IMG/VR virus record: IMGVR_UViG_3300034152_000478 | Coordinates: 1-64,000 of that record | Reading direction: 5' to 3' (one strand) | DNA: 64,000 nucleotides | Source of the DNA: a virus | Part shown: positions 1 through 64,000 of the stretch, piece by piece | How the letters are laid out: the number at the start of each line of letters is the position of its first letter | Position numbering within the stretch: position 1 is the stretch's first letter | Position numbers and translations under genes: made by a program | Notes under the pieces: generated by a model | Databases searched by the model: none | Told to the model about the DNA's origin: nothing | What the model saw: the letters and a program-made list of their open reading frames with translations, nothing else

Positions 1-172
1 CTTGAAAGGGGGTCAGAACCGCAAGCTTGCCGCACTCAACTGATTAAGCGCAGCAGAGTTCTAATTCTTCAGTTGCTTTGTCGTTTGTTTTTTTCTGGGC
101 AAGGTTTAGCGTGTCTTACCTCCACGGCACGAGTTTGATACCTGCACCAACCTGTCGATGCCTGTCGCCCCC
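1..172 (-). ncRNA. ssrA: tmRNA, 5' portion (3' end lies beyond the window start)
   Basis: Minus strand begins GGGGGCGACAGGCATCGACAGG (tmRNA-like 5' end). A pseudoknot-1-like element follows (CGTG/CACG and GGTAAG/CTTGCC), then an A-rich resume context and a short frame at 82..44 encoding DKATEELELCCA*. Confidence 0.85.
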
Positions 173-174
173 TT

Positions 175-603
175 TCAAGCTATTCTGATATACCTACCTT
201 CTTCCCACCAGTTTTTGCCAGAATCATGCAGGTAGATCCGGCGTTCTCCAGTGGCCTCACAAAACTCAATGATTTTACGCTTCCAACACCAGCGTCCGCG
301 CTGATAGTTCGGATACCACTCTTTTTTAGTTTCCCTGGTTTGCCATTTTGGATTTAGATGTCCACGAAACTTGGACTTTCTGGTCTTCTTCCGTGACTTC
401 TCTTTCCACTGAGTCTTCCTGTGGCGCTTCCAGCAGCGCTGAGACTTGATCCATATGTCAGACCATGCCGTGGGCACCCAGCGTCGTCTGGATCGAGCAG
501 GAGGCGTCTCAGGGTCTTCTCGGTGTTCTGCCCTGGCTCCATGCCACTGGCGCAGCTCCTGGGCGCTCCGAGGATTCCTTAAAGCCCTGCACTTGTAACT
601 CAT
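175..603 (-). CDS. hypothetical basic, Trp/Arg-rich protein
   Basis: 142 aa ORF with AGGAG RBS upstream. Confidence 0.6.
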   Translation of the reverse strand: MSYKCRALRNPRSAQELRQWHGARAEHREDPETPPARSRRRWVPTAWSDIWIKSQRCWKRHRKTQWKEKSRKKTRKSKFRGHLNPKWQTRETKKEWYPNYQRGRWCWKRKIIEFCEATGERRIYLHDSGKNWWEEGRYIRIA

Positions 604-655
604 AATGCGTCTCCTTGTATTAAGTCAAGTTAGAGCATTATGAACTTCCTTTCAA

Positions 656-1192
656 TCAGTCCGACCAATACTGAGCCCACTTACCAACAGTTTTCATGAC
701 AAAATCGATAGCCCGTTGGGTTTGGGCTTCTGCGCGCTGGATGCCTTCCCAGTGTTCTTTTGCTTCTTGCTCTTTTTCCTCTTCTGTGATTGCCTTTGGG
801 CGAGTAAATCGTAGATAAGGGCCTTCGAAATGCCAGTCAAGCTCACCCCATTTGGCTTCATGTTTTTTGTCAAACTCGTTCCTGTAATATCCATGAATAA
901 TACGGTCAAGCAGGATAATACAGATACGAATCCGCCTCCTGTCTCTTTCGGCATGGATGTGGTGAATGATTTCAGGTTCGAGCCGTTCGAGCTTCTTTTT
1001 AATGAGTTCAAAAATTCCTGGCTCACAATTGAAATCCCAGTCGTGCCAAATCGCAGGGATGTAATCAATAATACGCCAGAAACGATCCCAGCAAATACGA
1101 ATATCTGCTGGTATTTCTTCCCCAAGAACTCCGAAGCGCCTGTCTACCCAGCGGGCAAACCCGTCAATCGCATCGAGAATCTTACCGAACAT
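656..1192 (-). CDS. hypothetical protein
   Basis: Probable start MFGK at 1192 with AGGAGG RBS (the track starts this ORF at 1243). Confidence 0.7.
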   Translation of the reverse strand: MFGKILDAIDGFARWVDRRFGVLGEEIPADIRICWDRFWRIIDYIPAIWHDWDFNCEPGIFELIKKKLERLEPEIIHHIHAERDRRRIRICIILLDRIIHGYYRNEFDKKHEAKWGELDWHFEGPYLRFTRPKAITEEEKEQEAKEHWEGIQRAEAQTQRAIDFVMKTVGKWAQYWSD

Positions 1193-1215
1193 GTTGTACC
1201 TCCTTTTGTTAAGGT

Positions 1216-1470
1216 CTACAACATGGGTGCCTCCTTTCGCCATGGTTCTTCAGCGAGTTTTTGACTTTCTTCAAACATGCGTTTCCAGTTTTCCAACTCT
1301 TCGTCGCTCATAGGCTCCGAGTCAAATAGATCGTTTTCCTCAAAGAGCTTCCTGAGTCGAGGAAGGTTTTTAGGCGGAGCCTCAAGTGCTCGTAGAAATG
1401 CTTCAAAATCTTCCTTACTTAGTTTGATTACTGGATTTACGTCAAGCTGTTCAAGTTCTTGTTCGTCCAT
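1216..1470 (-). CDS. DUF1778/TacA-AtaR-like antitoxin C-terminal domain protein
   Basis: IKLSKEDFEAFLRALEAPPKNLPRLRKLF resembles the DUF1778 C-terminal LSxEDFxxFLxAL-xPP motif; no N-terminal RHH domain. Confidence 0.55.
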   Translation of the reverse strand: MDEQELEQLDVNPVIKLSKEDFEAFLRALEAPPKNLPRLRKLFEENDLFDSEPMSDEELENWKRMFEESQKLAEEPWRKEAPML

Positions 1471-1792
1471 TGTTAAGTCTCTTTTGCGCCAGAAATTCTT
1501 TAAATTTTGCTACTCCTAAGTTCCATAGTCCTGTTATGTAAGATTGTTTCAGCGCTATATCTGAAGTTGTGAAATCGTCACACGAGCATGGCGTTACCAG
1601 GCCCACACCGCACATTTGATATGTGTCAGGTAGGTAATACATTGATAGCTCACCCAAGCCTTCCAGTTGTGTAGCCACTATTTTGTAGTCTTCGTCGTTT
1701 AATTTTGGATGTTCAGGAAGTGACAATAGAACCCACCATTGTCTATCTTTTCGCTTGTAAAACTTGAAATCTATCCTGTTTGTTGTTTTCAT
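1451..1792 (-). CDS. hypothetical protein
   Basis: 113 aa ORF in the minus-strand operon, GGA RBS. Confidence 0.65.
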   Translation of the reverse strand: MKTTNRIDFKFYKRKDRQWWVLLSLPEHPKLNDEDYKIVATQLEGLGELSMYYLPDTYQMCGVGLVTPCSCDDFTTSDIALKQSYITGLWNLGVAKFKEFLAQKRLNNGRTRT

Positions 1793-1807
1793 ATCATCCT
1801 ATCAAAA

Positions 1808-1883
1808 TGGTGGAGACCACAGGAATCGAACCTGCCGCACGGAGCTTGCAAAGCTCTGTCGCCCCCTTGGTACATGCGCCCCC
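1808..1883 (-). tRNA. tRNA-Ala(TGC)
   Basis: Anticodon loop TTTGCAA, T-loop TTCGATT, G3:U70 pair, ACCA end; D-arm atypical. Confidence 0.85.
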
Positions 1884-1887
1884 ATAA

Positions 1888-2136
1888 TCAGTTAACAGGC
1901 CATAGTATTACGGCGTTGTCGGCTTCGTATTCACATTCGCCGCTTCCATGCTGGCGCTCATCCTCGGCATCTTCTTCCGTCAGGATATAGCCAGACCAGG
2001 TGCTTTCTGGGAAATACTCCGCCAGTGACATACTTGCGAATGGCGAGTAGTTGTTTCCTTCGGAGTCTTTCGACATAACAACCTGAAAATCCTGTGGCAT
2101 TTCCTGCAGTTTTTCGATAAGTTCTTTGACTGTCAT
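1888..2136 (-). CDS. hypothetical phage protein (MTVKELIEKL-type)
   Basis: 82 aa ORF with GGAG RBS; N-terminus common among small phage proteins. Confidence 0.75.
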   Translation of the reverse strand: MTVKELIEKLQEMPQDFQVVMSKDSEGNNYSPFASMSLAEYFPESTWSGYILTEEDAEDERQHGSGECEYEADNAVILWPVN

Positions 2137-2157
2137 ATCTTATGCTCCTGTATGCTC

Positions 2158-2243
2158 TGGAGGAAGGTAGAGGTAATGCTCCCCGTGCCTTTTACAACAC
2201 CCCAGATGTTCAAAACCTGTTTGTAGCTTCTACGGTACCTTCC
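2158..2243 (-). tRNA. non-canonical tRNA-Ser(TGA)-like gene
   Basis: GGAAGGT/ACCTTCC acceptor plus TCCA; CAGGT-TTTGAAC-ATCTG anticodon arm; long variable arm; atypical T-loop AGCATTA and 3-nt D-loop. Confidence 0.6.
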
Positions 2244-2746
2244 TTATATGTTTTGTCTTTTATTATATTCCAAATTGCTCTTGGTGATACGCTGTACTTT
2301 TTAGCCAAGTATTTGTAACTGGCTCCAAGTGTTTTTTCTGCACGGATTGTTTCAGCTTGTTGCTGTGTCAGTTTGCGTCTGTTGGCATTCATTTTGCGTC
2401 CAACAGCTTGACGTTGTTCAACGGGTCTATCCATCATATTATCGCTACGGGTGCCAATCTCGATATTGTTCCAAGTGTTGTCAACCTTATTACCATTTAA
2501 ATGTCTGACTTCAACACCAGTAGCCAGCGCTGCTTCTCCATACTTACTATAAGCCATCATTTTATGAACAAAAATGGTCGAGTGTTTACCATCGATGCGA
2601 ATGGTGAATTTTCTATAACCGTCTTTGTTTGCTGTAGTCTTCAAGATATTGCCTTGTGGAGATTGAACATCTCCTCGACAATTAATCCAGTAGCCACGTT
2701 TTGTGGCACATATGATAGTCAATGCATGTTGAGACAACATAAACAT
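2210..2746 (-). CDS. HNH homing endonuclease with C-terminal HTH
   Basis: VHKMMA...VRHLNGNKVDNTWNNI...N HNH motif; sits between tRNA genes. Confidence 0.85.
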   Translation of the reverse strand: MFMLSQHALTIICATKRGYWINCRGDVQSPQGNILKTTANKDGYRKFTIRIDGKHSTIFVHKMMAYSKYGEAALATGVEVRHLNGNKVDNTWNNIEIGTRSDNMMDRPVEQRQAVGRKMNANRRKLTQQQAETIRAEKTLGASYKYLAKKYSVSPRAIWNIIKDKTYKEGTVEATNRF

Positions 2747-2760
2747 CCTGTAGTTGTTAA

Positions 2761-2836
2761 TGGTAGCGGGGGGGAGAATTGAACTCCCACTGACCCGGCG
2801 TATGAGACCGGCGACCTACCATTAGACTACCCCGCT
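2761..2836 (-). tRNA. tRNA with CAT anticodon (Met or Ile2)
   Basis: AGCGGGG/CCCCGCT acceptor, CCGGT-CTCATAC-GCCGG anticodon arm, TTCAATT T-loop, ACCA. Confidence 0.85.
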
Positions 2837-2940
2837 ATAGTAAAAGCCACACTGGTCAGCCACTCGCTACCCACCAGGCTCTATACCGACCAATTAAGGT
2901 CCGCCTGCCTAAGCCTTGTCCGCTGTGTGTGGCTTGTTTT

Positions 2941-3016
2941 TGGTCGGGCGACCTGGACTTGAACCAGGAACCTCACGGCCCCAAACCGCGAATTCTGCCA
3001 ATTGAAATACCGCCCG
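2941..3016 (-). tRNA. tRNA-Pro(TGG)
   Basis: CGGGCGG/TCGCCCG acceptor, loop TTTGGGG, TTCAAGT T-loop, ACCA. Confidence 0.9.
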
Positions 3017-3031
3017 TATTAGTATATACGT

Positions 3032-3199
3032 CTACTTTTTATCTAATTCTGCTGCTGCTCCAAAAATGTACCAAAGATAGTGACAAAATCGTATCGGATT
3101 CACCTTCAACATAACCTGCATGCGCCCTATGAATTCTGTACAGGTAGGACACATTCCAGTCTCTTCTTCGGCCTTTTCCTCACAAAAGCGGCATTCCAT
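3032..3199 (-). CDS. small zinc-ribbon protein (55 aa, below the ORF track cutoff)
   Basis: MECRFCEEKAEEETGMCPTCTEF... with two CxxC motifs and a TAGGAG RBS. Confidence 0.65.
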   Translation of the reverse strand: MECRFCEEKAEEETGMCPTCTEFIGRMQVMLKVNPIRFCHYLWYIFGAAAELDKK

Positions 3200-3306
3200 G
3201 ATAACTCCTATTTTCGAAACCGTCTATTATAATATCGGGCGCGTCACAGAAAAACTTCATGAAAAAACACCACTTTGTCGTATTTTAATCTTAGGAGGAC
3301 ATCAAT

Positions 3307-3648
3307 ATGGGTAGAAGACGTATCTATAATGACAGGCTTGAGCGTGAACGTGCTTGGAGGAAGACGCCCAGCGGTAGGGCGTATTACATGTACCAGAAGC
3401 TGCGGGAGCGCTGTAAGAGAGATGGTATTACCTTACTCATCTCCAGCAAGGTTTTCCGAGGGATCTATCTCAAGGCAGAACGGTGTGGAATATGTGGTGA
3501 GCCATTTGGTGAAACTTTCAGGCTGCATAAATCTGTCTATGCCGATGGAAATCCATGTGTGCCGGATACATTAACGATTTGTCATGTTTCCTGCCACAAG
3601 AAAAAATTGCGAAAAAGATTGAAGAAACCTGGAAAATCAGCCCGATAG
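3307..3648 (+). CDS. Zn-binding HNH-like protein
   Basis: RCGICG...CHVSCH; AGGAGG RBS. Confidence 0.6.
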   Translation: MGRRRIYNDRLERERAWRKTPSGRAYYMYQKLRERCKRDGITLLISSKVFRGIYLKAERCGICGEPFGETFRLHKSVYADGNPCVPDTLTICHVSCHKKKLRKRLKKPGKSAR

Positions 3649-3661
3649 TATTATAGGCAAA

Positions 3662-3832
3662 ATGAGCAAACAAACAAAACAAATCCAGCACAAAGTGCTT
3701 CAATTGATCAAGGAATCACCGGGTCTGGATGTCGATGACCTGGCTGAAGAATTGAACGTTCCCGTAAGAGCAGTCTCTAAGGCTGTAAACAAACTCTTAA
3801 GGGCAGGTAAGATTAGTTCGCAAGAGGACTAA
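3662..3832 (+). CDS. small winged-helix DNA-binding protein (56 aa, below cutoff)
   Basis: VLQLIKESPGLDVDDLAEELNVPVRAVSKAVNKLLRAGKI is a wHTH pattern. Confidence 0.7.
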   Translation: MSKQTKQIQHKVLQLIKESPGLDVDDLAEELNVPVRAVSKAVNKLLRAGKISSQED

Positions 3833-3856
3833 ACACGTCCATGTGAGGAGGGCGTC

Positions 3857-4588
3857 ATGTTGGTCTACAAGGCGACCAACTTACTTAACAACAAATCCTA
3901 TATAGGCAAGACTGTTAAGACACTGAGAGTTAGGCGTCTTGAGCATGAAAATGCGGCATTACGAAGATGCGATAATTGTATTTTGCATAAGGCCCTTAGG
4001 AAATATGGTGCAGATAATTTTCAATGGGAAATTATTGCTGTTGCTGAATCACAAATTCGATTAAGTGCATTGGAAGCTCAATACATAGAACATTTTGATA
4101 CATTTCGTAATGGTTATAACAGCACGATCGGTGGTGAAGGGACTTGTGGATTCAGATTTTCTGATATGCAAAAGGAACAGCTATCGCAGATACATCGTGG
4201 CAAACACTTATCAAGAAAACATCGTGATAGTATTAGTCGGGCTGTTGCAAGACGATGGATAAACAAAGATAGCAGAAGCAAATTGATTGCAGGCAGAACA
4301 CGAGTTGGACGTTTTCTATCTGATGAAGCTATACTAAAACGCAATCAAACATCTAAGAGCCGCAATATTGATTATGGTGTTCATAGAAGAGGTACTGAGC
4401 TTGATGAAGAGCATCGCCAGCATATTGCACAAGGGCATCAAAAGAAGTCTAAATTGTCATGGGAGGATGTTGCTGTCATCAGAAGTGAAAGAGCTAAAGG
4501 AACTGCTCTGAAGACTTTGGCTGCTAAATTTCATGTTACTGCAGCTACCATTTCAGATATAGCGAACTATAAAACTTGGAAAACATAG
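3857..4588 (+). CDS. GIY-YIG homing endonuclease (NUMOD3-like repeats, C-terminal HTH)
   Basis: LVYKATNLLNNKSYIGKT...R..EH, NGYNSTIGGEG. Confidence 0.9.
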   Translation: MLVYKATNLLNNKSYIGKTVKTLRVRRLEHENAALRRCDNCILHKALRKYGADNFQWEIIAVAESQIRLSALEAQYIEHFDTFRNGYNSTIGGEGTCGFRFSDMQKEQLSQIHRGKHLSRKHRDSISRAVARRWINKDSRSKLIAGRTRVGRFLSDEAILKRNQTSKSRNIDYGVHRRGTELDEEHRQHIAQGHQKKSKLSWEDVAVIRSERAKGTALKTLAAKFHVTAATISDIANYKTWKT

Positions 4589-4594
4589 AGGTGT

Positions 4595-5560
4595 ATGATG
4601 ACCTTCAAAAAATACCCAAGCATCGAAAACAGCTATAGAGACAAATTCGTACAGTATATGCTGGACCAGTATCCGGAGCTGTGCGACGCGGTTTACATCG
4701 TCACTGAAAAAATCGACGGTTCCAACATCCAATTGATCTTTGAACCTTCTAAGCCAGTACAGGTTGCTTCGCGTAATCGGGTATTAACACCTGGCGAAGA
4801 CTTTTTCGGTGTTTGGGATGTGCTACAGGATGTCGAATTGGCCGCGCTGATTAACACTCTGACGCTGTTTGTCGACAAAACCCATCAGACAATCAATCTG
4901 TATGGTGAACTTTTTGGACCTGGAATTCAGAGACGTATTGACTACGGAGACAAGCGTCGTCTGTTGTTTTTCGATGCAGCGATCAATGAAGAGCTGATTC
5001 CACAGGGCGAATTTGTGCAGTTTATGAGCTTGCATGGTTTTCCGAATCTGATGGTTCCTATTGTAACTGTCATCAATACGCTGCAGGCTGCTCTTGACTG
5101 GAGCGTCGAAGATTCTGTTACCAGAGTCAATCCTGATGGTCATAGCGTCCAAGAGAAACGATGTATGGAAGGTGTGGTTATTAAGCCACGCGATAAGGTG
5201 TATCGATCTCATACTGGCAGTACTTTTTACCTCAAGAAGAAAGGTGAGAAGTTCGGCGAAAAAGAGCAGAAGGTCAAAGTGCCGCGTGAGCAGAAGGAAT
5301 ACCGCGAAGAAGTAATCCAGATGTATGAAACGTTTTTTGGCTTGATCAATGAGAATAGGATCAAGAGCGTGTTTTCTAAACATGGTGAAATCGAAGAGCC
5401 TCGTCAAATCGGTGACTACATCAAGCTCGTAATGGCTGATGCCAAAGAGGAGTTTCTCAAAGATTACGAAGATGAGTTGGCACCGTTCAACAAAGATGAG
5501 CTAAAATACGTTTTTAATGTGGGCAACATGATAGTTGGATTGTTAAAGGAGTATCTATGA
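4595..5560 (+). CDS. RNA ligase, Rnl2 family
   Basis: FKKYPSIEN N-terminus; motif I TEKIDGSN; LYGELFG; FFDA; EGVVIKP; LKKK; C-terminal INENRIKSVFSKHG domain typical of T4 Rnl2. Confidence 0.9.
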   Translation: MMTFKKYPSIENSYRDKFVQYMLDQYPELCDAVYIVTEKIDGSNIQLIFEPSKPVQVASRNRVLTPGEDFFGVWDVLQDVELAALINTLTLFVDKTHQTINLYGELFGPGIQRRIDYGDKRRLLFFDAAINEELIPQGEFVQFMSLHGFPNLMVPIVTVINTLQAALDWSVEDSVTRVNPDGHSVQEKRCMEGVVIKPRDKVYRSHTGSTFYLKKKGEKFGEKEQKVKVPREQKEYREEVIQMYETFFGLINENRIKSVFSKHGEIEEPRQIGDYIKLVMADAKEEFLKDYEDELAPFNKDELKYVFNVGNMIVGLLKEYL

Positions 5561-5808
5561 GCGAGCAGCAAAAGCAGCCGCCTAAACTGATTCAAATCCA
5601 GGTCACAGTGACCGACCAGCGACTTACCGGAACAGAAAAGGCACAACAGACTCAGAGCGTGACTATTCCGGCTGAATATGTTGATACAGGTCAGGCAGCA
5701 CAGATTGCAAACGCGATTGCTTTTGTCAGTCTTGGCCTCAGTGAGATGTTTAACCAGAAGCTCATTGCGGCACATGATGCGCTACCGCCTCCGCCGCAGC
5801 AGCAATAA
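5557..5808 (+). CDS. hypothetical protein
   Basis: 83 aa ORF translationally coupled to the ligase, AGGAG RBS. Confidence 0.65.
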   Translation: MSEQQKQPPKLIQIQVTVTDQRLTGTEKAQQTQSVTIPAEYVDTGQAAQIANAIAFVSLGLSEMFNQKLIAAHDALPPPPQQQ

Positions 5809-5883
5809 TCGGGCGTGGTGTAAAGGTTCGCACGCGACCCTGATAAGGTTGAAGACGGGGTTCAATTCCCTGCGCCCGGACCA
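5809..5883 (+). tRNA. tRNA-Ile(GAT)
   Basis: CGACC-CTGATAA-GGTTG anticodon arm, TTCAATT T-loop, ACCA. Confidence 0.9.
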
Positions 5884-5885
5884 GT

Positions 5886-5962
5886 CGGCGCGTAGTTCAA
5901 TTGGCCAGAGCACCTGCCTTACAAGCAGGAAGTTGGAGGTTCGAGTCCTCCCGTGCCGACCA
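5886..5962 (+). tRNA. tRNA-Val(TAC)
   Basis: CCTGC-CTTACAA-GCAGG anticodon arm, TTCGAGT T-loop, ACCA. Confidence 0.93.
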
Positions 5963-5982
5963 TTTTTCTTTCAGGAGTACTT

Positions 5983-6858
5983 ATGAGTGTTTTCACAGTT
6001 ACTTGCGGAGACATTAAGTGTAATGCCAATTGCCCATTTTGCATTTCGAAGATGACTGAAGCTTATCGGCGTGGGGCATGTGGTGATCGCTTTGACTGGC
6101 GACGCTTTAGAAAGGCTATGCGCTTAGCGCGGACACACAAGGTCGATACTGCCCTTATTACTGGCTTTGGCGAACCCACTCTGTGTGATGATCTGCCTGG
6201 CTTGATTGTGGAATTGGACGATTTTTTTCCTCACATTGAGTTGCAAACAAATGGCATCACAGTTTTGCATGATGATTACAAGCATGCTTGGCCAACATGG
6301 AAAAACATGGGTCTTGACACAGTGGCTGTGAGCTGCGCAAGCCTTGACAAGGTAGTTAACAACGATGCAATGCGCATTGTTGATTCTCGTTTTTCTGTTC
6401 GTGGTGCGATTTCCAGACTGGCAGTATTAGGCTTTACGGTTCGTGTCAGTGTGCAGTTAACCAATTTTTTGCCATATCCAAATGGCAAACTTTTTACCAA
6501 CAGCCTTTTTATCGACACCATTCGTGACGCCAAAAAGCTTGGGGCAGAACAGATCACTTTTCGGCTGCTTGGAACTGCCGCAAACTCGAAAGATACTGTT
6601 GCAACAGATTGGGTCAAGAAGCACGCCCCGGACCAGAAAACTGCTTCACACATGATGCTTAAAACCATGGAGAACATCGGAGCCAACCAGTGGGGCAAAT
6701 ATCACTGGGGTGGTCGACTGTATGATTTTGAGGGCATGTCGGTTTGTGTGGCAGACTGTTTGACTGAGATGCCGAATGACGAGATACCTCGAAGCTATAT
6801 TTTTGATGGGCGACGCCTGCGACATAGCTGGCAATATGAAGGATTTGTGATTTTCTAA
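5983..6858 (+). CDS. radical SAM protein
   Basis: CNANCPFC (CxxxCxxC), ITGFGEP, LQTNG; probable start at 5983 after AGGAG. Confidence 0.85.
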   Translation: MSVFTVTCGDIKCNANCPFCISKMTEAYRRGACGDRFDWRRFRKAMRLARTHKVDTALITGFGEPTLCDDLPGLIVELDDFFPHIELQTNGITVLHDDYKHAWPTWKNMGLDTVAVSCASLDKVVNNDAMRIVDSRFSVRGAISRLAVLGFTVRVSVQLTNFLPYPNGKLFTNSLFIDTIRDAKKLGAEQITFRLLGTAANSKDTVATDWVKKHAPDQKTASHMMLKTMENIGANQWGKYHWGGRLYDFEGMSVCVADCLTEMPNDEIPRSYIFDGRRLRHSWQYEGFVIF

Positions 6859-7076
6859 TGCATAAAGAAAAAGATTTCCTATATAACGTCATTTTGCCCA
6901 AAATAGACAAATGTCCTGTATGTGGCAAGGATGACTTTGAGGAGATTGCATATATTGGACGTGAAGAAGCCGGGCTTCTCTGCTTGTGGTGTCTTCATGT
7001 CACATGGCCGAAAGATGCAAGGGAAACCGTTTGCGAAATGAGAAGTGTTAATAGATTTGACATATTGGGGGCGTAG
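6858..7076 (+). CDS. small zinc-ribbon protein
   Basis: CPVC...CLWC; its last codons overlap the tRNA-Arg 5' end. Confidence 0.55.
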   Translation: MHKEKDFLYNVILPKIDKCPVCGKDDFEEIAYIGREEAGLLCLWCLHVTWPKDARETVCEMRSVNRFDILGA

Positions 7077-7144
7077 CATAATTGGACGAATGCAGGGGAC
7101 TTCTAATCCCCAGACTGGGAGTTCGAGTCTTCCCGCCCCTGCCA
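7067..7144 (+). tRNA. tRNA-Arg(TCT)
   Basis: GGGGA-CTTCTAA-TCCCC anticodon arm, TTCGAGT T-loop, GCCA. Confidence 0.92.
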
Positions 7145-7153
7145 GATAGATAA

Positions 7154-7214
7154 TAAGTCTGATAGCTCACTAAGCGCGGTATATATGCCCCGCTTATTGT
7201 GAGCTACAGACTTA
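7154..7214 (+). other. long intergenic RNA hairpin
   Basis: TAAGTCTG/CAGACTTA, TAGCTCAC/GTGAGCTA, TAAGCG/CGCTTA and GGT/GCC stacked stems. Confidence 0.7.
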
Positions 7215-7230
7215 GAATGAGAGCAATAAG

Positions 7231-7476
7231 ATGAGCTTTTACGATCAGCTTGACAGAGAAAGGCGCTGTTGGTTTTGCTATGAGGTTATGGAGCAGAGCT
7301 TCAGCCCGCTAACTGGTGCCGGTTTGAAATGTAAGAACAAGGCGTGTCACGAATGTGGCGTGCATGTTTGCCCTACGATCACTGTCGATGCGAATAGGGC
7401 TAATGTTGTCATGGGAAGAGTGATAAAAGGGCAGGTGAAACCTAACGAGCCATTTGAAGCACGAGGTGGCAAATGA
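7231..7476 (+). CDS. Cys-rich hypothetical protein
   Basis: 81 aa ORF with multiple CxxC motifs. Confidence 0.6.
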   Translation: MSFYDQLDRERRCWFCYEVMEQSFSPLTGAGLKCKNKACHECGVHVCPTITVDANRANVVMGRVIKGQVKPNEPFEARGGK

Positions 7477-7637
7477 TGACAGAACATACTATTAAATGTC
7501 GTATTTGTGGTCGTCCCTATAAGTTCTATGCTCATAAGTGTGGCGATCAATCTGCTTGTCCAGCTTGTATAAGGGCAGCAGAAAAAGAGATACAGCAAGA
7601 TTGGGTGAAAAATCCCAATAGACTTTACAAAACCTAA
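7473..7637 (+). CDS. small zinc-ribbon protein (54 aa, below cutoff)
   Basis: CRICGRPY...CPAC; GAGG RBS; ATGA overlap with the upstream gene. Confidence 0.6.
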   Translation: MMTEHTIKCRICGRPYKFYAHKCGDQSACPACIRAAEKEIQQDWVKNPNRLYKT

Positions 7638-7714
7638 GGCGATGTGGGCTAATTGGTATAGCTGCGACACTTAAAATGTCGTGTTTCCCGGTTCGAGTCC
7701 GGGCATCGCTACCA
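7638..7714 (+). tRNA. tRNA-Leu(TAA), short variable loop
   Basis: CGACA-CTTAAAA-TGTCG anticodon arm, 5-nt variable loop, TTCGAGT T-loop, ACCA. Confidence 0.88.
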
Positions 7715-7730
7715 ACAAAAGGAGGCTGAC

Positions 7731-8015
7731 ATGGAATACACTTACTGGGATGTCCACTTTAAGAGAACAAAGCAAAATACGCTGAGGTTTATCAATGCAC
7801 TTTTTCAGGTTAATGGAAAGATAAGCGACTCTGATACTTTTGGTGTTGATTGTGGCAAATTGGAGCACCAGCGAAACTTACACCACTGTTATGTTTTAGT
7901 ACGAGTTGCTATTCCTAAGGGCAAAGAATTGGATTTTGAGTGTCAAAGTTTCGGCAAAGGAACGCTACAAGAGCCGCCTAAAGTAGGTGTGCAAGCTGTT
8001 GGTGGTGTACAATAA
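7731..8015 (+). CDS. hypothetical protein
   Basis: 94 aa ORF, AGGAGG RBS. Confidence 0.7.
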   Translation: MEYTYWDVHFKRTKQNTLRFINALFQVNGKISDSDTFGVDCGKLEHQRNLHHCYVLVRVAIPKGKELDFECQSFGKGTLQEPPKVGVQAVGGVQ

Positions 8016-8519
8016 GTGAAGCTGTCTCAGCGAAGTCAGGCTCTTGTTGCTGTCAAAACAGCAGGTTATTACGCAAGAAATGATGGCTCTGTTGTGTCTC
8101 CGAATGGTCGCGTGCTGTCTTTGTGTAGCACTCCGAAAGGCTATCTGTATTTTACATATCGTCTCAATGGGACAACTGTACAAATTATGGTGCATCGTTT
8201 AATTGCTTTTCAGAAATTTGGATATCAAATGTTTGTTCGTGGTGTTCAAGTCAGACATCTCGACAATTGCAAGACTAATAATCGTGCTACCAATATTGCA
8301 ATCGGCAGTGATTCTGATAATAAATATGATAAGCCAGAACAGGAGCGTCAAAAACATGCAATTAAGGCGGCTATGTCATCCAGGCTGTTCACAAACGAGC
8401 AAGCTGAGGAAATTCGTGCATTGAATGCTGATGGAGTTCCTTATAGTGAGCTTTGTGTGATGTTTGGATGTGCGAAAAGCACCATATCATATATAATCAA
8501 TGGGAAGACGTACAAATAG
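8016..8519 (+). CDS. HNH homing endonuclease with C-terminal HTH (paralog of 2210..2746)
   Basis: VHRLIA...VRHLDNCKTNNRATNIAIG..DN; ends just before a tRNA. Confidence 0.85.
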   Translation: MKLSQRSQALVAVKTAGYYARNDGSVVSPNGRVLSLCSTPKGYLYFTYRLNGTTVQIMVHRLIAFQKFGYQMFVRGVQVRHLDNCKTNNRATNIAIGSDSDNKYDKPEQERQKHAIKAAMSSRLFTNEQAEEIRALNADGVPYSELCVMFGCAKSTISYIINGKTYK

Positions 8520-8523
8520 AAAT

Positions 8524-8600
8524 CCCCACATGGCGCAATTGGCAGACGCGTGCGGTTCAAGCCCGCAATGTTGAAGGTTCAACTCCTTCTGTGGGGACCA
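8524..8600 (+). tRNA. tRNA-Leu(CAA), short variable loop
   Basis: TGCGG-TTCAAGC-CCGCA anticodon arm, Leu-type D arm GCG-CAATTGGCAGA-CGC, ACCA. Confidence 0.88.
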
Positions 8601-8616
8601 TAATAAGGAGTAGGTC

Positions 8617-8850
8617 ATGAGTCATTTTGCTGCAGGCGGACATGCCCCGGCGCTGTTGGGACAGTTATCGGCCAAGAGTTTCAACACCAGGCTTTCCATC
8701 GACTTCGAGGATGAAAGCACTGTACGCTTCAATTGCGCATTTGCTGTTTATGAAGGCCAGGGCAAGTACTTGGTCGTTTACACTGAGCATAATGGCTATC
8801 ATGTATTCATGGCTCGTTGTGTAACTCGCACACATTGCGAGGCGTATTAA
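8617..8850 (+). CDS. hypothetical protein
   Basis: 77 aa ORF, AGGAG RBS. Confidence 0.65.
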   Translation: MSHFAAGGHAPALLGQLSAKSFNTRLSIDFEDESTVRFNCAFAVYEGQGKYLVVYTEHNGYHVFMARCVTRTHCEAY

Positions 8851-9110
8851 TGATCCTCAATGCGACGATCACGAAAGATTCATGTAGCGATTGGTGGCTG
8901 ATTGAAATAATCGCCTTAGATGCTGTTACTCAGGGTGAAGATTTCTATAAGGCTGTAGACATGGGTATCGATCTTATCCGCTGCATAGCTAATGACGACA
9001 AGTTGCCAGTCGGCGTGACGATTCGGAGTCATGTGCATGCTGGCATTAACAAGGGGTTTGTTGAGTTTACTGTAGAGCCCAACAAGGAATTACTTAAGCG
9101 AATGCAATAA
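8850..9110 (+). CDS. HicB-like antitoxin N-terminal domain protein
   Basis: WWLIEIIALDAVTQGEDFYKAVDMGIDLI matches the HicB pattern W-x-x-E-x-x-x-L-x-x-x-TQG-x-x-x-x-A; ATG at 8850 is coupled to the upstream stop. Confidence 0.55.
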   Translation: MILNATITKDSCSDWWLIEIIALDAVTQGEDFYKAVDMGIDLIRCIANDDKLPVGVTIRSHVHAGINKGFVEFTVEPNKELLKRMQ

Positions 9111-9112
9111 GT

Positions 9113-9191
9113 GGGGATGTGGCGCAATTTTGGCAGACGCGCCAGGTTTAGGCCCTGGTTGTTGAGAGTTCGAGTCTCTCCGTCCCCACCA
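9113..9191 (+). tRNA. tRNA-Leu(TAG), short variable loop
   Basis: CCAGG-TTTAGGC-CCTGG anticodon arm, Leu-type D arm, TTCGAGT T-loop, ACCA. Confidence 0.88.
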
Positions 9192-9212
9192 TTTTCTTTA
9201 GGAGCACTGATA

Positions 9213-9536
9213 ATGGCGCGTGCAACTCGTCAGACAACAAAAGTGACAGCCTTCGTCGAGCGACTTGATGCGATGGATACTCGCACCATTATACGCACAA
9301 GGGCGGCCATAGTAGTGGCATGGAGTACCGTTATTCTGCTGCTGGTCCTTGCGCTGAATGCTTTTATTGGTTATTTGACTGACTGGTCATTCTTTGTTCC
9401 ATCTGGCGAAGGGCCTATTGTTGAGTCTAAGATACATGTGGGAATTATACTTGTGTATGTGTACAGCTTTCTATATCTGATCGCTTGGTGTATTGTTTTC
9501 CCTATTCATGTTGGTAAGATGATTACTGGAGTTTAG
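9213..9536 (+). CDS. two-TM membrane protein
   Basis: Start MARATRQ after TAGGAG; two hydrophobic segments. Confidence 0.7.
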   Translation: MARATRQTTKVTAFVERLDAMDTRTIIRTRAAIVVAWSTVILLLVLALNAFIGYLTDWSFFVPSGEGPIVESKIHVGIILVYVYSFLYLIAWCIVFPIHVGKMITGV

Positions 9537-9538
9537 GC

Positions 9539-9766
9539 ATGAAAGCACCGTTTACCAAGGAACAGGTGGCGAATATTACCACGTGGCAGAGATGCGCTTT
9601 TGTGCATCCTTTCACGCGTGGAAGCCCAATGTGTGAGGCTACTTTGGAAGCAACAACTGAAGGGCTTGTGTGTCCAGTCTGTCATTATACACAGGATTGG
9701 GTGCATGATTATATTGCCAATGGGACTGAATGGATGAATGGTATCTCGAAAGTAGATGGAGTATAG
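9539..9766 (+). CDS. hypothetical zinc-ribbon protein
   Basis: HPFT...C...CPVC. Confidence 0.65.
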   Translation: MKAPFTKEQVANITTWQRCAFVHPFTRGSPMCEATLEATTEGLVCPVCHYTQDWVHDYIANGTEWMNGISKVDGV

Positions 9767-9832
9767 CTCAGGGGTTAGAGCAGCACCCTTATAAGGTGAA
9801 GGCCGGTGGTTCAAATCCACCTACTCCAACCA
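9757..9832 (+). tRNA. tRNA-Ile(TAT)
   Basis: TGGAGTA/TACTCCA acceptor, loop CTTATAA, TTCAAAT T-loop, ACCA. Confidence 0.88.
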
Positions 9833-9833
9833 T

Positions 9834-9908
9834 GGGTCCGAAGCTTTAAAAGTGAAGCACGAGGCTTTTAACCTCGGGAACAAGGGGCAGTACCTTGCGG
9901 ACCTACCA
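9834..9908 (+). tRNA. tRNA-Lys(TTT), non-canonical T-loop
   Basis: CGAGG-CTTTTAA-CCTCG anticodon arm; A8; T-loop GGCAGTA; ACCA. Confidence 0.8.
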
Positions 9909-9927
9909 TAGAAAACAGGAGACTGCT

Positions 9928-10224
9928 ATGCACTATAGCGATCTGTCTTTAACATTTAAGGGCGAACTGCTACAGCTTACACGACGTGGCAAAGAGAAGC
10001 AAATTGAAGATGCGATAGAAAGTTTTGATGCTGAAAAAATTAAGGATATTTTGCGTCAGGCTGCTCGCAAACATCAATTTAAACAACATTTTGATTGCAA
10101 ACATCGTGACCCATGTTGTGTAGATGCTTGGAAAGATCAATTTATACGATTTTGTAAGCAGTATAATCTGCGTTATTCTCCAGATGACTCGTATGCTTAT
10201 AGGGTGTGGGTATCGTGGGATTAA
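9928..10224 (+). CDS. hypothetical protein
   Basis: Start MHYSD after AGGAG. Confidence 0.65.
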   Translation: MHYSDLSLTFKGELLQLTRRGKEKQIEDAIESFDAEKIKDILRQAARKHQFKQHFDCKHRDPCCVDAWKDQFIRFCKQYNLRYSPDDSYAYRVWVSWD

Positions 10225-10377
10225 TCAGTATTAAAGTTGACCGAGAAAAACTCAGAGCGCATATCAAACGGATCTGTAAAGGCAACATACGCAAGAAATG
10301 TAAGATATGCCAAGAGGGAAATTGTCCTTTTCTGCACGTGGTTCGTGCCGAAATTGAAACGATGGGAAAGGAGTAGT

Positions 10378-10677
10378 ATGATGTGGTTGAAGAATAGGCT
10401 GTTGTGGCCTTTGAGGCTTGTCAGTCGACTGCTTGACAGTTGGCGTGCTCGGCGCGAGAAGCGCAAGTTTGATGCAATAGTGGCCAAATTCAAAGAGCTT
10501 CCGATTGTTGACCGTATGCGAAAGCCTCTAAATAACGAAGAAACTCTTGCGGTCATGGAGCGTCTTGATCAGCTTGAAGAGGGTATTCTGCATGCGGGTT
10601 ATCCCTCCAATCTCAAGCGAGAAATAAATGAACTGCGTAAAGGGACGCGAAAAGACTTTGACGATCTGAATGCTTAA
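10378..10677 (+). CDS. hypothetical protein
   Basis: Start MMWLKN after AGGAG; similar to the next ORF. Confidence 0.6.
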   Translation: MMWLKNRLLWPLRLVSRLLDSWRARREKRKFDAIVAKFKELPIVDRMRKPLNNEETLAVMERLDQLEEGILHAGYPSNLKREINELRKGTRKDFDDLNA

Positions 10678-10686
10678 CGGTATAAC

Positions 10687-10932
10687 ATGCACAAGCTGTT
10701 TGAGAGATTGAAAAATTGGCTGTTTCGTTTGCTTGAAGAATGGCGCTTCCGTCGAATCGTTAGGAAAATGAAGACTGTGCCGCACATCAGGCGTCTATAC
10801 GAGAATCCTTCGACAATTGATATGCCGGATGGTGTCTTGGAAGCTAATAGGCGACTTCAACGAGAAGATCCAGAGTCATTCAGAAAGCTAAAAAACTGTA
10901 TTGAAGATGAGCCGCCACAGATTGATGTGTGA
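10687..10932 (+). CDS. hypothetical protein
   Basis: 81 aa ORF. Confidence 0.6.
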   Translation: MHKLFERLKNWLFRLLEEWRFRRIVRKMKTVPHIRRLYENPSTIDMPDGVLEANRRLQREDPESFRKLKNCIEDEPPQIDV

Positions 10933-10936
10933 GGGT

Positions 10937-11014
10937 GCGGCCGTAGCTCAAATGGTCAAGAGCGGCAGGTTGTGGCCCTGCAGATCCGGATTCAATTTCC
11001 GGCGGTCGCCCCCA
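10937..11014 (+). tRNA. tRNA-His(GTG)
   Basis: GCAGG-TTGTGGC-CCTGC anticodon arm, C discriminator; no encoded G-1. Confidence 0.85.
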
Positions 11015-11025
11015 CGCACATCTGC

Positions 11026-11098
11026 AGCCGTGTAGCTCAGCCGGTAGAGCGCAGCGCTTTGAACGCTGAGGTCCCAGGTTCGATCCCTGGCGCGGCTG
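11026..11098 (+). tRNA. tRNA-Gln(TTG), CCA not encoded
   Basis: CAGCG-CTTTGAA-CGCTG anticodon arm, TTCGATC T-loop, ends G-CTA. Confidence 0.88.
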
Positions 11099-11120
11099 CT
11101 ATTTTTGAAGGAGAGCCAAC

Positions 11121-12251
11121 ATGAAGTATCTTGTCTACGGAGCTGGCAAAGTTGGTTTGGCTGTTGTTTATGATCTGCTACAGCACTGCAATGCGACTCT
11201 GGTCACAGTGGTAGAGCCAAGTCAAGAAGTTGGAGTGCGTGCTGATTCGCGTCTTTATGAGCTACTTGGCACAAACATAGAAGGTCGCTGCGCATTTGTT
11301 TATGCTGCTCCCGAAAAATATCTTAATACTTATGATGTAGTTATTAGCTGTGCTCCATATGCAGCCAATGAGGAAATAACACGGACGGCTCTCTACAACA
11401 ATGTGCCAATGGTGGATCTTGGTGGCAACCCGGAAATGGTGGCTAAACAAGAAAACCTTGCCAAAGATAGTAAAACACTTATTGTTCCTGAATGTGGTAT
11501 ATCGCCTGGAATCAGCAATCAGCTTGCTACTCAACTCGCTCAAGAAGGTATGACCAATATTCAGGTGCGATGTGGTGGTATAATCGACAGTCTTGGTCAT
11601 ATGCCACTATCAGGCTTTGCTCACAAGATGCTTTTTAGCGTCGATGGTTTGCTGAGTGAGTATTATGGACGAGCACCAGTTATCAGACGTGGCTGTTTCG
11701 AGTTTGTTGATGCGCGTAAGGAGTACGAGTTTTTCTACAAGGATGGTTTGCGACTGCTTGGTTCAATTACCACCAACAACTCTGTCCAAGCTGTGCAATC
11801 TCTGTATGAATGTGGTGTCAAAAATTACGACTATATGACTCTACGGTATCAAGATCATTGGAGCGCATTTGGAGTGCTTGAAAAGAAGTGCGGAGGAGAC
11901 CGAGAAGAGCTTCGTCGCCTTTTGATGGACACAGAGTATGTCTACAGCCGTGACACAGATAGAGATCGCTTGATATTGCGTGTGACTGGTAGCAATGGCA
12001 AATCGTTGCTGCGCAGGCAGGAAATCGAATTAGATATCAAGGCTGATCCACACACCAAGTTTTCCGCCATGGAAATGACCACTGCCTGGGGTGCTACTAT
12101 TGTGGCTAATCACATTGCTCTTTGTCGACGTGACGGTCCAAGCAGCGCCCTGCCTTCAGGCTTCAATACACCGGAGAAAGTGGTCAAATTTGACTCACTT
12201 TGGATGGGTTTGAGGCGCAGAATTGACCGCTTGGAGGCTGGCAGCTATTAA
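11121..12251 (+). CDS. saccharopine dehydrogenase / lysine 6-dehydrogenase-like NAD(P)-dependent oxidoreductase
   Basis: Rossmann LVYGAGKVG, VISCAPY, VDLGG, CGISPGISN, FSVDGLLSEY, TLRY, SAM..TT motifs. Confidence 0.8.
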   Translation: MKYLVYGAGKVGLAVVYDLLQHCNATLVTVVEPSQEVGVRADSRLYELLGTNIEGRCAFVYAAPEKYLNTYDVVISCAPYAANEEITRTALYNNVPMVDLGGNPEMVAKQENLAKDSKTLIVPECGISPGISNQLATQLAQEGMTNIQVRCGGIIDSLGHMPLSGFAHKMLFSVDGLLSEYYGRAPVIRRGCFEFVDARKEYEFFYKDGLRLLGSITTNNSVQAVQSLYECGVKNYDYMTLRYQDHWSAFGVLEKKCGGDREELRRLLMDTEYVYSRDTDRDRLILRVTGSNGKSLLRRQEIELDIKADPHTKFSAMEMTTAWGATIVANHIALCRRDGPSSALPSGFNTPEKVVKFDSLWMGLRRRIDRLEAGSY

Positions 12252-12345
12252 GAAAATCGGGAAAAATCCAAAAAAGTTTGCACAAATCCTGCAAATCGGA
12301 CCGATATATATATAGAGGAACTAACGAGAGAACCCAGGAGGAAGC

Positions 12346-12672
12346 ATGGACGTACAAAGCCTTGGCATGCTTCATCGACGAGTTTATAGGACGCTTCGCA
12401 GAGGTCGTAATAAGGCCAAAAGTGCCGATCAAATTTGTCGTGAGGCGAAGGTCCCTGAGGAGCGAAGAACGCAGAGACCTACGCGGGATGTTATCCGCGA
12501 GCTAATCCGTCAAGGATTTACCATTTTGTCGTGCTCTCGGGGGTTTTATCTACCCAGAGACAAAGCGGACGTTGACGAATACGTTGGTAGTTTGATCAGC
12601 AGGCAGGGAGCTATCCAGGAGCGTGTAGATAGCATTTTGGCTGCAGCAAAGGCAGAGGGACTGACTGATTAG
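12346..12672 (+). CDS. winged-helix-like DNA-binding protein upstream of Ro60
   Basis: AKSADQI...RDVIRELIRQGFTILSCSRGFYL wHTH-like pattern; AGGAGG RBS. Confidence 0.6.
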   Translation: MDVQSLGMLHRRVYRTLRRGRNKAKSADQICREAKVPEERRTQRPTRDVIRELIRQGFTILSCSRGFYLPRDKADVDEYVGSLISRQGAIQERVDSILAAAKAEGLTD

Positions 12673-12681
12673 GAGGTCACA

Positions 12682-14265
12682 ATGAACACGAGACTCTTTA
12701 AGAATCAAAGAGGTGCGTTGGCCCCTAAGGCTGACACTGTGAACGACGCTGGTGGAGTCGCCTACAAGCGTACCGACAAGGAAGCCCTGGCGCAGTACGC
12801 GCTGACTGGCACCTTTGGCAATGCGTTTTACGTTACTGCCGAAGTCCAGCTTGATAGGGCTCTGGATCTGGCTGACAAGGTGGATGACGCTTTCGTCGCC
12901 GGTCTGGCTGTCTATGCTCGCCAGTTTGGCTACATGAAGGACATGCCTGCCTTTTTGCTGGCTGTCCTGTGTGCTCGTCAGAGCAAGTATGTCGAGTTCG
13001 TTTTCGAGCGGGTAATCGATAATGCTCGTATGCTGCGTACTTTCGTTCAGATTCTGCGTAGCGGTCTGACTGGAAGAAAGTCTTTCGGTCGGCGTATTAA
13101 GCGACTAATTCGCAACTGGCTTGCTAATAAGTCTGACGACGCGCTTTTCCGTGCGACCGTTGGTCAGAATCCGTCTATGTCTGATATCATCAAGATGGTT
13201 CACCCTAAGGCTGAGGGTCGTTCACGCAATGCTCTCTATGGGTACCTGCTTGACAAGAAGTACGACGGACGCTCTCTACCTAAGTTGGTAAAGGCGTTTG
13301 AGCGCTTCAAGGATACTCCTGGCACGGTTGAGATCCCTGATCTGCCGTTTCGCATGCTGACTCACCTGCCGCTTAAGACTGAGCAGTGGGTGCAGATTGC
13401 AAAGAATATGCCTTGGACTGCCCTTCGTATGAACCTGAATACACTTGCGCGTCATGGTGTTTTCAACGTGGATGGCATGACTGAGTTGATTGCTGGCAAG
13501 TTGCGCGATCCGCAGCTTATCAGACGTGCCAAGGTGTTCCCTTACCAGCTTTTGGCTGCGTATCTGTTTACGCTTGATACTCGGGAGGTTCCGAACGAGA
13601 TTATCGAAGCACTTCAGGATGCGATGGAAATCGCAATTGAGAATGTGCCAGAAATGGATATTCGCGTTGCTGTGTGTCCGGATGTCTCCGGATCGATGGA
13701 CTGGTGCAGCGTGACTGGTAATCGCGGCTCTGCTTCAAGCAAGATCAAGTGTACTCATGTTGCTGGTCTGATTTCGGCTATCTTCATGCGACGTGCGCGT
13801 GACACCATCTTGCTTCCATTCGAGTTTGGCGTCGTGAACATGCGCCTTAACAAGCGTGATAGTGTAATGACTAACGCTCGCAAGATTGCAGATATTGGCG
13901 GAGGCGGAACTAATGTATCTGCTCCTCTCCAGTTGCTGAACAAGCGTAAGGAGAAGGTGGATGCTGTGATTATCGTCTCTGATAACGAGTCTTGGGTTGA
14001 TACTCATGGCTGGTCTGCTCGGCGCGGTACTCGTACCATGTCTGAGTGGGGCACGCTGCGCCAGCGTTGTCCTGAGGCACGCCTGGTGCTTATGGATCTT
14101 GTTGTTGGCGACAATACCCAGGCGCGAAACAAGGCTCAGGAAGTCTACAACGTTGCTGGGTTCTCTGACACGGCGTTGGGTCTTGTGGCCGACTTTGTCG
14201 TAAATGGACCCAACACTCAGCTCGTGGAGGTAATCGAGCAGCATATCCCTGAGCTTGAAGGCTAA
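12682..14265 (+). CDS. rsr: Ro60/TROVE domain RNA-binding protein (Rsr-like) with C-terminal vWA
   Basis: NDAGGVAY N-terminus, TGTFGNAFY, MPWTALRMNLNTL, PYQLLAAY, vWA MIDAS DVSGSM, GGTN, VSDNESW, VAGFSD. Confidence 0.95.
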   Translation: MNTRLFKNQRGALAPKADTVNDAGGVAYKRTDKEALAQYALTGTFGNAFYVTAEVQLDRALDLADKVDDAFVAGLAVYARQFGYMKDMPAFLLAVLCARQSKYVEFVFERVIDNARMLRTFVQILRSGLTGRKSFGRRIKRLIRNWLANKSDDALFRATVGQNPSMSDIIKMVHPKAEGRSRNALYGYLLDKKYDGRSLPKLVKAFERFKDTPGTVEIPDLPFRMLTHLPLKTEQWVQIAKNMPWTALRMNLNTLARHGVFNVDGMTELIAGKLRDPQLIRRAKVFPYQLLAAYLFTLDTREVPNEIIEALQDAMEIAIENVPEMDIRVAVCPDVSGSMDWCSVTGNRGSASSKIKCTHVAGLISAIFMRRARDTILLPFEFGVVNMRLNKRDSVMTNARKIADIGGGGTNVSAPLQLLNKRKEKVDAVIIVSDNESWVDTHGWSARRGTRTMSEWGTLRQRCPEARLVLMDLVVGDNTQARNKAQEVYNVAGFSDTALGLVADFVVNGPNTQLVEVIEQHIPELEG

Positions 14266-14272
14266 ACAAAAT

Positions 14273-14357
14273 ATACCGAGATGCTGGATTGTGTTTACAT
14301 GCATAAGATTAAGGATTTTATCAGCAAAAAACGACACAACCACCCCTTGCTCGGTGT
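14273..14357 (+). ncRNA. Y-RNA-like unit 1 (AU-rich hairpin cargo)
   Basis: ATACCGAG-ATGC...TTGTGT-TTACAT...ACACAA...CTTG-CTCGGTGT. Confidence 0.75.
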
Positions 14358-14372
14358 TTTAACTTGACGAAC

Positions 14373-14485
14373 GTGCAGGAATGCCGACAAGTGATTACAT
14401 GGATAAAGCATTTTTATGTGAGTTGGTTCAAGCCCGACACGCTGCGGTAGCAGTGAAAAAGTCACTGTCATTTTTTGTCCTGCAT
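14373..14485 (+). ncRNA. Y-RNA-like unit 2 (T-arm plus short hairpin cargo)
   Basis: GTGCAGGA-ATGC...ACAT...GTTGG-TTCAAGC-CCGAC...TTTG-TCCTGCAT. Confidence 0.75.
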
Positions 14486-14522
14486 ACTTTATAGGCTGGG
14501 CATCCTTATCTGCCTGCCAGAA

Positions 14523-14584
14523 GTTGGAATGCGCTTGTGTTTACATGTGACATACAAAAGAAACACGAGCACACCTTGTCCAAC
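14523..14584 (+). ncRNA. Y-RNA-like unit 3 (minimal scaffold)
   Basis: GTTGGA-ATGC-GCTTGTGTTT-ACAT...AAACACGAGC...CTTG-TCCAAC. Confidence 0.75.
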
Positions 14585-14600
14585 CGACTTTGAAAACAAT

Positions 14601-14665
14601 CCGGAATGCTGATTGTGAGTACATGACTTGTAATCATTGACCGCTCTCAATCAATCCTTGTCCGG
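14601..14665 (+). ncRNA. Y-RNA-like unit 4 (Thr-UGU anticodon-stem-loop-like cargo)
   Basis: CCGGA-ATGC-TGATTGTGAGT-AC-ATGA-CTTGTAA-TCAT...GCTCTCAATCA...CTTG-TCCGG. Confidence 0.75.
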
Positions 14666-14683
14666 TACTAATACGATAACGAT

Positions 14684-14752
14684 CCGGGATGCTGGCTGTG
14701 TGTACATGCTATGAAAAAGCTCCTTTATTCCACACTGCTAAAACTTGCCCGG
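14684..14752 (+). ncRNA. Y-RNA-like unit 5 (Phe-GAA anticodon-loop-like cargo)
   Basis: CCGGG-ATGC...ACAT-GCT-ATGAAAA-AGC...CTTG-CCCGG. Confidence 0.72.
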
Positions 14753-14769
14753 CTCTAAAATAACAACTC

Positions 14770-14893
14770 ACTGGGATGCTGTTGTGTATACATTCAGAGG
14801 TAGCTTAACAGGTAGAGCAGCGGCGAAAGCCGAAGACGAAGGTTCGAGTCCTTCCCATTGAGCCAAAAACTACTCAACAATTACTTGCCCAGT
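14770..14893 (+). ncRNA. Y-RNA-like unit 6 containing a complete anticodon-less tRNA cloverleaf (14794-14865)
   Basis: ACTGGG-ATGC...ACAT-[TCAGAGG..D arm..CGGC-GAAA-GCCG..GAAGG-TTCGAGT-CCTTC-CCATTGA-GCCA]...CTTG-CCCAGT. Confidence 0.8.
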
Positions 14894-14904
14894 TCTTTAA
14901 TGAT

Positions 14905-15043
14905 AGGTTTGGAATGCCTGTTGTGATTACATGCTTGTAACGCCGGTAATGTTGGTTCGAATCCAGCCGTCCCCGATTTATGGGGGCGTCGTCTAATGGC
15001 AGGACACCGTTAAAATAGTCACAGCGATCCCTCGTCCGAGCCT
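14905..15043 (+). ncRNA. Y-RNA-like unit 7, YrlA-like circularly permuted tRNA domain
   Basis: AGGTTTGGA-ATGC...ACAT; T-arm GTTGG-TTCGAAT-CCAGC; looped acceptor CGTCCCC/GGGGGCG; D-arm GTCT..GGAC; CTCG-TCCGAGCCT. Confidence 0.82.
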
Positions 15044-15060
15044 TCACCAAAGAATAACAT

Positions 15061-15196
15061 GACGGGATGCTGTTAGGTTTACATGATCAGGAACTGAATG
15101 TCATAGGTTCGAATCCTATCTCCTCGACCACTAACGAGGAGTAGCTCAGTTGGATAGAGCGTCAGTAAAATGCGACTTGACGAACCCTTGCCCGTC
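15061..15196 (+). ncRNA. Y-RNA-like unit 8, YrlA-like circularly permuted tRNA domain
   Basis: GACGGG-ATGC...ACAT; ACTGA/TCAGT stem; T-arm ATAGG-TTCGAAT-CCTAT; acceptor CTCCTCG-ACCACTAA-CGAGGAG; D-arm GCTC..GAGC; CTTG-CCCGTC. Confidence 0.85.
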
Positions 15197-15206
15197 TTTT
15201 TAAATT

Positions 15207-15337
15207 TGAGGTATGCAGGCGTGGGTCCACATGGGACCCTGTGCAGTGGACATCTGGCCCGGCATTTTGATTCGCAAGCGCGGAGGGAGCCCAGCCGGGG
15301 AATAACTGCTCCCCAGGGGTCCCGCCTACATATCTCA
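15207..15337 (+). ncRNA. divergent unit 9, GC-rich structured RNA lacking the CTTG motif
   Basis: TGAGGTATGCAGGCG/CGCCTACATATCTCA closing stem (14 of 15 positions pair); ATGC-N12-ACAT spacing kept. Confidence 0.6.
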
Positions 15338-15351
15338 TAATAAAAAACTAT

Positions 15352-15445
15352 GCTGGAATGCTGTTTCGGGTTTACATGTGACCATCATAACATCTATGCT
15401 CGGGAGACCGGGCACTGACAACGACTCGGGCATACCTTGTCCAGC
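15352..15445 (+). ncRNA. Y-RNA-like unit 10 (GNRA hairpin cargo), followed by T7
   Basis: GCTGGA-ATGC-TGTTTCGGGTT-TACAT...TGCTCGG-GAGA-CCGGGCA...GACTCGGGCA..CTTG-TCCAGC-TTTTTTT. Confidence 0.75.
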
Positions 15446-15526
15446 TTTTTTTGATAGCCGGTAGAGAGGAATAAGTCATATTGCTCTGGAGCCAGAAATG
15501 GCTCCAACGCAATAAGGAGGTGGCTT

Positions 15527-15763
15527 ATGCCCGATCGACCTCGGAGAATATTGATTAAGGGAATCCTTTGGGAATTAACTGGCATACTCTGCCTCACAAT
15601 TCTTGCACTGCTATACACTGATTTTACGCTGCCAAAAGCGGGGTTTATTGCGCTTCTATACCACGGAATTCGTATCACCATGTACTTTGCGTATGAGGAA
15701 TTGTGGATGCAAATACGTTGGGGAAAGATAAAGCGCAAACACTATGGTAGAGATTCACACTGA
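15527..15763 (+). CDS. DUF2061-like small membrane protein
   Basis: RILIKGILWE...TMYFAYEELWMQIRWG pattern; AGGAGG RBS. Confidence 0.7.
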   Translation: MPDRPRRILIKGILWELTGILCLTILALLYTDFTLPKAGFIALLYHGIRITMYFAYEELWMQIRWGKIKRKHYGRDSH

Positions 15764-16196
15764 CGGATCTGTTCTAAAGAATCCTGGTGGCATTGGTGGC
15801 TGGTGTGCAGTAGTACAAATCGACAATCGCACCATCAACTTGATGGATGCCCTTCCTTCAACGACCAATAATCGCGCTGAACTTACGGCGGTTATTGAGG
15901 CTCTCAAATTCGTAGCCCACCTCGGGAAAACTTCCAATATCACAATCTATAGCGACAGCGAATACGTAGTCAAAGGTTGCAATGAGTGGCTGGCTCGCTG
16001 GGTCCAGATCGATTGGAAGCAGAATACAGTCAAAAATAGAGACCTATGGGAGGAAATTCTCATTCTGAAGGCCCAATTGAGCTTTACGCTTGTCTGGGTC
16101 GAATCGCACGGAGATGATGATCTAAACAATAAAGCCGATTCTCTTGCAAGGGAGTGTGCTCGTGAGTACGCAAGAACTGCCAGATTTCGCAAGTGA
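15744..16196 (+). CDS. rnhA: ribonuclease HI
   Basis: IHTDGSVLKNPGGIGGW, TTNNRAEL, YSDSEYV, VKNRDLW, WVESH, NNKADSLA. Confidence 0.93.
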   Translation: MVEIHTDGSVLKNPGGIGGWCAVVQIDNRTINLMDALPSTTNNRAELTAVIEALKFVAHLGKTSNITIYSDSEYVVKGCNEWLARWVQIDWKQNTVKNRDLWEEILILKAQLSFTLVWVESHGDDDLNNKADSLARECAREYARTARFRK

Positions 16197-16887
16197 GTAT
16201 CCGATCTATCTTGGTGATGCCTTCGATATCGTGGCTGACTGGCCAGACAAATCATTCGACCTATTGCTGACCGATATCCCATACAAGATTAGCAGACCTA
16301 ACCAGTTTAATACGATGGGCAGAACCGGATTTCAGTTTGAGTTTGAGCAGCAGCAATTTCCACTACAGGAATTGGCGTGGTTTGCTCGACTTTTGAAACC
16401 AGGTGGTAGTGTTTTGATTTTCCATTCGTTCCAGCAGACATCATTGGTTGAAGGAGCGTTCGCCGCATTGCAGGTTAAGGACAAGATAATCTGGGAAAAG
16501 AAGAATCCAATGCCGCGCAACACCAATCGGCGCTATGTTTCTGCGGCAGAGATAATCTCATGGTTTGTGAAGCCTGGGGCTCCATGGACATTCAACAAAA
16601 ACGACAACATACCGTATATACGCAATGTTCAGAAGGCATCAGTGGCTACGCATTTGTCGAAGTTTCATCCAACTTGTAAACCGTTTGAATTATTAGAGTC
16701 ATTAATAAGGCGGCATAGTAATGTTGGCGACATTATACTCGACCCATTTGCTGGTAGTTTTTCTACAATGGTAGCAGCATCTAACGCTGGCCGCATAGCT
16801 CACTGCATAGAAATTGATAGCAGGCACTATGAAAATGGCAAGAAAATGTTAGATAAATACGGGATTCAATATAAAGAAAAAATATAA
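16162..16887 (+). CDS. N4/N6 DNA methyltransferase (beta class)
   Basis: LTDIPY (DPPY-like), HPTCKP, ILDPFAGSFST; probable GTG start at 16162 after GGAG. Confidence 0.88.
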   Translation: MSTQELPDFASEYPIYLGDAFDIVADWPDKSFDLLLTDIPYKISRPNQFNTMGRTGFQFEFEQQQFPLQELAWFARLLKPGGSVLIFHSFQQTSLVEGAFAALQVKDKIIWEKKNPMPRNTNRRYVSAAEIISWFVKPGAPWTFNKNDNIPYIRNVQKASVATHLSKFHPTCKPFELLESLIRRHSNVGDIILDPFAGSFSTMVAASNAGRIAHCIEIDSRHYENGKKMLDKYGIQYKEKI

Positions 16888-17015
16888 GCTATGGCAAAAA
16901 GACACGTAACCAAAAAAGGATATTTACGTTTTAACGACAAAGGCACTTGTTGCATTAGGCGTTCTGTTGCTAACAAAAAACGCAGACGTGGAAAGACAGA
17001 AAAAGGGGTTTGTAA

Positions 17016-17990
17016 ATGAGAACAGCGCTTGTTACAGGCTGCACAGGCCAAGATGGAGCATGGCTTAGCCAGCTTCTACTAAACAAAGGGTATTCAGTCC
17101 TCGGTCTCTATCGTCGAGTGGCGAATGATACATTTGGTAGACTGCGCGAGCTGGATCTATTAGATAATGCCAACTTTCAGCTTGTGCCTGGAGATGTTAC
17201 TGACCCAACAGGTATTAACCGCCTGTTTTCTGATTATGAGATAGATGAGGTTTACAACCTTGCGGCTCAGTCATTTGTGAAAGAGTCCTTCAATACGCCC
17301 ATCACCACATCTATTATCAATGGTATGGGTCCTGCCTACATTCTTGAGGCTATACGTCTTTTCAGTCCTCAAACAAGATTCTATCAAGCTGGCACCAGTG
17401 AAGAATTCGGTCATGCCGACTATCGTGAACCCATGAATGAGGAAACTATTCTACATCCTCGCTCTCCTTACGGTGCTGCAAAAGTCTATGCACATCACAT
17501 AACGAGAATCTATCGTGAGGCTTATGGGCTTTTTGCTTGCGTTGGTCTGTTGTTCAATCATGAATCGATCTTCCGTGGCGAAGAGTTTGTCACCACTAAA
17601 GTGTGCAAAGGCGCTGCCGAAATAGCTCACGGCAAACGATCAGCATTGCAGCTCGGCAACTTAGACGCACGAAGAGACTGGGGATGCGCTAAAGACTATG
17701 TGAGAGCTATGCATCTCATGTTGCAACGTCCAGAGCCCGATGATTTCGTAATAGCTACTGGTGAATCTTATTCAATTCGTGATCTCTGTCAAGTAGCGTT
17801 TGAATATTTCAACCTTGTTTGGCAAGATCATGTTGAGTCTGACACTGCTCACACCAGGCCATCTGACGTTAACTGTTTGATCGGAGATGCGAGCAAGGCG
17901 GCTATGCTGCTTGGTTGGAGGCCGAATATTGCATTTAAAGACATGATACAAGAAATGTGCGAATATTGGGATAGGAGAATGAAACAATGA
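17016..17990 (+). CDS. gmd: GDP-mannose 4,6-dehydratase
   Basis: ALVTGCTGQDGAWL, YNLAAQSFV, FYQAGTSEEFG, PRSPYGAAK, LFNHES..RG..FVT.K, LGNLDARRDWG.A.DYV. Confidence 0.95.
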   Translation: MRTALVTGCTGQDGAWLSQLLLNKGYSVLGLYRRVANDTFGRLRELDLLDNANFQLVPGDVTDPTGINRLFSDYEIDEVYNLAAQSFVKESFNTPITTSIINGMGPAYILEAIRLFSPQTRFYQAGTSEEFGHADYREPMNEETILHPRSPYGAAKVYAHHITRIYREAYGLFACVGLLFNHESIFRGEEFVTTKVCKGAAEIAHGKRSALQLGNLDARRDWGCAKDYVRAMHLMLQRPEPDDFVIATGESYSIRDLCQVAFEYFNLVWQDHVESDTAHTRPSDVNCLIGDASKAAMLLGWRPNIAFKDMIQEMCEYWDRRMKQ

Positions 17991-18445
17991 GTGGTCTTTT
18001 GTCGCATCGCGCCATAGTGAGTGGAGTCATCGTTGAGCCTGTACGTCACTATGAAGACAGCAAAGTAATTCCAGGATTCGATGCTTATGAGGATGACCTT
18101 CTGATTATTGACCCTGGAACAAAAACTATCACTGTGAAGAAACTCGATGTCAACCCAAACGATGTGTATTCAAGAATCCAGGATGCTTTCGATGATCCTG
18201 CCACTTTGGATTTAGATATTCCAATGATGGCTGTTGATCGTTGGCATTACAGGATGATTAATGGCTGGCGGATTGCCAATTTGCATGAACTGTCTTTTCC
18301 TCCGGTTGAAGTGTCGTATCAGATTGAGCAAGATGGAGTTTGGCAGGAGGGCGTTAAGCGAATAGCATCCCAGGAGGAAGAGGTATTCCAGGAGGAAGAT
18401 GATGTTGGTATGCCGCCAAAGCGAGCTGGAACCAACTGGATTTGA
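17987..18445 (+). CDS. hypothetical protein
   Basis: 152 aa ORF coupled to gmd. Confidence 0.65.
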   Translation: MSGLLSHRAIVSGVIVEPVRHYEDSKVIPGFDAYEDDLLIIDPGTKTITVKKLDVNPNDVYSRIQDAFDDPATLDLDIPMMAVDRWHYRMINGWRIANLHELSFPPVEVSYQIEQDGVWQEGVKRIASQEEEVFQEEDDVGMPPKRAGTNWI

Positions 18446-18744
18446 ATTCGGTATTGGTGTTGGTCCTTTTAATATCGTATTATGCAGGGGGCTAATGCCA
18501 GGTGGTAGACAGGGGTGGTTTGTTTCCTTCAGTGTCGTATTTAAGAGAAACGTATACTGGTTTGGATATTACTCATATCTTCAATACTGTGAGCAGAAAT
18601 TTCGCAGATGCTTTGGGAGTTATGCGTCCGGAGATTCGACCTCCACACTGAAGGGTTGTAGATTTGGCAATTTTAGCATGACTCGATTGCGGTGCGGCGG
18701 GACATTAGATAAACACGACACCTTATTTCAAAGGCTGGCTGAAC

Positions 18745-21357
18745 ATGACAGACAATCGTCCGACACTGACGGAGAACGCAAGGAAGCTCGTTGAGTCGAG
18801 ATATCTATTAAGGAATAATGATAGGGAGATTATTGAAACGCCACGGCAGATGATGGAGAGGGTTGCAGGGTGCTTGGCCTTTGTCGAGAAAGACCAGGAG
18901 CACTACTACAGCCTATTCTTAGAGCATTTGCTGGATCTATCTATTGTACCTGCATCTCCATACTTCTTTAACGCTCGCCATCCTGAGAAAGAAAAGGTCG
19001 GCGGGCTTTTTTCATGTTTCGTAATACCCATAGGTGACTCCATTGATGAGATTTACGAGTGCATGGCCCAGGCCGCTAAGATATACCAGCGAGCTGGTGG
19101 TGTGGGTATTGACTTCTCGCCACTGAGAGAGAATGGTGCTCTGGTTGTAACATCAAAGGGTATTGCGACTGGCCCATTATCCTTCATGAAGGTGTTCAAT
19201 TTCTCCTCCGAAGCTGTCGTACAAGGCGGTAGAAGAAGAGGCGCTTCGCTTGCAGCATTAGACGCATCACATCCGGACATTGAGCCATTTATCACCGCAA
19301 AATCCACTAACTTACCTGAAATCAATCGCCTACTCAAGATTGTTAATAGCTCTACAGATCAGGTAGCTCGCAACTTCGCACAGCTTGAGCTGAAACGCCT
19401 GCAAGAGTTTACTCAATTCAACCTGTCTATTAAGGCCACCGATGAGTTCATGCAGGCCGTTAAAGACAATATCGACTGGTATCTGATCTCGCCGCGTGAT
19501 GGTCGCATTACCAAAACAGTAAAAGCCAGAAAACTATTTCAAATGATATGTGATGGCGCTTGGCGTTCAGGTTGCCCAGGCATGATCTACATTGACACTG
19601 TGAATACGGCTAATAAACTGCCGGGGCTTGGCAGAATCGAATGCTGCAATCCTTGTGGCGAGATATATGTCCATGCTCATCATGCTTGTAACCTAATAGC
19701 GATAAATCTTAATAAATGCCTAAAAGATGGACAGGTGTGTTTCAAAACCATACACAGCCTGGCTGGGATAGCCATGAGAATGGCCGATAATGCTATCGAT
19801 GTTTCCGACTATCCACTGGATGTAATCAGACGCCACGTACAAGCCACCAGGGGCGTCGGTGTTGGCCTCATGGGATTTGCTGATATCCTGATCGAGCTTG
19901 GGATACCATACGATTCTGAGGCGGCTCAGGAGCTTCTACGCAAAATCTGTCAGTATCTCAATGTCGGCTGCTACGATGCCTCGATGTCTCTTGGTACAGA
20001 GCGCGGAAACTTCATGAACTATAAAAACTCCATATGGGCTGAGGGTGGCGTACCTATGCGCAATGCTTGGCACACCTCGCTGCAGCCAACCGGATCTATC
20101 TCTATGATTGCCGGGGCTTCTCAGTCTATTGAGCCCTTGTACAATGTCTTTTATCGCAGAAAGACTCACGATGGGCAGATTTATGTTGAGCTTCATGACA
20201 AATTCAGAGAGGCTATTGAAAATGCCGGGCTCAACCTGGAGGAAGTATTGGTCAAGCTGGTTAAGACTGGCTCTATTCAGGCATTGGATTTACCAGATGA
20301 GATCAAGTCGGTATTTCGCTGTGCACAAGACATTGCCCCGAAGGATCATGTGTTAATGCAGGCTGCCGCCCAAGAGCACATTCATCAGGGCATCTCCAAG
20401 ACCATCAATATGCCAGAAAGGACTACGCCTGAACAAATCGGCGAAGTCTATATGCTTGCGCATGAGCTGGGCGTGAAAGGAGTAACAGTCTTTCGAGAGG
20501 GTTCAAAGCCGGGTGTGCTGGAGACATCTAATTCTGCTGACATGTATGATGAGAAACTCAAGGATTTCTTGGTACAGAAGTTTGTCCACGAAGACTGGAA
20601 GGCTAAGGAGATCGCTGAGTTTCTTGGTGTGACTGAGCAAAGCATATTCTCGAAGCTTAAGAAGTACGGCATCAAAAAGAAAGAAAGTGCGAACCTGGAA
20701 TACGAACGCGACATGCCAATCGGTGATATCTTGAAAGAGATAATACTGGCCAACTTCATTGGCAGCCCTTCCAGAGCACAGATAGCAGATCACCAGGCGA
20801 GCTATCGTCAGGTCTCGGATCACTTGAATTATGTCCGCAATGTGCGTAAGCTTTTTACTGATAGAGGCATTTCTTGTACCCAGATCGAGTCAGTTTTGAC
20901 AGATCGAGTGTACTACTATTTCGATACCGCTTTCATGAAGGCGATCTATGAGCTTCCTTTTGAAATCGGGAAAGATAATAAGCCAATAGTTAATATCGAC
21001 AAAAGAAGTGTGAATGTGCTAATAACTCCGCACTTCATACGACACTTGTTTCTGATGGCTGGAGTGGTAACTGGTCATGGCGGTATATCGTTTAATACCA
21101 CTGGCGAAAATGGAGATTTGATGCGCAGACTTCTTGTCAGACTTGGTAATATGCTGGAGATTAACATAAAAGTTCATGACGACAGTGTTTACGTTCCAAA
21201 GAATGCTACCGACATCTTTTATAGCTACATAGAAGGCGGAGAAGATATAGAAGTCACTTGTGAAAATTCTCTTTGTCCTGAATGTGGTAATAAGCTAATA
21301 GTCAGTGAGCACTGCCGGTCTTGCAATGCTTGCGGCTGGTCTGCTTGTTTAGTTTAG
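18745..21357 (+). CDS. nrdJ: class II (B12-dependent) ribonucleotide reductase with C-terminal HTH/LAGLIDADG-like insert and Zn ribbon
   Basis: SCFV, GGVGIDFSPLR, QGGRRRGA, NPCGE, CNL, RGVGVGLMGFAD, QPTGSISM, ISKTIN, KGVTVFREGS; ends CPECG...C..CGWS.C. Confidence 0.9.
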   Translation: MTDNRPTLTENARKLVESRYLLRNNDREIIETPRQMMERVAGCLAFVEKDQEHYYSLFLEHLLDLSIVPASPYFFNARHPEKEKVGGLFSCFVIPIGDSIDEIYECMAQAAKIYQRAGGVGIDFSPLRENGALVVTSKGIATGPLSFMKVFNFSSEAVVQGGRRRGASLAALDASHPDIEPFITAKSTNLPEINRLLKIVNSSTDQVARNFAQLELKRLQEFTQFNLSIKATDEFMQAVKDNIDWYLISPRDGRITKTVKARKLFQMICDGAWRSGCPGMIYIDTVNTANKLPGLGRIECCNPCGEIYVHAHHACNLIAINLNKCLKDGQVCFKTIHSLAGIAMRMADNAIDVSDYPLDVIRRHVQATRGVGVGLMGFADILIELGIPYDSEAAQELLRKICQYLNVGCYDASMSLGTERGNFMNYKNSIWAEGGVPMRNAWHTSLQPTGSISMIAGASQSIEPLYNVFYRRKTHDGQIYVELHDKFREAIENAGLNLEEVLVKLVKTGSIQALDLPDEIKSVFRCAQDIAPKDHVLMQAAAQEHIHQGISKTINMPERTTPEQIGEVYMLAHELGVKGVTVFREGSKPGVLETSNSADMYDEKLKDFLVQKFVHEDWKAKEIAEFLGVTEQSIFSKLKKYGIKKKESANLEYERDMPIGDILKEIILANFIGSPSRAQIADHQASYRQVSDHLNYVRNVRKLFTDRGISCTQIESVLTDRVYYYFDTAFMKAIYELPFEIGKDNKPIVNIDKRSVNVLITPHFIRHLFLMAGVVTGHGGISFNTTGENGDLMRRLLVRLGNMLEINIKVHDDSVYVPKNATDIFYSYIEGGEDIEVTCENSLCPECGNKLIVSEHCRSCNACGWSACLV

Positions 21358-21384
21358 CCGTATCTATTATGTATAGGAGGAATT

Positions 21385-21921
21385 ATGTCTGATGGTATGG
21401 AACTTATCTCGGCGGAACTGGTCGGTAGATATGGTGTACTACCCTTGCTTCCGTTCGATGAAGTTCTGATTGATGAGCTAAGTGGCAAGCGACTATTTTG
21501 CATCCGCGTCAGTGATGGCTCAAGCAATCCGGAGAACTACAAGATTGAGGTCAAGAAGCCTCGCCAAAGTTGCAAGCACTGTTATGGATTAGGGTACGAG
21601 AATATCTTTTTCTCGAACGAAGAACGATTCCAGGGACATCCTTTACTGAACATGTGTCGTTGCCTAAAGAAAGACCCAGAAGCACAAGCAGTATACGACG
21701 CTGCCCATAAAGAGATTGTCAAAGAGGAGGCCGTCATGCCTTGTGAGGTTTGTCAACAAAAGGAATGTATATGCAACGTCCTGAAGGCACAGGCAGCACC
21801 ACCGAAACTGAAAGCCAGTGAGAACTTCCGAGAAGTTGTTCCCAGTGGAGAAGGATTGGCTAAAGCAAGTATCAACGACGTAATTAGAGAGAACACCATA
21901 GGCGAAGCTGAAGATGTCTAA
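21385..21921 (+). CDS. Cys-rich zinc-finger protein
   Basis: CKHCYGLG...CRC; AGGAGG RBS. Confidence 0.7.
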   Translation: MSDGMELISAELVGRYGVLPLLPFDEVLIDELSGKRLFCIRVSDGSSNPENYKIEVKKPRQSCKHCYGLGYENIFFSNEERFQGHPLLNMCRCLKKDPEAQAVYDAAHKEIVKEEAVMPCEVCQQKECICNVLKAQAAPPKLKASENFREVVPSGEGLAKASINDVIRENTIGEAEDV

Positions 21922-22564
21922 AACTCCAGAAAGGTTGGCGTCTCACGAGGCGCACATTGCCGATCTGGCGCGAAAAGGCATGCTTACTTATGAAGCTATT
22001 GCTCCAATAGTCGAAACCATTATACGGGGCAAGGTTGCCAAGCTTGGTACGATAGGGGCTTATGACTTTGAAGATATCGCCCAAGAGATACGAGCAAAGT
22101 GTGCCCGCATTATGGGACGTTTTGATCCAGAGAAGAGTACTGCGTACAATTTCTTTGGATATTGCGCAGATAACTTCATTAAAGACCTCATGCGCAAACA
22201 CACCTTGCGTGATGGGGCTATATGTAGTTCGTGCGTCTATAGTGGAGATAAATCCTGCAAGCTATATCCAGAAGCCAATCAATGTGACAGATATAAGAGC
22301 TATCTGGAGCAAAAACGCAGAAAAGAACGTGTCTGTCTCATGCGGAGCAATCCAAACTTTTCATGGGAGACGTTCAACAAGGGAGTGTGGGCAAGAGATA
22401 CCGAAGAGTACTATCTAAGTAGCATTAGGATTATCAGAACGCATCTACCAAGCATTATGCGATATTACTTTGACTTGCTACTGGCAGCATCCGGTATTCC
22501 TCATGCTATGTACGAAGAGTTGTACGAGGAGGTTGAGTATGTTATTCGTGAATTTATCGATTGA
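21914..22564 (+). CDS. phage sigma70-family-like factor
   Basis: YDFEDIAQE...FDPEKS..YNFF...NFIKDLMRK resembles sigma region 2. Confidence 0.65.
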   Translation: MSKTPERLASHEAHIADLARKGMLTYEAIAPIVETIIRGKVAKLGTIGAYDFEDIAQEIRAKCARIMGRFDPEKSTAYNFFGYCADNFIKDLMRKHTLRDGAICSSCVYSGDKSCKLYPEANQCDRYKSYLEQKRRKERVCLMRSNPNFSWETFNKGVWARDTEEYYLSSIRIIRTHLPSIMRYYFDLLLAASGIPHAMYEELYEEVEYVIREFID

Positions 22565-23093
22565 TGCATTGGTGTGCCTTGAATGTGGTGAGATAGTGCA
22601 GCCCAATGAATTAGTCGTGAAGAAAGTAGCTGAATTGGACATTCCGGATGCTATGAAAGCAAAAGGAGCCCTGTTCAGCACTGTCGCGTGTCCTCATTGC
22701 GAGCAAGGATTTGTATTTGGATTCTTGGCCGTGCCGAAGAAAGAACGCAAGGGCGAGCTGATACGCGGAGATAACAGCGTAGTATGCACCGGAGAAGTTC
22801 GCGATGCTATTCCTATAAGTGACGAAGAGGCTGCTGCTGTTGAGCAGGAAGCCATAGAAGAGCAAAAGCAGGTACAAGAAGACCGCAGAAAGAAGCGCAA
22901 GACTGGCCTTGTTAAGTCAGAAGATGGTACAATCGATCTGGATGCTCCAGTTGAAAGGGTACCTGAAACTCTGAAGAAGATTCAATGCTTTGAGTGCAAG
23001 AAAGAGATCGAGGTTCCCAGTACCGCAAGTTCAGAATTCAATATGAGATGTTCGAGCTGTCTTAAGGCGTTGGTTCGCAAGCATAGAGGATAA
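22539..23093 (+). CDS. multi-zinc-ribbon protein
   Basis: Four CxxC motifs; probable start at 22539 after GAGGAGG. Confidence 0.65.
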   Translation: MLFVNLSIDALVCLECGEIVQPNELVVKKVAELDIPDAMKAKGALFSTVACPHCEQGFVFGFLAVPKKERKGELIRGDNSVVCTGEVRDAIPISDEEAAAVEQEAIEEQKQVQEDRRKKRKTGLVKSEDGTIDLDAPVERVPETLKKIQCFECKKEIEVPSTASSEFNMRCSSCLKALVRKHRG

Positions 23094-23095
23094 AT

Positions 23096-23983
23096 ATGGC
23101 TCGCAAGTACATTCTCACTCCAGAAATTCAGAAATATATTGCTGTTAACTATACGGTGATGACTGATAAGACTATGGGTAAACATCTGGATATTCCGGAG
23201 GAGACAATTCGGTATTGGCGTCGCAAATTGAAGCTGAAGAAAAAGAGCGTGGCACACGCCCCCGTAGAGCCGAGCATGGATGTAATCAAAGCCCTTGACG
23301 GTCAGAGCGAACATGTTCGCAGGATGAGCGCCAAAGAGAGGCGACAGTACTATCTTGAACAGCTACGATCACGTCCGCGTTATAAAATGGTTCAAACTAT
23401 CCTGGACGCAGATGAATTAGCTTTCTACGAAGACAAGTATATTGAGTACTTTTCTAATCCGGACATTGAGACATTGACCGTAACTGAGGAGGATGACATA
23501 CATGAGCTGACTATGACGCAGATAGAAAAGTTACGACTACAAAGATCGGTACTGCGCGATCAAAGCAATGCTGACTTGTTGGCACAGCACAGTCGCGCAA
23601 TTAAAGACAAAGACGAAACCATACTAAAAATCAAAAAGAGTCTCAGTCTGGAGCGTTCTCAGCGCTTGGAGAGACAGGCTGACACATCTACTAATTTCAC
23701 CAACCTGATCCGAGAACTGAACAATCGTGGCATTAGAGTATTGGCGGGTGCTGAAGTAGCAATGTTTAAGTTTAGGATGGAAGAAAGCATCAACCGCCTG
23801 GTAGAAGATGGGCATATGCGCGGCTTCGAGCAGTTTAATCTCGGTGACAATTTCAAATCCGGCGACTTACCGGAGGATTACGAACCGCCGCCAGAAGTGG
23901 AAGATTTTCACAGGGTTTCTGACGATGGCGACGAGCAAAAAGACGACAAAGAAAAAAGCCAAGAAGAAAAAGAAGACAACTAA
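23096..23983 (+). CDS. HTH plus coiled-coil protein, possible terminase small subunit
   Basis: N-terminal HTH (MGKHLDIPEETIRYWRRKL), helical body, located two genes upstream of TerL. Confidence 0.45.
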   Translation: MARKYILTPEIQKYIAVNYTVMTDKTMGKHLDIPEETIRYWRRKLKLKKKSVAHAPVEPSMDVIKALDGQSEHVRRMSAKERRQYYLEQLRSRPRYKMVQTILDADELAFYEDKYIEYFSNPDIETLTVTEEDDIHELTMTQIEKLRLQRSVLRDQSNADLLAQHSRAIKDKDETILKIKKSLSLERSQRLERQADTSTNFTNLIRELNNRGIRVLAGAEVAMFKFRMEESINRLVEDGHMRGFEQFNLGDNFKSGDLPEDYEPPPEVEDFHRVSDDGDEQKDDKEKSQEEKEDN

Positions 23984-24473
23984 GAAAAAAGCTGCTCCTA
24001 CTGCACAATTCACTATAATACGTGACTCCAGGGAGCATGAGGGTAACGGTTATATCTTCAAGACGACTGCTGCCTGTGCTGGCACTGTTACCCGTAAACT
24101 TGATTATGGCGATTACAGCATAGAAGGACTGGAGAACTTCGTCATAATTGAGCGCAAGAAATCGGTAGACGAGCTTGCACACTGCCTTGGTGCTGACCGC
24201 GATCGATTCTATCGAGAACTTGACGCTATGAGTCATGTACCCCACCGCTACATTATTGTTGAAGACTACTGGTCGATGGTCGGCTGGAAAAAAGTCGGTC
24301 GCTTCAGCCAGATGCATCCCAACTCTTTCATGTCTACAATCTTTAGCCTCATGATGCGTAATGGCTTTCATGTCATGTTCGCTGGAACCCCTAAAAATGC
24401 TAAGCGTCTTACTTATTGGATATTGAGCAAGGCACATAAGTACTACATGGAGGAGCAATGTCGCAGTCATTAA
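23925..24473 (+). CDS. ERCC4-domain nuclease
   Basis: IIRDSRE, GDYSI, IERKKSVDEL motifs; Lys-rich N-terminus. Confidence 0.85.
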   Translation: MATSKKTTKKKAKKKKKTTKKKAAPTAQFTIIRDSREHEGNGYIFKTTAACAGTVTRKLDYGDYSIEGLENFVIIERKKSVDELAHCLGADRDRFYRELDAMSHVPHRYIIVEDYWSMVGWKKVGRFSQMHPNSFMSTIFSLMMRNGFHVMFAGTPKNAKRLTYWILSKAHKYYMEEQCRSH

Positions 24474-26290
24474 TGCCAACTGCCATTATTCAGCCGGATT
24501 ACTGGTACGCAAACAGAGTAGATGAAAACCTTCTCAGGAATCCTTTAACTGATGCTGATTGCATGGTTACGGAAGTCGACAATCCACTGTCAGAAATTTG
24601 TGCTCTATCATTCTATTCTTTGCCGTGGGCATGTAAATACATTTTAGGTACTGAAATTGCGCCCTATCAGGCAGCATTTCTATATACATTGTGGACAAGG
24701 AAGTATCCGCTACTTCTTGCCTCTCGTGGTGCCAGTAAGACGTTTACGCTTGGTATGTACGCGCTTCTGCGAGCGCTTTATCAGCAAGGCAGTAAGATTA
24801 TCATTGTATCATCTTCATTCCGTCAGGCAAAAAGACCGTTTGAGGAGATGGAGCGCATTTTCAATCGGGCTCCACTTCTTAGGTCAGCCATTAACACAAC
24901 CCCAAAACATAGTAATGACTGTTGGTATTTCAATGTAGGAGAAAGCGTTATCAAGGCACTACCTCTTGGTGATGGTGGCAAAATCCGTGGTGAGCGTGCT
25001 TCTGTGGTTATCATTGATGAGGTTGATGAAGTTGATCCAGAAGTATTCCACGTGGTTGTGCGTGGTTTTGCTGCCACCCAGCTTGATCCTATGGACAAAG
25101 TGAGGGAGGCTGCACGCAGGCGTCGCGACGGACTCGAACCGGCAAAGCGCAAACCTGGTGAGGGCAACCAAATCATAATTGCTGGTACTGCTGGATTTAC
25201 CGAGGGCAATTTCCACAAAATGTTCACGCAGTACAATAAAATCATTGACTACCAAATTCAAGGATATGGATATGAACCTGAGATTGTCGAAGCATTAGGT
25301 TCTGATTTTGGTGATATCTATATCGACAAGAAAGATTATGGAGTCATAGAGCTGCCTTGGCGTTATGTGCCAGAAGGCATTTTGGATCGTGAAATGGTAT
25401 CGCAGGCTCGGCTTACTATGTCAGACATGCTGTTTGACATGGAGTACAATTGCAAGTTTGGCGATACATCGCATGGCTTCTTTTCTCATAAAGCCATTGA
25501 GGCAGCGACAGCAAAAGGTCCAGAAGCATTTGGCATCGAAGTAGCTGGAGCACCAGATAGAGCATATGCGCTTGGACTGGACCCTGCGAGAACCGGCGAT
25601 GCCTTTGGTTTCGTGATAGTTGAAATCGGACACCCACATAAGATTGTGTATGTCCACACCAACATTAACGTTGCATTCTCTGATAATGTGCAGAAAGTAC
25701 GCGAACTACTACGGCGTTTCAACATTGTTAGAATTGGCATAGATGCTGGTGGTGGTGGTCTTACCATTAGGGATATGCTTGTATTAGAAGAGCTGATGCG
25801 AGAGGGAGACAGAGCAATCTATGAGATAGAGGCCGATGATCAAACAAGGCCCGGCGACTATATTCTGCAGATGATCAATTTTGCTCCTAAGTGGATTGAG
25901 GAAGCCAACTTTCTGTTGCAGAAAAACATCGAAGATAAACGCATCATGTTTCCATCGAGAGTGATTAGTCAGAAACATTACAACACTGAAGGTGCCATTG
26001 ATGAAACAGAGGCTGATCAAGTTTTCGAGGAAATCATTAACTGTAAGAAAGAGCTATATCAGATATCGGTTTCACAGACAGCACATGGCTTTAAGCACTT
26101 TGATATCAATCCTTCACTGGAAGCCAAGAAAAGAAAGATGCGTGCTCGCAAGGACCGCTATTCGGCGTTGTTAATAGCGAACTATGTTGCTAATGACTAT
26201 CTGGACTTAATAGAGGGTCGAAAAGACAATCAGGCATTCGTCAGAAGGCAGTGGGAAAATGCCATCGGCGGCTGGGCCGAAGAATTTTAG
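24458..26290 (+). CDS. terminase large subunit
   Basis: Walker A ASRGASKT, Walker B VIIDEVD, GTAG coupling motif, RNase H-like LGLDPA, C-terminal KDRYSA. Confidence 0.9.
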   Translation: MSQSLMPTAIIQPDYWYANRVDENLLRNPLTDADCMVTEVDNPLSEICALSFYSLPWACKYILGTEIAPYQAAFLYTLWTRKYPLLLASRGASKTFTLGMYALLRALYQQGSKIIIVSSSFRQAKRPFEEMERIFNRAPLLRSAINTTPKHSNDCWYFNVGESVIKALPLGDGGKIRGERASVVIIDEVDEVDPEVFHVVVRGFAATQLDPMDKVREAARRRRDGLEPAKRKPGEGNQIIIAGTAGFTEGNFHKMFTQYNKIIDYQIQGYGYEPEIVEALGSDFGDIYIDKKDYGVIELPWRYVPEGILDREMVSQARLTMSDMLFDMEYNCKFGDTSHGFFSHKAIEAATAKGPEAFGIEVAGAPDRAYALGLDPARTGDAFGFVIVEIGHPHKIVYVHTNINVAFSDNVQKVRELLRRFNIVRIGIDAGGGGLTIRDMLVLEELMREGDRAIYEIEADDQTRPGDYILQMINFAPKWIEEANFLLQKNIEDKRIMFPSRVISQKHYNTEGAIDETEADQVFEEIINCKKELYQISVSQTAHGFKHFDINPSLEAKKRKMRARKDRYSALLIANYVANDYLDLIEGRKDNQAFVRRQWENAIGGWAEEF

Positions 26291-26333
26291 CCGTATTTAT
26301 TGATGGAACATCTATGCAAAAGGCGGAGATATT

Positions 26334-28415
26334 ATGGGTAAAAAGCACGATGATTTGCGTAAGCTGTTGAAAATTCACGGCTCTCAACAGCCATCGAGTG
26401 ATTTCGATAGAGAGAAAGTGGTGGCGAAGTGGAACGCTCTCGCTGAAGACGACACTGGTAGAGAAGACAAAGATATCCGAGTGCAGCATCTGATAGCTCG
26501 CAAGGTTGGCGAGGTAGATATCTCGGAGAGTAACATCTTCAGACGCCAGAATAATAGCGCCAGACAGAAGATTCTGGATGCACGTAGCGCCTATGAGAAT
26601 ATCGGCCTAATCGGCAACATTCTGGATATCATGACTGATTTTGCTCTGGAGGGTTTGACTATAACTCATGAGAGTGAATCGGCCGAACGCTTTTTCCAAC
26701 GCTGGGCTTTGAGAACCAACCTGAATCAAATACTGGAAGAAGTGCTACGGGGAATATTCAGAGATGGGAATGTTCCTATTATGACCTATAAGGCCCGTAT
26801 TCTACCTTCAGAAATCACTATTCTGAAGAGAATTATGGCCGCCAGAGCTACCGGCCAGGGATTATTTACACCAGAAAGACCGAGAACGTCGGACACTCGA
26901 ATACCCTATAAGTTTACCATCCTTGATGTTACCAAGCTACATCTGGAAGAATCTGGCCTGTTTGGGAAACGCACTTACACATATCAGTTTGACAAGAAGG
27001 AAGTTAAAGAGGCTTTGGCAGCTACCGATCGAGAGACCAAAGAACTTCTGCGTGCAATGCGCGAAGGGCTGACAGACAAACAATGGAATACGTTCAAAAA
27101 GACAGGCCGCTATCCACTTAATAGTGATAAGCTTACTATGTTATTCTATAAGAAGGATAGCTATAAGGACTGGGCCAATCCAATGTTAACACGTGTTATG
27201 GACGACTTGAAATTCAAACGGGTTCTTCGCAACATGGATATCTCTATCGCCGAATCAATCCAGAATTCAGTCCAGATAATCAAGCTTGGTGATACTGTAA
27301 AAGGATTTCCTACTTCTCGATCGCGTCTTGATAAAATGGCCAATATGCTGGTTAATCCCAGCAAATCCAAGACTATTGTGTGGGATGACCTTATTGAGAT
27401 AGAAAGCGACTATCCAGATACTGGCACTATTTTGGGCTCGGACAAGTACCAGGCAGTTGAATCCGATATTCTGGCTGGATTGGGTGTTTCCGAGGTTCTT
27501 GTTGGTGGAACGGGTGGCAACTACTCCAACTCATTTCTCAGTGTGCGCACTCTTATGGAGCGTCTTGAAACTGGACGTGGAATTGTTCACTTGAATCTGC
27601 TAATTCCAATACTGGTAGATATTTCCAGAGCTATTGGGCTTCGTAAGCCGCCATTCGTGCGCTTCAAGCATATGTCTCTACGAGACGAAAATGCCGAAAA
27701 GAAACTGCTCATGGAGCTTGTGGATAGAAACGTCATCTCTTACCGGACTCTGCTTGAGTACTTCGGTCATGATCTTGATGTTGAAATTAAGCGCATGAAG
27801 CGGGAGGATAAGATCCGCGAGCGCCTGGATGACACTCACCAGCACACCTTGAAGAAGGTTGGCAAGTTTGGTCCTCACGCTACTGATGCAGATAGTCAGG
27901 CACAGTACATGAAGGACTACCAAGATCCCGATAGTCAGCCTACTGCTCAAGAGCAGCAAGGTGAAATGGGTGGACGCCCAGAGCAGGTCAACGAAGAGCC
28001 AGAGCAGCAAGATACAGAAAGAGATACGAAACCTAAAGGTATTGCCAAAGAAGTTATTAGGGATGTTCAGAAAGCATACACACTTATAAAGAAACGTGAG
28101 ATGCAGCGCATTGCTGTGGCCAATGGTATTACTGTGCGTGAGCTAAAGAAGCCACAACGTGAGATGGCTGAAGAGGTTGCGTTCGATATCTTGACACGCT
28201 TTGATGATATTAGCGCGGTTAATGAGGAAGCTATTGACAATGCCGTATATTATAAGACGAAGGCCCCTGCTATTTTAGACCGTTGTGTCAAGCAGGTTTA
28301 CCAAAGCCTTCTCAGGAGATTTAGGAAGCGATTCAATCGTGAACCTAAGGCCAAGGAGCGGGATAAGTTGCGCAGTTCTGCCTGGGCAATATGTAGAGAC
28401 AGGCTGGATATGTAG
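26334..28415 (+). CDS. portal protein
   Basis: 693 aa directly after TerL; helical; acidic/charged C-terminal extension. Confidence 0.75.
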   Translation: MGKKHDDLRKLLKIHGSQQPSSDFDREKVVAKWNALAEDDTGREDKDIRVQHLIARKVGEVDISESNIFRRQNNSARQKILDARSAYENIGLIGNILDIMTDFALEGLTITHESESAERFFQRWALRTNLNQILEEVLRGIFRDGNVPIMTYKARILPSEITILKRIMAARATGQGLFTPERPRTSDTRIPYKFTILDVTKLHLEESGLFGKRTYTYQFDKKEVKEALAATDRETKELLRAMREGLTDKQWNTFKKTGRYPLNSDKLTMLFYKKDSYKDWANPMLTRVMDDLKFKRVLRNMDISIAESIQNSVQIIKLGDTVKGFPTSRSRLDKMANMLVNPSKSKTIVWDDLIEIESDYPDTGTILGSDKYQAVESDILAGLGVSEVLVGGTGGNYSNSFLSVRTLMERLETGRGIVHLNLLIPILVDISRAIGLRKPPFVRFKHMSLRDENAEKKLLMELVDRNVISYRTLLEYFGHDLDVEIKRMKREDKIRERLDDTHQHTLKKVGKFGPHATDADSQAQYMKDYQDPDSQPTAQEQQGEMGGRPEQVNEEPEQQDTERDTKPKGIAKEVIRDVQKAYTLIKKREMQRIAVANGITVRELKKPQREMAEEVAFDILTRFDDISAVNEEAIDNAVYYKTKAPAILDRCVKQVYQSLLRRFRKRFNREPKAKERDKLRSSAWAICRDRLDM

Positions 28416-28424
28416 GAGAAGCGA

Positions 28425-28745
28425 ATGGAGCCTCTGGTAACGATATTGGAGCAGCATGGGCTCGGTGTAGCCATGGCTGTTGCCGTGTGTCTGGTGGCCT
28501 GGTTTCTTTTGCGACATATCATAAACGCCCAAAAAGAAGACAGGAAGATTTGGCATGAGACTTTGCAAAAGCAGCAATTACTCATCGAAAATCATCTTAC
28601 ACACCTAACTGCTTCCAGTGAGAGCACGTCACAAATGCTGCAGCATCATGATGAAAACTCTGGCAAAAACTCCGACAACATTGTCAGGGCTATTGATGCG
28701 CAGACGAATCTCATGAGGGCCTATTTTGAAAAGAAAGGTCTTTAA
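28425..28745 (+). CDS. holin-like single-TM protein
   Basis: N-terminal TM (GLGVAMAVAVCLVAWFLL) followed by a coiled coil. Confidence 0.45.
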   Translation: MEPLVTILEQHGLGVAMAVAVCLVAWFLLRHIINAQKEDRKIWHETLQKQQLLIENHLTHLTASSESTSQMLQHHDENSGKNSDNIVRAIDAQTNLMRAYFEKKGL

Positions 28746-30364
28746 TGAAGAATCTAACTAAAGTCATATTGCGAACTACTGCAAGTATTCTGACTCCGGT
28801 CGTCAATGAACCACTGACTACTGGGGCAGAGCCCCTTGCAGAAGATAATGCATATATTGTGACACAGGAGGATTTGTTAACCCTCGAATCTGTGTTGGTT
28901 TCGACAGGAATGAACGATAACGATGATTTGTTTCTCGCTCAGGAGCTTATCGGTGCTCGTGGCACCGGCCGTCATAAGCCAGTAAATATTGAGCACGACG
29001 ACTTACAGATTGTTGGTCACATGACCGAATCTTTTGTCGCGATGAAAACCGGGGAAAGAATCAACGAAGCCGTTCTTCTCGAAGAATCGGAGCGTCTACC
29101 TGCCAATTTCGACCTTGTAAGTAGAGCTGTAGTGTATGCGTACATCTTCCCAGAATTAGCACGCGAGATACGGGAGAGAGCTGCACACAATGAACTTTTT
29201 GTATCGGTAGAGGCATGGTTTCAGGATTACGACTACATAGTCGGAACCCGAATCGTTCGTAGAAATGCAGAAACTTCTGAAAAACTCGAACCGATTCTTC
29301 GGATTAACGGAGGCAGCGGCCAAATCAATGGTCAACGGCTTGGTCGTGTGCTGAGAGGTCTTATTATTGGTGGTAAGGGCTTAGTTGAAGCACCGGCCAA
29401 TAAAGATAGCGTTATTCGCTCGGTGTCGTGCGAAGTCGAAGCAAATTCTATTGTAGATTTACTTGACAAGAATACCATAGGGCACTTTGTGGATAATGCT
29501 TTCATACCACTTGAGGGAGAGACTGAGGCTACTGTTCATGTAGAGGAGGAAGACATGAAGAAAGCTGAGGCTGCTAAGAAAGCGGCCGAGGAAAAAGGCA
29601 AAAAGACTAAGCCTGAGGAAGAAGAGTCTGAGGCCACTCATCACAAAGACAAGAAAAAGAAAGAAGCCAAAGAAGGCGAGAAGTGCGACAAAGAGAAGAA
29701 AGCACGCAAGACTAAGGCTGACGACGAAGAGACTCAGGAAGAGTCTACCGACACCACTGCTGTGACCGAAGATGAATCCACCGAGGAGGATGAGGATAAG
29801 GCTCAGGATCAGGAGGCTGACGACACCCCTGCTGAGCAGGAGCAGACTGAGTCTGATACTGAATCTAAATCCGCCGATGAAGAGTGGGCTTCCAGGTTGC
29901 AGGAAATGAATGATCGACTTGCGAATATCGAAACTTCTTCTAAGGCAGACAAGGAAGAGATTGAGAAGCTTCGCGGTCTTCTGGACACTAAAGACAAGGA
30001 TATCAAAGAGCTTAACGAAAAGCTTGAGAAACTGGAGAAGCAGCCCGAAGAGTCCAAGACGGCAGATTCTGATGCTGGCTCTGAGCAATCAGGCGACGAT
30101 AAGCCCGAAGATAAACCTGAGGCGAAAGACACTAAGCCTGCTGATACAGGCAAAGAATCGGAGCCCGAGTCTGAGGTGGATGATTCTGCGATTGAAGATG
30201 CATTAGACAATGCACTGGATAATGCAGATAAGGAAGAAGATCCTGTTGACTTCTCAGGTGCCGAAGAGGAAGCTGACGAAGAATTGCAAGGTGAATTCAA
30301 AGATGTTCTTACACAGTTAGGCATGTTGCCTAACGAAGAAGGTAAAGACAAAGGAGGTAGCTAA
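28745..30364 (+). CDS. prohead protease/scaffold fusion
   Basis: N-terminal domain with NDNDD, NIEH, VSVE, GLVEAPAN motifs; C-terminal acidic coiled-coil region; precedes the capsid genes. Confidence 0.7.
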   Translation: MKNLTKVILRTTASILTPVVNEPLTTGAEPLAEDNAYIVTQEDLLTLESVLVSTGMNDNDDLFLAQELIGARGTGRHKPVNIEHDDLQIVGHMTESFVAMKTGERINEAVLLEESERLPANFDLVSRAVVYAYIFPELAREIRERAAHNELFVSVEAWFQDYDYIVGTRIVRRNAETSEKLEPILRINGGSGQINGQRLGRVLRGLIIGGKGLVEAPANKDSVIRSVSCEVEANSIVDLLDKNTIGHFVDNAFIPLEGETEATVHVEEEDMKKAEAAKKAAEEKGKKTKPEEEESEATHHKDKKKKEAKEGEKCDKEKKARKTKADDEETQEESTDTTAVTEDESTEEDEDKAQDQEADDTPAEQEQTESDTESKSADEEWASRLQEMNDRLANIETSSKADKEEIEKLRGLLDTKDKDIKELNEKLEKLEKQPEESKTADSDAGSEQSGDDKPEDKPEAKDTKPADTGKESEPESEVDDSAIEDALDNALDNADKEEDPVDFSGAEEEADEELQGEFKDVLTQLGMLPNEEGKDKGGS

Positions 30365-30819
30365 TGGCTCTCAAGGGTGACAGGCAGTTTGGATATGAGA
30401 CTGCCAGATATCGCCTGAACGAGGTTGTGGAGAAAGGCTACTTCGTTATGCTGGACAGCTCTAACGAAGGGTATGTCAAGGTCGTTGATACTGATGTGAC
30501 GGCTGAAGTTGATGTACTTGGCTGCCTGCTTCACAACATGGTTGCAGACGAAAGCACGGAGCGACCAGAGAACTTCCAGAAGGCGTTCAATGTTTGGCTG
30601 GGCGGGACAGTTCCTGTTCTCCAGGCAGGTCGTGTTCGTACAGACGTGATTCATGATGCTGGCTCACTTGCTGCTGCAGCACCAGCATACGTGAATCAGA
30701 GTGGTATCCTAACGGATTCCAGTGGCACCGATGGGTACGCCTATCGGAGAGTCGGCGTTTTCGAGAGCGCCATTGACTCTGATGGTTATGTAGAAGTCGA
30801 TTTCGACTGCCGCAAGTAA
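30364..30819 (+). CDS. capsid decoration/cement protein
   Basis: 151 aa between scaffold and major capsid genes. Confidence 0.6.
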   Translation: MALKGDRQFGYETARYRLNEVVEKGYFVMLDSSNEGYVKVVDTDVTAEVDVLGCLLHNMVADESTERPENFQKAFNVWLGGTVPVLQAGRVRTDVIHDAGSLAAAAPAYVNQSGILTDSSGTDGYAYRRVGVFESAIDSDGYVEVDFDCRK

Positions 30820-30831
30820 GGAAGGAGGTTA

Positions 30832-31842
30832 ATGATGCAAAGAGTACTTGGTACAAACCTAACTGCTGAGCAGCGTGACCTTCTTCGCATGACTGCGAGC
30901 AAGGATATCAGGCTGCGTCGGAAGTACCGCAGAGCCCTTGCACAGGTGCTTGAAGGTGCTTTCCGAGCTGCTGTTCTTGAGGAAGACAGCATTGGTAGCA
31001 TCTACCAGACGATTAGTATCGCGGCTGGTGCTGATGTTAAGTTCCCGCTCCACTTCCTTCCGCCTGGCGCTGAAGAAGACCGGGTTGCCTGGGTGATGCC
31101 GAAAGAGGGAGCGATCCCACATCGGTTCATCGAAGGCGATGAGGTCTATGTGCCAACGTATGAGCTTGCCAATAGTATCGATTGGCCTCTGCGTTATGCA
31201 CGCGACGCTCGGTGGGACGTTGTTGCGGATGCCATGGACGTATTTCGCTATGGCTTTACACGCAAGAAAAACGATGACGGCTGGCACACACTGCTTGCAT
31301 CAGCCATCGGCAATGGTCGCATTGTTGATACTGCTGCTGCACAGGGCGCGTTCACCAAGAGACTGATCACCAATCTTATGACTGGTATTCGCAGACTCAC
31401 AGGTGGTCGTGCAAGTCGGGTCACAGATATCTATCTGTCACCTGAGGCGATGGCCGATATTCGTAACTGGACGGACACTGAGGTTGACGAGATTACTCGT
31501 CGAGAAATCTTTGTTGGTCCTAATCCAGGCGGTCTTCCTTCAATCTTCGGTATTGCGCTCCATGAGCTGCAGGAACTGGGCGATGGTCAGCGCTATCAGG
31601 ATTGGATGGAAGATTCTGACGGTGGAAACCAGAGTGGTTGGTTCACGACAGATGATGAGTTCTGCGTAGCTCTCGACCTGCGTGGCCGTGCCAATTACCC
31701 ATTCAAGATGCCTCTCAGAGAAGACCTTGGTGTCTTTGACGATGAGAGTCTGCACCGCAGCGCTCGTATGGGCGTTTACGGTTGGATGGAGCTTGGCTTT
31801 GTCGTATTGGACGCTCGTTACGCGCTCATCGGCACATTCTAA
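30832..31842 (+). CDS. major capsid protein
   Basis: 336 aa, position in the head module, strong RBS, followed by a terminator. Confidence 0.8.
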   Translation: MMQRVLGTNLTAEQRDLLRMTASKDIRLRRKYRRALAQVLEGAFRAAVLEEDSIGSIYQTISIAAGADVKFPLHFLPPGAEEDRVAWVMPKEGAIPHRFIEGDEVYVPTYELANSIDWPLRYARDARWDVVADAMDVFRYGFTRKKNDDGWHTLLASAIGNGRIVDTAAAQGAFTKRLITNLMTGIRRLTGGRASRVTDIYLSPEAMADIRNWTDTEVDEITRREIFVGPNPGGLPSIFGIALHELQELGDGQRYQDWMEDSDGGNQSGWFTTDDEFCVALDLRGRANYPFKMPLREDLGVFDDESLHRSARMGVYGWMELGFVVLDARYALIGTF

Positions 31843-31861
31843 ACCACCCAAACCTGTTAAT

Positions 31862-31894
31862 AAAGCCGGGGCTTTTAGGAGCCTCGGCTTTTTT
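31862..31894 (+). terminator. intrinsic terminator
   Basis: AAAGCCGGGGCTT-TTAG-GAGCCTCGGCTTT followed by a T-run. Confidence 0.85.
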
Positions 31895-31907
31895 ATTACC
31901 CTCGTGT

Positions 31908-31920
31908 CGTATATTTAATT
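31908..31920 (+). promoter_or_regulatory. putative late promoter CGTATAWWTAATT
   Basis: CGTATATTTAATT; same motif at 37202 and 43425. Confidence 0.55.
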
Positions 31921-31961
31921 GAGGTACTCTGTTTCTGAAACTCTTTTTTGAGGAAAAAGAA

Positions 31962-33758
31962 GTGGCTTATCATATCTTTGATTATGGACCTACCGGAAGA
32001 CATATACTGGTTGACGAATATGGGCGTCTAATAGTTACTCCTGACTTATCACAGAGTGGCTATGTTTACGCTTATGGTGATACTGGGTATCCTTTAGCAG
32101 TTGATGGTGCTGGTCGATTGCTTATTAACCCATCTGGCTTCGAGGCTGCTCTGTCTGGAAACTATTACGCTAAAGACGAGCATCTTGTGCCAGAGTCTGC
32201 TGACACATATAATCTTGGAGAGGCAGGCACGCGATTCAATACTCTGTTTGCTCAGTCTGGCAACTTTGCAGCGGGCATGTCAGTGGGCGGACAAGTCTTT
32301 GAACATCCCACCCCACACCCAATAGAAGCTGACGCAGCATTATTCAGAAACCTACGCATTCCTGATTACCAGTCTATGGCAAGCAAGACGAGCGCTGAAT
32401 ACAACGTAGCTCTTGGCTGGATGGCTCTACAAAAGATCACCAATCCACTGGAAAATGTTGGTGTTGGCTATAAAGCCTTGCAAGAAGTCACAGTCGGCAA
32501 CTACAATATCGGCGTTGGCTCAAATGCTGGCAACACTATCGTCAGTGGCGACTATAATACCTGCATAGGTTGGAATGCCGATGTAGATTACCATGACCGT
32601 CAAAAAGCTACCGCAATTGGCCATTATGCCACAGCTTCAGGTGATAACCAAATCCGTCTCGGTGATGAATTTTCTGAGGTTCATTGCGAGAATCTTATGG
32701 TCCAGCAAAACCTGGTTGTCGCTTCAGGCCGCTTTAGAAATGTTATTCAAGTCGGTCATGGAGCAATGCGCATCTATGACAACGGCAGCATCGGTATCGG
32801 TTATGACATTTTTAAGGAAGCAGATAACAACCAGAATGTCGCTATAGGCAATAATGCAATGATCAGAGCTTCTGGTCAATATTCTATAGCCATGGGTGTG
32901 TCGGCTTCGCAGAATTTGCCTGCTGGTTCTAACAACAATGTAGCTTTAGGCACTTTTGCGTTACGCAACGATAATCACCATACAATTAGTGAGTCCGTAG
33001 GTATCGGTCCAAGCACATTTCGTCAGATACAAAGCAATGTCTCTTGGGGTATCGCTATTGGAGAAAGTGCTGCTCTTTTTGCAGGAGGCAATAGAAATAT
33101 CGCTATTGGACAAAAGTCTGGCGGCGGTGCTTCTGCTGGCACTACTGGTGATAATTGTATATGTATTGGTACCAATGCAGGTGGCCAAAGCTTGGCAAAT
33201 GAAACTATAGCGATTGGTCGTGAGGCACTGTATTTCCCACCTGATCAATTTAGCGTAAGGAATATAGCGATAGGCTACTACGCGCTACGACAACTCAAAC
33301 ATATGTCTACAAACTGTATAGGCATAGGCTCACAAGTAGGGCGTCTTGCAGGTGGATCTGGAATAATTTTGATTGGCGATAGTGCTGGATTTTGGCAATT
33401 TGGCAATTACAATACTATTATAGGCAATAATGCTTTGCCTACACTTGTACTGACTGGATCAAACAATACTCTTATAGGTGCCGACACAGACTTAAACGAT
33501 GTTTCAATAGAGTATTCAACCGCAATTGGTGCTGGTGCCGTAGCAAGTGGCTCTAATCAGGTTCGTCTTGGCGGCCAAACGGAAGAAGTTCACTGTGAAA
33601 GACTTCAAGTAGAGCGCGACTTCAGGCTTGGTGTTTATACCAGTGGAACTCGACCTTCTGCTGGCGTACCTGGCCGGTTGATATTCAACACAGATGACGG
33701 CAAGATCAACGTCGATGATGGTACCAATTGGACTTGGGCAGACGGCACAGTGATATAA
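31962..33758 (+). CDS. fibre-like virion protein with YadA-head-like NxAIG repeats
   Basis: Many N-x-A-I-G-x-x-A repeats. Confidence 0.7.
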   Translation: MAYHIFDYGPTGRHILVDEYGRLIVTPDLSQSGYVYAYGDTGYPLAVDGAGRLLINPSGFEAALSGNYYAKDEHLVPESADTYNLGEAGTRFNTLFAQSGNFAAGMSVGGQVFEHPTPHPIEADAALFRNLRIPDYQSMASKTSAEYNVALGWMALQKITNPLENVGVGYKALQEVTVGNYNIGVGSNAGNTIVSGDYNTCIGWNADVDYHDRQKATAIGHYATASGDNQIRLGDEFSEVHCENLMVQQNLVVASGRFRNVIQVGHGAMRIYDNGSIGIGYDIFKEADNNQNVAIGNNAMIRASGQYSIAMGVSASQNLPAGSNNNVALGTFALRNDNHHTISESVGIGPSTFRQIQSNVSWGIAIGESAALFAGGNRNIAIGQKSGGGASAGTTGDNCICIGTNAGGQSLANETIAIGREALYFPPDQFSVRNIAIGYYALRQLKHMSTNCIGIGSQVGRLAGGSGIILIGDSAGFWQFGNYNTIIGNNALPTLVLTGSNNTLIGADTDLNDVSIEYSTAIGAGAVASGSNQVRLGGQTEEVHCERLQVERDFRLGVYTSGTRPSAGVPGRLIFNTDDGKINVDDGTNWTWADGTVI

Positions 33759-33770
33759 GGGATGTGAATA

Positions 33771-35753
33771 ATGGCATACCATATTTTTGATTATGGCCCA
33801 ACCGGCAGACACATCTTAGTAGATGATGATGGAAGACTCATTGTCAACGGAGATGCTTCGGAAAGTGGGCATATTTATGCATATGGAGACACAGGCTTTC
33901 CGCTGCTTGTAGATGGTGCTGGAAGATTGTTGATCAATCCTTCTGGTCTTGTTGGTTCCGGTGGTGGTGGAGCTGGCGCTGATGCACGATTGGATGCTGT
34001 ACCATGGACCAGTGGCGGCAGACTGGTAGATGGAGATTACGCCAATCGTTGGGTGTGGTTCAAAGGCAGTATGTTTGCTCCTCGACACAACTGGCTTGGG
34101 GCTACTGATGACGGTCTGCTAAAAATCACGCCAAGTGGCAACACATTCGCAACTAAGAAGATTGCTGCTCCCTCTGGCGGTTATCCATGGGTCGTAAAGG
34201 TTGTTGGCGAGAGATTATTTGTTGGCCATGGTGAAGGCAGCGATGGTTATATTTCATACTCTGATGATGGAGAAACTTTGAATTACGCCATTGACATGCC
34301 TGGGACTGCACAAGTTACTGCTCTTGGTGAATATGATGGCCAGTTGATTATTGGTCACAACAAAAATACTGGCACGGAACATCCTATCTATAAACTAAAT
34401 ATTGCAGAAGGTGATCCGCCAACATTTAGCATAGAAGAAGCATTTGACATATATGCTTATGCTGGCAATTGGGGATGGGATTATGGATTAGATGTTTGCG
34501 CCAATAGGGTTTTCACCTTTACGAACATCGGTTCTATTCTCAATGTGTATGACGGCCTACACAATCTTGGAGAATTTTGGCCTGATCCATATGATGCCAC
34601 TGAAACCCGACCAACCGCCCTTGCGATAGAATACAACGGTGAAATCTTCCTGCTTGGTACTAATATCTACAAGTATCAGGAAATGCCAACCGATACTGTC
34701 AACAATCCGCTGGTGCTTGCCAAAGAGACATACGAAGATACCAATGGAACTGTCAATGCATGCGCCGCAGTTTACAACAACAAACTGTGGATCATAGATA
34801 CCGCGCATAATGTATATACATACGACGGACACAATTGGACAGTAGACACCTCAATGAGTGGTGTGGCCAATGGCACGCGTGGCGGCCTTATTCAGGTAGA
34901 TGACAAGCTATATTACTTTACAAGTGACAAAGTCTGGTGGTCTATGCGTGATGCTCTATATGAGCCCAACAACAACGCAGGAGCCAACTCGAAATTCAGG
35001 ACTGCAGGGGTTCGTCACGTCAAAGGCTTGATGGATTATTGTGGCGCGAGATTTCCAACTCAAACAGAAGTTAGGAATGACGTTGGGTCTGGAGTTTTGT
35101 CGCCAGAATACACCTCAGTTCGTTTTATCACGCAATCAACACCTCTCGCCTCTGGCTTAAGTGAGCTTGATGGTCAAGTGTATGGCGAAAAATATGATCT
35201 AATCCCAGACACAACTGACACATACAATATTGGCAGTCAGATTTATGCTTTCAAAGGTCTGCACGCAGCTTCTGGTTTCTTCACGCAAGGTATACGTGTA
35301 GAGGCTTCTGGCGATCAGGCTGCTATCGAGATTCATTCAGATACTGGCACACGAGCCATTGAGATCATCAATGATGGCGACGCGATCTTGCTGGACTTGC
35401 AACAGGCTTCTGGCGCTGCTAACCCAGTTATTAAGATAGAGAATCCGGGCAGTGGTTACGACATTCAGGCTGATAACTGGAATGTAGATTACGACGGCAA
35501 TGCTGATTTTAACAACATTCCCAAGGTGTACCGGACGACTGTTGGTGAAGGCGATTGGAACTTGCCTTCTGGCGGCTACTACTGGGCAGATATAATTCAT
35601 AATCTCGGTCAGCAGTATGTAATAGCTCAGTTCTACGACTTAGACACCAACCAAAGTTCTGGTGTGTCAATTGCGCATGAGCATCGTGACGGTTCCACGC
35701 TTCGTGTCTTCACGACAACTTCAGGAGATATCGGCGCTGTGATTATGGGGTAA
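33771..35753 (+). CDS. virion protein, beta-rich; N-terminus shared with 31962..33758
   Basis: Starts with the same MAYHIFDYGPTGRHILVD segment. Confidence 0.65.
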   Translation: MAYHIFDYGPTGRHILVDDDGRLIVNGDASESGHIYAYGDTGFPLLVDGAGRLLINPSGLVGSGGGGAGADARLDAVPWTSGGRLVDGDYANRWVWFKGSMFAPRHNWLGATDDGLLKITPSGNTFATKKIAAPSGGYPWVVKVVGERLFVGHGEGSDGYISYSDDGETLNYAIDMPGTAQVTALGEYDGQLIIGHNKNTGTEHPIYKLNIAEGDPPTFSIEEAFDIYAYAGNWGWDYGLDVCANRVFTFTNIGSILNVYDGLHNLGEFWPDPYDATETRPTALAIEYNGEIFLLGTNIYKYQEMPTDTVNNPLVLAKETYEDTNGTVNACAAVYNNKLWIIDTAHNVYTYDGHNWTVDTSMSGVANGTRGGLIQVDDKLYYFTSDKVWWSMRDALYEPNNNAGANSKFRTAGVRHVKGLMDYCGARFPTQTEVRNDVGSGVLSPEYTSVRFITQSTPLASGLSELDGQVYGEKYDLIPDTTDTYNIGSQIYAFKGLHAASGFFTQGIRVEASGDQAAIEIHSDTGTRAIEIINDGDAILLDLQQASGAANPVIKIENPGSGYDIQADNWNVDYDGNADFNNIPKVYRTTVGEGDWNLPSGGYYWADIIHNLGQQYVIAQFYDLDTNQSSGVSIAHEHRDGSTLRVFTTTSGDIGAVIMG

Positions 35754-35757
35754 TGGA

Positions 35758-36114
35758 ATGGCTGTAGAATTTTGTGTACGTGCAATTGATGAAGGTGATC
35801 GTAGGCGTGGTGAATTCATTGAGGTACAGGAGCTTCCGCATAAAGGCTGGGGGGCTAACGTATGTCCTCCGCGTTTTCGTTTCATTCAGGTACTTGACAT
35901 GAGCATTGAAGAAGCTCGATCGTTATTAAAGAGACATCACAATGAAATGTCAGGGGAAACTATTTTATGGCGAGTCCGATCTGGCTTGAAAATCAACTTT
36001 ACTAAATTTCCTTCTGCAAAATTATCGTACTTCAACATGAATACGGCTATAAGGTTAACACGGGCGCAGGTTGTTGCTTGCGCCGAAGATGAAATAGCGA
36101 AACTACAGGCGTAA
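35758..36114 (+). CDS. hypothetical protein
   Basis: 118 aa ORF in the operon. Confidence 0.65.
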   Translation: MAVEFCVRAIDEGDRRRGEFIEVQELPHKGWGANVCPPRFRFIQVLDMSIEEARSLLKRHHNEMSGETILWRVRSGLKINFTKFPSAKLSYFNMNTAIRLTRAQVVACAEDEIAKLQA

Positions 36115-36116
36115 AC

Positions 36117-37163
36117 ATGGCGACACTGGTAAGACGCGTTGATCCAAATGTGGGACCAGGAACAAACTTCCGCACATTAAACCTCTACGAAGAGGCTTAC
36201 GGTGATGTTCCAGGCAACGGGGCGTGTGTAGCCAACACTACTATCGCAGTGGCAGAGCTTGTCAATACTGGCAGTGTGATTGATACCGATAAAGTGAGTT
36301 TTGCTGGCTGGACTTCGACCAATTCGAGCTATTATGTTCGCCTGGTGGTTCCATGGAAATATCGTCACTCTGGCGTTTGGCCAAGCGATAATAAGAAGTA
36401 TGTGTATCGTCTCGATACCAGCGAGCATACTGGTGTAGGTATCGATTGCTACGATCATAACATTCGCGCATTTGGTATGGCTGTCAAATCCAAGGGAGAT
36501 GCTTTTTACTGGAGTTGGCCTTTTGGTGCCACTGTTACCGACTCAATCGTATATGGTTGTGTATTATGGGCAACTGCTGGCCGCTGTGTTGATTTTGGAC
36601 AGCCCGCTAATTCAACCGTGTATGTTGTCAACAACATTATGCACAACTCTCTTTTCGGTATCTACTGCGGCACTGGCGGCTGCATGACATATGTTTTCTA
36701 CAACAACACAATGTATGAGTATTCTTCCTATGCTGTGTATGTTGCAACAACCACCTATACTTGTCATTTACACAACAATCTTGGCTGGAAAGCGGTGCCT
36801 GGCGTCAACGGCACTTTTAGATGTGCTTCTACAGATGCTTCACATAATGCCTATGTTTCTACTTGGGGCGAAGGCTCTAATAGTCTTGACATATCCAGTT
36901 ATTCTCCTGGTCAGATTTTTGCCAAGCCTAACCAATACAATTTCCACTTGGTTCATGATTCTCCTTGTTATGCCAAGGGCAAATCTCTTATAAACGATGA
37001 TGATGGGCTTTTCAATGTGTTAGAGGATATCGATGGAGATAGAAGGCGGTTCTTCTCTATCGGAGCTGACGAGGGGGCCTTTATTCCTCTGATCGGCACT
37101 CCAAATCCAATATTGATTAACAGTAAAAGTAATAGCTCAGTGATCAAGGTAAGGAGAAGGTAG
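36117..37163 (+). CDS. beta-helix (pectin-lyase-like) virion protein
   Basis: YVVNNIM, FYNNT, LHNNL repeats; FHL..DSPC...DIDG..R...IGADE C-terminal motif. Confidence 0.65.
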   Translation: MATLVRRVDPNVGPGTNFRTLNLYEEAYGDVPGNGACVANTTIAVAELVNTGSVIDTDKVSFAGWTSTNSSYYVRLVVPWKYRHSGVWPSDNKKYVYRLDTSEHTGVGIDCYDHNIRAFGMAVKSKGDAFYWSWPFGATVTDSIVYGCVLWATAGRCVDFGQPANSTVYVVNNIMHNSLFGIYCGTGGCMTYVFYNNTMYEYSSYAVYVATTTYTCHLHNNLGWKAVPGVNGTFRCASTDASHNAYVSTWGEGSNSLDISSYSPGQIFAKPNQYNFHLVHDSPCYAKGKSLINDDDGLFNVLEDIDGDRRRFFSIGADEGAFIPLIGTPNPILINSKSNSSVIKVRRR

Positions 37164-37201
37164 TGGGTTATTACTATCGCATTAATAAGGCTTTCTTGAA
37201 A

Positions 37202-37214
37202 CGTATAATTAATT
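37202..37214 (+). promoter_or_regulatory. putative late promoter CGTATAWWTAATT
   Basis: CGTATAATTAATT in the intergenic gap. Confidence 0.55.
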
Positions 37215-37326
37215 GGGGGATCGCAAGATACTCACCCTACGGAAAAGAAATCAACTGGGCTCACCTTGACTGCAGTCATGAGTGAAGACAATATATAACC
37301 ACGACCTAAAAGGAGGTTAAAAAACA

Positions 37327-39225
37327 ATGCCGTACATTTGGAATGATTTCGAGATAGACTACACTAACCGGAGGCTTACACACAAAGCTTCGGGTACAGC
37401 GGTCTATACCGGGAATCAGCTTTACTCATGGTTGCAGGACACCTTTGATGAGCTGGTTCAGATGGACGATGCTGTACCAATGTCTGCTCAGACGCCCACT
37501 GAATACACGTTGATTAATGGCTGGTATATGGACGATGAAAGCTTTAAGTTCATCGATAATGCTGCTATTTCAACTATTGGCTGGAATGCTGGTACGTATG
37601 ATGATGGCGTTCGTATTTTTGAGCTGACAAGCACAGATTACGTCAATGCTACTTCTGGTGACATTGGCAGAGTAGTACTCGGTGGAACAACTGGAGAATC
37701 CGGCGTCCTACTTGCCTATGACAACTCACTAAGAAAGTGGTGGCTACGAGCCAATCCGAGCGGCACCTTCCAGACTCTCGAAGACATCAACGTAGTTGGT
37801 GGCGATGGTTCTGGAACTATGAAGTATGTATCTAAGACTGGTGAAAACCTATGGTCTAACATCTACACCTTGGGTACGTTGGAAGCTGGAACCAATATCT
37901 ACGTGACCCAAAGTGGTGTAAAGCTGGGCTCTTGGTGGCCAGCAGGCCATATTGATGTTCTTGTCAAAGTAAAAGAAGCCGACAAGTTCATTGATTATGG
38001 TAACTTGACCATTTTCGCTCGCCAATACACGAAGACCTACGACCACTTCCCAATCAGCGTAAGAAATGGTGGCCGTAACGCTGTCCCGTTGGCTACTGCA
38101 GCCGACCTAAACAACACCACAGCATCTGGTACTGTCGCAGGATACAACGATATCATCATCGCCCAGGTAAATGGTGAATTGGATTATACCGGCGCAGGCG
38201 GCTGGTTGCGCTGGGAAACAATTACTGGTGCTACATCCAATGCGACAGCTATCGTTTTGGAAGATGAAACGACCGGCAATGTTCTGACACTTGGCAACGT
38301 AAGTGGCGTGTGGCAGAATGGTGAGGTTATCAACGGTGGTACTGGTACAGGCAGCACTGCGAGTACACTGGATGTTGCTGTCACTTATCTCCATATGGAC
38401 TTGAATAACGGTAATGGCGACCGACCATACGATACCCACTGCAAGCTGCAGACACGTCCGTTGACTGAATGGTATGAGTGGATTAAGTTTATCACCAGAC
38501 GAGCTTCTGCGGAACGCTTTTACCAGAATGATGGTTCAGGTCTGTACTGGACAGATGGTGAGCAGTATATTGCTGCTCAGGCAGACTATACTCCGGTCAA
38601 GGCCAGTCCTCTGGGCGGATTTGCCGGTGGCACCTACTTCGGAGCGCAGGGAGTTTGGATCGAGGATTACGATTCAGATGACGCCAAGAATTTCCAGCTC
38701 ATCGATAGCTCCGGTGTTACGCAGACACCACCGAATGTTGTGGTTGTCAAGGTCACCAGTGTTGTGGCAGGTGACAGAGTCGCTGTTTTCGTCCTAACTG
38801 GTGACGGTGGCGAAATTGACAAGAATCAGTATCTTGCTGCTGCTGGCAATAACAATGGTGATCCAGACTTTGTGGTTCAGGGCACAATCACATCTGATAC
38901 GCCACAAGCCGGTTACCTGCGTATTGCGAACAGCTATGGTAGTGATGACTTGTATGAATATTCTTCTTGGACTGGTTCAACCTTCACATTGGATTCAATG
39001 ACGCTAAGTAGAAACTACAGTGCGGGTGAATCCGTCTATATTCCGATTATTGACGTTCAGGCGACTGGAACTGAGGTCTCTAACACGCTGATTTACAGCA
39101 CTGACATTTCTGTGTTGGTGCGTGTGCGTAGATATGGCATTTTGCCGTTCGAAGTTGAGTCCGACATCACAAGTGTTGGTTTGACTGTTGCGGCTATTAG
39201 AACGACAGATACGATTGTATCGTAA
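37327..39225 (+). CDS. virion structural protein
   Basis: 632 aa Gly/Thr-rich beta protein; AGGAGG RBS. Confidence 0.65.
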   Translation: MPYIWNDFEIDYTNRRLTHKASGTAVYTGNQLYSWLQDTFDELVQMDDAVPMSAQTPTEYTLINGWYMDDESFKFIDNAAISTIGWNAGTYDDGVRIFELTSTDYVNATSGDIGRVVLGGTTGESGVLLAYDNSLRKWWLRANPSGTFQTLEDINVVGGDGSGTMKYVSKTGENLWSNIYTLGTLEAGTNIYVTQSGVKLGSWWPAGHIDVLVKVKEADKFIDYGNLTIFARQYTKTYDHFPISVRNGGRNAVPLATAADLNNTTASGTVAGYNDIIIAQVNGELDYTGAGGWLRWETITGATSNATAIVLEDETTGNVLTLGNVSGVWQNGEVINGGTGTGSTASTLDVAVTYLHMDLNNGNGDRPYDTHCKLQTRPLTEWYEWIKFITRRASAERFYQNDGSGLYWTDGEQYIAAQADYTPVKASPLGGFAGGTYFGAQGVWIEDYDSDDAKNFQLIDSSGVTQTPPNVVVVKVTSVVAGDRVAVFVLTGDGGEIDKNQYLAAAGNNNGDPDFVVQGTITSDTPQAGYLRIANSYGSDDLYEYSSWTGSTFTLDSMTLSRNYSAGESVYIPIIDVQATGTEVSNTLIYSTDISVLVRVRRYGILPFEVESDITSVGLTVAAIRTTDTIVS

Positions 39226-39232
39226 CGCAGAT

Positions 39233-39300
39233 AAGTGAAGTTAACGACCACTCAGGCGAGGTTTCAGGAGAGACTTCTCCTGGGTGGTCTAACTCCGCTT
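39233..39300 (+). other. long intergenic hairpin
   Basis: GACCACTCAGG/CCTGGGTGGTC, GAGGTTTC/GAGACTTC, AGTTA/TAACT and AAGTG/CGCTT stems. Confidence 0.65.
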
Positions 39301-39341
39301 GAAGTGTCAGCAAGAGGAGAGGCGTGGAAGAGGATCAGTAA

Positions 39342-40112
39342 ATGGCACTGGATGTTAATTTCGACGATTATCTAATATATGTGCCATACCCAAGAACAGA
39401 GGTTGTGGCCCAGGATCTGATCGATGATATCAGATGGGCTGAAACTACAACTTCAGGTATAGCACATCCTAAAATCGCCGATGCGTCTGGTAAAGAAGGT
39501 TTGGCATCAGGTGTCGCGGTGGGCATTACTGTTGAGCTATATGATCCTTGGCAACTTAAGTTTTGGAATGGTAATTATGTAGCGACTATTCGAGATGGCA
39601 ACTTGGTCGGTGGGCTTAGCGGCATACCAGTTGCATACAGTGCTGGCGTACAGGTGCTTATGATTCAGTCCGCTGCCGCAACTATTGTGTCGCCCGAAGG
39701 TTGCAGCGCTTCGAACATTGCTCAAGAAGTTGATAATGTACTTTCTGCGAATCATGGCTCTGGTATATGGGAGGGCGATGGCCTATCCGAAAGTGGCATA
39801 GCACAAGCAGTCGATACCCAGTTGACAGCTACTAAGGGTGGGGCACCATGGACGCAGACACTTACTGAAAGCGGAATTGCCCATCGAGTTTGGCAGGAAG
39901 ATATGTCGTTGCACATGGCCTCTGGAACGGCCGGGGCTTTTGTCAATTTCATTTACAGTATAGAAGGTGGTCGCTGGAAGATCGACCAGACCACCAACCA
40001 GATGGTATTCTACAAAGAAGACAATGTAACCGAAATAGCAAGATTCGACCTGTTCGGAGCAGGCGGCTCTCCAGCGAGCGACGATGTTTATGAACGAAAA
40101 CGTGATTCATGA
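39342..40112 (+). CDS. virion structural protein
   Basis: 256 aa with internal SxIAxxV repeats. Confidence 0.6.
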   Translation: MALDVNFDDYLIYVPYPRTEVVAQDLIDDIRWAETTTSGIAHPKIADASGKEGLASGVAVGITVELYDPWQLKFWNGNYVATIRDGNLVGGLSGIPVAYSAGVQVLMIQSAAATIVSPEGCSASNIAQEVDNVLSANHGSGIWEGDGLSESGIAQAVDTQLTATKGGAPWTQTLTESGIAHRVWQEDMSLHMASGTAGAFVNFIYSIEGGRWKIDQTTNQMVFYKEDNVTEIARFDLFGAGGSPASDDVYERKRDS

Positions 40113-40474
40113 ATATAACGACACGTGGTTATGGAAAGAATAGCAATATTGTTACCAGAGGATATGGTCGTGCAATCCTCGAAGCGATTTATCGTGAGGT
40201 TATCAGACTCACAACCAGTTTCGGTACGGTACTTAAGCAGAATACAAGCTTCTCTATGGCAATGCGGCTGGCGACCGGAGTCGGAAGCAGACTTCGACTC
40301 GTATCCGGTATCGGAGGCATCATGGCACGCGTTAGACTGACGACTTCTTTTAATCAACGTCTAAAAACTTCCAATGTAGTTCAGTTGGGACGTTTGCTAT
40401 TGGATAACATTTTCAAGGTGGCAAGCAGAATCAAATTGTTCTGTAGTTTTGACCTAAGGAGACGAGATGGCTAA
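40109..40474 (+). CDS. basic hypothetical protein
   Basis: ITTRGYG/IVTRGYG repeat; coupled to neighbouring genes. Confidence 0.55.
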   Translation: MNITTRGYGKNSNIVTRGYGRAILEAIYREVIRLTTSFGTVLKQNTSFSMAMRLATGVGSRLRLVSGIGGIMARVRLTTSFNQRLKTSNVVQLGRLLLDNIFKVASRIKLFCSFDLRRRDG

Positions 40475-40754
40475 TAAACACTATGTCGGTGAAATTGGGA
40501 CTGAGATCCTGATTGAAGCTGATTCAGACATAAGTGCTGCCTCTGGTGTGTGGATGGAAGTAAAGAAACCAGATGGTATTACCATCGAGGAATGGTCTGC
40601 CACCATTGTTAGCGGCATCTACATACAACACATTGTGGAGGCTGGCGACTTTGATCAGGCAGGTGAATATTCAGTACAGCCATATATTGCGATGAGCGGC
40701 TGGGCTGGGTATGGCGAAACTGACACATTCAAAGTACATAAGAAGTTCTGCTAA
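40467..40754 (+). CDS. Ig-like/BppU-N-like small virion protein
   Basis: KKPDG...W.A...GDFDQAGEY..Q pattern. Confidence 0.55.
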   Translation: MANKHYVGEIGTEILIEADSDISAASGVWMEVKKPDGITIEEWSATIVSGIYIQHIVEAGDFDQAGEYSVQPYIAMSGWAGYGETDTFKVHKKFC

Positions 40755-40765
40755 GGAGGCCCAAG

Positions 40766-41311
40766 ATGGCTGTTGTGACAGTAGCTGAACTGGTAAGTGA
40801 GATCGCCTTGGACATAGGCGAGACAGAGCTTACAGAAGAGAATCTGCGAGCTTTTGTGCATAAGGCTGTTAATCGCCTAAATCGGAGACTGGAGCTTGTG
40901 GGCTTAACTACAACGCTCTCTGTAGATTCTGATTGTAATATCAATTTCCCTGACAACGCCTTGCGCGATTTGATTGTCTTACAGGCCGAGTGTCTGATTG
41001 CCAAACGCACCCAAATGGAAGCGGTCAACAAAGGTATCCGCATCCGAAGCGGCACAGACGAGGTGGACACTACTGCTGGATTTGGCGGCCTTGAAAGTGT
41101 TACACAGTCTGTTTGCGAAGAATTAGAAGCAGCCTTTAAGGACTATGCTGAGAATGCTGCCAGCGATGCAGTTGTCGAAGGCGGTAAGCTTATTTGGTAC
41201 GGCACACAAAAGACTCATGTTGATCTTGAGCATGATGGCGACTCATACGAACGACGCCGATATAAGAGTCCTATGGATTCTGATTTCGACGGCGGAGAGG
41301 TATTATCATAA
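40766..41311 (+). CDS. head-tail adaptor-like protein
   Basis: Position and helical character. Confidence 0.5.
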   Translation: MAVVTVAELVSEIALDIGETELTEENLRAFVHKAVNRLNRRLELVGLTTTLSVDSDCNINFPDNALRDLIVLQAECLIAKRTQMEAVNKGIRIRSGTDEVDTTAGFGGLESVTQSVCEELEAAFKDYAENAASDAVVEGGKLIWYGTQKTHVDLEHDGDSYERRRYKSPMDSDFDGGEVLS

Positions 41312-41850
41312 TGGCTACTGAAAGTCTACCAACTCCAGGAAGATATCTAACGCCTAAACTGAAAGAGCAATACCAGACTGCCATTTCTCAGATTATAGCT
41401 GATCTTGGCAGACCAGTCACGTTGCATCTCGAACCGACAACCAGCGGCTGCCCTAATTGTGAGTATCTGTCGGTTGGGGATCGCAGCGCAGCCACATATG
41501 ATTCAGCAAACCCCTTTGGAGGGCAGCCGTTTAATAGACCGTTCCCTCAGGATACTACCTGCCCTGTTTGTCGTGGGACCCATGAAATCAAAGTCCCACG
41601 TTCATCTATTTGGCATGCCACTATCTTAAAACAGCCTAAAGATTATGACTACTCGACTATGGGTGTTTCTCCAGAAAATGTGGTATTAACCAAAATGGTA
41701 ATAGAAGCGTGGGAGGATGTTAAGACGTGTCTTGGGGCCATAATTGATGGCCTTAAATATGAGCGATTGTCTGAACCTACTAAGATTGGTATGGGAAATG
41801 AACCAGAGGACTTGAAGTTTGTCAACTGCTTCTGGAAAAGAGTAGAATAG
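41311..41850 (+). CDS. head closure-like protein with Zn ribbon
   Basis: CPNC...CPVC; position. Confidence 0.45.
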   Translation: MATESLPTPGRYLTPKLKEQYQTAISQIIADLGRPVTLHLEPTTSGCPNCEYLSVGDRSAATYDSANPFGGQPFNRPFPQDTTCPVCRGTHEIKVPRSSIWHATILKQPKDYDYSTMGVSPENVVLTKMVIEAWEDVKTCLGAIIDGLKYERLSEPTKIGMGNEPEDLKFVNCFWKRVE

Positions 41851-41851
41851 T

Positions 41852-42550
41852 ATGCCTGAAGCGATATTCCCTCCTGGATTTAATAAGGCGCTTGTGGCAG
41901 CACTCAATGAGAGCGTCCCTAAGCTCGCTGAGCGCTTCCTAAAGCGACGCGCACGGGAGATCAGGGTGTCTCAGGGAAGGCTGCGAGCAGCCGCCTCACG
42001 CTTCCTGGCGAGATATCGTGACCTACTGCTGCAGAACTACATGATACAGAACATGCAGGAGGCTTGGGAAGACATACTTTGGATGCCTTATGCTCAGGGG
42101 CCTGGATCGGATGTGGCAGATGTTCCTCTGGCTGGCATGCTGGGTCTTCCACGCAAAACGCAGCGATCTGTTAATAGGGCAATCGGCGAGATTAAGCCAG
42201 CTTCGCCATTTGTGACGCTGATTTTTACAGAGACACGCAAAGGCATACGTGGCGAGCTGAGATTTGATTTCAGTGCCTTTTCTGAGACGCCAAGGGCAAT
42301 GTTTTCCTGGAGAGGGCCAGTTAGCTGGATAAGGCTACTGGAATATGGGGTGTCGGTTGGCAGACACCAGTTTTTGGGCTTTTTAGCAGGATCGCCATAT
42401 AGTAGGTCTGGAGGCGGCATTATGGGTCGCAGTAGAAGGTCCACTTTTGTTTTCCCTCCAACCTATGTTTTCAGGGACACGTTCGATGAAGCAAGAACGG
42501 CCTTGACCCCAGAAGAGGCTAAGCTGTTGCGTGTTAGGTTTGTGAGGTAA
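41852..42550 (+). CDS. neck/tail completion-like protein
   Basis: Arg-rich; LLEYG motif. Confidence 0.45.
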   Translation: MPEAIFPPGFNKALVAALNESVPKLAERFLKRRAREIRVSQGRLRAAASRFLARYRDLLLQNYMIQNMQEAWEDILWMPYAQGPGSDVADVPLAGMLGLPRKTQRSVNRAIGEIKPASPFVTLIFTETRKGIRGELRFDFSAFSETPRAMFSWRGPVSWIRLLEYGVSVGRHQFLGFLAGSPYSRSGGGIMGRSRRSTFVFPPTYVFRDTFDEARTALTPEEAKLLRVRFVR

Positions 42551-42553
42551 ATC

Positions 42554-43420
42554 ATGCTTGGGATAGGGTTTACAAGTAATATCCGCTACAATTTGAAACA
42601 GTATCTTGAGAAGCTATTCTTGGATAATGCTTTCTATACCAACACCAAACGCGGATACACTTTCTATGACGGCAGCAATCCTGCTCAGCTAACACGTGTT
42701 GGTGGTCGCTACTATGAATCTATGGCAAATGAATGGGCTTATGAAACTGACATAACAGTACCATCAGGAAGCAAAGGGATTATTGCTGTGAGTGGTGCCT
42801 GGGTGAATGGCGCATTCCATGCCAATGGCAGCGCCACATACAATCCAGCACCAGATTATCTGCGAGGAAGAATTGTCTTTGGTACAGCACCTCCAGCGAA
42901 TGCGACCGTTGAGGCAGAATTCAGTGCCAAAGATGTTAAGGTGGATTTCCAAGATTCCAAAATCAACAATATCCTGATGACTAAATACCTACACAATCCT
43001 GATTTTTGGTCATCTACAGCAGTCACCCCTTCTGGCGTCGAACGCCTATTGCCAGCGGTCATTATTGAACCACTGACTCGCGGACATCGGCCAAGACAGA
43101 TAGGTGGTGGTAAAATCCTTCGTGATCGAGTGTCTGTGTTTGTGTATGCGGCTCGTGATTATGAGCGCGATGTAATAGCTGATGCTGTGTTCTCGATAGC
43201 TCGCAATGTCATCAGTGCAGTCGATTATGGTGATGCTGGTCAGATATTAGACTACAATGGCGACTATGCAGCTACCTATCAGAATTTCACACAATTACAG
43301 GCAAGTGCTCCATGGACAAGGATTTACATAGACGAAGCGGAAGTTGCTGAGAGAAATTTGTTCGTTAATATCTATCAGGCAAGAGTTGACCTATTACTGA
43401 GGATATATCTCAACAGCTAA
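42554..43420 (+). CDS. tail terminator-like protein
   Basis: LPAVIIE...QIGGG; precedes the tail tube gene. Confidence 0.45.
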   Translation: MLGIGFTSNIRYNLKQYLEKLFLDNAFYTNTKRGYTFYDGSNPAQLTRVGGRYYESMANEWAYETDITVPSGSKGIIAVSGAWVNGAFHANGSATYNPAPDYLRGRIVFGTAPPANATVEAEFSAKDVKVDFQDSKINNILMTKYLHNPDFWSSTAVTPSGVERLLPAVIIEPLTRGHRPRQIGGGKILRDRVSVFVYAARDYERDVIADAVFSIARNVISAVDYGDAGQILDYNGDYAATYQNFTQLQASAPWTRIYIDEAEVAERNLFVNIYQARVDLLLRIYLNS

Positions 43421-43424
43421 AGGA

Positions 43425-43437
43425 CGTATATATAATT
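43425..43437 (+). promoter_or_regulatory. putative late promoter CGTATAWWTAATT
   Basis: CGTATATATAATT upstream of the tail tube gene. Confidence 0.55.
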
Positions 43438-43480
43438 AGAGACATCTCTATCTCGCGTGCAAATGTAAGGAGGTTAGACA

Positions 43481-44701
43481 GTGGCGAATAACAGAATCAC
43501 GTATGCAACAGCGCAGGTGTCCATCAAGGACAATCGGCGTCGTGCTACGAATGCCATTGATAAATGGTATCCGGAGCTTACGTTGGCCTCTGGTATTAGC
43601 GCCTCCGACACCGTAATTCAATTCAACGAAACTGTTAGCGGCGTTTGGCCTAATGTACCGCTACAGTTCCGGCTTGTTTCAGGCGGGGCCACTGAGTATG
43701 TTTATGCATCTCAGTTCCTCGCAGATGACACCGTTGCTGTTGTCCGTGGTGATGGCGAGACAACTGCGCGGTCACATTCAAGCGGGAACCAGGCAAACCT
43801 GAATGGCTGGGAAGTTCCACTTGGCATGCAAACTGCCAGTGTAAGTACTGCGTTTAACACGGAAGATGTGTTTCACATCGGCCAGTTGGACGCTTACGAA
43901 AACGTGGAAACGCTTCCCGAAATTGAGGTTACTCTTGAGCGCGTACTGGATGGGACTAAGCCATTGTGGTTGATGGTCACTGACCCAGACCAGACGACGC
44001 TCAAAGGCCGAACTGCCGACTACCAAGTTGATGTTGCTATTAGTGTATACCCTGACGTACAGGATTCGGCTACTGGAACGCCTGATTCTGTCATGACTGG
44101 CTCTGGCATGTATGTAAGTGCCATTAGCTACAACTTTGTGGCTGAGGGCAACTGGACAGAAAGTGTTACCTTGATTGGTAACGACAAAACATGGACTCAG
44201 TCTGAGGGTGTACCTTCTGGCTATTTCCCAACCAGCGACGCATTCGATGCAACTGTCGTTGGTTCAGGTGTCCAGCGCTCGGAGGACTTCGATCGTGCTG
44301 GCTCAACACTTCCAACCGACATTAGTGCAGATGACCGGATTCAGTCTATCACTGTCAGTGCGGACATTGGCAGAGAAGAAATCTACGAACTTGGTCAGAA
44401 ACGTCCATTCTTTAGGGCAGTTACCTTCCCACTCACTGTCACAACTACCTTTGAGACGATTACCTCAGAGGGTGACAAGGTGGAAGCGCTGTCTACAGTG
44501 GATAATCTGACTAACCAACAGATTACTCTGGTAACTGATGCTGGTCTCACTATCAACCTCGGAGCGAAGAATAAGCTGGCTTCAGTAGAGTTTGCCGGGT
44601 TTGATGCTGGTGGTGGCAACGGAACAGCGACGTTCGAGTATACTAACAGTAACTCGTTAACGATTACGCACCCAGCCACAGACCAGGCTAAAAATCCGTA
44701 A
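43481..44701 (+). CDS. major tail (tube) protein
   Basis: 406 aa beta-rich; two F/Y-x-I/L-G-Q tube-like half repeats; own promoter motif and terminator. Confidence 0.65.
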   Translation: MANNRITYATAQVSIKDNRRRATNAIDKWYPELTLASGISASDTVIQFNETVSGVWPNVPLQFRLVSGGATEYVYASQFLADDTVAVVRGDGETTARSHSSGNQANLNGWEVPLGMQTASVSTAFNTEDVFHIGQLDAYENVETLPEIEVTLERVLDGTKPLWLMVTDPDQTTLKGRTADYQVDVAISVYPDVQDSATGTPDSVMTGSGMYVSAISYNFVAEGNWTESVTLIGNDKTWTQSEGVPSGYFPTSDAFDATVVGSGVQRSEDFDRAGSTLPTDISADDRIQSITVSADIGREEIYELGQKRPFFRAVTFPLTVTTTFETITSEGDKVEALSTVDNLTNQQITLVTDAGLTINLGAKNKLASVEFAGFDAGGGNGTATFEYTNSNSLTITHPATDQAKNP

Positions 44702-44721
44702 TTGACGGCTGAACAAACAAC

Positions 44722-44755
44722 GCCCCGTCTGGCCCTTAGCTGGGCGGGGCTTTTT
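44722..44755 (+). terminator. intrinsic terminator
   Basis: GCCCCGTCTGGC-CCTTA-GCTGGGCGGGGC-TTTTT. Confidence 0.85.
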
Positions 44756-44793
44756 CTCCATCAGGCAAGGTTAGGAATCTAAAAGGCAGGGCG

Positions 44794-45867
44794 ATGAACG
44801 GAGAACAGATGGAGATCATCATTCAGGAGATACTCTGGGGCAAGGCGTTCGCCGAAATCCAAGACGCTCAGGGTAATACTCATTCTGTCATTGTAAGATC
44901 CCTCAACGGTAAAGAAAACAACATCATTAACCACATCTATGCCGCCGCATTGCGCGAGGGACACAGTGCTGGCTTGTGCTCTGAAGAAGAATTGCGTCAG
45001 CAGTATGCAGATCGTGGCGTATGGACCAATGCAGATGAAGAGGAAATAGAAAAGCTCACAATTGGCATTAGGCGTTTGAAGTGTATTTTGCCCACATTCC
45101 AATATGCCAAGGCTAAAGCTGATGCCACAAAAGCACGCTTGCGAAGAGCAGAACGCGATCTCAATAAGCTACAAACTCTCAAGGCAGAGCTATTTGTATC
45201 TTCCTTAGAACACCGTGCGGCAGTTGTGCGGTCGCGTAAGATTGCTCTTTTCACACTTGAAAACATTACCGAAGAGCCATACTGGACAGATGCAGAATTT
45301 GAGTACTTTGTTGACATGACTTTTATTAACAGTGTGGTAGCAGCATATTATGAGCATTTCCTACTACCTACTCCTCAAATTAGAGAAATAGCACGGTCCT
45401 CAATGTGGCGCTATCGCTGGATTGCAACCAAGAATGCGGCAGACCTTTTCGGTTGTCCGGCGTCAGACTGGTCAGAAGCTCAAAATTCTCTTGTATTCTG
45501 GTCTGGTTATTATGACAGAGTATTTGAGCATCCTGACTGTCCTCATGAGCTTATAAACAATGATGAAGCTCTTGATGCTTGGCTGGAAAGAGATAATAGA
45601 AATCGTCGCATGGACAAAAAAGACGTATCTAAAGGTAGAGCAAATATCATTCGTCGTAAACAAAAGAATCGTGTAGGAGGCATGCAGGAGACCTTTATTA
45701 TGGTTGATGGAGAAGATCCGGACGCTGTTGCTGAAATTCAATCCATGAATGATCCGGCAACGCGGGCACGGCTACGTCAGGAAAGAAAGATTATTAAGGA
45801 AAAAGGCCAGGTAACGGAATGGGGTCTGAGAAAAAATCAGATAATACGCGAAAGCTTGCGCAAATAG
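44794..45867 (+). CDS. tail assembly chaperone-like protein
   Basis: Between tube and tape measure genes; helical. Confidence 0.5.
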   Translation: MNGEQMEIIIQEILWGKAFAEIQDAQGNTHSVIVRSLNGKENNIINHIYAAALREGHSAGLCSEEELRQQYADRGVWTNADEEEIEKLTIGIRRLKCILPTFQYAKAKADATKARLRRAERDLNKLQTLKAELFVSSLEHRAAVVRSRKIALFTLENITEEPYWTDAEFEYFVDMTFINSVVAAYYEHFLLPTPQIREIARSSMWRYRWIATKNAADLFGCPASDWSEAQNSLVFWSGYYDRVFEHPDCPHELINNDEALDAWLERDNRNRRMDKKDVSKGRANIIRRKQKNRVGGMQETFIMVDGEDPDAVAEIQSMNDPATRARLRQERKIIKEKGQVTEWGLRKNQIIRESLRK

Positions 45868-46169
45868 CCGAAAAGACCGACAGCTACTCTGTTAGATCAC
45901 GTGAGTTCTTACGATCTTTGGTCTACAAGAGTCTCAAGGGTGTTTTCACTGGCGCACTGCGTGCTGTAGAAACTCGCCTCGGTAAAGAATTTCCACAATA
46001 CTCTGAGTTGAGGTCTGAGATTCTTCGCATCGGCAATGACGCCATTCGAGAGATGAACAAGTGTGTACATCATTTCAACATTGAGATGATACCAGATACG
46101 TTAGAGATACAGGTGGAACAAGGATCAGGGCAAGGAGTTGAGAAGGATGGAAAGAAAAGTACTGGCTAA
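45819..46169 (+). CDS. hypothetical protein
   Basis: 116 aa ORF. Confidence 0.55.
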   Translation: MGSEKKSDNTRKLAQIAEKTDSYSVRSREFLRSLVYKSLKGVFTGALRAVETRLGKEFPQYSELRSEILRIGNDAIREMNKCVHHFNIEMIPDTLEIQVEQGSGQGVEKDGKKSTG

Positions 46170-46887
46170 TTTTGAGCACGAAGGCACAAAGTATCATATC
46201 GTGCATCCTACCCAGGATGAGTTGATGAGTATTGACTTGGAGCAACGTAGGGCGTTTGCACAGGCTATCCGCAGTGGATTGCTGGCAGAGTTTGAAGCCA
46301 AGAAGGTTCTTGCTGAGCGCGGCATTTGGGGAGAGGAACAGGAGACTGAAATACGAGACCTGCAGCTTCGAGTTGCGACCCTTGAAACTCAACTTGAAAG
46401 AGAAGAAGATGAAAAAGCTGGTAAAAAACTTGCTTTTAATCTGATAGAATGCCGTGGCAAGCTTCTTACTCTGATTAATGAGAAGAATAAGCTGTCTACG
46501 CAAACTGCAGAGGGATATGCCTCTGAGGCAAAGAACGTTTTATTCGCTGCCCTTTGTACTCTAAATGAGGATGGCAGTAAGGTTTTCAAGGATATTGAAG
46601 CTTTTATGCAGCATCCAGACCATCAGTTTACTGCTGTGTGTTTCGGCCATACCATGCTTGCGGATGTCGGCCTTACCGAGGAGGATGCCAAAGTCGAATT
46701 TACCGAAAACAAATGGCTTGAGTCACATGGCTATATGGAGAAAGACATGCCTGAATTTACTAAGAAATACTACGCTGAAGTTATTGAGGAGACGACTGGA
46801 ATTGATGTAAATCCGCCTCCTCCCGAAAAGCAGAAGCCCAAAGGAAGGAAGCGAGGTCGACCAAAGACGAAGACTAAGAAAGAGTAG
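46147..46887 (+). CDS. tail assembly chaperone-like protein (related to 44794..45867)
   Basis: Shares the GL..E.E....L/Y..RG.W...E.EI..L motif with 44794..45867. Confidence 0.5.
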   Translation: MERKVLANFEHEGTKYHIVHPTQDELMSIDLEQRRAFAQAIRSGLLAEFEAKKVLAERGIWGEEQETEIRDLQLRVATLETQLEREEDEKAGKKLAFNLIECRGKLLTLINEKNKLSTQTAEGYASEAKNVLFAALCTLNEDGSKVFKDIEAFMQHPDHQFTAVCFGHTMLADVGLTEEDAKVEFTENKWLESHGYMEKDMPEFTKKYYAEVIEETTGIDVNPPPPEKQKPKGRKRGRPKTKTKKE

Positions 46888-46891
46888 ATAA

Positions 46892-49800
46892 ATGGCTAAC
46901 GAGCTACCTCTTGGGATTCGATTCAGCGAACGAGATGTAGATACGCGTGGTATTATTACCGGCGTACAAAAGGCTATCACCAGGGCAATCGCCAAGGTGG
47001 ATGTTGAAGGTCTTAAGAAGCGTCTTGCCGCTGTAGAGCTGAAAGTAACCACCCTCCTACCAAAGAAGGTTACTGATTCTGTCGCTACGCGAATTAATCA
47101 GGCTCTCAATAGATTCATCCTGAAATTCGATGATCGCAAAATAAGGACTGGCCCATTAGTGGCGCGAGTAAAGAAAGCCATTGATGCTGGCGTTAGGCAG
47201 GCCACCCTTGCTCCTTTGATTGCGAAATTCAAGGTGGCTCAAGCCAACATCACAGGGATTCTTCAGCGCAGCATAGAGAATATCGCTGCTACTCCTGTGT
47301 ACGTCAATCTGCGTGTTGATACTGCACAGCTTAGAGCCGAAATCCACGCCTTAGCTCAGCGGCGTGATTTTGTGGTGACCGTGAGGGCAAAGATTGTCCC
47401 AGATCAAGCCTCTCTGGCTGAATTGAGAAAGCAGCTCGGCATTGTTGCAGCAGCAAAACCAGTAGCAGGAACAGAAGTACAATCAAAAGGCTTTGAGAAC
47501 TTATCTAAGGCTGCTAAGGAAGCCGGTCTGACTGTTGAGCAGGTACAGCAAAGAATTGGTGCTGCGGCAGAGGGAACCACACAAAGATTAAGCGGTATGG
47601 CTGGAGGTCTTGGCAGGGCCGCGAAAAGAGTCCAAGAACTTCAAACCAAAACTGAAACATTAACTCGCAAACAAGAGGAGTTAAAAACACTCTTCAAAGA
47701 TGCTGGTGTTGGCGCTACTGAGTTTGGTGCCAAGCTGGCTCAGATTGGTAAGCGCTTTACTGCGTTCTTTGCCTACACAATTGGTGTCTTCAAGATGATT
47801 GAGGCCACCAGAATGTTGGTGGAGGAAGTTAGACGGCTGGATGATACGGTTATTAGTTTGGCTAAGGTGTTGCCTCAGGTAAACACTGAGCAGCTTACCG
47901 AGCGATTGGTAACGTTGGCTCGTGAAACTGGCCGTACATTTGCCGAAGCATCTGAAGCTGCCATTGGTTTTGCTCGTGCTGGCCTGAAAGAGGTAGACGA
48001 CATTGCCAAGGCTACCGAGGCTTCTCTGCGCCTACTGAACATCTCTACGGTTGATACTGCGACATCCTTCAAGTTGATGATTACCATCGCGAATGCGTTT
48101 GGTATTGGCTTCGAGGATGCTGCACAGAAAGTTGCTATCTTCTCTGAATTTGCCGATAATGCGGCCGTTACTGTTGAAGATTTAGCTCAGGGCTTCATTC
48201 GTGGTGGTGCTGCTGCTCAGGCTGCTGGGCTCAGTGTTGAAGAATTCGGTGCTATTGTTGCCACAGTTACTGGTACAACTCAGATTTCAGCTACCAGAAT
48301 TGGTACTGCATTTAAGACTATGTTGTCAAGAATCTTGCGTAACCGCGATGCAATTCTTGATACTGTCAGAGTTACACTGCAGATGGACAAAACCACTCTG
48401 CAGCTATCTCGTGAGTTGGATACTACTCAGAAGATTATCCTCGCCATGGGGGAAGCATGGCAGGTTATGAATGCTCAGCAAAAGGCTAACTTTGCGCAGA
48501 TTGCTGTGGGTAGCCGTCGTTTAACTGAGCTGTCTGCTATTTTGAGCCAGACAAATAAGTTCACCGAACAGCTTTCACGAGTAAGTGGTGCTGCAGCTAC
48601 TGCGCAGCGCAAGGAAGCGCTTGAAGCAACCAGCGTGGCCGCTGCAAATCGTCAAGTGATCAGAGCTGTTACTGAATTGGCAGCCATTATACGCGAAACC
48701 GGCATTGTGGAACTCTATAAGGGTGCTGCTACAGTCCTTGGGCAAACTCTTGGTCTTGTGGGCCGTTTGATTGAACAAACGAATAGCTGGGCTAAAGCAC
48801 TTAAGGGAGTAAGCGGTGAAGATGTCGGCGGTCCTATCGCTGTATTTAGCGCCGGTCTCGGCGAAGTTATTGATGGCGTCGGTTTACTCCGCAGGACTTT
48901 CTTGGTCCTATTTGCTCAAGTTGTTCTGCCAAGCATTAAAAGAGCTATTGTTGGTTTCAATACGTTTATTCGCGGCAGCGATGCTGGCATTAACAAGCTC
49001 ATTGCTGAACAAGGCAACTTGAACGCGGTCGCCTTTGAGTTAGTGGATGCTCAGGGACGTTCTATTGCCAAACAAAAAGAGCTTACGCAGGCGGTCAAAG
49101 AAACTACTACGGCACTGGAGCAACAGCAAAAATCCAGAATACCGACGATACGTGCAGCAGCAGCCGGTGCCGTAGATGTTGCTGGCGTGGCTGGACGCGG
49201 TGCTGGAGCAATCGGTCGAGGAGCAATTGGCGCACTCGGACGCCCGCTGGAAACCTTAAGAACTGGTATTAGAGGAGTGCAAACAGGTTTTAAGGCTCTT
49301 GGTACTGGAGCCAAAAAAGCCTTCGAATTTCTAAGTCGACCTGTCGATGGTTTTGCTGGTCAGATGATCAGGACTACTGCAGTTATGACTGCACTTGATG
49401 CTGCTTCATCTGCTGCCGCAAAAGCTGCCGAAGAATTTGCCAAAAGCGGGAATGAAACTCTTGCGACAATTTCAAAGCTTGGTAGTTCTGCTACTGGTGC
49501 TGCAGCCAGCCTAATTCCGTTTGGCACAAGAGCTGCTTTGGCTGGCGCTGCTATAGCCACAATCCCGCAATCAGTCTCTACTGTTGTTAATGCATTCCAG
49601 ACTGCTGCTGCAGCCGCTAAGGACTTTGCTGAAGCTGCTGCTGAGCAAGTTACTGTTATTGAGGCAATTCAACTTGCGCAGCGACCTGGTGGCGGCGCGA
49701 TTGGTCGTGCTCTTGTTGAACGAGGCTTAGCTGAAGAGGTTGAGATAGAAGGTAGACTTGTATTAAGAGTGCCTCGTGGTGTTAGCCCCAGGGAAATTGT

Positions 49801-52800
49801 GAACATTACGGCACTAAGACAGCAAGTTTTCAATCCAATTGAACGCGAGCTTTTTGAACTTCAAAGAGAAGCAGTCAAAGTCGGCGATGCTCTTGCCGAA
49901 AGCATCGAAAAAGCTATAGATCGTAGTAGCGTTGTTGAGAAATTCCGGGCTACAGTGCTGGAGATAGAGAAACAAAAAATAGCTCTTGAATTCGAGTTCG
50001 AGTCTGAGAATCTTATTGGCCTATCCAATGAATTTAATGAGTTGCTATTGACAGCTAAATCTTTTGAGGAAAGTCCTATACGCCTTAATGTGCCGGACAC
50101 GGACTTAGTACAGGGATTGTCGCAGGAGCTTTTCCGAGCAAAAGCGGCAATGGATGCTATTGGTGACAATGATGCTGCTGCTATGGTTGTAGACCTTATA
50201 GCAGATAGGGCCGAAGTAACCTCAGAGCAGATTAACTTCGTGCGTGCTGCTTTTCAGGGAGCCAGCGATGAGGCTGATGTTGTATCCGACAGAATCTTAA
50301 AAATTGGCGATAGACTGGAAGAAGCCAAGAAGGAAAGCGAAGCTTTTAGGCGAACAGTGCAACAAACGGTTGAAAATGCTGGAGCTATTGTAGAAGCAGA
50401 AGGGAAACGCCCCAAACTTGCTGAACAGACACTCAAGGCTGTTGAGCAAATCAACTTGGCAGAAGATGCCCGCGTTGAATTGGCCAAAGCAGAAGAGAAG
50501 ATACAACAGCAGGCACAGCAACGCAGAGCAGAAGAAACTGCAGAATTAATTAAACAGCTTGAGCTGACTAAGGCCCGTGCTGCTATTTCGGCACGTCAGC
50601 TTAGTATCAATCTTGAACAACTGGATGATTTCATTAAGATCAACCGTATCCAAACAGAAAATGCTGCTCTTGCCGCCCAGTCTTCTGATCCGTATCTTCG
50701 CACACTGTCTGTTTTGCAGACAATTACTGCTGAGAATGAAGTACAACAGCGTCAACTTGAAAGACTGCAGGCTCTACAAGCTCAGAGAATTCAGCAAACC
50801 AGAGATCAATTGCGCTTTGTAGAAAGTGCAGATGTTGAACAGATTGTTGCGGGCATTGAAGCTGAATTCAAGATCAAAGAAGCGGAAATCAACAAGAACA
50901 TTATCGCCAATATCTTCAAGGGTATTCAGGCACAAATAGAACTTGAAGGTGCTGCTGAGAAGGAACGCATTGACACGGTTCTTAAAGGCATTACTCAAAT
51001 CAAGGAAGAAGAGCTTGAAAGACTGGACATACTAAAGGGTTTATCAGATGTTGTGGTCCAGGAAGATTTTGGTAGGTTTATTCAGGGCTTCCAGGCGTTG
51101 CAAAATGTAGATACCGGCGTATTCGTGCAACGATCCGAAGAGCTTAAGGGCGCATTGCGAGGTCTTGAAGAAAACCTTAGCTCTGCGAGTCAGGCACTAT
51201 TTGGTGGTGGGTTTGTTGAGCGACAGCTTACTGCCGTTGGTGCTGATATTGCCAATGCATTCGGCAAACAGCAGCAGATCCAGCTTGCATTTGCTCTTGA
51301 GCGTATTGATGTGGAGCGTGACGCAGAGAGTGAAAGACTAAAAATACAGCTTGAAAGAGCCCAAACATCAGTACAGCAAGCTAAAATCGAACGCGACTTG
51401 CGCAACAATGAACAGCAAAGACAGAAAGAAAAATCTATAGCTCTTGCCAAAGAGGCTGCAGATGGCGTACAGGAAGCTTTTGGTCGTATGACTGACGCCA
51501 TGAATGAAGTAGTATCTATTGCGGCAGATATTGACAAAGTAGATCAAGAGATCAAAAAGCTGCGAGCATCTTTGGAGTTCGTAGCGCCAGAAGAATTAAC
51601 GAGACGTGCTGGGCGCGTAGATGTTCTACGTCAGCGACGTGAGGCAACTGCGGCTCGCCTTGAAGAAATTCAAGCATTCCAGGATCAGATCCGTGCTGGC
51701 TATGAAATGGCGAATGCCTTATCGTCCGCCTCTGTCCAGGGTGCTAAATTTGTACAGTCTGTGCGTTTCCAGGTAGGGGCATACAATGATCTATCTGACC
51801 AGCTCGGCGGCTTGACTGCCGCATACAACAGCTTTGGAAGTAATCTTGCAACTTCTGAGCAGCATCTGTTTGAGTTAAGAGCGCAGCTCGCACGCGATGC
51901 CGTGAACGTTCTTAAATCACAGTTTGATGCCATAAAGGGCTTTGGTCAACGTCTATTCACAGCAAGCTTTGGGCAGCTTAATGAGCTTGCCAGAGCTGCT
52001 GAATTCCTGGGACGGGATGCTGCAGAAGTACCGCTTGCCCTTAGGGATTCATTCTCTGAGTTATTGAAGCTGACAAGGGGTGGTCCTGCTGCTGAACTTG
52101 AAATTGCCATAGCTGGCCTTGAAAGAGTTGGCTTGGATTCGACTGAGCTGGAGCGCCTACAGGGTCAGGTTATACGGCAGGCGGAAGAGGCTGCCAGAAA
52201 TGACATGCTGGCTCTTGAGGCGCAACAGAGAGCCGCTGATAACTCGGCAAGCACAGTTGCAGTATTGCAGCGTCAGCTCAACATTATGGACAAAGACATC
52301 CAGGCTGCTGAAGATGCCAGAGATAGAATTGCTGAGTTGAAAGAAGAGTTTCTGCGCAGTGATGATAGGGTGACAAAAACCGATCAGCAGAAGCTACAAG
52401 AGGCACGTGAACGCAAGAAGTATCTACTGTCTCAGCTCTCACTACATGGCAGAGAGTATCAGTTGAATGCTCAGCGATATTCACAGCTTATATCACTTAC
52501 TCGTGAAACAGCGGGCTCAGCAGCGACACAGAATACTAACTTTGGGCAACTCGTGCAAGGCAACAGCGCCATCCAGGAAAGCGTCGCTCGCTTTACTCAG
52601 ATAGCAGAAGAATCGCGGGTCACGCAGGAGGCCATGAAACAAGAGATTACTACATTACAAGAAGCTTTGACGACAACAGCGACTGCCATTCAGGAGAATT
52701 TTACACCTGAGCAACTTGAAAGTGCCATGACAACCGCCTTAAAGGCTGATTCAACACGGTCTAATTTTGGTGGAGCAATACAGGACGAAGATGTCGTGAC

Positions 52801-53554
52801 GAATGCTACGTTGAATGCTGGAATTTCCACGCTACAAACAGCCAATCAGAACTTGCAGAACGTGATTACTACTGGCGATAGCAACACTCAACAGGCGATT
52901 AACGCTACAACTACTGCTGTTAATACCAGCGCCAACACAATTTCAACTGAAATTAACGAGATGCAAGCAGCGATCGTTCGGGCTGTCAACAGCATTCAGA
53001 TTCGCGTACAGAAGATTGTACAGGCTCCAACAGCGGCTACTGGCCTTACAACGCCGGAAATACACAGTGTTGTGGCAGCAGCGCGACGCGAAAAAGCCAA
53101 CATGCCAACCAATTCTAATATTGTAGTTGCCAACTCTTCAGAGCTGATTATGACGCAAGGCCAGGCTCGCAAAGTGTTTGGTCAGGTGCAGGCTCCTGAG
53201 GGTGTCCGTGAAGTAGCACGTGCGCCGATAATGCATGCTGGCCGTGTAGCAGAAGAGAAGTCGGCTTCTCAGCCATCAGAGAATGTGAACAAGCTGGTTC
53301 GTAAACTCGAAGAGTTGATTGATAAAGCTGAGAACAAGAATCTGTTCAAACAAACTCAGGAAGTACAAATACACGTAGATGGCAAGAAGGACGTTAATGT
53401 GCGCGGTCTTGAAGGTGTCGGAAAGCGTGTGCGAGAAGCATTCAAGGAAGAAATGAGCAGAGTTGCTTCCAAGGCTGAAACCAATATGATTAGCGCCAGA
53501 TTGGACGATATTGTTCGTCGTCTGAAAATGGCTGGCTTAGACGGAGTAGTATAA
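46892..53554 (+). CDS. tape measure protein
   Basis: 2220 aa Ala/Gln-rich helical protein; TP901-type core (F.RAG...A.TVEDLAQG..R.G...IGTAFKTMLSR). Confidence 0.9.
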   Translation: MANELPLGIRFSERDVDTRGIITGVQKAITRAIAKVDVEGLKKRLAAVELKVTTLLPKKVTDSVATRINQALNRFILKFDDRKIRTGPLVARVKKAIDAGVRQATLAPLIAKFKVAQANITGILQRSIENIAATPVYVNLRVDTAQLRAEIHALAQRRDFVVTVRAKIVPDQASLAELRKQLGIVAAAKPVAGTEVQSKGFENLSKAAKEAGLTVEQVQQRIGAAAEGTTQRLSGMAGGLGRAAKRVQELQTKTETLTRKQEELKTLFKDAGVGATEFGAKLAQIGKRFTAFFAYTIGVFKMIEATRMLVEEVRRLDDTVISLAKVLPQVNTEQLTERLVTLARETGRTFAEASEAAIGFARAGLKEVDDIAKATEASLRLLNISTVDTATSFKLMITIANAFGIGFEDAAQKVAIFSEFADNAAVTVEDLAQGFIRGGAAAQAAGLSVEEFGAIVATVTGTTQISATRIGTAFKTMLSRILRNRDAILDTVRVTLQMDKTTLQLSRELDTTQKIILAMGEAWQVMNAQQKANFAQIAVGSRRLTELSAILSQTNKFTEQLSRVSGAAATAQRKEALEATSVAAANRQVIRAVTELAAIIRETGIVELYKGAATVLGQTLGLVGRLIEQTNSWAKALKGVSGEDVGGPIAVFSAGLGEVIDGVGLLRRTFLVLFAQVVLPSIKRAIVGFNTFIRGSDAGINKLIAEQGNLNAVAFELVDAQGRSIAKQKELTQAVKETTTALEQQQKSRIPTIRAAAAGAVDVAGVAGRGAGAIGRGAIGALGRPLETLRTGIRGVQTGFKALGTGAKKAFEFLSRPVDGFAGQMIRTTAVMTALDAASSAAAKAAEEFAKSGNETLATISKLGSSATGAAASLIPFGTRAALAGAAIATIPQSVSTVVNAFQTAAAAAKDFAEAAAEQVTVIEAIQLAQRPGGGAIGRALVERGLAEEVEIEGRLVLRVPRGVSPREIVNITALRQQVFNPIERELFELQREAVKVGDALAESIEKAIDRSSVVEKFRATVLEIEKQKIALEFEFESENLIGLSNEFNELLLTAKSFEESPIRLNVPDTDLVQGLSQELFRAKAAMDAIGDNDAAAMVVDLIADRAEVTSEQINFVRAAFQGASDEADVVSDRILKIGDRLEEAKKESEAFRRTVQQTVENAGAIVEAEGKRPKLAEQTLKAVEQINLAEDARVELAKAEEKIQQQAQQRRAEETAELIKQLELTKARAAISARQLSINLEQLDDFIKINRIQTENAALAAQSSDPYLRTLSVLQTITAENEVQQRQLERLQALQAQRIQQTRDQLRFVESADVEQIVAGIEAEFKIKEAEINKNIIANIFKGIQAQIELEGAAEKERIDTVLKGITQIKEEELERLDILKGLSDVVVQEDFGRFIQGFQALQNVDTGVFVQRSEELKGALRGLEENLSSASQALFGGGFVERQLTAVGADIANAFGKQQQIQLAFALERIDVERDAESERLKIQLERAQTSVQQAKIERDLRNNEQQRQKEKSIALAKEAADGVQEAFGRMTDAMNEVVSIAADIDKVDQEIKKLRASLEFVAPEELTRRAGRVDVLRQRREATAARLEEIQAFQDQIRAGYEMANALSSASVQGAKFVQSVRFQVGAYNDLSDQLGGLTAAYNSFGSNLATSEQHLFELRAQLARDAVNVLKSQFDAIKGFGQRLFTASFGQLNELARAAEFLGRDAAEVPLALRDSFSELLKLTRGGPAAELEIAIAGLERVGLDSTELERLQGQVIRQAEEAARNDMLALEAQQRAADNSASTVAVLQRQLNIMDKDIQAAEDARDRIAELKEEFLRSDDRVTKTDQQKLQEARERKKYLLSQLSLHGREYQLNAQRYSQLISLTRETAGSAATQNTNFGQLVQGNSAIQESVARFTQIAEESRVTQEAMKQEITTLQEALTTTATAIQENFTPEQLESAMTTALKADSTRSNFGGAIQDEDVVTNATLNAGISTLQTANQNLQNVITTGDSNTQQAINATTTAVNTSANTISTEINEMQAAIVRAVNSIQIRVQKIVQAPTAATGLTTPEIHSVVAAARREKANMPTNSNIVVANSSELIMTQGQARKVFGQVQAPEGVREVARAPIMHAGRVAEEKSASQPSENVNKLVRKLEELIDKAENKNLFKQTQEVQIHVDGKKDVNVRGLEGVGKRVREAFKEEMSRVASKAETNMISARLDDIVRRLKMAGLDGVV

Positions 53555-54867
53555 TGCCACGTAGCAAAATGAAATATGGCAGCTATGAGTTTCTGCCTGC
53601 TCCATTAATGGTTTATGCTGTTGAGCATGTCAACGATGAGCAGGAGCAACTGCTTTACAGAAACATCACATATACGCTGAATGGTACGCTACTATTCCCA
53701 AGTGGTGACTTTGGGGAGATGATGCAATTGCGAGAAGAGCTGGAGACTGCTCTGGCTTCTGGCAATCAGCAATTCTTGATCAAGTATGATGATGTACCAA
53801 TTCTATCTGGATATCCGGCCACACAAGCTCTGACATTTGAAGAGGGCGTCTGGGTCGACAGGATCAACTATACGGCAGAATTGCTATTGAAAGATACCTC
53901 TGCTGCCAGTGGCAATATCGAATCATACTCTGAAACTTGGACCTTTAATGAGGATGACAATCGCAAGACAATCACCGTCGAACACAGTATCGGTGCTAAG
54001 GGAATTAACACTGCTGGAGCAGGATCAAACAATGCTCTGGAAAACGCCAAGGATTATGTAATACCTCGACTTGGCTATAGCAATGTACCGTCGTTTTTGC
54101 CAGCATTCTGTGTTGGCTCTGGTACTCTGCAAGCTTACGAATCTCTGCGTAGCGAAAATGCTGACACGCAAGAAGGATCGTATGAGGCTAATGAGTTATT
54201 CATCCTGTCCTCTGGTCTTTATATCCATCGACAAAACATCACATTCAATAAAGATGAGTCCAATGTTGTCACTGTAGAGCTGGACGGTGAAATCCATGGG
54301 CTTGGTCGTAGTTTGCTTGGCTATCAGCGGGCCTATACTGGCTGGACGATAGTTGAACCTGGGCTGTTTACGATAGCTTCTGGAATTTATGCGAAATATG
54401 GTGGAGCAAACAATCTCAGTCCAACGGAAATCGCTCAATCTATTGGTGAAGACAGGGATGGCGGAATTGTTACCTATTCCATCAGCTACCAAGATTCTGA
54501 GCTGATTCTACCGTCAGGCATTAGCGCATTTGAAATGACAAGGGACACTGCGGAACCAGTTACGTTGTATGCTACACACGTGGTGGTTGACAAGCTTGAT
54601 GGCCCTGTTGTTCAGGACTTGGGCACATCCACCGAAGGCTCAGTAACGCTGGCTGGCACTTGTACAAAAGAATCCAACTATCCATTGTCAGATATGAAGA
54701 ATTTCGTCAATCAGAAGATAGCAGATGCGGCACCGAGCAGTCCAACTATTGTGTACCGCGTGACTGAGAACACATACAGACTGGATGAAACTGGCAATAT
54801 CTTAGAGTTTAGCGTAACATGGTCATTCGCTGCAGCAGCGCAAGATGACTATCTGACATATCTGTAA
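53554..54867 (+). CDS. tail tip/distal tail protein
   Basis: Directly follows the tape measure gene; beta-rich. Confidence 0.55.
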   Translation: MPRSKMKYGSYEFLPAPLMVYAVEHVNDEQEQLLYRNITYTLNGTLLFPSGDFGEMMQLREELETALASGNQQFLIKYDDVPILSGYPATQALTFEEGVWVDRINYTAELLLKDTSAASGNIESYSETWTFNEDDNRKTITVEHSIGAKGINTAGAGSNNALENAKDYVIPRLGYSNVPSFLPAFCVGSGTLQAYESLRSENADTQEGSYEANELFILSSGLYIHRQNITFNKDESNVVTVELDGEIHGLGRSLLGYQRAYTGWTIVEPGLFTIASGIYAKYGGANNLSPTEIAQSIGEDRDGGIVTYSISYQDSELILPSGISAFEMTRDTAEPVTLYATHVVVDKLDGPVVQDLGTSTEGSVTLAGTCTKESNYPLSDMKNFVNQKIADAAPSSPTIVYRVTENTYRLDETGNILEFSVTWSFAAAAQDDYLTYL

Positions 54868-54877
54868 GGAGTAGGCA

Positions 54878-55438
54878 ATGAATCCTCCGGTTACACATTT
54901 TTCTCAATTCAGTATTACTGGACCAGATCCAAGTGGTGCCAGACATAATGCGTCTGCTTCTGGCTACCACAAAGAGCTGAATACCTCAACGGGCGGCGAG
55001 CTGTCGTTTGGTGTGCTGGATAATAGCAGCGGCGTCAATGTTACAACGCCCACTAAATGTGTGGTATGGGTTGTTGACCACCTGCAGGATGCCACTACAA
55101 AAGTCTTCGACATGAAGTTTTGGTTAAGTTCAACTACCGATTTCGTTGGCGAAGGGGCAACCTATAATGTTTATTTCAATCAGCATATGTCCAAAAAGTG
55201 GCTTGGAGAGATTCAGTTAACAGATACAAGTGGTACATATACTCCAGAGTCATTACCGGCTGGACAGAATCTATATCGCTACGATGGTGCGGCGGAAATC
55301 ACGGCTTCCGGAACAGATGACGCTGTTTCACAATACATCTATCTTGGTATTACTATTGATCCAGATACACCAGTAGGGGTTTATGGCGGTGCCGGTGCTA
55401 ATGCATTCCGTTACCGTGTGACGTATAAATACTTGTAG
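54878..55438 (+). CDS. tail tip protein (paralog group A)
   Basis: MKFW...NLYRYDG...YIYL...GVYGG...FRYR. Confidence 0.5.
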   Translation: MNPPVTHFSQFSITGPDPSGARHNASASGYHKELNTSTGGELSFGVLDNSSGVNVTTPTKCVVWVVDHLQDATTKVFDMKFWLSSTTDFVGEGATYNVYFNQHMSKKWLGEIQLTDTSGTYTPESLPAGQNLYRYDGAAEITASGTDDAVSQYIYLGITIDPDTPVGVYGGAGANAFRYRVTYKYL

Positions 55439-55446
55439 AGGGAACC

Positions 55447-57720
55447 ATGGCAGACTACGCAGGAAGAATTCTAAGCGCAATCGGGGCAGGCGACCCAAAC
55501 TTCTCCAAAGCCGGTGGAGGCTGGACGCCTGGCAACCCGCTGCTGATGCTTATAGGTCCCAGCGGCAATATCGCCCGAGCACCCACGCCAAGCGGTTTAG
55601 AATTTCAATTCTATACTGGCTCTATCAATGTGGAAGCCGACCATCATCTCTACAACACTTGGTCAATGATGGCCAGTCCTATTATCTCATGGGGCGGTAA
55701 CGAGCTTGTGTTTGCGCTGCGAAAAGATCATGGTACTTCTGATTTCATTAACCTGATCGCATTCTGCCCATATGGTGCCACTCCACGCTTAGGGAACATA
55801 AAGGATCTTCCGGGCAATAAGGCCGGTGGGGATGGTCAAGAACAGTTTGAAATTGCCTCTTATACATTTGGTGACGCAGATTGCATTGTTCAGGATGGTA
55901 GATATTATCGGAGACTGAACAAGTTGTGGGTTGGCTCTTACCATGATACGGCTGGGTTGGCTCACATTGGTGACAAATGTCATTACTTTTTTGGCACAGT
56001 TTCCTGGGCATCACAGTCCACAATTAATTATTATGCAGCATATCCGTACAACAGACAGCACATATATAAGCCAGCATACTATGAACTTGGGAGTGTGGTC
56101 GGCTCTGGTTATGCCCCCTTGACTGTCGGCATAAGTCACACACGAGCAACTGCTGGCAGTACGCAAACTTCTTATTGGGGTGGTGGGCCATACGAGTTGA
56201 ACTTTGATCTTGCCAAACTGGACCCTGACAGCCTTGATCTCGTCACACATCCAGTGTATCACAACGGACTGATATACATTGTCAAGGAACATATTATTGC
56301 TGCCACTATTCCGAATGTGCAGACAGGATTTGGTGCGTTGCCGCTGATGCGTGAAGGCGTATCTGACATACAAAACCCAGCTTCAAGTAAATACTCCACA
56401 CTAACATATTGGAGTGAAAGTGACACAACACCTTACGGCGCAAAATACAAATACCCAATCAAATGGAAAGATGGACGCATACTCTTCTTGCAGAACGATG
56501 GGAAAATCTTTGAGGAGGTTAACGGACAAATAGTACAAGTAGTCGACATTACACAAGTCATGACTACAACTTATTCATCCGGAATCTTTGGCGGGAAGAT
56601 GAATATCGGTGTCCCTAATACTGCGACCGGAGATCCAGGAGTAGACTCGTACAAGTGCTTTGGTGCTAAAATGGGCAATCGGCTTCATGTTTTCTTGAAT
56701 TATAATATCACCAGTGATGGCGCTTCTCGAACTGGTCTATTTTGGGCCACAACAGAAGATTTGTTGTCATTTACTGATCGCACCAACACACTGCCCAATA
56801 GTGGAATTGTACCACCATCTGGTTTGACCAGCACTCAGTATCTTGGCAGAATCAGTCCGTTCCAATTCTCTGGCTATGAGAATTTCCATGCTGTCTGGCC
56901 AGACGGTAGACCTTCGGGTACGACTGATTGTCGTCCTTCTGGCTGGAATCAAAAGGTGGGATTGAATACTCAGTGGTCTGGTTCTGGCATCTTCCACGAG
57001 AACGATTACTCACAAACACCCGACAATTGGGATGTCCCTATGCAGTATAGTACGATCACACATTATCTGGCACCAACATATACAGTGGAGCCAAGTGGTT
57101 TTACGCAAGGGCTGGTTCCAACTGGAGTAGCATTCCAGGGGTATCGTTGGCAGGGTGTGAATGGCTGGCACGTACACGGTTGGACAGAGGAAGATGAAAG
57201 CAAAATACATCTCATATTTACTCCAGAATCATGGACTGCTGCCAATATGCGTTCTTCTGGTGTTTACAATCAGAATCTCTACTATGTGCTTCATTCAAGT
57301 CTGCAATGGGAATACAAAAACCAGTTTATGTCCAAACGTATTGCTTGGGTAGAGCCGACAGAAATGCACGAGCCATCTATCTTGCTGCCGTCAGGCAGTG
57401 TGAACAGAGCTTATCCATTTGAAGACCGTATCAAAAAGGTTGTCTTCCAGCCCTTCAGGATTTATGATTGGCCTCGCTTTAAGAATGTTGATATACAAGT
57501 ACAATACAGCACGGACCAGGGAACGAGCTGGCACAATGCCACAAGAAACGCCACACATTCTGACAGTCTGACAAATGTGGACACGGGTTCACTTGCGGCA
57601 GACCCTTCGGGCATCATGGGCAAAGAGTATATGTTTGCATGGGATTATCCAACTGACGTTGGCAACAATACCACCGTGCAATGGGTCCAGTTTAGATTCA
57701 GAGCCACGGGGGCGGATTAA
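55447..57720 (+). CDS. tail tip/receptor-binding-like protein
   Basis: 757 aa beta-rich; YSTDQGTSW (Asp-box-like). Confidence 0.55.
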   Translation: MADYAGRILSAIGAGDPNFSKAGGGWTPGNPLLMLIGPSGNIARAPTPSGLEFQFYTGSINVEADHHLYNTWSMMASPIISWGGNELVFALRKDHGTSDFINLIAFCPYGATPRLGNIKDLPGNKAGGDGQEQFEIASYTFGDADCIVQDGRYYRRLNKLWVGSYHDTAGLAHIGDKCHYFFGTVSWASQSTINYYAAYPYNRQHIYKPAYYELGSVVGSGYAPLTVGISHTRATAGSTQTSYWGGGPYELNFDLAKLDPDSLDLVTHPVYHNGLIYIVKEHIIAATIPNVQTGFGALPLMREGVSDIQNPASSKYSTLTYWSESDTTPYGAKYKYPIKWKDGRILFLQNDGKIFEEVNGQIVQVVDITQVMTTTYSSGIFGGKMNIGVPNTATGDPGVDSYKCFGAKMGNRLHVFLNYNITSDGASRTGLFWATTEDLLSFTDRTNTLPNSGIVPPSGLTSTQYLGRISPFQFSGYENFHAVWPDGRPSGTTDCRPSGWNQKVGLNTQWSGSGIFHENDYSQTPDNWDVPMQYSTITHYLAPTYTVEPSGFTQGLVPTGVAFQGYRWQGVNGWHVHGWTEEDESKIHLIFTPESWTAANMRSSGVYNQNLYYVLHSSLQWEYKNQFMSKRIAWVEPTEMHEPSILLPSGSVNRAYPFEDRIKKVVFQPFRIYDWPRFKNVDIQVQYSTDQGTSWHNATRNATHSDSLTNVDTGSLAADPSGIMGKEYMFAWDYPTDVGNNTTVQWVQFRFRATGAD

Positions 57721-59573
57721 TGATCAAGTTCGCATATAAAGGCAATGACAAAATCCTGATTCTGCAGGGTAAGGTGCTCCGTGCTCTTGATTGCTGGGTA
57801 AGAAAGTACTCTGAGAAACATACTCCGCCAAGCTTTCTTCAGGGGCAATGGTGGCATGGCGCTGGTGAGTATGGTGAAGCGCCAGAAGATTACAGATTTC
57901 TTGCCGGTTTGAATGGAGCCGGGCTGATGTCTTCGCCACCTGGCGCTTATTTGAATAGCAAATCTGCGTGTATTGTGCGAGATAAGCTTTACACAGTACA
58001 TACTGATAATCAGACTATTAGTCCTATTAGCCCCACAACACATTTGTGGCCAAATCATCCGAGGATACTCGAATGGGATGGGTTGTCTGATAATGTACAA
58101 AAAGCGCCCGATACCAGTGGCATCCAGTCTACACCAAGTGGTCAAGGTGCGAGGATCATTTTTGGATATACCAACAAAGGAGGCTGGGAGCAAGAGAAAA
58201 GCGTGGTTCGTCGTGGTGCTGATCCTGCGTTGCTGGAATATAATGGCAATGTACTGATTATTGGTCTTGGTCGTGGTGTTGATGTTAACGCTTTGAGCAC
58301 AGAGGGTGATGAAGCCATTTCAGTTATCGGACCTACACCTACTGCTTTTGGCGGCTATTATTATGTAATGCTTTTCAATCCTATGGAAAATGGCGGAAGC
58401 GGTCTGCTGCACTTTCAACCTTCTGGAATGAATGCAGAAGTACCAACATGGATTGATGATGCAGGTTTAGACAACACAAGAGCATTTAAGGATACTCCGT
58501 TTCTAAACTACAATATGACAGATGCTATCCAACATGAAGGAAGAGTGTATGTAGCAAACGCCTGCGATGTGATTTGCTGGTCTGGCAGTGGCATTCAGTA
58601 TGATTTGACAGAACCGCTGTTCGAAGTTTTTTATCGCACTGATCAAAATTTCAATCGGCCAACGCCGAAATGGTTCACGAAGTTCGAGGGCGATCTGTAC
58701 ATGTACGAAGCAAGCGGTGTGCTATCTCGTATTACACCACGCAGTGGAACTACAGCACCAACAAAACAGAACGTGGTGAACTTTTCGTATCTCGGCAGTA
58801 TGCATGGCGGAGGCATACACGCAAGAGAACACACAATAGAACGTGCCACCAAGGCAACACTGTTTCCGTATAAGGATAAGCTGCATGTTATTATGGGGGG
58901 AGGTTCTGGAACCTTCCATGTGCATTCAGAGGATGCCTCGGTATGGACCAATGCGAGTAGCGGTCTACCAACAATCATGCGAAATAGCCAAGGTAACGTT
59001 TATCACTATCATGATGAAGCTAACGATTACATTTATGTACTCTATGTCCAAATGTGTCAGGGGGGTGTGCTCGGTGTTACTACAATGGGAACGGATGTCG
59101 CTAATGTTGCTCACCTGTATAGATTTGATGGCGCTACATGGACCACTATTGGCTGGTATCCTATGCCGATGATGGGCGGAGCCGGTGGTTTCATTGGGTA
59201 TGATCCGACTGGGCCACAGATTCACTATCCTTCTGGTGCTGAATTCTACAATCAGGAAGGTGTGACCAACGCACCGGAAATCTGGAAGTGCAAAGACTAC
59301 GCAATTGTCGACTATTATCTGTTTGACAAAGAAAGCAGAAAGTACGATGTAGCAATTGAATATTCAACTGATGATGGAGAGACTTGGGCTGCTTGTAGTC
59401 AGAAAAAAGATTACGGGACCCAACAACTGCTTGGAGAAGGGAAAGTCGGACTGACATCTGCCCCATCTGGCCTCAAGCATAGCTTCTACTGGGATTTCGT
59501 GAACGCTTTAGGCTACAATGTAGAATATGAACACATGCGAATTAGGATAACACCTACTCTTGGAGTGCAATAA
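57720..59573 (+). CDS. tail tip protein
   Basis: 617 aa; C-terminal domain similar to 55447..57720 (YSTDDGETW...PSG...F.WD). Confidence 0.55.
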   Translation: MIKFAYKGNDKILILQGKVLRALDCWVRKYSEKHTPPSFLQGQWWHGAGEYGEAPEDYRFLAGLNGAGLMSSPPGAYLNSKSACIVRDKLYTVHTDNQTISPISPTTHLWPNHPRILEWDGLSDNVQKAPDTSGIQSTPSGQGARIIFGYTNKGGWEQEKSVVRRGADPALLEYNGNVLIIGLGRGVDVNALSTEGDEAISVIGPTPTAFGGYYYVMLFNPMENGGSGLLHFQPSGMNAEVPTWIDDAGLDNTRAFKDTPFLNYNMTDAIQHEGRVYVANACDVICWSGSGIQYDLTEPLFEVFYRTDQNFNRPTPKWFTKFEGDLYMYEASGVLSRITPRSGTTAPTKQNVVNFSYLGSMHGGGIHAREHTIERATKATLFPYKDKLHVIMGGGSGTFHVHSEDASVWTNASSGLPTIMRNSQGNVYHYHDEANDYIYVLYVQMCQGGVLGVTTMGTDVANVAHLYRFDGATWTTIGWYPMPMMGGAGGFIGYDPTGPQIHYPSGAEFYNQEGVTNAPEIWKCKDYAIVDYYLFDKESRKYDVAIEYSTDDGETWAACSQKKDYGTQQLLGEGKVGLTSAPSGLKHSFYWDFVNALGYNVEYEHMRIRITPTLGVQ

Positions 59574-60262
59574 TGAGTAGAACAGGAATGTGGCGCTATA
59601 CGCTGCCAGCCACTTTGAAAGTCACAGGGAGCGCTCCGTTTGAGACGCGGACATTTGCGCTGCCTCGCGTTTATGTGACTCCAGAGCTTTACTGGTGGGA
59701 CTTAACCAAGGGTGATCCCTCTGGGTCGCGTCACGTGCAAACACATCCAGCCTTTAAGGGTGTCGTTGGCAGTGGTATGGGCGAGTTGTTCCCAGGTCTT
59801 ACTATCTTTGATTTCAACGATGTAGATATTAGTACTGGTAGTGGTGTAAGCGATACGCGCTGTATGACATTTCGCATAGCAGACCAGGAGTGTTGGCAGA
59901 CACGAGTCACTCACATGAAGGTTTGGGTCAGTGATGATAGCGATTTTCTTGTAAAAGATTATCGTGTGCTATATCATCATAGTCAAACTTGGCAGTCGGG
60001 ATATCAATTCCAATTTGGAGACATTTTTGATCCAAACAAAGTGTTGGCTACTGGCGTGCCAGAGTTGCAGAATCTGTATCGACAAGATGGGGGTTTGACA
60101 ATTCATGCGTCCGGCGATGCTGATGTTTCCGAGTATATGTATTTGGCTTTAGCCTGTAGCGGAACGGTGCTACCCGGACAATATGGTGGCCTACCAAGCC
60201 CCAGTGGATTCAGGCTGCGTGTGACTTTTTCTATGGATAATATATATCCGCTTTTCGATTAA
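59573..60262 (+). CDS. tail tip protein (paralog group A)
   Basis: MKVW...NLYRQDG...YMYL...GQYGG...FRLR. Confidence 0.5.
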   Translation: MSRTGMWRYTLPATLKVTGSAPFETRTFALPRVYVTPELYWWDLTKGDPSGSRHVQTHPAFKGVVGSGMGELFPGLTIFDFNDVDISTGSGVSDTRCMTFRIADQECWQTRVTHMKVWVSDDSDFLVKDYRVLYHHSQTWQSGYQFQFGDIFDPNKVLATGVPELQNLYRQDGGLTIHASGDADVSEYMYLALACSGTVLPGQYGGLPSPSGFRLRVTFSMDNIYPLFD

Positions 60263-60272
60263 GGAGTAAAGA

Positions 60273-60959
60273 ATGGCGGGCTCAGGACAGGTAGGCATCT
60301 ACAGCGATCAAGTAATCGGCCGATTAAGACCGAAGATAGTCTGTGTCCAATACAGACCAGACTTGCTTCATGGCCCCAGCGGCTGGAATCTGCTACTATG
60401 GGAGAACCACTATGACATAGAGCAGCTTGCTGGCACCTGTGAGGCCATTTCGATTGAGCCCTCTGGATATCTCAACTTTGGATCTGGCTCTACACCATTC
60501 ACGGCACCATGGACATCGCGTACTATCGCTTTCATTTTCATGCCGAAGAATGATTACGATCACCCTTCTGTTTCTGGTGGTTTTAATATCTTCAACATGA
60601 AGCTGTGGATAGAGAATGATAGCGCGTTCAACGGACTACCAGGGCAGCCGTATATTCAGATGTTGCCAAGTGGAGTCTGGGTAAGGAACCTGAATCTTGG
60701 AAGTGGACAATATGGAGCCTATGAAGTTCCACGGTCTGTGCCAGAAAACCCGAATGTCTTTAGAGCCGATGGTCAAGCGTGGATGAGCGGCGTCGGTCAG
60801 CAACAACGAACACAGATCATTTATGCCTCTATCGTTTTCCCATCTGGGGAATATCCGGTTGGACAATACGGTGGATTGGGATTGGGAACGTTTAGATGGA
60901 GGTTCACATACGACTGGACTGATCAGTATGCACGGTTGCAGTTGCCAGAGGACTATTAA
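60273..60959 (+). CDS. tail tip protein (paralog group A)
   Basis: MKLW...NVFRADG...GQYGG...FRWR. Confidence 0.5.
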   Translation: MAGSGQVGIYSDQVIGRLRPKIVCVQYRPDLLHGPSGWNLLLWENHYDIEQLAGTCEAISIEPSGYLNFGSGSTPFTAPWTSRTIAFIFMPKNDYDHPSVSGGFNIFNMKLWIENDSAFNGLPGQPYIQMLPSGVWVRNLNLGSGQYGAYEVPRSVPENPNVFRADGQAWMSGVGQQQRTQIIYASIVFPSGEYPVGQYGGLGLGTFRWRFTYDWTDQYARLQLPEDY

Positions 60960-60969
60960 GGAGGAATGT

Positions 60970-61419
60970 ATGCAACCCAAGCTAAAAAGGTGGATAGAAA
61001 ACCACGAAGGTAAACAATACCTGAAGCTGCGTGTTTTTTGCACCCTGGAGCAGAAAGAGTTAACTTTCGATATGCAGCTCCCAGAAGGCACAGAACCGTT
61101 CATGTGCTGGACTGCGACTACGGGTATGGTTGAAGCTATCGGCAACATGACGAGCCCTACAGAGGCCGTAGGATACGCGTTTAGCAATCCTCAGTATAAA
61201 TTCACGGTCAAGAATCCCAAAGGCTACAAAAAGGGCGATCGAGTTATTATCACTGAGCACTTGACGCTGGATCAGGAAGATGAATATCTTGTAACCCAGC
61301 ACAACATTGGGCATGGAGATATCAACTTTGTAAATCTTGGATACACCAGAAACGGCGAGCACATCATCAGATTGACGGTGGATTTGATAACTGGTGAACA
61401 TCAATGGCAAGCGGAATAA
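60970..61419 (+). CDS. hypothetical protein
   Basis: Probable start MQPK at 60970 after AGGAGG. Confidence 0.6.
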   Translation: MQPKLKRWIENHEGKQYLKLRVFCTLEQKELTFDMQLPEGTEPFMCWTATTGMVEAIGNMTSPTEAVGYAFSNPQYKFTVKNPKGYKKGDRVIITEHLTLDQEDEYLVTQHNIGHGDINFVNLGYTRNGEHIIRLTVDLITGEHQWQAE

Positions 61420-62330
61420 ACAGTGAATTTGGTGGCATTACAAGAAGCATAGGACGAGGGTCTGCCAGTGGCTTAGTGGGCGGCTATGCATTCGGTGCTA
61501 TTTGGACAAGTGGAGCTTTCGGCGGCTTTGCTATTGCCAGCTATAGCGATACCACATTCACGATTACTGAGGCGGGCGCTCGTGGATTAATCAAGGCGCA
61601 TAGTGATTCTGTGCATCGCCAAGCCTTCAAAACTGATGCTGAATTCTTCTTTTATGCCTATGGCACAACTGAGTTCGATGCGCAGCTTACCGTGGAAGAA
61701 AAATTCCGCAGTGAGTTTGATGCCATGCTCTCTACTACTAAAGTTCGCCGTAATCCCTATGTCACTTTTGTAAGCGCACCTACAACAAGCGGGCATATTC
61801 CACGCACTGTTACAGTAACAGCCTCTGGGTTCGCATACGATAAAGAAGGACAAGTAATAGATAGCGGCATCCATTATGTCGCCTTTGTGTGGGGAGATAA
61901 TGACTACACGGTAATTCCTACTCCAAGAGCAAGCGGATCTGTGTGGTCAGCCACACACACATACACAGCCAGCGGCTTATATCGTCCGATCGTGATTGTA
62001 CATGACAAATTTGGACGGACTGGCTCTGACTACACGAAAATTACTGCTATGTCAGGAGATATTGGTGTTCCATACATTTCACTAAGTGGAATTCCACGTT
62101 TTGGCACCACTCCTCCTCCTTTAGCGGTAGATTTTGGCGTTCAAGTATCTGGCGTTGACGGAGCATATACAATATTCTGGGATTATGGCAATGGAGTCAC
62201 CTACTACAATCAGGCACTAAATCAAAGCACACAATATGCGCTGCCAGGTGACTATATCCCCTACGTCAGAATACGTGACCAAAGACAGATCAACGTTTGC
62301 GATACATTGCGAGTAGGATTTAATAAGTAA
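61404..62330 (+). CDS. PKD-domain virion protein
   Basis: WGD...HTY..SG.Y and WDYGNG...Y..PG.Y PKD motifs. Confidence 0.7.
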   Translation: MASGINSEFGGITRSIGRGSASGLVGGYAFGAIWTSGAFGGFAIASYSDTTFTITEAGARGLIKAHSDSVHRQAFKTDAEFFFYAYGTTEFDAQLTVEEKFRSEFDAMLSTTKVRRNPYVTFVSAPTTSGHIPRTVTVTASGFAYDKEGQVIDSGIHYVAFVWGDNDYTVIPTPRASGSVWSATHTYTASGLYRPIVIVHDKFGRTGSDYTKITAMSGDIGVPYISLSGIPRFGTTPPPLAVDFGVQVSGVDGAYTIFWDYGNGVTYYNQALNQSTQYALPGDYIPYVRIRDQRQINVCDTLRVGFNK

Positions 62331-64000
62331 TGAGTTGGTGGGACACAAGGTGGGCGGCCAGACACGCCATTCACACACGAACAGACGGTGACGCCTATAG
62401 CTCTGGTGTTCACTTTCTGCATGTAGATTGTGACTTGGATGGTCTTGTTTCAAACGGCCTGCTGCGTGCTGACTATAAAGACCTGCGTGTTGTCTATCAA
62501 AGTGGCACAACCGTTTCCATAAATTCTCCTTACTTTATAGCCTCTGGTCGCAGTCCGCATCGCATATTCTTTCCAGCCCACAATGAGATTCCAAGAGGGG
62601 TAGACATTGGTGGACATGGCTCAGGTTGGGGTTATTATCTGTATTTTGGATATGATGATGGCAACACATCTGGTCTACCTCCTGAGTATGTGAATCGTAA
62701 TTTCCCACAAGCTCCATATAGTGCAACTACCACCTGGTATAAGCCAACCGGAGCTACTTCTGGATATCGCGACAAATTCCTATACCGCCTCAATGATGAT
62801 CCATCTATAGGAAGTCCAAGTGGTTTTGAAGATGCTACAGGATTCACGAGCGGTCTGGCAGTTTACGACACTGGGAACACAAGCGGGGTGATTAAGGGGC
62901 AACCAGGGAGATTGGATCTTTCTACTGAAATTGAACGATCACAACGCTGCTCAATTCTTGCGATTGACGGCAATGATGGCACCACAGTGCCAAGTGGTGA
63001 TTGGTGTATTGATTTTTGGGTTTATCCATATGCCACTGCTGGTACCAGCTACTGGTTTGTTAAGAAGGATAATACAAATAGTACCACTACCTTTGCCTGG
63101 CCGATAAAAGCCCGAATGATTTATGATGCTACAGATGATGGATTCAATAGTTATTGCACCCAAAAAAGAACGGCATTTTCTGACACCTATAATCAATACG
63201 ACAAGACATCTACTGCTGGTATCGCTGAGAATGAATGGTCTCATTTGCGATTCTATCTTGGTAAGAAATACTACAATGCATGGTCTTGTTTGTTTTGCTA
63301 TCATAACGGCCAACGAAAAGGTATAACAGGCAATTGTGGACCGCCACCTGAACCTTATAAAACACAAATGGAAAGCGGCCATTGTTGTATTGGGGGGCCA
63401 GTTTATGGATTCTCTGCCGAAATTGATGGTAGACTTGAGCAATTCCGATATTCAACTTATCCATGGTTTGCACAAGAAAATTTCAATGAACAAAACAGCA
63501 ATAGCAGATTCTGTCCTCCAGATTGGGTCGACAACGAATATACCACCTACTTGAGTAACATCCAATTGTACGAGCCGACTGCTTCTGGTTCATTCGGTGG
63601 ATGTACATCGGCCACTACCGCATTCGTGACAGTCAGCGGCATCTTTGGCGGCTACATGTTTGGCGGAGTTCTGGGCTATGGAGAATTTGGTGGTTTTGCT
63701 TTTGCACGCCTTGCGATTACCTCTTACTTCGGAGGCTATACTCAGGTAGCCCGTGGAACTGTCAGAGCAGATTTTGGTGGCTTTGTTTTGGGTTTTGCTC
63801 CTGGTGGTGGCACTTGTGTTTTCGGTGCGGTGACCAGCGGAATAGGCACTTTTGTTGATTTTGGCTTGGGAGGATTCGCAAACGCACAAGAGCGCACATG
63901 GAAAAGTGATACTATGGGCTCTAACACTCTCTCATATGCTGGTGATACGCAAGAAGCATTCCGTGGATATGTGATAGGAACATGGACCAGCCCAGATACA
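62330..64000 (+). CDS. DUF2341/LamG-like tail protein, truncated by the window end
   Basis: ATG at 62330 (MSWWDTRWAAR...DYKDLRVV...YYLYFG); later WCIDFWVYP, NEWSH, IDGRLEQFR; appears open to the window end, so absent from the ORF track. Confidence 0.7.
   Translation, partial: MSWWDTRWAARHAIHTRTDGDAYSSGVHFLHVDCDLDGLVSNGLLRADYKDLRVVYQSGTTVSINSPYFIASGRSPHRIFFPAHNEIPRGVDIGGHGSGWGYYLYFGYDDGNTSGLPPEYVNRNFPQAPYSATTTWYKPTGATSGYRDKFLYRLNDDPSIGSPSGFEDATGFTSGLAVYDTGNTSGVIKGQPGRLDLSTEIERSQRCSILAIDGNDGTTVPSGDWCIDFWVYPYATAGTSYWFVKKDNTNSTTTFAWPIKARMIYDATDDGFNSYCTQKRTAFSDTYNQYDKTSTAGIAENEWSHLRFYLGKKYYNAWSCLFCYHNGQRKGITGNCGPPPEPYKTQMESGHCCIGGPVYGFSAEIDGRLEQFRYSTYPWFAQENFNEQNSNSRFCPPDWVDNEYTTYLSNIQLYEPTASGSFGGCTSATTAFVTVSGIFGGYMFGGVLGYGEFGGFAFARLAITSYFGGYTQVARGTVRADFGGFVLGFAPGGGTCVFGAVTSGIGTFVDFGLGGFANAQERTWKSDTMGSNTLSYAGDTQEAFRGYVIGTWTSPDT

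What the first reader, a model, noticed from the sequence alone, without database searches (positions are those of the whole stretch)
12346..15452. Phage Ro60 followed by a ten-unit array of Y-RNA-like scaffolds carrying different cargos, mostly tRNA mimics
Seen: 8 nt after the Ro60/TROVE stop codon, about 1.2 kb of ORF-free DNA splits into ten tandem units (14273, 14373, 14523, 14601, 14684, 14770, 14905, 15061, 15207, 15352) separated by mostly A/T-rich linkers. Each unit has a closing stem, ATGC, a 10-12 nt upper-stem strand, ACAT, a variable cargo, the complementary strand, a YTYG motif (CTTG in seven units, absent in unit 9) and the closing strand. Stem sequences differ between units but pairing is kept. 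Established: bacterial Ro60 (Rsr) binds Y RNAs through a stem whose 3' strand carries CUUG, and YrlA RNAs carry a permuted tRNA-like domain. The loci I know have one or a few Y RNAs (e.g. Salmonella rsr-yrlBA-rtcBA). Inference: one Ro60 ring could be loaded with a library of RNA adaptors that display different tRNA parts. These might act as decoys for host tRNA-targeting defences, or recruit different host enzymes. The upstream wHTH gene may regulate the operon.
Basis: partly seen in the sequence, partly recalled or inferred. Interest (0 to 1): 0.95.

Follow-up and report, generated by a model that had tools for sequence, protein, structure and literature searches.

The report
Phage Ro60 with ten Y RNAs
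An uncultured 151-kb phage encodes the RNA-binding ring protein Ro60 followed by ten small RNA genes that share one Ro60-docking handle but display different pieces of tRNA. Similar arrays of three to nine such RNAs lie next to Ro60 genes in many bacteria and phages, far more than the one or two in the papers I could read.

Summary
A canonical Ro60 gene (12682-14265) is followed after 9 nt by ten tandem units. Nine share an invariant handle: a closing stem, AUGC, an upper stem, UACAU, a variable cargo, the return strand, CYUG and the closing strand. Pairing is kept by compensatory changes (93% of cells paired against 71% shuffled). Unit 9 keeps only the 5' half of the handle.

The handle is that of Rfam YrlA. 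Units 7 and 8 are YrlA-like permuted tRNAs. Unit 6 nests an unpermuted tRNA with a GAAA tetraloop in place of the anticodon loop. Unit 2 carries a T arm plus a capped helix. Units 1, 4 and 5 carry anticodon-loop-like hairpins.

The array is not unique. My covariance models find 3-9 such units on the Ro60 strand in most of about 130 related loci, including cultured Undibacterium (8). In five whole bacterial genomes all 22 hits lie at the rsr locus or on one adjoining contig. In phage contigs the arrays sit inside tRNA islands.

It is a very large Y RNA array, a new variant of a known kind. Expression, processing and Ro60 binding are untested. The wHTH regulator idea is unsupported. This scan has noted many-RNA Ro60 arrays on other DNA before (e1-272486, e1-5790182, e1-5935525).

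The parts
12346..12672 (+). 108-aa ORF that ends 9 nt before the Ro60 start codon.
   Evidence: It matches only phrog_2113, of unknown function (1.8e-9), and has no Pfam hit even at E 10. A single-sequence AlphaFold model has pLDDT 62 with an H-H-H-beta-beta-H order that is compatible with a winged helix but does not show one. No homologue is found in 133 other Ro60 loci.
12682..14265 (+). Ro60/Rsr orthologue (TROVE HEAT-repeat ring plus vWA domain), 527 aa
   Evidence: Pfam vWA_Ro60 2.6e-16 and TROVE 3.3e-8. phrog_850 RNA-binding protein 1.8e-37. PDB 2NVO Rsr 4.5e-22. It is 84-62% identical to four metagenomic proteins and about 54% identical to Rsr of Verrucomicrobiota and Acidobacteriota.
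14275..14355 (+). Unit 1: canonical handle. The cargo is a hairpin with a 6-bp stem and the 7-nt loop UUAAGGA, followed by an A-rich tail.
   Evidence: R1 73.5 bits, R2 54.5 bits. The loop fits the anticodon-loop signature Y-U-NNN-R-A.
14374..14484 (+). Unit 2: canonical handle with TTTG. The cargo is a hairpin, a T arm (GUUGG-UUCAAGC-CCGAC) and a capped 6-bp helix.
   Evidence: R1 63.4 bits. Fold. Its last two elements have the layout of the medium cargo class seen in other loci.
14523..14584 (+). Unit 3: canonical handle with a minimal 15-nt cargo
   Evidence: R1 59.4 bits. Fold.
14600..14666 (+). Unit 4: canonical handle. The cargo is the hairpin AUGA-CUUGUAA-UCAU, which resembles an anticodon stem-loop with UGU at the anticodon positions.
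   Evidence: R1 64.9 bits.. The same CUUGUAA loop occurs in L037:8041-8181.
14684..14752 (+). Unit 5: canonical handle. The cargo is a 3-bp hairpin with the 7-nt loop AUGAAAA, followed by a U-rich tail.
   Evidence: R1 71.4 bits. Fold.
14770..14893 (+). Unit 6: canonical handle enclosing an unpermuted tRNA-like cloverleaf (14794-14862). A GAAA tetraloop replaces the anticodon loop, and the 3' strand of the acceptor stem is followed by G-CCA.
   Evidence: Rfam tRNA 46.5 bits against a gathering score of 29, with 4 nt in place of the 7-nt loop. R1 63.5 bits. ARAGORN does not call it a tRNA.
14905..15043 (+). Unit 7: handle with CTCG. The cargo is a YrlA-type permuted tRNA (T arm, capped acceptor-like helix, D arm) preceded by CUUGUAA.
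   Evidence: Rfam YrlA 22.1 bits, E 0.075. R1 61.7 bits.
15061..15196 (+). Unit 8: canonical handle. The cargo is a YrlA-type permuted tRNA.
   Evidence: Rfam YrlA 45.3 bits, E 1.6e-8, full length 1-114, below the gathering score of 69. R1 64.1 bits.
15207..15337 (+). Unit 9: aberrant unit. It has a closing stem, ATGC, an 11-bp upper stem and CACAT, but the 3' side reads ACAT-AUCUCA. The internal loop is therefore paired shut and CUUG is missing. The cargo is G+C-rich and about 85 nt long.
   Evidence: Sequence. It was left out of the training alignment and is not matched by R1 with filters off at E 10 or by R2. It has no credible Rfam match.
15352..15445 (+). Unit 10: canonical handle. The cargo is two hairpins, one closed by a GAGA tetraloop. 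It is followed by T7 (15446-15452), a likely end of the transcript.
   Evidence: R1 66.0 bits. A terminator-like site at 15428-15442 plus the T run.
4595..5560 (+). Context: T4 Rnl2-type RNA ligase in the tRNA island upstream
   Evidence: Pfam RNA_ligase 5.8e-18 and T4_Rnl2_C 2e-11.
2761..11099 (.). Context: island of 11-12 tRNA genes with HNH and GIY-YIG endonuclease genes, ending 1.6 kb before Ro60
   Evidence: ARAGORN and Rfam. Pfam.

Best explanation
This is a phage Ro60 (Rsr) gene with a polycistronic array of Y RNA genes: nine canonical units and one degenerate unit.

Shown here: every canonical unit carries the same handle. This is a closing helix made by its two ends, an asymmetric internal loop (AUGC opposite NNCYUG), an upper helix and UACAU. 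It is the handle of the YrlA family, and in whole genomes it is found essentially only beside Ro60 genes on the Ro60 strand.

Inferred:
- The array is transcribed with or just after Ro60 and ends at the T7 run after unit 10.
- It is cut in the A/U-rich linkers into RNAs of about 60-140 nt.
- Each RNA docks on the phage Ro60 ring through the handle, as Y RNAs do in Deinococcus, Salmonella, Mycobacterium and Thermus phage phiLo.

The cargo of each unit points away from the ring and differs between units: an anticodon-loop-like hairpin, a T arm plus capped helix, a permuted tRNA body, or a whole tRNA with a sealed anticodon arm. The most likely role is therefore that one protein is turned into a set of particles. 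Each particle would present a different tRNA surface to tRNA-binding enzymes or nucleases such as PNPase, RNase P, modification enzymes and repair enzymes.

The locus lies beside a tRNA island and an Rnl2 RNA ligase. This points to handling of tRNA and RNA damage or turnover during infection. That functional step is a guess, at about 40%.
For: - Ro60 identity.
- Ten clustered units on one strand.
- Independent folds.
- Compensatory changes among the window's own units, on an alignment not fitted to the structure: 93.2% paired against 71.0% shuffled and 33-45% slid, with 13 of 15 pairs changed on both sides.
- Across 143 units from 53 loci: 94.4% paired against 62.0% shuffled, and 658 against 177 cells changed on both sides. 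AUGC, UACAU and UUG are (near-)invariant.
- The Rfam YrlA consensus shows the same AUGC and CUUG and matches unit 8 (45.3 bits, E 1.6e-8) and unit 7. A short unit of L037 matches Rfam YrlB.
- Linkage: nearly all hits in about 130 Ro60 loci lie on the Ro60 strand, usually right after the gene. In five whole bacterial genomes, 20 of 22 hits sit just after rsr and 2 sit at the start of an adjoining contig.
- The window's units are old paralogues. Handle identity is 64% within the array and 56% to other loci, and the nearest neighbours are often in other loci. The handle has therefore been kept by selection in each unit.
- Published work shows Rsr binding to YrlA and YrlB, co-transcription of Y RNAs from one precursor, and RNase P cleavage of YrlA (PMC4201824). 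It also shows a phage Ro60 binding two Y-like RNAs and PNPase (PMC12135203).
- Context: an Rnl2 ligase and a tRNA island. The same embedding in tRNA islands is seen in L001, L006, L010, L022 and L037.
Against: - There are no expression, processing or binding data for this phage.
- No sigma-70-like promoter stands out.
- The YrlA matches lie below Rfam's gathering score (45.3 against 69), so by Rfam's rule they are not members.
- Unit 9 lacks the 3' half of the handle and may not bind Ro60.
- Some Ro60 phages show no such handle: Myxococcus phage Mx1 (45% identical Ro60), L004 and Myrna. The pairing is therefore not universal.
- The covariation count across loci was made on an alignment fitted to the model.
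- No effector partner can be named from sequence.
Confidence: 0.85

Rival explanations
1. The units act mainly as free decoys. The anticodon-loop-like and tRNA-like cargos soak up host tRNA-cleaving defence nucleases or tRNA-modifying enzymes. Ro60 only stabilises the RNAs or is dispensable.
For: Among 143 units, 29 have a hairpin just after UACAU with a 7-nt loop of the form Y-U-NNN-R-A. Shuffled cargos give 0.96 on average, with a maximum of 5 in 200 shuffles. Window units 1 and 4 fit this, and unit 5 nearly does. The displayed triplets differ between units. The phage also carries 11-12 tRNAs and an Rnl2 repair ligase, the usual equipment against anticodon nucleases.
Against: The same arrays and loop types occur in bacterial chromosomes beside rsr, where a role against the cell's own defence makes little sense. 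The strict linkage to Ro60 and the invariant handle argue that Ro60 binding is central. The stems are short (3-6 bp). No nuclease target is known here. Related units inflate the loop count.
Confidence: 0.15
2. Only a few units, the YrlA-like ones, are functional Y RNAs. The rest are decaying duplicates or processing spacers.
For: Unit 9 has visibly lost the 3' half of the handle. Units 3 and 5 have very small or weakly folded cargos.
Against: Nine units keep every (near-)invariant handle position and their pairing, although the handles are only 49-76% identical to one another. Short-cargo units are a conserved class in most loci, and one matches Rfam YrlB, a Salmonella RNA shown to bind Rsr (PMC4201824).
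Confidence: 0.08
3. The repeats are not RNA genes. They are DNA-level or mRNA-level elements, such as REP-like palindromes, terminators or stabilisers of the Ro60 mRNA.
For: They are inverted repeats in an ORF-free 3' region, and some are followed by T runs.
Against: G-U pairs and strand-specific motifs are kept on one strand only: the hand-written scanner finds 393 units on the Ro60 strand and 26 on the other. The units contain tRNA-like domains scored by Rfam. They belong to a family with experimentally shown RNA products (PMC4201824).
Confidence: 0.02

Closest known systems
Bacterial Rsr (Ro60) with YrlA and YrlB Y RNAs (Salmonella rsr-yrlBA-rtcBA, M. smegmatis; Rfam RF02553 and RF02565; Chen et al. 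2014, PMC4201824)
   Same: The protein is a TROVE+vWA Ro60. The RNAs are encoded on the Ro60 strand next to the gene. The handle is the same: 5'/3' closing stem, AUGC, upper stem, CUUG. Units 7 and 8 have the YrlA permuted tRNA layout of T arm, capped acceptor-like helix and D arm. The short-cargo units resemble YrlB. Published Y RNAs also come from one precursor.
   Different: There are ten units in one uninterrupted 1.2-kb run, against two Y RNAs per species in that paper. Some cargo types are not described there: an unpermuted tRNA with a GAAA-capped anticodon arm and encoded CCA (unit 6), a T arm plus capped helix (unit 2), and anticodon-loop-like hairpins. There are no rtcBA or rtcR neighbours; the neighbours are a tRNA island and an Rnl2 ligase. 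The Rfam scores are below gathering.
Thermus phage phiLo Ro60 with Yrl1 and Yrl2 (PMC12135203; PDB 9KOP, 9L5Y)
   Same: It is a phage-encoded Ro60 with Y-like RNAs encoded beside it. That paper shows binding and a complex with host PNPase.
   Different: phiLo has two RNAs, upstream of the gene, recognised through a CGAA motif. Its protein is only distantly related (E 2.1e-8). Here there are ten RNAs downstream with the AUGC/CUUG handle.
Deinococcus radiodurans Rsr with Yrn1 and Yrn2 (the RYPER complex with PNPase)
   Same: The ring protein is its closest solved relative (2NVO). Several small RNAs are encoded beside the gene and made from a polycistronic precursor that also holds a tRNA (PMC4201824).
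   Different: According to that paper the Yrn1 handle and tRNA-like part evolved separately from YrlA. It describes at most four small RNAs, two of them accepted as Y RNAs.
Many-RNA Ro60-like arrays noted earlier in this scan on other DNA (e1-272486, e1-5790182, e1-5935525)
   Same: A shared handle with interchangeable, partly tRNA-like interiors, beside a Ro60-type gene, often inside phage tRNA operons. Those notes report 4, 8 and 7 units.
   Different: Those notes describe divergent or hidden Ro60-like proteins and other handles. Here both the protein and the handle are canonical Rsr and YrlA type. I did not check those notes.

Membership tests
Ro60 / Rsr (TROVE-vWA ring proteins) | TROVE (HEAT-repeat) domain followed by a vWA domain in one protein of about 500-540 aa | tested here: met
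   Pfam TROVE 3.3e-8 and vWA_Ro60 2.6e-16 in a 527-aa ORF. The match to Rsr 2NVO runs over residues 19-502.
Ro60 / Rsr (TROVE-vWA ring proteins) | Closed ring with a central cavity and an outer Y-RNA-binding surface | not tested
   I did not model the structure of this protein.
Bacterial Y RNA (functional definition) | Bound and stabilised by Ro60 | not testable with these tools
   This needs RIP, EMSA or a deletion strain.
Bacterial Y RNA (functional definition) | Encoded within a few kb of the Ro60 gene on the same strand | tested here: met
   Unit 1 starts 9 nt after the stop codon, and all ten units are on the + strand. In five whole genomes the handle occurs only at rsr or on one adjoining contig.
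Bacterial Y RNA (functional definition) | The 5' and 3' ends pair into a stem that carries a conserved internal loop or bulge | tested here: met
   Nine of ten units: (13 of 15 pairs covary). Unit 9 does not meet it.
YrlA (Rfam RF02553) | Score at or above Rfam's gathering threshold (69 bits) | tested here: not met
   The best score is unit 8 at 45.3 bits (E 1.6e-8); unit 7 scores 22.1 bits; the others do not match. The units are therefore YrlA-like, not Rfam-certified members.
YrlA (Rfam RF02553) | Permuted tRNA-like domain: T arm, capped acceptor-like helix and D arm, joined to the handle at the anticodon-stem side | tested here: met
   Units 7 and 8 only, by full-length alignment to the model with all three arms. 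Unit 6 has the opposite topology, being joined at the acceptor end.
YrlB (Rfam RF02565) | [quoted passage not shown] | tested here: inconclusive
   No window unit matches at E 10. A homologous short unit in L037 scores 39.6 bits against a gathering score of 97. Units 1, 3, 4 and 5 have the general shape.
tRNA (for the cargo of unit 6) | Cloverleaf with a 7-nt anticodon loop | tested here: not met
   Rfam tRNA gives 46.5 bits, but 4 nt (GAAA) stand in place of the loop. ARAGORN does not call it. It is a tRNA mimic, not a decoding tRNA.

The most novel reading that the evidence does not exclude
Ro60 loci in bacteria and phages generally encode modular display libraries. One docking handle is fused to different parts of tRNA: the anticodon stem-loop with varying triplets, the T arm plus capped acceptor-like helix, the elbow-containing body, or a whole tRNA with a sealed anticodon. 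[quoted passage not shown] Ro60 would then be a platform that presents each tRNA surface separately. It could sense, titrate or recruit tRNA-cleaving, tRNA-modifying or tRNA-repairing enzymes. Large phages would have expanded the set, to ten here, as part of their tRNA-centred conflict with host defences.
Probability: 0.3. Interest if true: 0.8.

Novelty: new variant of a known kind. Interest (0 to 1): 0.62.

Why it matters
Why bacterial Y RNAs imitate tRNA, and what their tRNA-like part touches, has been open since 2014. The papers I could read work with one or two Y RNAs per species, and the Rfam model sees only the tRNA-bodied class.

This locus, and the roughly 480 handle-bearing units my models found beside about 130 Ro60 genes, show that the usual state is an array of several RNAs with distinct, conserved cargo classes. 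That gives a natural dissection of the tRNA shape into parts, each on the same handle. Pull-downs with single units could then name the partner of each part.

Cultured bacteria with 3-8 units are available, for example Undibacterium umbellatum, Pragia fontium and Massilia horti. The idea can therefore be tested without this uncultured phage. For phage biology, it adds Ro60 particles to the tRNA and RNA-repair toolkit carried in tRNA islands.

Tried and rejected
The contigs of the closest Ro60 relatives (P0002 84%, P0005 83%, P0004 62% on a 147,663-bp contig) could not be fetched. The nearest array I could read is L006 (63%).
- Sequencing runs: none was listed for 12682-15480, and no RNA holder was listed.
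- Promoter and terminator scan: counts were at background. Only the T run after unit 10 is suggestive.
- wHTH claim: no Pfam hit at E 10, a low-confidence fold and no conserved neighbour. I left it as unknown.
- Unit 9 as a tenth canonical unit: rejected.
- Recent in-place duplication as the origin of the array: rejected, because handle identity within the array (64%) is close to that between loci (56%).
- Cultured phage model: Myxococcus phage Mx1 has the closest Ro60 among isolates (45%). It shows no R2 or YrlA hit next to the gene, and neither does mycobacteriophage Myrna.
- RtcB is absent from the phage.
- My hand-written motif scanner mis-joined some units (7 of 10 found in the window). 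I used it only for strand asymmetry and for L037.
- Literature searches for arrays or for names such as YrlC or YrlD found nothing. The 2020 Annual Review on bacterial Ro60 is not held, so I cannot exclude that it mentions larger sets.

Full report
**What is there**

The window is the first 64 kb of a single 150,882-bp virus record that CheckV rates as complete. It is a tailed phage, with a large terminase subunit, a portal and tail-spike-like proteins.

The ORF at 12682-14265 is a canonical Ro60. Pfam gives TROVE at 3.3e-8 and vWA_Ro60 at 2.6e-16. PHROGs gives phrog_850 at 1.8e-37. The best solved relative is Deinococcus Rsr 2NVO at 4.5e-22. It is 84-62% identical to four metagenomic proteins and about 54% identical to Rsr of Verrucomicrobiota and Acidobacteriota.

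The stop codon ends at 14265, and unit 1 begins 9 nt later.

**Is it more than chance?**

- ATGC-N9-13-ACAT occurs ten times in 1.1 kb, all on the + strand. The remaining 12 matches in 64 kb are scattered on both strands, and the rest of the genome has no cluster.
- Each unit on its own folds into closing stem, internal loop and upper stem.
- I aligned units 1-8 and 10 with MAFFT, so the alignment was not fitted to any structure. The 15 proposed pairs are formed in 93.2% of cells, against 71.0% after shuffling (0 of 500 shuffles reach it) and 33-45% when partners are slid. Thirteen of 15 pairs show changes on both sides.

Unit 9 has the 5' half (closing stem, ATGC, upper strand, CACAT), but on the 3' side ACAT pairs with ATG. 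The internal loop is therefore closed and CUUG is missing. I left unit 9 out of the alignment the model was built from, and that model does not find it even without filters.

**What the units are**

Rfam's YrlA model (RF02553) has the same AUGC after the 5' closing strand and CUUG before the 3' closing strand. It aligns end to end with unit 8 (45.3 bits, E 1.6e-8) and weakly with unit 7. Both scores are below the gathering score of 69.

The cargo of unit 6 scores 46.5 bits with the tRNA model, but a GAAA tetraloop stands where the anticodon loop should be. The 3' strand of its acceptor stem is followed by G-CCA. ARAGORN does not call it.

**The handle in other Ro60 loci**

I built a covariance model of the handle alone, R1, with 15 pairs and the cargo treated as an insertion. 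I ran it on loci fetched through Ro60 homologues from viral, metagenomic and genome collections.

- R1 found 102 and 172 hits. A second model, R2, built from 143 of these hits, found 162 and 317.
- Nearly all hits are on the Ro60 strand and most lie directly after the gene.
- On the 143-sequence alignment, 94.4% of cells pair against 62.0% shuffled, and 658 against 177 cells have changes on both sides. All 15 pairs covary, and AUGC, UACAU and UUG are (near-)invariant. This alignment is fitted to the model, so one search is the cleaner test.
- In five whole bacterial genomes of 4-7.6 Mb, 20 of the 22 R2 hits lie just after rsr. The other two lie at the start of an adjoining contig where the Undibacterium array is cut.

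**The array is large but not unique**

Counts by R2:
- Window: 9, plus the aberrant unit 9.
- L037: 8, plus one more found by eye and by my scanner, making 9.
- L082 (a Pyrinomonadaceae genome): 9, spread on both sides of the gene.
- L116, L121 and L126 (two Undibacterium isolates and a Burkholderiales MAG): 8. Undibacterium umbellatum: 8 in the whole genome.
- L010 and L022: 7. L006 (Ro60 63% identical): 6.
- Most other loci: 2-5.

The papers I could read describe two Y RNAs per studied species, and say that more remain to be found because some RNAs eluded bioinformatic discovery (PMC4201824). They describe two RNAs for Thermus phage phiLo (PMC12135203). I found no report of arrays. The 2020 review is not held.

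The handles of the window's units are 49-76% identical to each other, with a mean of 64% against 56% to units elsewhere. Their nearest neighbours are often in L006, L037 or L116. They are old paralogues, each kept intact, rather than a fresh amplification.

**Cargo classes**

Across loci the cargos fall into four groups:
- Short, 6-25 nt.
- Medium, about 52 nt: a T arm plus a capped acceptor-like helix.
- Long, 75-90 nt: the YrlA-type permuted tRNA.
- Others.

Among 143 units, 29 have a hairpin right after UACAU whose 7-nt loop reads Y-U-NNN-R-A, the anticodon-loop signature. Shuffled cargos give 0.96 on average, with a maximum of 5 in 200 shuffles. The units are related to one another, so this is not a clean probability.

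In the window:
- Units 1 (UUAAGGA) and 4 (CUUGUAA) fit the signature, and unit 5 (AUGAAAA) nearly does.
- Unit 2 has a T arm followed by a capped helix, as in the medium class.
- Units 7 and 8 are long.
- Unit 6 is an unpermuted tRNA mimic.
- Units 3, 9 and 10 show no tRNA feature.

Six or seven of the ten units therefore display some tRNA part. L037:8041-8181 carries the same CUUGUAA hairpin in front of a full permuted body. L010:1056-1172 encloses something ARAGORN calls tRNA-Val.

**Context**

Upstream lie 11-12 tRNA genes with HNH and GIY-YIG endonucleases, a T4 Rnl2-type RNA ligase and a radical-SAM protein. RtcB is absent.

L001, L006, L010 (12 tRNAs), L022 (18 tRNAs) and L037 also hold Ro60 and its units inside tRNA islands. 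L006 in addition carries HNH endonuclease genes. This suggests shared transcription and processing with tRNAs.

The 108-aa ORF before Ro60 has no family beyond phrog_2113, a low-confidence fold, and no counterpart at other Ro60 loci.

**How it most likely works**

Shown: a Ro60 gene, nine covarying YrlA-type handles with distinct cargos, and strict genomic linkage of handle and gene.

From published work on the family: Rsr binds such RNAs, several come from one precursor, and RNase P can cut the tRNA-like part (PMC4201824). A phage Ro60 forms a complex with its Y-like RNAs and host PNPase (PMC12135203).

Inferred for this phage: co-transcription with Ro60, an end at the T7 run after unit 10, cutting in the A/U-rich linkers, and one Ro60 species loaded with nine alternative RNAs that each present another tRNA surface.

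I put 0.85 on 'Y RNA array bound by the phage Ro60'. I put about 0.4 on the adaptor or display role in tRNA and RNA damage handling.

The rival readings are free decoys (0.15), mostly dead copies (0.08) and non-RNA repeats (0.02).

**Limits**

- No RNA data could be found.
- Mx1, the closest cultured phage by Ro60, lacks this handle.

**Verdict**

The locus is real and well formed. It is the largest array I saw of a type that is widespread but under-described. Earlier notes of this scan report comparable many-RNA arrays beside Ro60-like genes on other DNA.

Noticed in passing
L116, L121, L126 about 6627-8140; G002 (Undibacterium umbellatum) C25:39722-40311 and C26:506-864: Two cultured Undibacterium species and a Burkholderiales MAG carry 8 handle-bearing units directly after rsr. 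The first five have tiny cargos of 6-19 nt. They are a ready experimental model for many-RNA Ro60 loci.
   Followed up: partly
A5 alignment, 143 units from 53 loci; window units 1, 4 and 5: Hairpins just after the UACAU motif are strongly enriched for 7-nt loops of the form Y-U-NNN-R-A with varying middle triplets (29 observed against about 1 in shuffles). They look like anticodon stem-loops.
   Followed up: partly
L006:5470-5830: A phage-like contig whose Ro60 is 63% identical to the window's carries a tmRNA gene (Rfam 122.5 bits) just upstream of Ro60. After Ro60 come six Y-like units and then a tRNA island with HNH endonucleases.
   Followed up: no
L010:1056-1172 and L037:8041-8181: Y handles enclose sequences that ARAGORN calls tRNA-Val(gac) and tRNA-Thr(tgt). 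tRNAs or near-tRNAs nested in the handle therefore recur, as in window unit 6.
   Followed up: partly
window 4595-5560, 3857-4588, 5953-6858: A T4 Rnl2-type RNA ligase, a GIY-YIG endonuclease and a radical-SAM protein sit among the tRNA genes upstream of Ro60. The phage has no RtcB.
   Followed up: partly
window 2210-2746 (-) and 8016-8519 (+); L006:12281-12598: Two paralogous HNH endonuclease genes lie in the tRNA island, and the end of L006 resembles both. These look like homing endonucleases spreading among phage tRNA islands.
   Followed up: no
L135 (Myxococcus phage Mx1) 7691-8147 and about 8165-8270: Mx1 has the closest Ro60 of any isolated phage (45%), also within a tRNA island, but no canonical handle. 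A GGAATGC...GTACA stretch just before tRNA-Gly may be a divergent unit. Two small 'hypothetical protein' CDS fill the place where the array would be.
   Followed up: partly
window 9834-9905: Rfam finds a twelfth tRNA (38.7 bits) that ARAGORN did not list, directly after tRNA-Ile at 9757-9832.
   Followed up: no

What the first reader, a model, noticed from the sequence alone, without database searches (positions are those of the whole stretch)
14303..14940. Isolated anticodon-loop mimics as cargo (possible anticodon-nuclease decoys)
Seen: the unit 4 cargo is ATGA-CTTGTAA-TCAT (14623-14637), a 7-nt loop with the C32-U33-UGU-A37-A38 pattern of tRNA-Thr(UGU). The same CTTGTAA follows ACATG in unit 7 (14934-14940). 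Unit 5 has GCT-ATGAAAA-AGC (14708-14720; U33-GAA-A37, Phe-like). Unit 1 can form ATAAGA-TTAAGGA-TTTTAT (AAG with G37, Leu-like; weaker). Established: anticodon nucleases such as PrrC, RloC, VapC and colicins D/E5 cut tRNA anticodon loops. Inference: Ro60-protected anticodon loops could titrate such nucleases or anticodon-modifying enzymes. No Thr or Phe tRNA gene lies in this window.
Basis: partly seen in the sequence, partly recalled or inferred. Interest (0 to 1): 0.75.

Follow-up and report, generated by a model that had tools for sequence, protein, structure and literature searches.

The report
Anticodon-arm mimics on phage Y RNAs
Behind a phage's Ro60 gene sit ten small RNA genes, and some carry hairpins built like tRNA anticodon arms, a design that recurs far above chance in related phages and may bait proteins that read or cut anticodons, though that role is untested.

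Summary
All four motifs are at the stated coordinates, in units 1, 4, 5 and 7 of a ten-unit Y-RNA-like array. The array starts 10 nt after the stop of a phage Ro60 gene, in a 150.9-kb IMG/VR phage.

I called 143 distinct units from 44 phage Ro60 loci.
- 7-nt loops are the commonest non-T hairpin loops.
- About a third read C32-U33-NNN-A37-A/C38.
- "CU" starts are 14 of 44 in 7-nt loops and 3 of 93 in other loop sizes.

Fifteen of 42 units with a T arm have a 5-bp stem and 7-nt loop exactly 4-5 nt before the T stem, as in tRNA.

- **Unit 7** is not an isolated loop. It is a permuted tRNA with the scaffold inserted in the anticodon stem. ARAGORN calls the rejoined halves tRNA-Tyr(GUA), loop UUGUAAC.
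- **Unit 4** is a stand-alone 4-bp arm. Six phages share it, with U33 invariant and one compensatory pair.
- **Units 5 and 1** are weak or decayed.

The mimicry is therefore supported. The anticodon-nuclease decoy role is untested and remains a minority reading.

Other agents of this scan noted the same design in other phages. I found no published description.

The parts
12682..14265 (+). Ro60 (TROVE + Ro60-type vWA) gene, 527 aa. The RNA array starts 10 nt after its stop.
   Evidence: Pfam vWA_Ro60 2.6e-16 and TROVE 3.3e-8. Thousands of Ro60 homologues.
14275..15445 (+). Array of ten Y-RNA-like units. Shared scaffold: terminal stem, AUGC opposite CUUG, second helix, invariant (U/C)ACAU.
   Evidence: Rfam YrlA hits on unit 8 (45.3 bits) and unit 7 (22.1 bits), both below the gathering score of 69.
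14600..14666 (+). Unit 4: scaffold carrying only a short anticodon-arm-like hairpin.
   Evidence: Homologous units in L008, L003, L190, L137 and L164.
14623..14637 (+). Unit 4 hairpin AUGA / CUUGUAA / UCAU (loop 14627-14633). The stem starts inside the invariant ACAU.
   Evidence: Pair probabilities 0.48-0.87, against 0.06 or less for the rival UACA/UGUA pairing. Stem 100% paired in six phages with one compensatory pair.
14683..14753 (+). Unit 5, with hairpin GCU / AUGAAAA / AGC at 14708-14720. A weak candidate: 3 bp and A32.
   Evidence: Pair probabilities about 0.57. Orthologues: GC/AUGAUAA/GC in L003 and an 11-nt loop in L008.
14275..14361 (+). Unit 1, with hairpin 14303-14321 (nominal loop UUAAGGA at 14309-14315), predicted to close to a triloop.
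   Evidence: Orthologues carry AUUGAAA, AUUGAAG or UUGAAAG.
14908..15040 (+). Unit 7: permuted tRNA-like domain with the scaffold inserted in the 5' strand of the anticodon stem.
   Evidence: ARAGORN calls the rejoined halves tRNA-Tyr(gta). Rfam YrlA 22.1 bits.
14933..14946 (+). Unit 7 anticodon-arm part: G30 C31 (14933-14934), loop UUGUAAC (14935-14941), G39 C40 (14942-14943), C41 G42 G43 (14944-14946).
   Evidence: The same layout was verified by script in L008, L181, L159, L139 and L137.
15007..15009 (+). Unit 7 CCG (positions 27-29). It pairs across the scaffold insertion with CGG at 14944-14946 and completes a 5-bp anticodon stem.
   Evidence: L181 has CGG/CCG at the same place, a compensatory swap.
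14951..15005 (+). Unit 7 T arm (14951-14967), acceptor stem closed by a loop (14968-14988) and D arm (14991-15005).
15061..15196 (+). Unit 8: classical YrlA-like unit. The seven nt before the anticodon-stem 3' strand (AUCAGGA) read as a Leu(CAG)-type loop.
   Evidence: Rfam YrlA 45.3 bits. ARAGORN calls tRNA-Leu(cag) after rejoining.

Best explanation
The hairpins are tRNA anticodon-arm modules displayed on Ro60-type Y-RNA scaffolds.

Each of the ten units has a two-helix handle whose ends pair. By analogy with Y RNAs this handle is the presumed Ro60 docking site (inferred). Each unit also has an invariant UACAU, from which the cargo projects.

In this phage family the cargo is a tRNA or a piece of one, and the anticodon loop plus the 3' strand of its stem always follow UACAU directly.
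- **Unit 7** keeps a whole tRNA body. The handle is inserted between positions 29 and 30 of the anticodon stem. Three pairs form across the insertion and two within the hairpin, closing the loop UUGUAAC.
- **Unit 8** has the handle at position 31/32.
- **Unit 4** keeps only a shortened arm of 4 bp with the loop CUUGUAA.
- **Units 5 and 1** are weaker or decaying versions.

Function (inferred, not shown): what is conserved is the loop architecture (C32, U33, A37, A38), not the triplet. So the arms most likely serve as binding sites for proteins that recognise tRNA anticodon arms. They would either compete with real tRNAs or tether such proteins to the Ro60 particle.
For: - **Ro60 next to the array:**. 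The scaffold motif lies almost only on the Ro60 strand in 68 phage Ro60 loci (159 matches against 21).
- **Loop composition:** among 44 distinct non-T 7-nt loops, C32 is 21, U33 23, U36 21, A37 26 and A38 25. A CU start is seen in 14 of 44, against 5.6% expected (P 6e-8), and in 3 of 93 loops of 5, 6, 8 or 9 nt (Fisher 7.6e-6).
- **Shuffled-cargo null:**
- **tRNA geometry:** 15 of 42 T-arm units have a 5-bp/7-nt hairpin 4-5 nt before the T stem. Hairpins with 5-, 6- or 8-nt loops at the same 4-5-nt spacing give 0-2.
- **Composite 5-bp anticodon stems:** 3+2, 2+3, 1+4 or 0+5 pairs, including a CCG/CGG to CGG/CCG swap.
- **ARAGORN:** it of the 18 units that have a composite-stem candidate as tRNAs after rejoining. 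These include W unit 7 as Tyr(gta).
- **Unit-4 family:** same stem in six phages with one compensatory pair. Loops are CUUGUAA (twice), CUUGAAA, CUAUUAA, AUUCUAA and AUUUUA.
- **Same loop on different stems:** CUGAUAA in four phages, CUUGUAA in four.
- **Not recent copies:** the stems are AU-rich and start in ACAU, unlike the GC-rich arms of the phages' own tRNA genes.
Against: - Unit 4 has 4 bp, not 5. Unit 5 has 3 bp and A32. The unit 1 loop is predicted to collapse.
- In the two closest relatives (Ro60 84% and 83% identical) the unit 4 loop is AUUUUA (6 nt) or AUUCUAA, and the unit 5 loop is 7 or 11 nt. Selection on the small arms is therefore weak in this clade.
- Several displayed triplets are not natural anticodons (AUU, AUC, AAC).
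- The unit caller requires scaffold pairing, and most loops come from MFE folds, so the counts carry method bias. Homologous units are not fully independent.
- No expression, Ro60-binding or protein-partner data exist.
- The 2-bp cis stem of unit 7 has low probability in isolation (0.13).
Confidence: 0.55

Rival explanations
1. Relics with no anticodon-specific role. The cargos descend from tRNAs. The small hairpins are what is left after the tRNA body was deleted, and they now only cap the Y-RNA stem, like the small-loop Y RNAs YrlB and Yrn2.
For: - Loop sequence and length drift between the closest relatives for units 4, 5 and 1.
- L003 unit g keeps only about 9 nt where L008 and W carry a whole tRNA-like domain, so cargos can be lost.
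- The stems are short (3-4 bp).
- Chen et al. [quoted passage not shown]
Against: - The same loops sit on different, compensating stems in distant phages.
- U33 is 6 of 6 in the unit-4 family.
- The CU...A signature is confined to 7-nt loops and is 15-40 times above the shuffled level.
- The stems are not copies of current tRNA genes, so the signal is not recent copying.
Confidence: 0.27
2. The arms are decoys or competitive inhibitors for host anticodon nucleases (PrrC, RloC, VapC, colicin-like, retron or PARIS effectors), held and protected by Ro60.
For: - The anticodon-loop architecture is conserved while the triplets vary.
- The phage carries 12 tRNA genes and a T4 Rnl2-type RNA ligase in the same RNA island.
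- Hughes et al. 2020 (PMC7790460) proposed that the YrlA tRNA-like domain could be a competitive inhibitor of an anticodon nuclease.
- In L152 the displayed CGU and GGU loops match the anticodons of that phage's own tRNA-Thr genes.
Against: - Nothing here ties any unit to a nuclease.
- PrrC's target loop, Lys(UUU), was not seen among the loops listed.
- Many nucleases need the full tRNA or its modifications (my own knowledge, not tested).
- Overlap between displayed triplets and tRNA genes in the same locus is not significant (7 against 3.97, P 0.078, with T loops not excluded).
- No RtcB is present in the genome.
Confidence: 0.13
3. Chance: ordinary AU-rich hairpins that happen to fit a loose U33/R37 rule.
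For: The rule is loose (about 15% of random 7-nt loops fit it) and T loops also fit. Within this window only three or four examples exist.
Against: - Window-level P is 0.003-0.013.
- Family-wide enrichment is strong.
- tRNA geometry holds.
- ARAGORN recognises the rejoined units as tRNAs.
Confidence: 0.05

Closest known systems
YrlA (Y RNA-like A; Rfam RF02553) with bacterial or phage Ro60/Rsr (Chen et al. 2014, PMC4201824; Wang et al. 2018, bioRxiv 10.1101/312249)
   Same: - Encoded beside Ro60 on the same strand.
- A long stem is formed by the two ends.
- The tRNA-like domain is permuted, with the T arm before the D arm and the acceptor stem closed by a loop.
- A conserved YUAY lies just before the stem-loop upstream of the T arm; here it is the invariant (U/C)UACAU.
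- Units 8 and 7 give Rfam YrlA hits.
   Different: - Scores are below the gathering threshold.
- The handle motif is AUGC/CUUG, not GNCGAAN0-1G.
- There are ten units in a row instead of one or two.
- Published YrlA is said to lack the anticodon loop, and its upstream stem-loop is read as a variable arm. Here that hairpin has anticodon-arm geometry and the C32-U33...A37-A38 signature.
- Some units carry that arm alone.
Deinococcus radiodurans Yrn1 (Chen et al. 2014)
   Same: A Y RNA modelled with a possible anticodon arm with a 5-bp stem.
   Different: - The Yrn1 loop has 6 nt, and no anticodon-loop sequence signature is reported.
- The orientation of the T and D elements differs.
- It is a single gene, not an array.
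YrlB / Yrn2 small Y RNAs
   Same: Ro60-bound long hairpins with a small loop and no tRNA body, encoded next to a tRNA-like Y RNA. Units 1, 3, 4 and 5 have this overall shape.
   Different: Their loops are described as small and pyrimidine-rich. Unit 4 and its relatives have a 7-nt loop with the anticodon-loop pattern.
tRNA anticodon stem-loop
   Same: - 7-nt loop with Y32, U33, A37 and A38.
- In the tRNA-like units, a 5-bp stem followed by a 4-5-nt variable loop and the T arm.
- Reference set of 252 real phage tRNA arms: C32 65%, U33 94%, A37 82%, A38 65%.
   Different: - The stand-alone arms have 3-4 bp, are AU-rich and begin in the scaffold's ACAU.
- In the tRNA-like units the 5' strand of the stem is interrupted by the scaffold.
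- Some triplets are not natural anticodons.

Membership tests
Y RNA (Ro60 partner RNA, YrlA/YrlB type) | Encoded within a few kb of a Ro60 orthologue, on the same strand | tested here: met
   The array starts 10 nt after the Ro60 stop. The motif is strand-specific in 45 of 68 phage Ro60 loci.
Y RNA (Ro60 partner RNA, YrlA/YrlB type) | 5' and 3' ends pair into a long stem that carries a conserved Ro60-binding motif | tested here: inconclusive
   The stem is predicted in all ten units, with a conserved AUGC/CUUG internal loop. The motif differs from the published GNCGAAN0-1G, and binding cannot be tested here.
Y RNA (Ro60 partner RNA, YrlA/YrlB type) | Reaches the Rfam YrlA (RF02553) gathering score | tested here: not met
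   Unit 8 scores 45.3 bits (E 1.5e-8) and unit 7 scores 22.1 bits, against a gathering score of 69. Units 1, 4 and 5 give no hit.
Y RNA (Ro60 partner RNA, YrlA/YrlB type) | Conserved YUAY just before the stem-loop upstream of the T arm | tested here: met
   (U/C)ACAU is present in all ten units. The feature is described in PMC4201824.
Y RNA (Ro60 partner RNA, YrlA/YrlB type) | Physically bound by Ro60 | not testable with these tools
   Needs immunoprecipitation or in vitro binding.
tRNA anticodon arm | 7-nt loop with U33 and a purine at position 37 | tested here: met
   - Unit 4: CUUGUAA.
- Unit 5: AUGAAAA.
- Unit 7: UUGUAAC.
- Unit 1: nominally UUAAGGA, but predicted to close to a triloop.
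tRNA anticodon arm | 5-bp stem | tested here: not met
   Unit 4 has 4 bp and unit 5 has 3 bp. It is met only by unit 7, through a composite stem of 3 pairs across the insertion plus 2 within the hairpin.
tRNA anticodon arm | Followed by a 4-5-nt variable loop and a T arm | tested here: inconclusive
   Met for unit 7 (UAAU, then the T arm at 14951) and for 15 of 42 T-arm units in relatives. Not met for units 1, 4 and 5, which have no tRNA body.
tRNA anticodon arm | The whole molecule is recognised as a tRNA by a tRNA finder | tested here: met
   Unit 7 with its halves rejoined is called tRNA-Tyr(gta) by ARAGORN. Sixteen further units in relatives are also called. This does not apply to units 1, 4 and 5.
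Anticodon-nuclease decoy (no curated family) | Bound or cut by an anticodon nuclease, or competes with its tRNA substrate | not testable with these tools
   Needs in vitro cleavage and competition assays, and phage genetics.

The most novel reading that the evidence does not exclude
Phage Ro60 particles are loaded with a panel of anticodon-arm and whole-tRNA mimics. These act as decoys or traps for host enzymes that attack or modify tRNA anticodon loops. The array would then be a counter-defence organ in the fight over tRNAs, and the Y scaffold a general display handle.
Probability: 0.15. Interest if true: 0.85.

Novelty: new variant of a known kind. Interest (0 to 1): 0.66.

Why it matters
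Bacterial Y RNAs are known tRNA mimics, but the published model says they lack an anticodon loop, and what they bind is still unknown.

These phage arrays show three things:
- The anticodon loop is retained.
- The scaffold is inserted at variable points in the 5' strand of the anticodon stem.
- The arm can be displayed alone.

This gives a concrete handle on the open question of what Y-RNA effector domains recognise. It also fits the proposed descent of Y RNAs from tRNAs, and it suggests testable links to tRNA-directed phage defence.

Tried and rejected
- **Megablast of the locus against deposited phages:** no match.
- **Pattern scans for the scaffold:** a 14-base pattern in viral contigs gave mostly single chance hits. 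A 21-base pattern gave 3 hits, of which only L129 was real. The one metagenome scan gave a chance hit in a coding region.
- **First two automatic unit callers:** they mis-set 3' ends and were replaced by the caller.
- **RNAalifold on five unit-7 orthologues:** it gave a non-tRNA consensus that breaks the D arm. I set it aside in favour of the tRNA-geometry reading.
- **My first reading of unit 7's CTTGTAA:** I took it as a two-strand linker pairing with the A-rich 3' linker (CUUU/AAAG in L129, CCUU/AAGG in L004, UUGU/ACAA in L003). The composite anticodon stem superseded this, but it is not excluded as an alternative conformation.
- **Recurrent UGUA as the complement of the invariant UACA:** low probability in unit 4 (0.06 or less).
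- **Displayed triplets against tRNA genes in the same locus:** no significant excess or avoidance (which did not exclude T loops).
- **Family-collapsed test on the first six arrays only:** my own tally of the output gave 3 hit families against 6 non-hit families, which was not significant before the sample was enlarged.

Full report
**Setting.** The window is the first 64 kb of a complete 150,882-bp IMG/VR phage record. ORF 12682-14265 (+) is a Ro60 orthologue (Pfam vWA_Ro60 2.6e-16, TROVE 3.3e-8). Ten nucleotides after its stop begins an array of ten units, 14275-15445.

Each unit has the same scaffold:
- a terminal stem made by its two ends;
- AUGC facing CUUG;
- a second helix;
- an invariant (U/C)ACAU.

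Rfam's YrlA model hits unit 8 (45.3 bits, E 1.5e-8) and unit 7 (22.1 bits), both below the gathering score of 69. Unit 6 holds a non-permuted tRNA-like fold with a 4-nt loop. So this is a phage Ro60 locus with a row of Y-RNA-like genes. The cargo is whatever lies between ACAU and the returning strand.

**The observation.** The genome has 12 tRNA genes and none for Thr or Phe.

Thermodynamic support differs between units:

| Unit | Hairpin | Pair probabilities |
|---|---|---|
| 4 | AUGA/CUUGUAA/UCAU | 0.48-0.87; the rival pairing of UACA with UGUA is 0.06 or less |
| 5 | 3-bp stem | about 0.57 |
| 1 | loop closed further by U-A and U-G | 0.97 and 0.79, leaving a triloop |

Against cargo shuffles, the window's small units have 3 such hairpins where 0.46 are expected (P 0.003).

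**Relatives.** Ro60 proteins 84%, 83%, 63% and 62% identical led to homologous arrays in L003, L008, L004 and L007. A Ro60 alignment then fetched 68 further phage Ro60 loci. In these 68 loci the 5' scaffold motif occurs 159 times on the Ro60 strand and 21 times on the other, in 45 of 68 loci. Arrays reach 11 units or more.

A caller that requires the scaffold helices found 163 units, of which 143 are distinct. The caller is circular for scaffold pairing, but it places no condition on the cargo.

**Are the loops anticodon-like?** In MFE folds of the 143 units, 7 nt is the commonest size among loops that are not T loops (55 of 289). Cargo-shuffled sets give 20.4 (maximum 28).

Among the 44 distinct 7-nt loops:
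- C is the commonest base at position 32 (21);
- U at 33 (23);
- U at 36 (21);
- A at 37 (26) and A at 38 (25).

A CU start occurs in 14 of 44, against 5.6% expected (P 6e-8). It occurs in only 3 of 93 loops of 5, 6, 8 or 9 nt (Fisher 7.6e-6). A folding-free enumeration of the first hairpin after ACAU gives the same picture.

The 252 distinct anticodon arms that ARAGORN called in the same loci and in this phage's genome show C32 65%, U33 94%, A37 82% and A38 65%. So about a third of the Y-unit 7-nt loops carry the tRNA signature.

**Geometry.** Fifteen of 42 units with a T arm have a 5-bp stem and 7-nt loop ending exactly 4 or 5 nt before the T stem. Hairpins with 5-, 6- or 8-nt loops at that spacing give 0-2. 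The loops include CUGAUAA (three), CUGUUAA (two), CUUGUAA, CUUGAAA, CUCCUAA and UUCAUAA.

In others the 5-bp anticodon stem is composite. One to three pairs form between the strand after the D arm and the strand before the variable loop. The rest form within the hairpin, and the total is always five:
- L008: 3+2;
- L181: 3+2, with a CGG/CCG swap relative to CCG/CGG;
- L159 and L139: 2+3;
- L137: 1+4.

The scaffold is therefore inserted at a variable point in the 5' strand of the anticodon stem. The loop and the 3' strand always follow ACAU.

After rejoining the halves in silico, ARAGORN of 18 such units tRNAs.

**Unit 7.** By this layout, unit 7 reads as follows:
- D arm 14991-15005;
- A26 at 15006;
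- CCG (27-29) at 15007-15009;
- the scaffold;
- ACAU;
- G30 C31 at 14933-14934;
- loop UUGUAAC at 14935-14941;
- G39 C40 C41 G42 G43 at 14942-14946;
- UAAU;
- T arm from 14951.

ARAGORN calls the rejoined sequence tRNA-Tyr(gta) with a full cloverleaf. It is not isolated cargo, and its register is GUA.

Unit 8 has the scaffold at 31/32, leaving AUCAGGA as a Leu(CAG)-type heptamer.

**Unit 4.** Its hairpin family is found in six phages. The stem AU[G/C]A / U[C/G]AU is paired in every sequence, and the third pair is G-C in three and C-G in three. The loops are CUUGUAA (W and L190), CUUGAAA, CUAUUAA, AUUCUAA and AUUUUA. U33 is invariant and A37 is 5 of 6, while positions 34-36 vary.

Against this, the two closest relatives have the least canonical loops, including one of 6 nt.

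**Units 5 and 1.**
- Unit 5 orthologues read GC/AUGAUAA/GC and an 11-nt loop.
- Unit 1 orthologues read AUUGAAA, AUUGAAG or UUGAAAG.

They resemble the canonical CUGAUAA and CUUGAAA loops seen in other phages, with A in place of C32. I treat them as decayed or marginal.

**Literature.**
- Chen et al. [quoted passage not shown] This is the same position as the hairpin studied here.
- Wang et al. 2018 state that YrlA lacks the anticodon loop, and cite a model in which YrlA arose from a dimeric tRNA transcript.
- Hughes et al. 2020 suggest that YrlA might competitively inhibit an anticodon nuclease.

I found no paper describing anticodon arms on phage Y-RNA arrays. Notes from other agents of this scan report the same design in other phages. 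These are not independent evidence.

**Function.** Nothing here tests function. The phage has a T4 Rnl2-type RNA ligase at 4595-5560 in the same tRNA island and no RtcB. Displayed triplets and tRNA genes in the same locus overlap no more than chance.

By my own hand tally of the loops listed (not a tool result), U36 is over-represented: 10 of 16 distinct CU-start loops, against 28% in real phage tRNAs. This is the t6A-type context.

I conclude that the arms are real anticodon-arm mimics. They most likely serve as protein-binding sites. The nuclease-decoy idea is a plausible but unproven special case.

Noticed in passing
window 14494-14519: A short hairpin (5-bp covarying stem, 8-nt loop with CCUUA) followed by (A/G)CCA sits after the unit-2-type unit. 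It recurs at the same place in L003, L008 and L004, and twice in L007. It looks like an acceptor-end or minihelix mimic, or a processing signal.
   Followed up: partly
L003 5391-5478; L008 5660-5750: A conserved, apparently structured element of about 85 nt lies between the unit-7-type and unit-8-type units in two relatives. It is absent from the window and has no Rfam hit.
   Followed up: no
L004 3470-3830; L007 3517-3880: A tmRNA gene (Rfam 122 and 119 bits) lies just upstream of Ro60 in two related phages. tRNAs, tmRNA and Y RNAs therefore form one RNA island.
   Followed up: no
window 3857-5560: A T4 Rnl2-type RNA ligase (4595-5560; RNA_ligase plus T4_Rnl2_C) lies next to a GIY-YIG endonuclease ORF. 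HNH endonuclease ORFs are scattered among the tRNA genes.
   Followed up: partly
window 9834-9905: Rfam calls a tRNA here (38.7 bits) that ARAGORN does not report.
   Followed up: no
L003 5479-5532: This is the orthologue of unit 8. Its whole tRNA-like cargo is gone, leaving about 9 nt after ACAU. Cargos can be lost while the scaffold is kept.
   Followed up: partly
L152 5095-5152 and 5647-5726: Two arm-only units display CUCGUAC and CUGGUAC. The same locus encodes tRNA-Thr(CGU) and tRNA-Thr(GGU) genes with different stems and different 32/38 bases.
   Followed up: partly
window 14770-14893: Unit 6 carries a non-permuted tRNA-like fold (Rfam tRNA 46.5 bits) joined through its acceptor ends, with a GAAA tetraloop in place of the anticodon loop. 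L007 6493-6614 is its orthologue.
   Followed up: partly

What the first reader, a model, noticed from the sequence alone, without database searches (positions are those of the whole stretch)
14770..14893. A complete, non-permuted tRNA cloverleaf with a GAAA tetraloop instead of an anticodon, nested inside a Y scaffold
Seen at 14794-14865: TCAGAGG/CCATTGA acceptor (one A-A mismatch), U8-A9, D-arm GCTT-AACAGGTA-GAGC, stem CGGC-GAAA-GCCG, T-arm GAAGG-TTCGAGT-CCTTC, then G-CCA. It is joined to the scaffold through its acceptor ends. YrlA is joined through the anticodon stem instead. Inference: it could be excised by RNase P and 3' trimming to give an anticodon-less tRNA that cannot decode and lacks a target for anticodon nucleases. 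Alternatively it stays tethered as a decoy for elbow- or acceptor-binding proteins.
Basis: partly seen in the sequence, partly recalled or inferred. Interest (0 to 1): 0.8.

Follow-up and report, generated by a model that had tools for sequence, protein, structure and literature searches.

The report
Phage Y RNA carrying anticodon-less tRNA
Behind a phage's Ro60 gene lie about nine small partner RNAs (Y RNAs), and one carries a complete tRNA look-alike whose anticodon loop is replaced by a 3-4 base cap. It is a rare, conserved variant of the known tRNA-mimicking Y RNAs; it cannot decode, and it probably presents a tRNA shape to tRNA-handling proteins.

Summary
Window 14794-14865 is a standard-order cloverleaf: Rfam tRNA 46.5 bits against a cut-off of 29. 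It has every elbow nucleotide, a 7-bp acceptor stem and an encoded GCCA, but its anticodon arm is CGGC-GAAA-GCCG. It sits inside a two-stem scaffold (14770-14893). The same scaffold, with AUGC facing CUUG and then UACAU, is shared by eight other units directly downstream of a phage Ro60 (TROVE/vWA) gene. Two of those units hit Rfam YrlA.

I found the same design in two other phage lineages, with caps GAA and CAAU. Across the three, 93% of cells pair and 9 pairs show compensatory changes. RNAalifold predicts the same fold on its own. The short loop is therefore conserved, but the GNRA sequence and the CCA are not. The two closest relatives of the phage lack the unit. A more distant relative keeps a 7-nt loop in a different topology.

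Best reading: a Y RNA whose effector module is a non-decoding tRNA mimic, in the order reported for Deinococcus Yrn1. It is probably an RNase P substrate, as M. smegmatis YrlA is. No expression or binding data exist. I class it as a new variant of a known kind. Earlier notes of this scan describe similar tRNA-shaped Y RNAs on other DNA.

The parts
12682..14265 (+). Phage Ro60 (TROVE + Ro60-type vWA) gene, 527 aa. The Y-like RNA array starts a few bases after its stop codon.
   Evidence: Pfam vWA_Ro60 2.6e-16 and TROVE 3.3e-08. Thousands of Ro60 homologues found.
14273..15446 (+). All share the 5' strand G(G/A)ATGC-N-TACAT. Eight also have the 3' strand CTTG + closing stem or a close variant. 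I did not examine the 3' closing strand of unit 1.
   Evidence: Motif scan; hand reading; partial table. Unit 8 (15060-15200) hits Rfam YrlA at 45.3 bits and unit 7 (14924-15033) at 22.1 bits, both below the cut-off of 69. A terminator-like site closes the array at 15428-15442.
14770..14775 (+). Unit 6, closing stem 1, 5' strand (ACTGGG)
   Evidence: Pairs with 14888-14893. 4 of 6 pairs change on both sides in L056.
14776..14780 (+). Conserved internal-loop bases ATGCT. They correspond to AUGC in the Rfam YrlA consensus and are the presumed Ro60-contact strand.
   Evidence: Present in all nine units. Aligned to the YrlA model in units 7 and 8. The Ro60 contact is an inference from PMC4201824.
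14781..14787 (+). Unit 6, stem 2, 5' strand (GTTGTGT)
   Evidence: Pairs with 14872-14878. There is one U-U mismatch in the window, which is a G.U pair in L008.
14788..14793 (+). Single-stranded 5' linker ATACAT. TACAT is invariant in all units. It would act as the 5' leader, with U at position -1, if RNase P acts here.
   Evidence: The RNase P role is inference.
14794..14865 (+). tRNA-like cloverleaf in standard order: acceptor 14794-14800 / 14855-14861; D arm 14803-14818; stub anticodon arm 14820-14833 with loop GAAA at 14825-14828; variable region 14834-14837; T arm 14838-14854; G73 at 14862; CCA at 14863-14865.
   Evidence: Rfam RF00005 46.5 bits. Cloverleaf is the MFE of the isolated part. 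Covariation.
14866..14871 (+). Single-stranded 3' linker AAAACT
   Evidence: Length and sequence vary among homologues.
14872..14878 (+). Unit 6, stem 2, 3' strand (ACTCAAC)
14879..14887 (+). Internal loop AATTACTTG. It contains the conserved CTTG that faces ATGC.
   Evidence: CTTG is seen in six of the nine units by hand reading, with TTTG in unit 2 and CTCG in unit 7 (unit 1 not examined), and it is in the YrlA consensus.
14888..14893 (+). Unit 6, closing stem 1, 3' strand (CCCAGT), followed by TCTTT

Best explanation
Unit 6 is a Y RNA gene of the phage. It is one of about nine non-coding RNAs probably co-transcribed with the phage Ro60 gene.

Its two-stem closing helix, with the AUGC/CUUG internal loop, is the module that docks Ro60. 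This rests on inference from homology with the YrlA scaffold.

Its other end is an effector module built as a complete, standard-order tRNA mimic:
- a 7-bp acceptor stem;
- D and T arms with all elbow-forming bases;
- a 4-nt variable loop;
- an anticodon arm cut down to a 4-5 bp stem with a 3-4 nt cap.

It therefore cannot read a codon. What selection keeps is the L-shape: the elbow plus the acceptor/T stack.

The most likely mechanism is that the RNA holds a tRNA-shaped bait next to Ro60. A tRNA-recognising protein, not yet identified, is then brought to Ro60, or Ro60 is brought to it. This is how Y RNAs tether Ro60 to effectors such as PNPase.

The module has a 7-bp acceptor stem, a single-stranded leader ending in U and, in two of three members, RCCA. 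Host RNase P therefore probably nicks it at 14793/14794. The two pieces would stay together through the 13 bp of scaffold, as reported for M. smegmatis YrlA.

Shown here: sequence, fold, conservation and genomic linkage. Inferred: Ro60 binding, RNase P nicking and the partner protein.
For: Structure:
- Rfam tRNA 46.5 bits with a 4-base loop.
- The cloverleaf is the MFE of the isolated part.
- RNAalifold reproduces scaffold plus cloverleaf.

Scaffold identity:
- All nine units behind the Ro60 gene share the 5' strand of the same frame.
- Units 7 and 8 align to the YrlA model with AUGC and CUUG in the same places.

Conservation:
- L008 (Ro60 62% identical) has the unit at 92% identity over 137 nt. 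The other units of the two arrays align at 75-88% over 71 nt or less, apart from one 23-nt exact word match.
- L056 (Ro60 43% identical) has the same design, with 4 compensatory pairs in stem 1 and others in the acceptor, anticodon and T stems.
- Loops are GAAA, GAA and CAAU, so a short loop is kept while its sequence drifts.
- G18, G19, U54, U55, C56, A58, U8, A14 and A21 are present in all three members, read.

Precedents (PMC4201824; Wang et al. 2018 preprint):
- Y RNAs tether Ro60 to effectors.
- Yrn1 has the D - anticodon-like arm - T order.
- M. smegmatis YrlA, with a 7-bp acceptor stem, is cut by RNase P and receives CCA in vivo.
- YrlA conservation points to an elbow-binding partner.

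Context: the phage carries 12-13 tRNA genes and a T4 Rnl2-type RNA ligase.
Against: - There are no expression, end-mapping or Ro60-binding data for any unit.
- The family has only three members, two of them nearly identical, so the covariation rests mostly on one comparison.
- The single-sequence fold is no better than shuffles (z -0.58).
- The unit is missing from the two closest relatives, L003 and L004 (Ro60 83-84% identical). It is therefore dispensable or recently exchanged.
- The Ro-contact motif here is GG(G/A)AUGC rather than the published GNCGAAN0-1G.
- Nothing identifies the partner protein.
Confidence: 0.6

Rival explanations
1. A precursor for a free, anticodon-less tRNA. RNase P cuts at 14793/14794 and 3' processing trims to the encoded CCA. 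This releases a 72-nt tRNA-shaped RNA that leaves the scaffold. It would act in trans as a non-decoding decoy or inhibitor of tRNA-binding enzymes, such as host anticodon nucleases.
For: - 7-bp acceptor stem, U at -1, G73 and an encoded CCA in the window and in L008.
- 9 of 11 phage tRNA genes in the window also encode CCA.
- M. smegmatis YrlA is cut by RNase P and gets CCA (PMC4201824).
- In L056 the unit lies inside a tRNA array, so the transcript meets the tRNA-processing enzymes anyway.
Against: - The L056 member has A73-UGA instead of RCCA and C at -1, so a mature CCA end is not a conserved feature.
- The 13-bp scaffold is conserved with compensatory changes. A mere processing leader and trailer would not need that.
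- The 3' trailer runs into two helices and a presumed Ro60 site, which would hinder exonuclease trimming (inference).
- No enzyme for CCA addition is encoded by the phage.
Confidence: 0.2
2. A decaying pseudo-tRNA. An ordinary phage tRNA gene landed in, or was duplicated into, a Y scaffold, lost three loop bases and is drifting without function.
For: - The unit is absent from the closest relatives L003 and L004.
- The related L097 unit keeps a 7-nt loop, CUACGAA, which suggests descent from a real tRNA.
- The acceptor stem carries a mismatch.
Against: - The design recurs in three phage lineages whose Ro60 proteins are 43-62% identical. It keeps compensatory pairs in every helix and intact elbow bases.
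- The loops are short in all three but differ in sequence.
- The A5xA68 mismatch and G4.U69 wobble are themselves conserved in all three.
- Unit 6 is the best-conserved part of the array between the window and L008.
Confidence: 0.07
3. The capped stem is a second Ro60-binding site. GGCGAAAG (window) and GGCGAAG (L008) match the published Ro-contact motif GNCGAAN0-1G. One RNA could then bridge two Ro60 rings, or fold back on its own.
For: - The motif matches exactly in two members, including the N0-1 length variation.
- A Thermus phage Ro60 forms higher-order and dimeric complexes with Y-like RNAs that carry CGAA motifs (PMC12135203).
Against: - L056 has GGGCAAUC there, which does not match.
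- The motif has six fixed bases, so a chance match within 130 nt is not rare (roughly 5%, my estimate).
- In YrlA the motif lies in the 5' strand of the closing helix, not in a hairpin cap.
- The scaffolds of this array use GG(G/A)AUGC instead.
Confidence: 0.05

Closest known systems
Deinococcus radiodurans Yrn1 (Y RNA 1), as modelled by Chen et al. 2014 (PMC4201824)
   Same: It is a Ro60/Rsr-bound Y RNA whose effector end has tRNA-like arms in standard order: D-like region, then an 'anticodon arm' with a 5-bp stem and a loop shorter than 7 nt, then a T arm. The Ro-binding helix leaves from the acceptor side. It is encoded beside the Ro60 gene and near a tRNA gene.
   Different: - Yrn1 lacks a full D arm, a variable region and a distinct 7-bp acceptor stem, and its loop is 6 nt.
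- Its Ro-binding helix is of the metazoan type.
- Unit 6 is a near-perfect cloverleaf, above the Rfam tRNA cut-off, with acceptor stem, G73-CCA, single-stranded linkers, a 3-4 nt cap and a YrlA-type scaffold.
- Sequence homology to Yrn1 was not tested, because I had no Yrn1 sequence or model.
YrlA (Rfam RF02553), including M. smegmatis YrlA
   Same: - The scaffold is the same: a closing stem, AUGC facing CUUG, and a second stem.
- The location beside a Ro60 gene on the same strand is the same.
- Both carry a tRNA-mimicking effector module with canonical D and T arms.
- The M. smegmatis form has a 7-bp acceptor stem and is cut by RNase P.
- Two true YrlA-type units sit in the same array.
   Different: - YrlA is circularly permuted (T arm, closed acceptor hairpin, D arm) and is joined through the anticodon stem.
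- Unit 6 is in standard order, is joined through open acceptor ends, and keeps a capped anticodon stub.
- The YrlA model gives no hit on unit 6 at E up to 5.
Canonical tRNA (Rfam RF00005)
   Same: A cloverleaf with all four arms, elbow nucleotides, U8, A14 and A21, a 4-nt variable loop, a discriminator base and CCA. It scores 46.5 bits.
   Different: There is no 7-nt anticodon loop, no U33 and no anticodon. It is embedded in a 13-bp scaffold. The acceptor stem has a conserved A-A mismatch. ARAGORN does not call it.
tRNA-like elements released by RNase P from longer RNAs (for example the mammalian lncRNA 3'-end tRNA-like structures cited in the Wang et al. 2018 preprint)
   Same: A tRNA-shaped, non-decoding element inside a larger non-coding transcript that tRNA-processing enzymes can recognise.
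   Different: These are eukaryotic, unrelated in sequence and not linked to Ro60. Cleavage of unit 6 is only predicted.

Membership tests
tRNA (RF00005) | Cloverleaf of acceptor, D, anticodon and T arms scoring above the family cut-off | tested here: met
   46.5 bits against a cut-off of 29, model positions 1-71. The L008 copy scores 41.9 bits.
tRNA (RF00005) | 7-nt anticodon loop with U33 and an anticodon | tested here: not met
   4-nt loop GAAA in the window, GAA in L008, CAAU in L056. Opening base pairs symmetrically gives 6 or 8 nt, never 7, in the window.
tRNA (RF00005) | Elbow-forming bases (G18, G19, U54, U55, C56, A58) and U8-A14 | tested here: met
   Read directly from the aligned sequences of all three members. 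The 15-48 pair is A-C in the window, which is not the usual R-Y pair.
tRNA (RF00005) | Free mature 5' end and 3' CCA end; aminoacylation | not testable with these tools
   No RNA runs could be listed. CCA is encoded in the window and L008 but not in L056.
YrlA (RF02553) | Encoded next to a Ro60 gene on the same strand | tested here: met
   505 nt downstream of the Ro60 stop codon, same strand, within the array.
YrlA (RF02553) | Closing helix with the conserved 5' AUGC and 3' CUUG internal loop (the Ro-binding module) | tested here: met
   The sequence matches the consensus positions seen when units 7 and 8 align to the model. The stems covary. The published motif GNCGAAN0-1G reads GGGAUG here, a variant.
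YrlA (RF02553) | Circularly permuted tRNA-like domain (T arm, closed acceptor stem-loop, D arm) joined through the anticodon stem | tested here: not met
   The order is acceptor 5' strand, D, anticodon stub, T, acceptor 3' strand.
YrlA (RF02553) | Covariance-model score at or above the cut-off (69 bits) | tested here: not met
   No YrlA match overlaps 14770-14893 at E up to 5. Even units 7 and 8 score only 22 and 45 bits.
Yrn1-type Y RNA (D. radiodurans) | tRNA-like arms in standard order, with the Ro-binding helix on the acceptor side and a short-looped anticodon-like arm | tested here: met
   The structure found here fits the description in PMC4201824.
Yrn1-type Y RNA (D. radiodurans) | Sequence homology to Yrn1 | not tested
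Y RNA (functional definition) | Bound and stabilised by Ro60 | not testable with these tools
   Needs co-immunoprecipitation or EMSA.

The most novel reading that the evidence does not exclude
The phage uses its Ro60 as a display stand for a set of tRNA parts. Unit 6 is the piece that offers a whole tRNA body that cannot be cut in the anticodon loop. After RNase P nicking it exposes a tRNA-like 5' end and, in some phages, a CCA end. It would work as an uncleavable decoy or trap for host tRNA-targeting defence nucleases or other tRNA-sensing immunity, holding them next to Ro60 and its partner exonuclease.
Probability: 0.12. Interest if true: 0.85.

Novelty: new variant of a known kind. Interest (0 to 1): 0.55.

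Why it matters
Y RNAs are thought to be modular adaptors that bring Ro60 together with other proteins. For the tRNA-like bacterial and phage forms, the partner is still unknown.

This unit shows that the same Ro-binding scaffold can carry a tRNA shape in the opposite orientation to YrlA, within one array. The anticodon end is stubbed and the acceptor end faces Ro60. The feature common to both orientations is the elbow, which narrows the search for the partner.

It also gives a clean natural construct for three tests:
- whether RNase P and other tRNA enzymes act on Y RNAs;
- whether phage Ro60 particles interfere with host tRNA-directed defences;
- how tRNA genes are recruited and remodelled into Y RNAs. 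The related L097 unit still has a 7-nt loop.

Tried and rejected
- **Sequencing runs for the array:** none was listed, so there are no expression or end data.
- **Phage GenBank search:** only a weak Ro60-gene match to Myxococcus phage Mx1.
- **Exact D-arm/stub pattern in viral contigs:** no match.
- **Junction pattern TACAT-N0-1-TCNGAGGTAGCTTA in viral and metagenome contigs:** besides the L056 contig and its twin L092, the five other matches were chance hits without any tRNA shape.
- **D-arm pattern:** nothing in genome contigs. In viral contigs it gave L097.
- **T-arm/acceptor pattern:** 57 matching stretches (56 new loci), and none is a new member by model R1. The viral ones are YrlA-type units or unrelated.
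- **Model R1 hits with 4-nt 'loops' in other loci (L062, L016, L032, L065, L046):** these are type II or long-variable-arm tRNAs whose variable hairpin was aligned to the stub. Rejected as relatives.
- **Ancestry of the tRNA body:** the best matches are a mix of Gly, Asn, Gln and Phe tRNAs at low identity, for example 47 of 78 columns to the phage's own tRNA-Gly. No progenitor can be named. U1-A72 with G73 recalls bacterial tRNA-Gln/Asn, from my own knowledge only.
- **GAAA as a GNRA tetraloop for a receptor contact:** unlikely to be essential, because L008 has GAA and L056 has CAAU.
- **Cargo swapping inside one scaffold between the window and L003/L004:** rejected. Alignment shows that those phages simply lack unit 6, and their similar-looking units correspond to units 5 and 8.
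- **Phage-encoded CCA-adding enzyme or RtcB:** not found.
- **Promoter/terminator scan:** not above shuffles, apart from a terminator-like site at the end of the array.

Full report
**Setting**

The window is the first 64 kb of a 150,882-bp IMG/VR virus record rated complete. ORF 12682-14265 (+) encodes a 527-aa Ro60 protein, with Pfam vWA_Ro60 at 2.6e-16 and TROVE at 3.3e-08. It has thousands of Ro60 homologues.

From a few bases after its stop codon to about 15446 there is no long ORF. Instead there are nine tandem units that share a frame. The frame is a closing stem, (G/A)ATGC, a second stem strand, then TACAT, a variable cargo, the return strand, CTTG or a close variant, and the closing strand. 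I read the 3' side by hand for units 2 to 9 only.

Unit 8 (15060-15200) matches Rfam YrlA at 45.3 bits and unit 7 at 22.1 bits. Both are below the cut-off of 69, but AUGC and CUUG align to the consensus. The array is therefore a set of Y-RNA-like genes behind a phage Ro60 gene. The phage also has 12 ARAGORN tRNA genes plus one found only by Rfam. A T4 Rnl2-type RNA ligase lies at 4595-5560. I found no RtcB and no CCA-adding enzyme.

**The observation**

Unit 6 spans 14770-14893. The Rfam tRNA model gives 46.5 bits (cut-off 29; E 9e-7 over the window), and it places four bases where the seven-base anticodon loop belongs. ARAGORN does not call it.

The 72-nt part alone folds into the cloverleaf as its minimum-energy structure. 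The full design of two scaffold stems plus cloverleaf lies 0.6 kcal/mol above the MFE of the 129-nt unit. On one sequence the fold energy is no better than shuffles (z -0.58), so the case rests on the covariance model and on comparison with homologues.

The bases that build the tRNA elbow and core are present: U8, A14, G18, G19, A21, U54, U55, C56 and A58. The variable loop is 4 nt. The 15-48 pair is A-C, which is unusual. The acceptor stem has a G4.U69 wobble and an A5xA68 mismatch. The genome holds a single copy.

**Relatives**

I fetched loci through the Ro60 protein.

- **L003 and L004**, the two closest phages (Ro60 83-84% identical, same gene order), have the array but lack unit 6. Their unit 5 is followed directly by unit 7.
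- **L008**, a 147-kb contig (Ro60 62% identical), has the unit at 7491-7618.
  - It is 92% identical over 137 nt, scaffold included. The other units of the two arrays align at 75-88% over 71 nt or less, apart from one 23-nt exact word match.
  - Its cap is GAA on a 5-bp stem.
- **L056**, with identical copies L090 and L092 (Ro60 43% identical), carries the same design inside a tRNA array upstream of its Ro60 gene. It has the scaffold with AATGC...TACAT, acceptor UCUGAGG/CCAUAGA, stub CCGGG-CAAU-CCCGG, discriminator A, and no CCA. ARAGORN labels it 'tRNA-???'.

On the three-sequence alignment:

- 93.1% of cells form standard pairs.
- 9 pairs change on both sides.
- No shuffle out of 500 does as well.
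- Sliding the partners drops pairing to 35-54%.
- RNAalifold predicts the same scaffold and cloverleaf without guidance.
- The G4.U69 wobble and the A5xA68 mismatch are kept in all three members.

Searches with exact patterns over viral, metagenome and genome collections added no further member of this topology.

**A more distant relative**

L097 (11491-11625, minus strand) shares the 5' half of the L056 cargo but differs in two ways. It keeps a 7-nt loop, CUACGAA, on the homologous stem. Its acceptor 5' strand pairs with a segment upstream, so the acceptor stem is a closed hairpin and the scaffold leaves after the T arm. This suggests that these cargos descend from real tRNA genes and were remodelled. 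It also shows that the stub is the homologue of the anticodon arm rather than of a variable arm.

**What it most likely is**

By position, strand and scaffold it is a Y RNA. By cargo it is a tRNA mimic that cannot decode.

Chen et al. 2014 (PMC4201824) reported the following:

- YrlA RNAs carry a circularly permuted tRNA-like domain joined through the anticodon stem.
- D. radiodurans Yrn1 has the opposite order. It has a D-like region, an anticodon-like arm with a 5-bp stem and a 6-nt loop, and then a T arm.
- M. smegmatis YrlA has a 7-bp acceptor stem. RNase P cuts it in vitro, and it is cleaved and given CCA in vivo.

Wang et al. (bioRxiv 10.1101/312249) concluded from the YrlA structure that the partner is probably an elbow-binding tRNA protein.

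Unit 6 combines a YrlA-type scaffold with a Yrn1-type order, in a far more complete cloverleaf. Across its three members the L-shape and the short anticodon end are conserved. The loop sequence and the CCA are not.

I therefore read it as a Ro60-tethered tRNA bait (confidence 0.6). RNase P nicking at 14793/14794 is likely, at roughly even odds. The grounds are the 7-bp stem, U at -1, and RCCA in two members. The pieces would be held together by the 13-bp scaffold. Ro60 binding, the nick and the partner are all inferences.

**Rivals**

- **Full excision to a free anticodon-less tRNA (0.2).** The L056 member without CCA and the conserved scaffold weaken this.
- **A decaying pseudo-tRNA (0.07).** This does not fit the compensatory changes or the conserved non-Watson-Crick pairs.
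- **A second Ro60 site (0.05).** The stub matches the published Ro-contact motif GNCGAAN0-1G in the window (GGCGAAAG) and in L008 (GGCGAAG) but not in L056, so I treat it as probable coincidence.

**Novelty**

I found no paper describing a complete standard-order cloverleaf with a stubbed anticodon arm on a YrlA-type scaffold, or arrays mixing both orientations (searches; papers read). The layout has a precedent in Yrn1, so I class it as a new variant of a known kind.

Earlier notes of this scan describe related tRNA-shaped Y RNAs on other DNA. These include a standard-order form with a capped anticodon stub in Bacteroidota and a form with a sealed acceptor and a retained anticodon loop. I did not test those notes.

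Noticed in passing
window 14273-15446: The whole array behind the Ro60 gene has nine units with my motif. Their cargos differ: short hairpins (units 1, 3, 4, 5), a T-arm-containing module (unit 2), two YrlA-type permuted tRNA domains (units 7, 8) and a GC-rich hairpin module (last unit). Relatives have 4 to 9 units by the same 5'-strand motif.
   Followed up: partly
window 14797-14798 with 14857-14858: The G4.U69 wobble and the A5xA68 mismatch in the acceptor stem are conserved in all three family members, while neighbouring pairs covary. This could be a recognition feature or a way to tune RNase P cleavage. It is unexplained.
   Followed up: partly
window 14822-14829; L008 about 7546-7552: The stub hairpin reads GGCGAAAG (window) and GGCGAAG (L008). 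Both match the published Ro60-contact motif GNCGAAN0-1G of YrlA. L056 does not match.
   Followed up: partly
L097 11491-11625 (minus strand): A Y-scaffold unit related to the L056 cargo but with a normal-looking 7-nt loop CUACGAA (ACG). Its acceptor stem is closed as a hairpin on the 5' side, which makes a third way of attaching a tRNA shape to the scaffold. Rfam tRNA 54 bits over model positions 6-65.
   Followed up: partly
window 4595-5560: A T4 Rnl2-type RNA ligase (RNA_ligase plus T4_Rnl2_C domains) lies among the tRNA genes, next to GIY-YIG and HNH endonuclease genes and a radical SAM gene. This fits an RNA repair or tRNA maintenance theme.
   Followed up: partly
window 9834-9905: A tRNA-like gene found by Rfam only (38.7 bits) and not by ARAGORN. 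It has the anticodon loop CUUUUAA (UUU, Lys-like), but its T loop is GGGCAGU and its D loop has no GG, so it lacks a canonical elbow.
   Followed up: partly
L005 4470-4830; L008 4517-4880: Related phages encode a full-length tmRNA (Rfam 119-122 bits) immediately upstream of their Ro60 gene. The window has none.
   Followed up: no
L056 3234-3300: Another Y-scaffold unit whose cargo looks like a partial tRNA: an anticodon-type stem with 7-nt loop CTCCTAA followed by a T arm, without a clear acceptor stem.
   Followed up: no
L009 4951-5036; L065 6335-6443: Phage tRNA-Asn(GTT) genes with an unusually long variable region. In L065 it is a GGGA-GAAA-TCCC hairpin.
   Followed up: no
L056 1599-1883: In L056 the unit is flanked directly by two tRNA-His genes, so its ends could be made by ordinary tRNA processing of a polycistronic tRNA/Y RNA transcript.
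   Followed up: no
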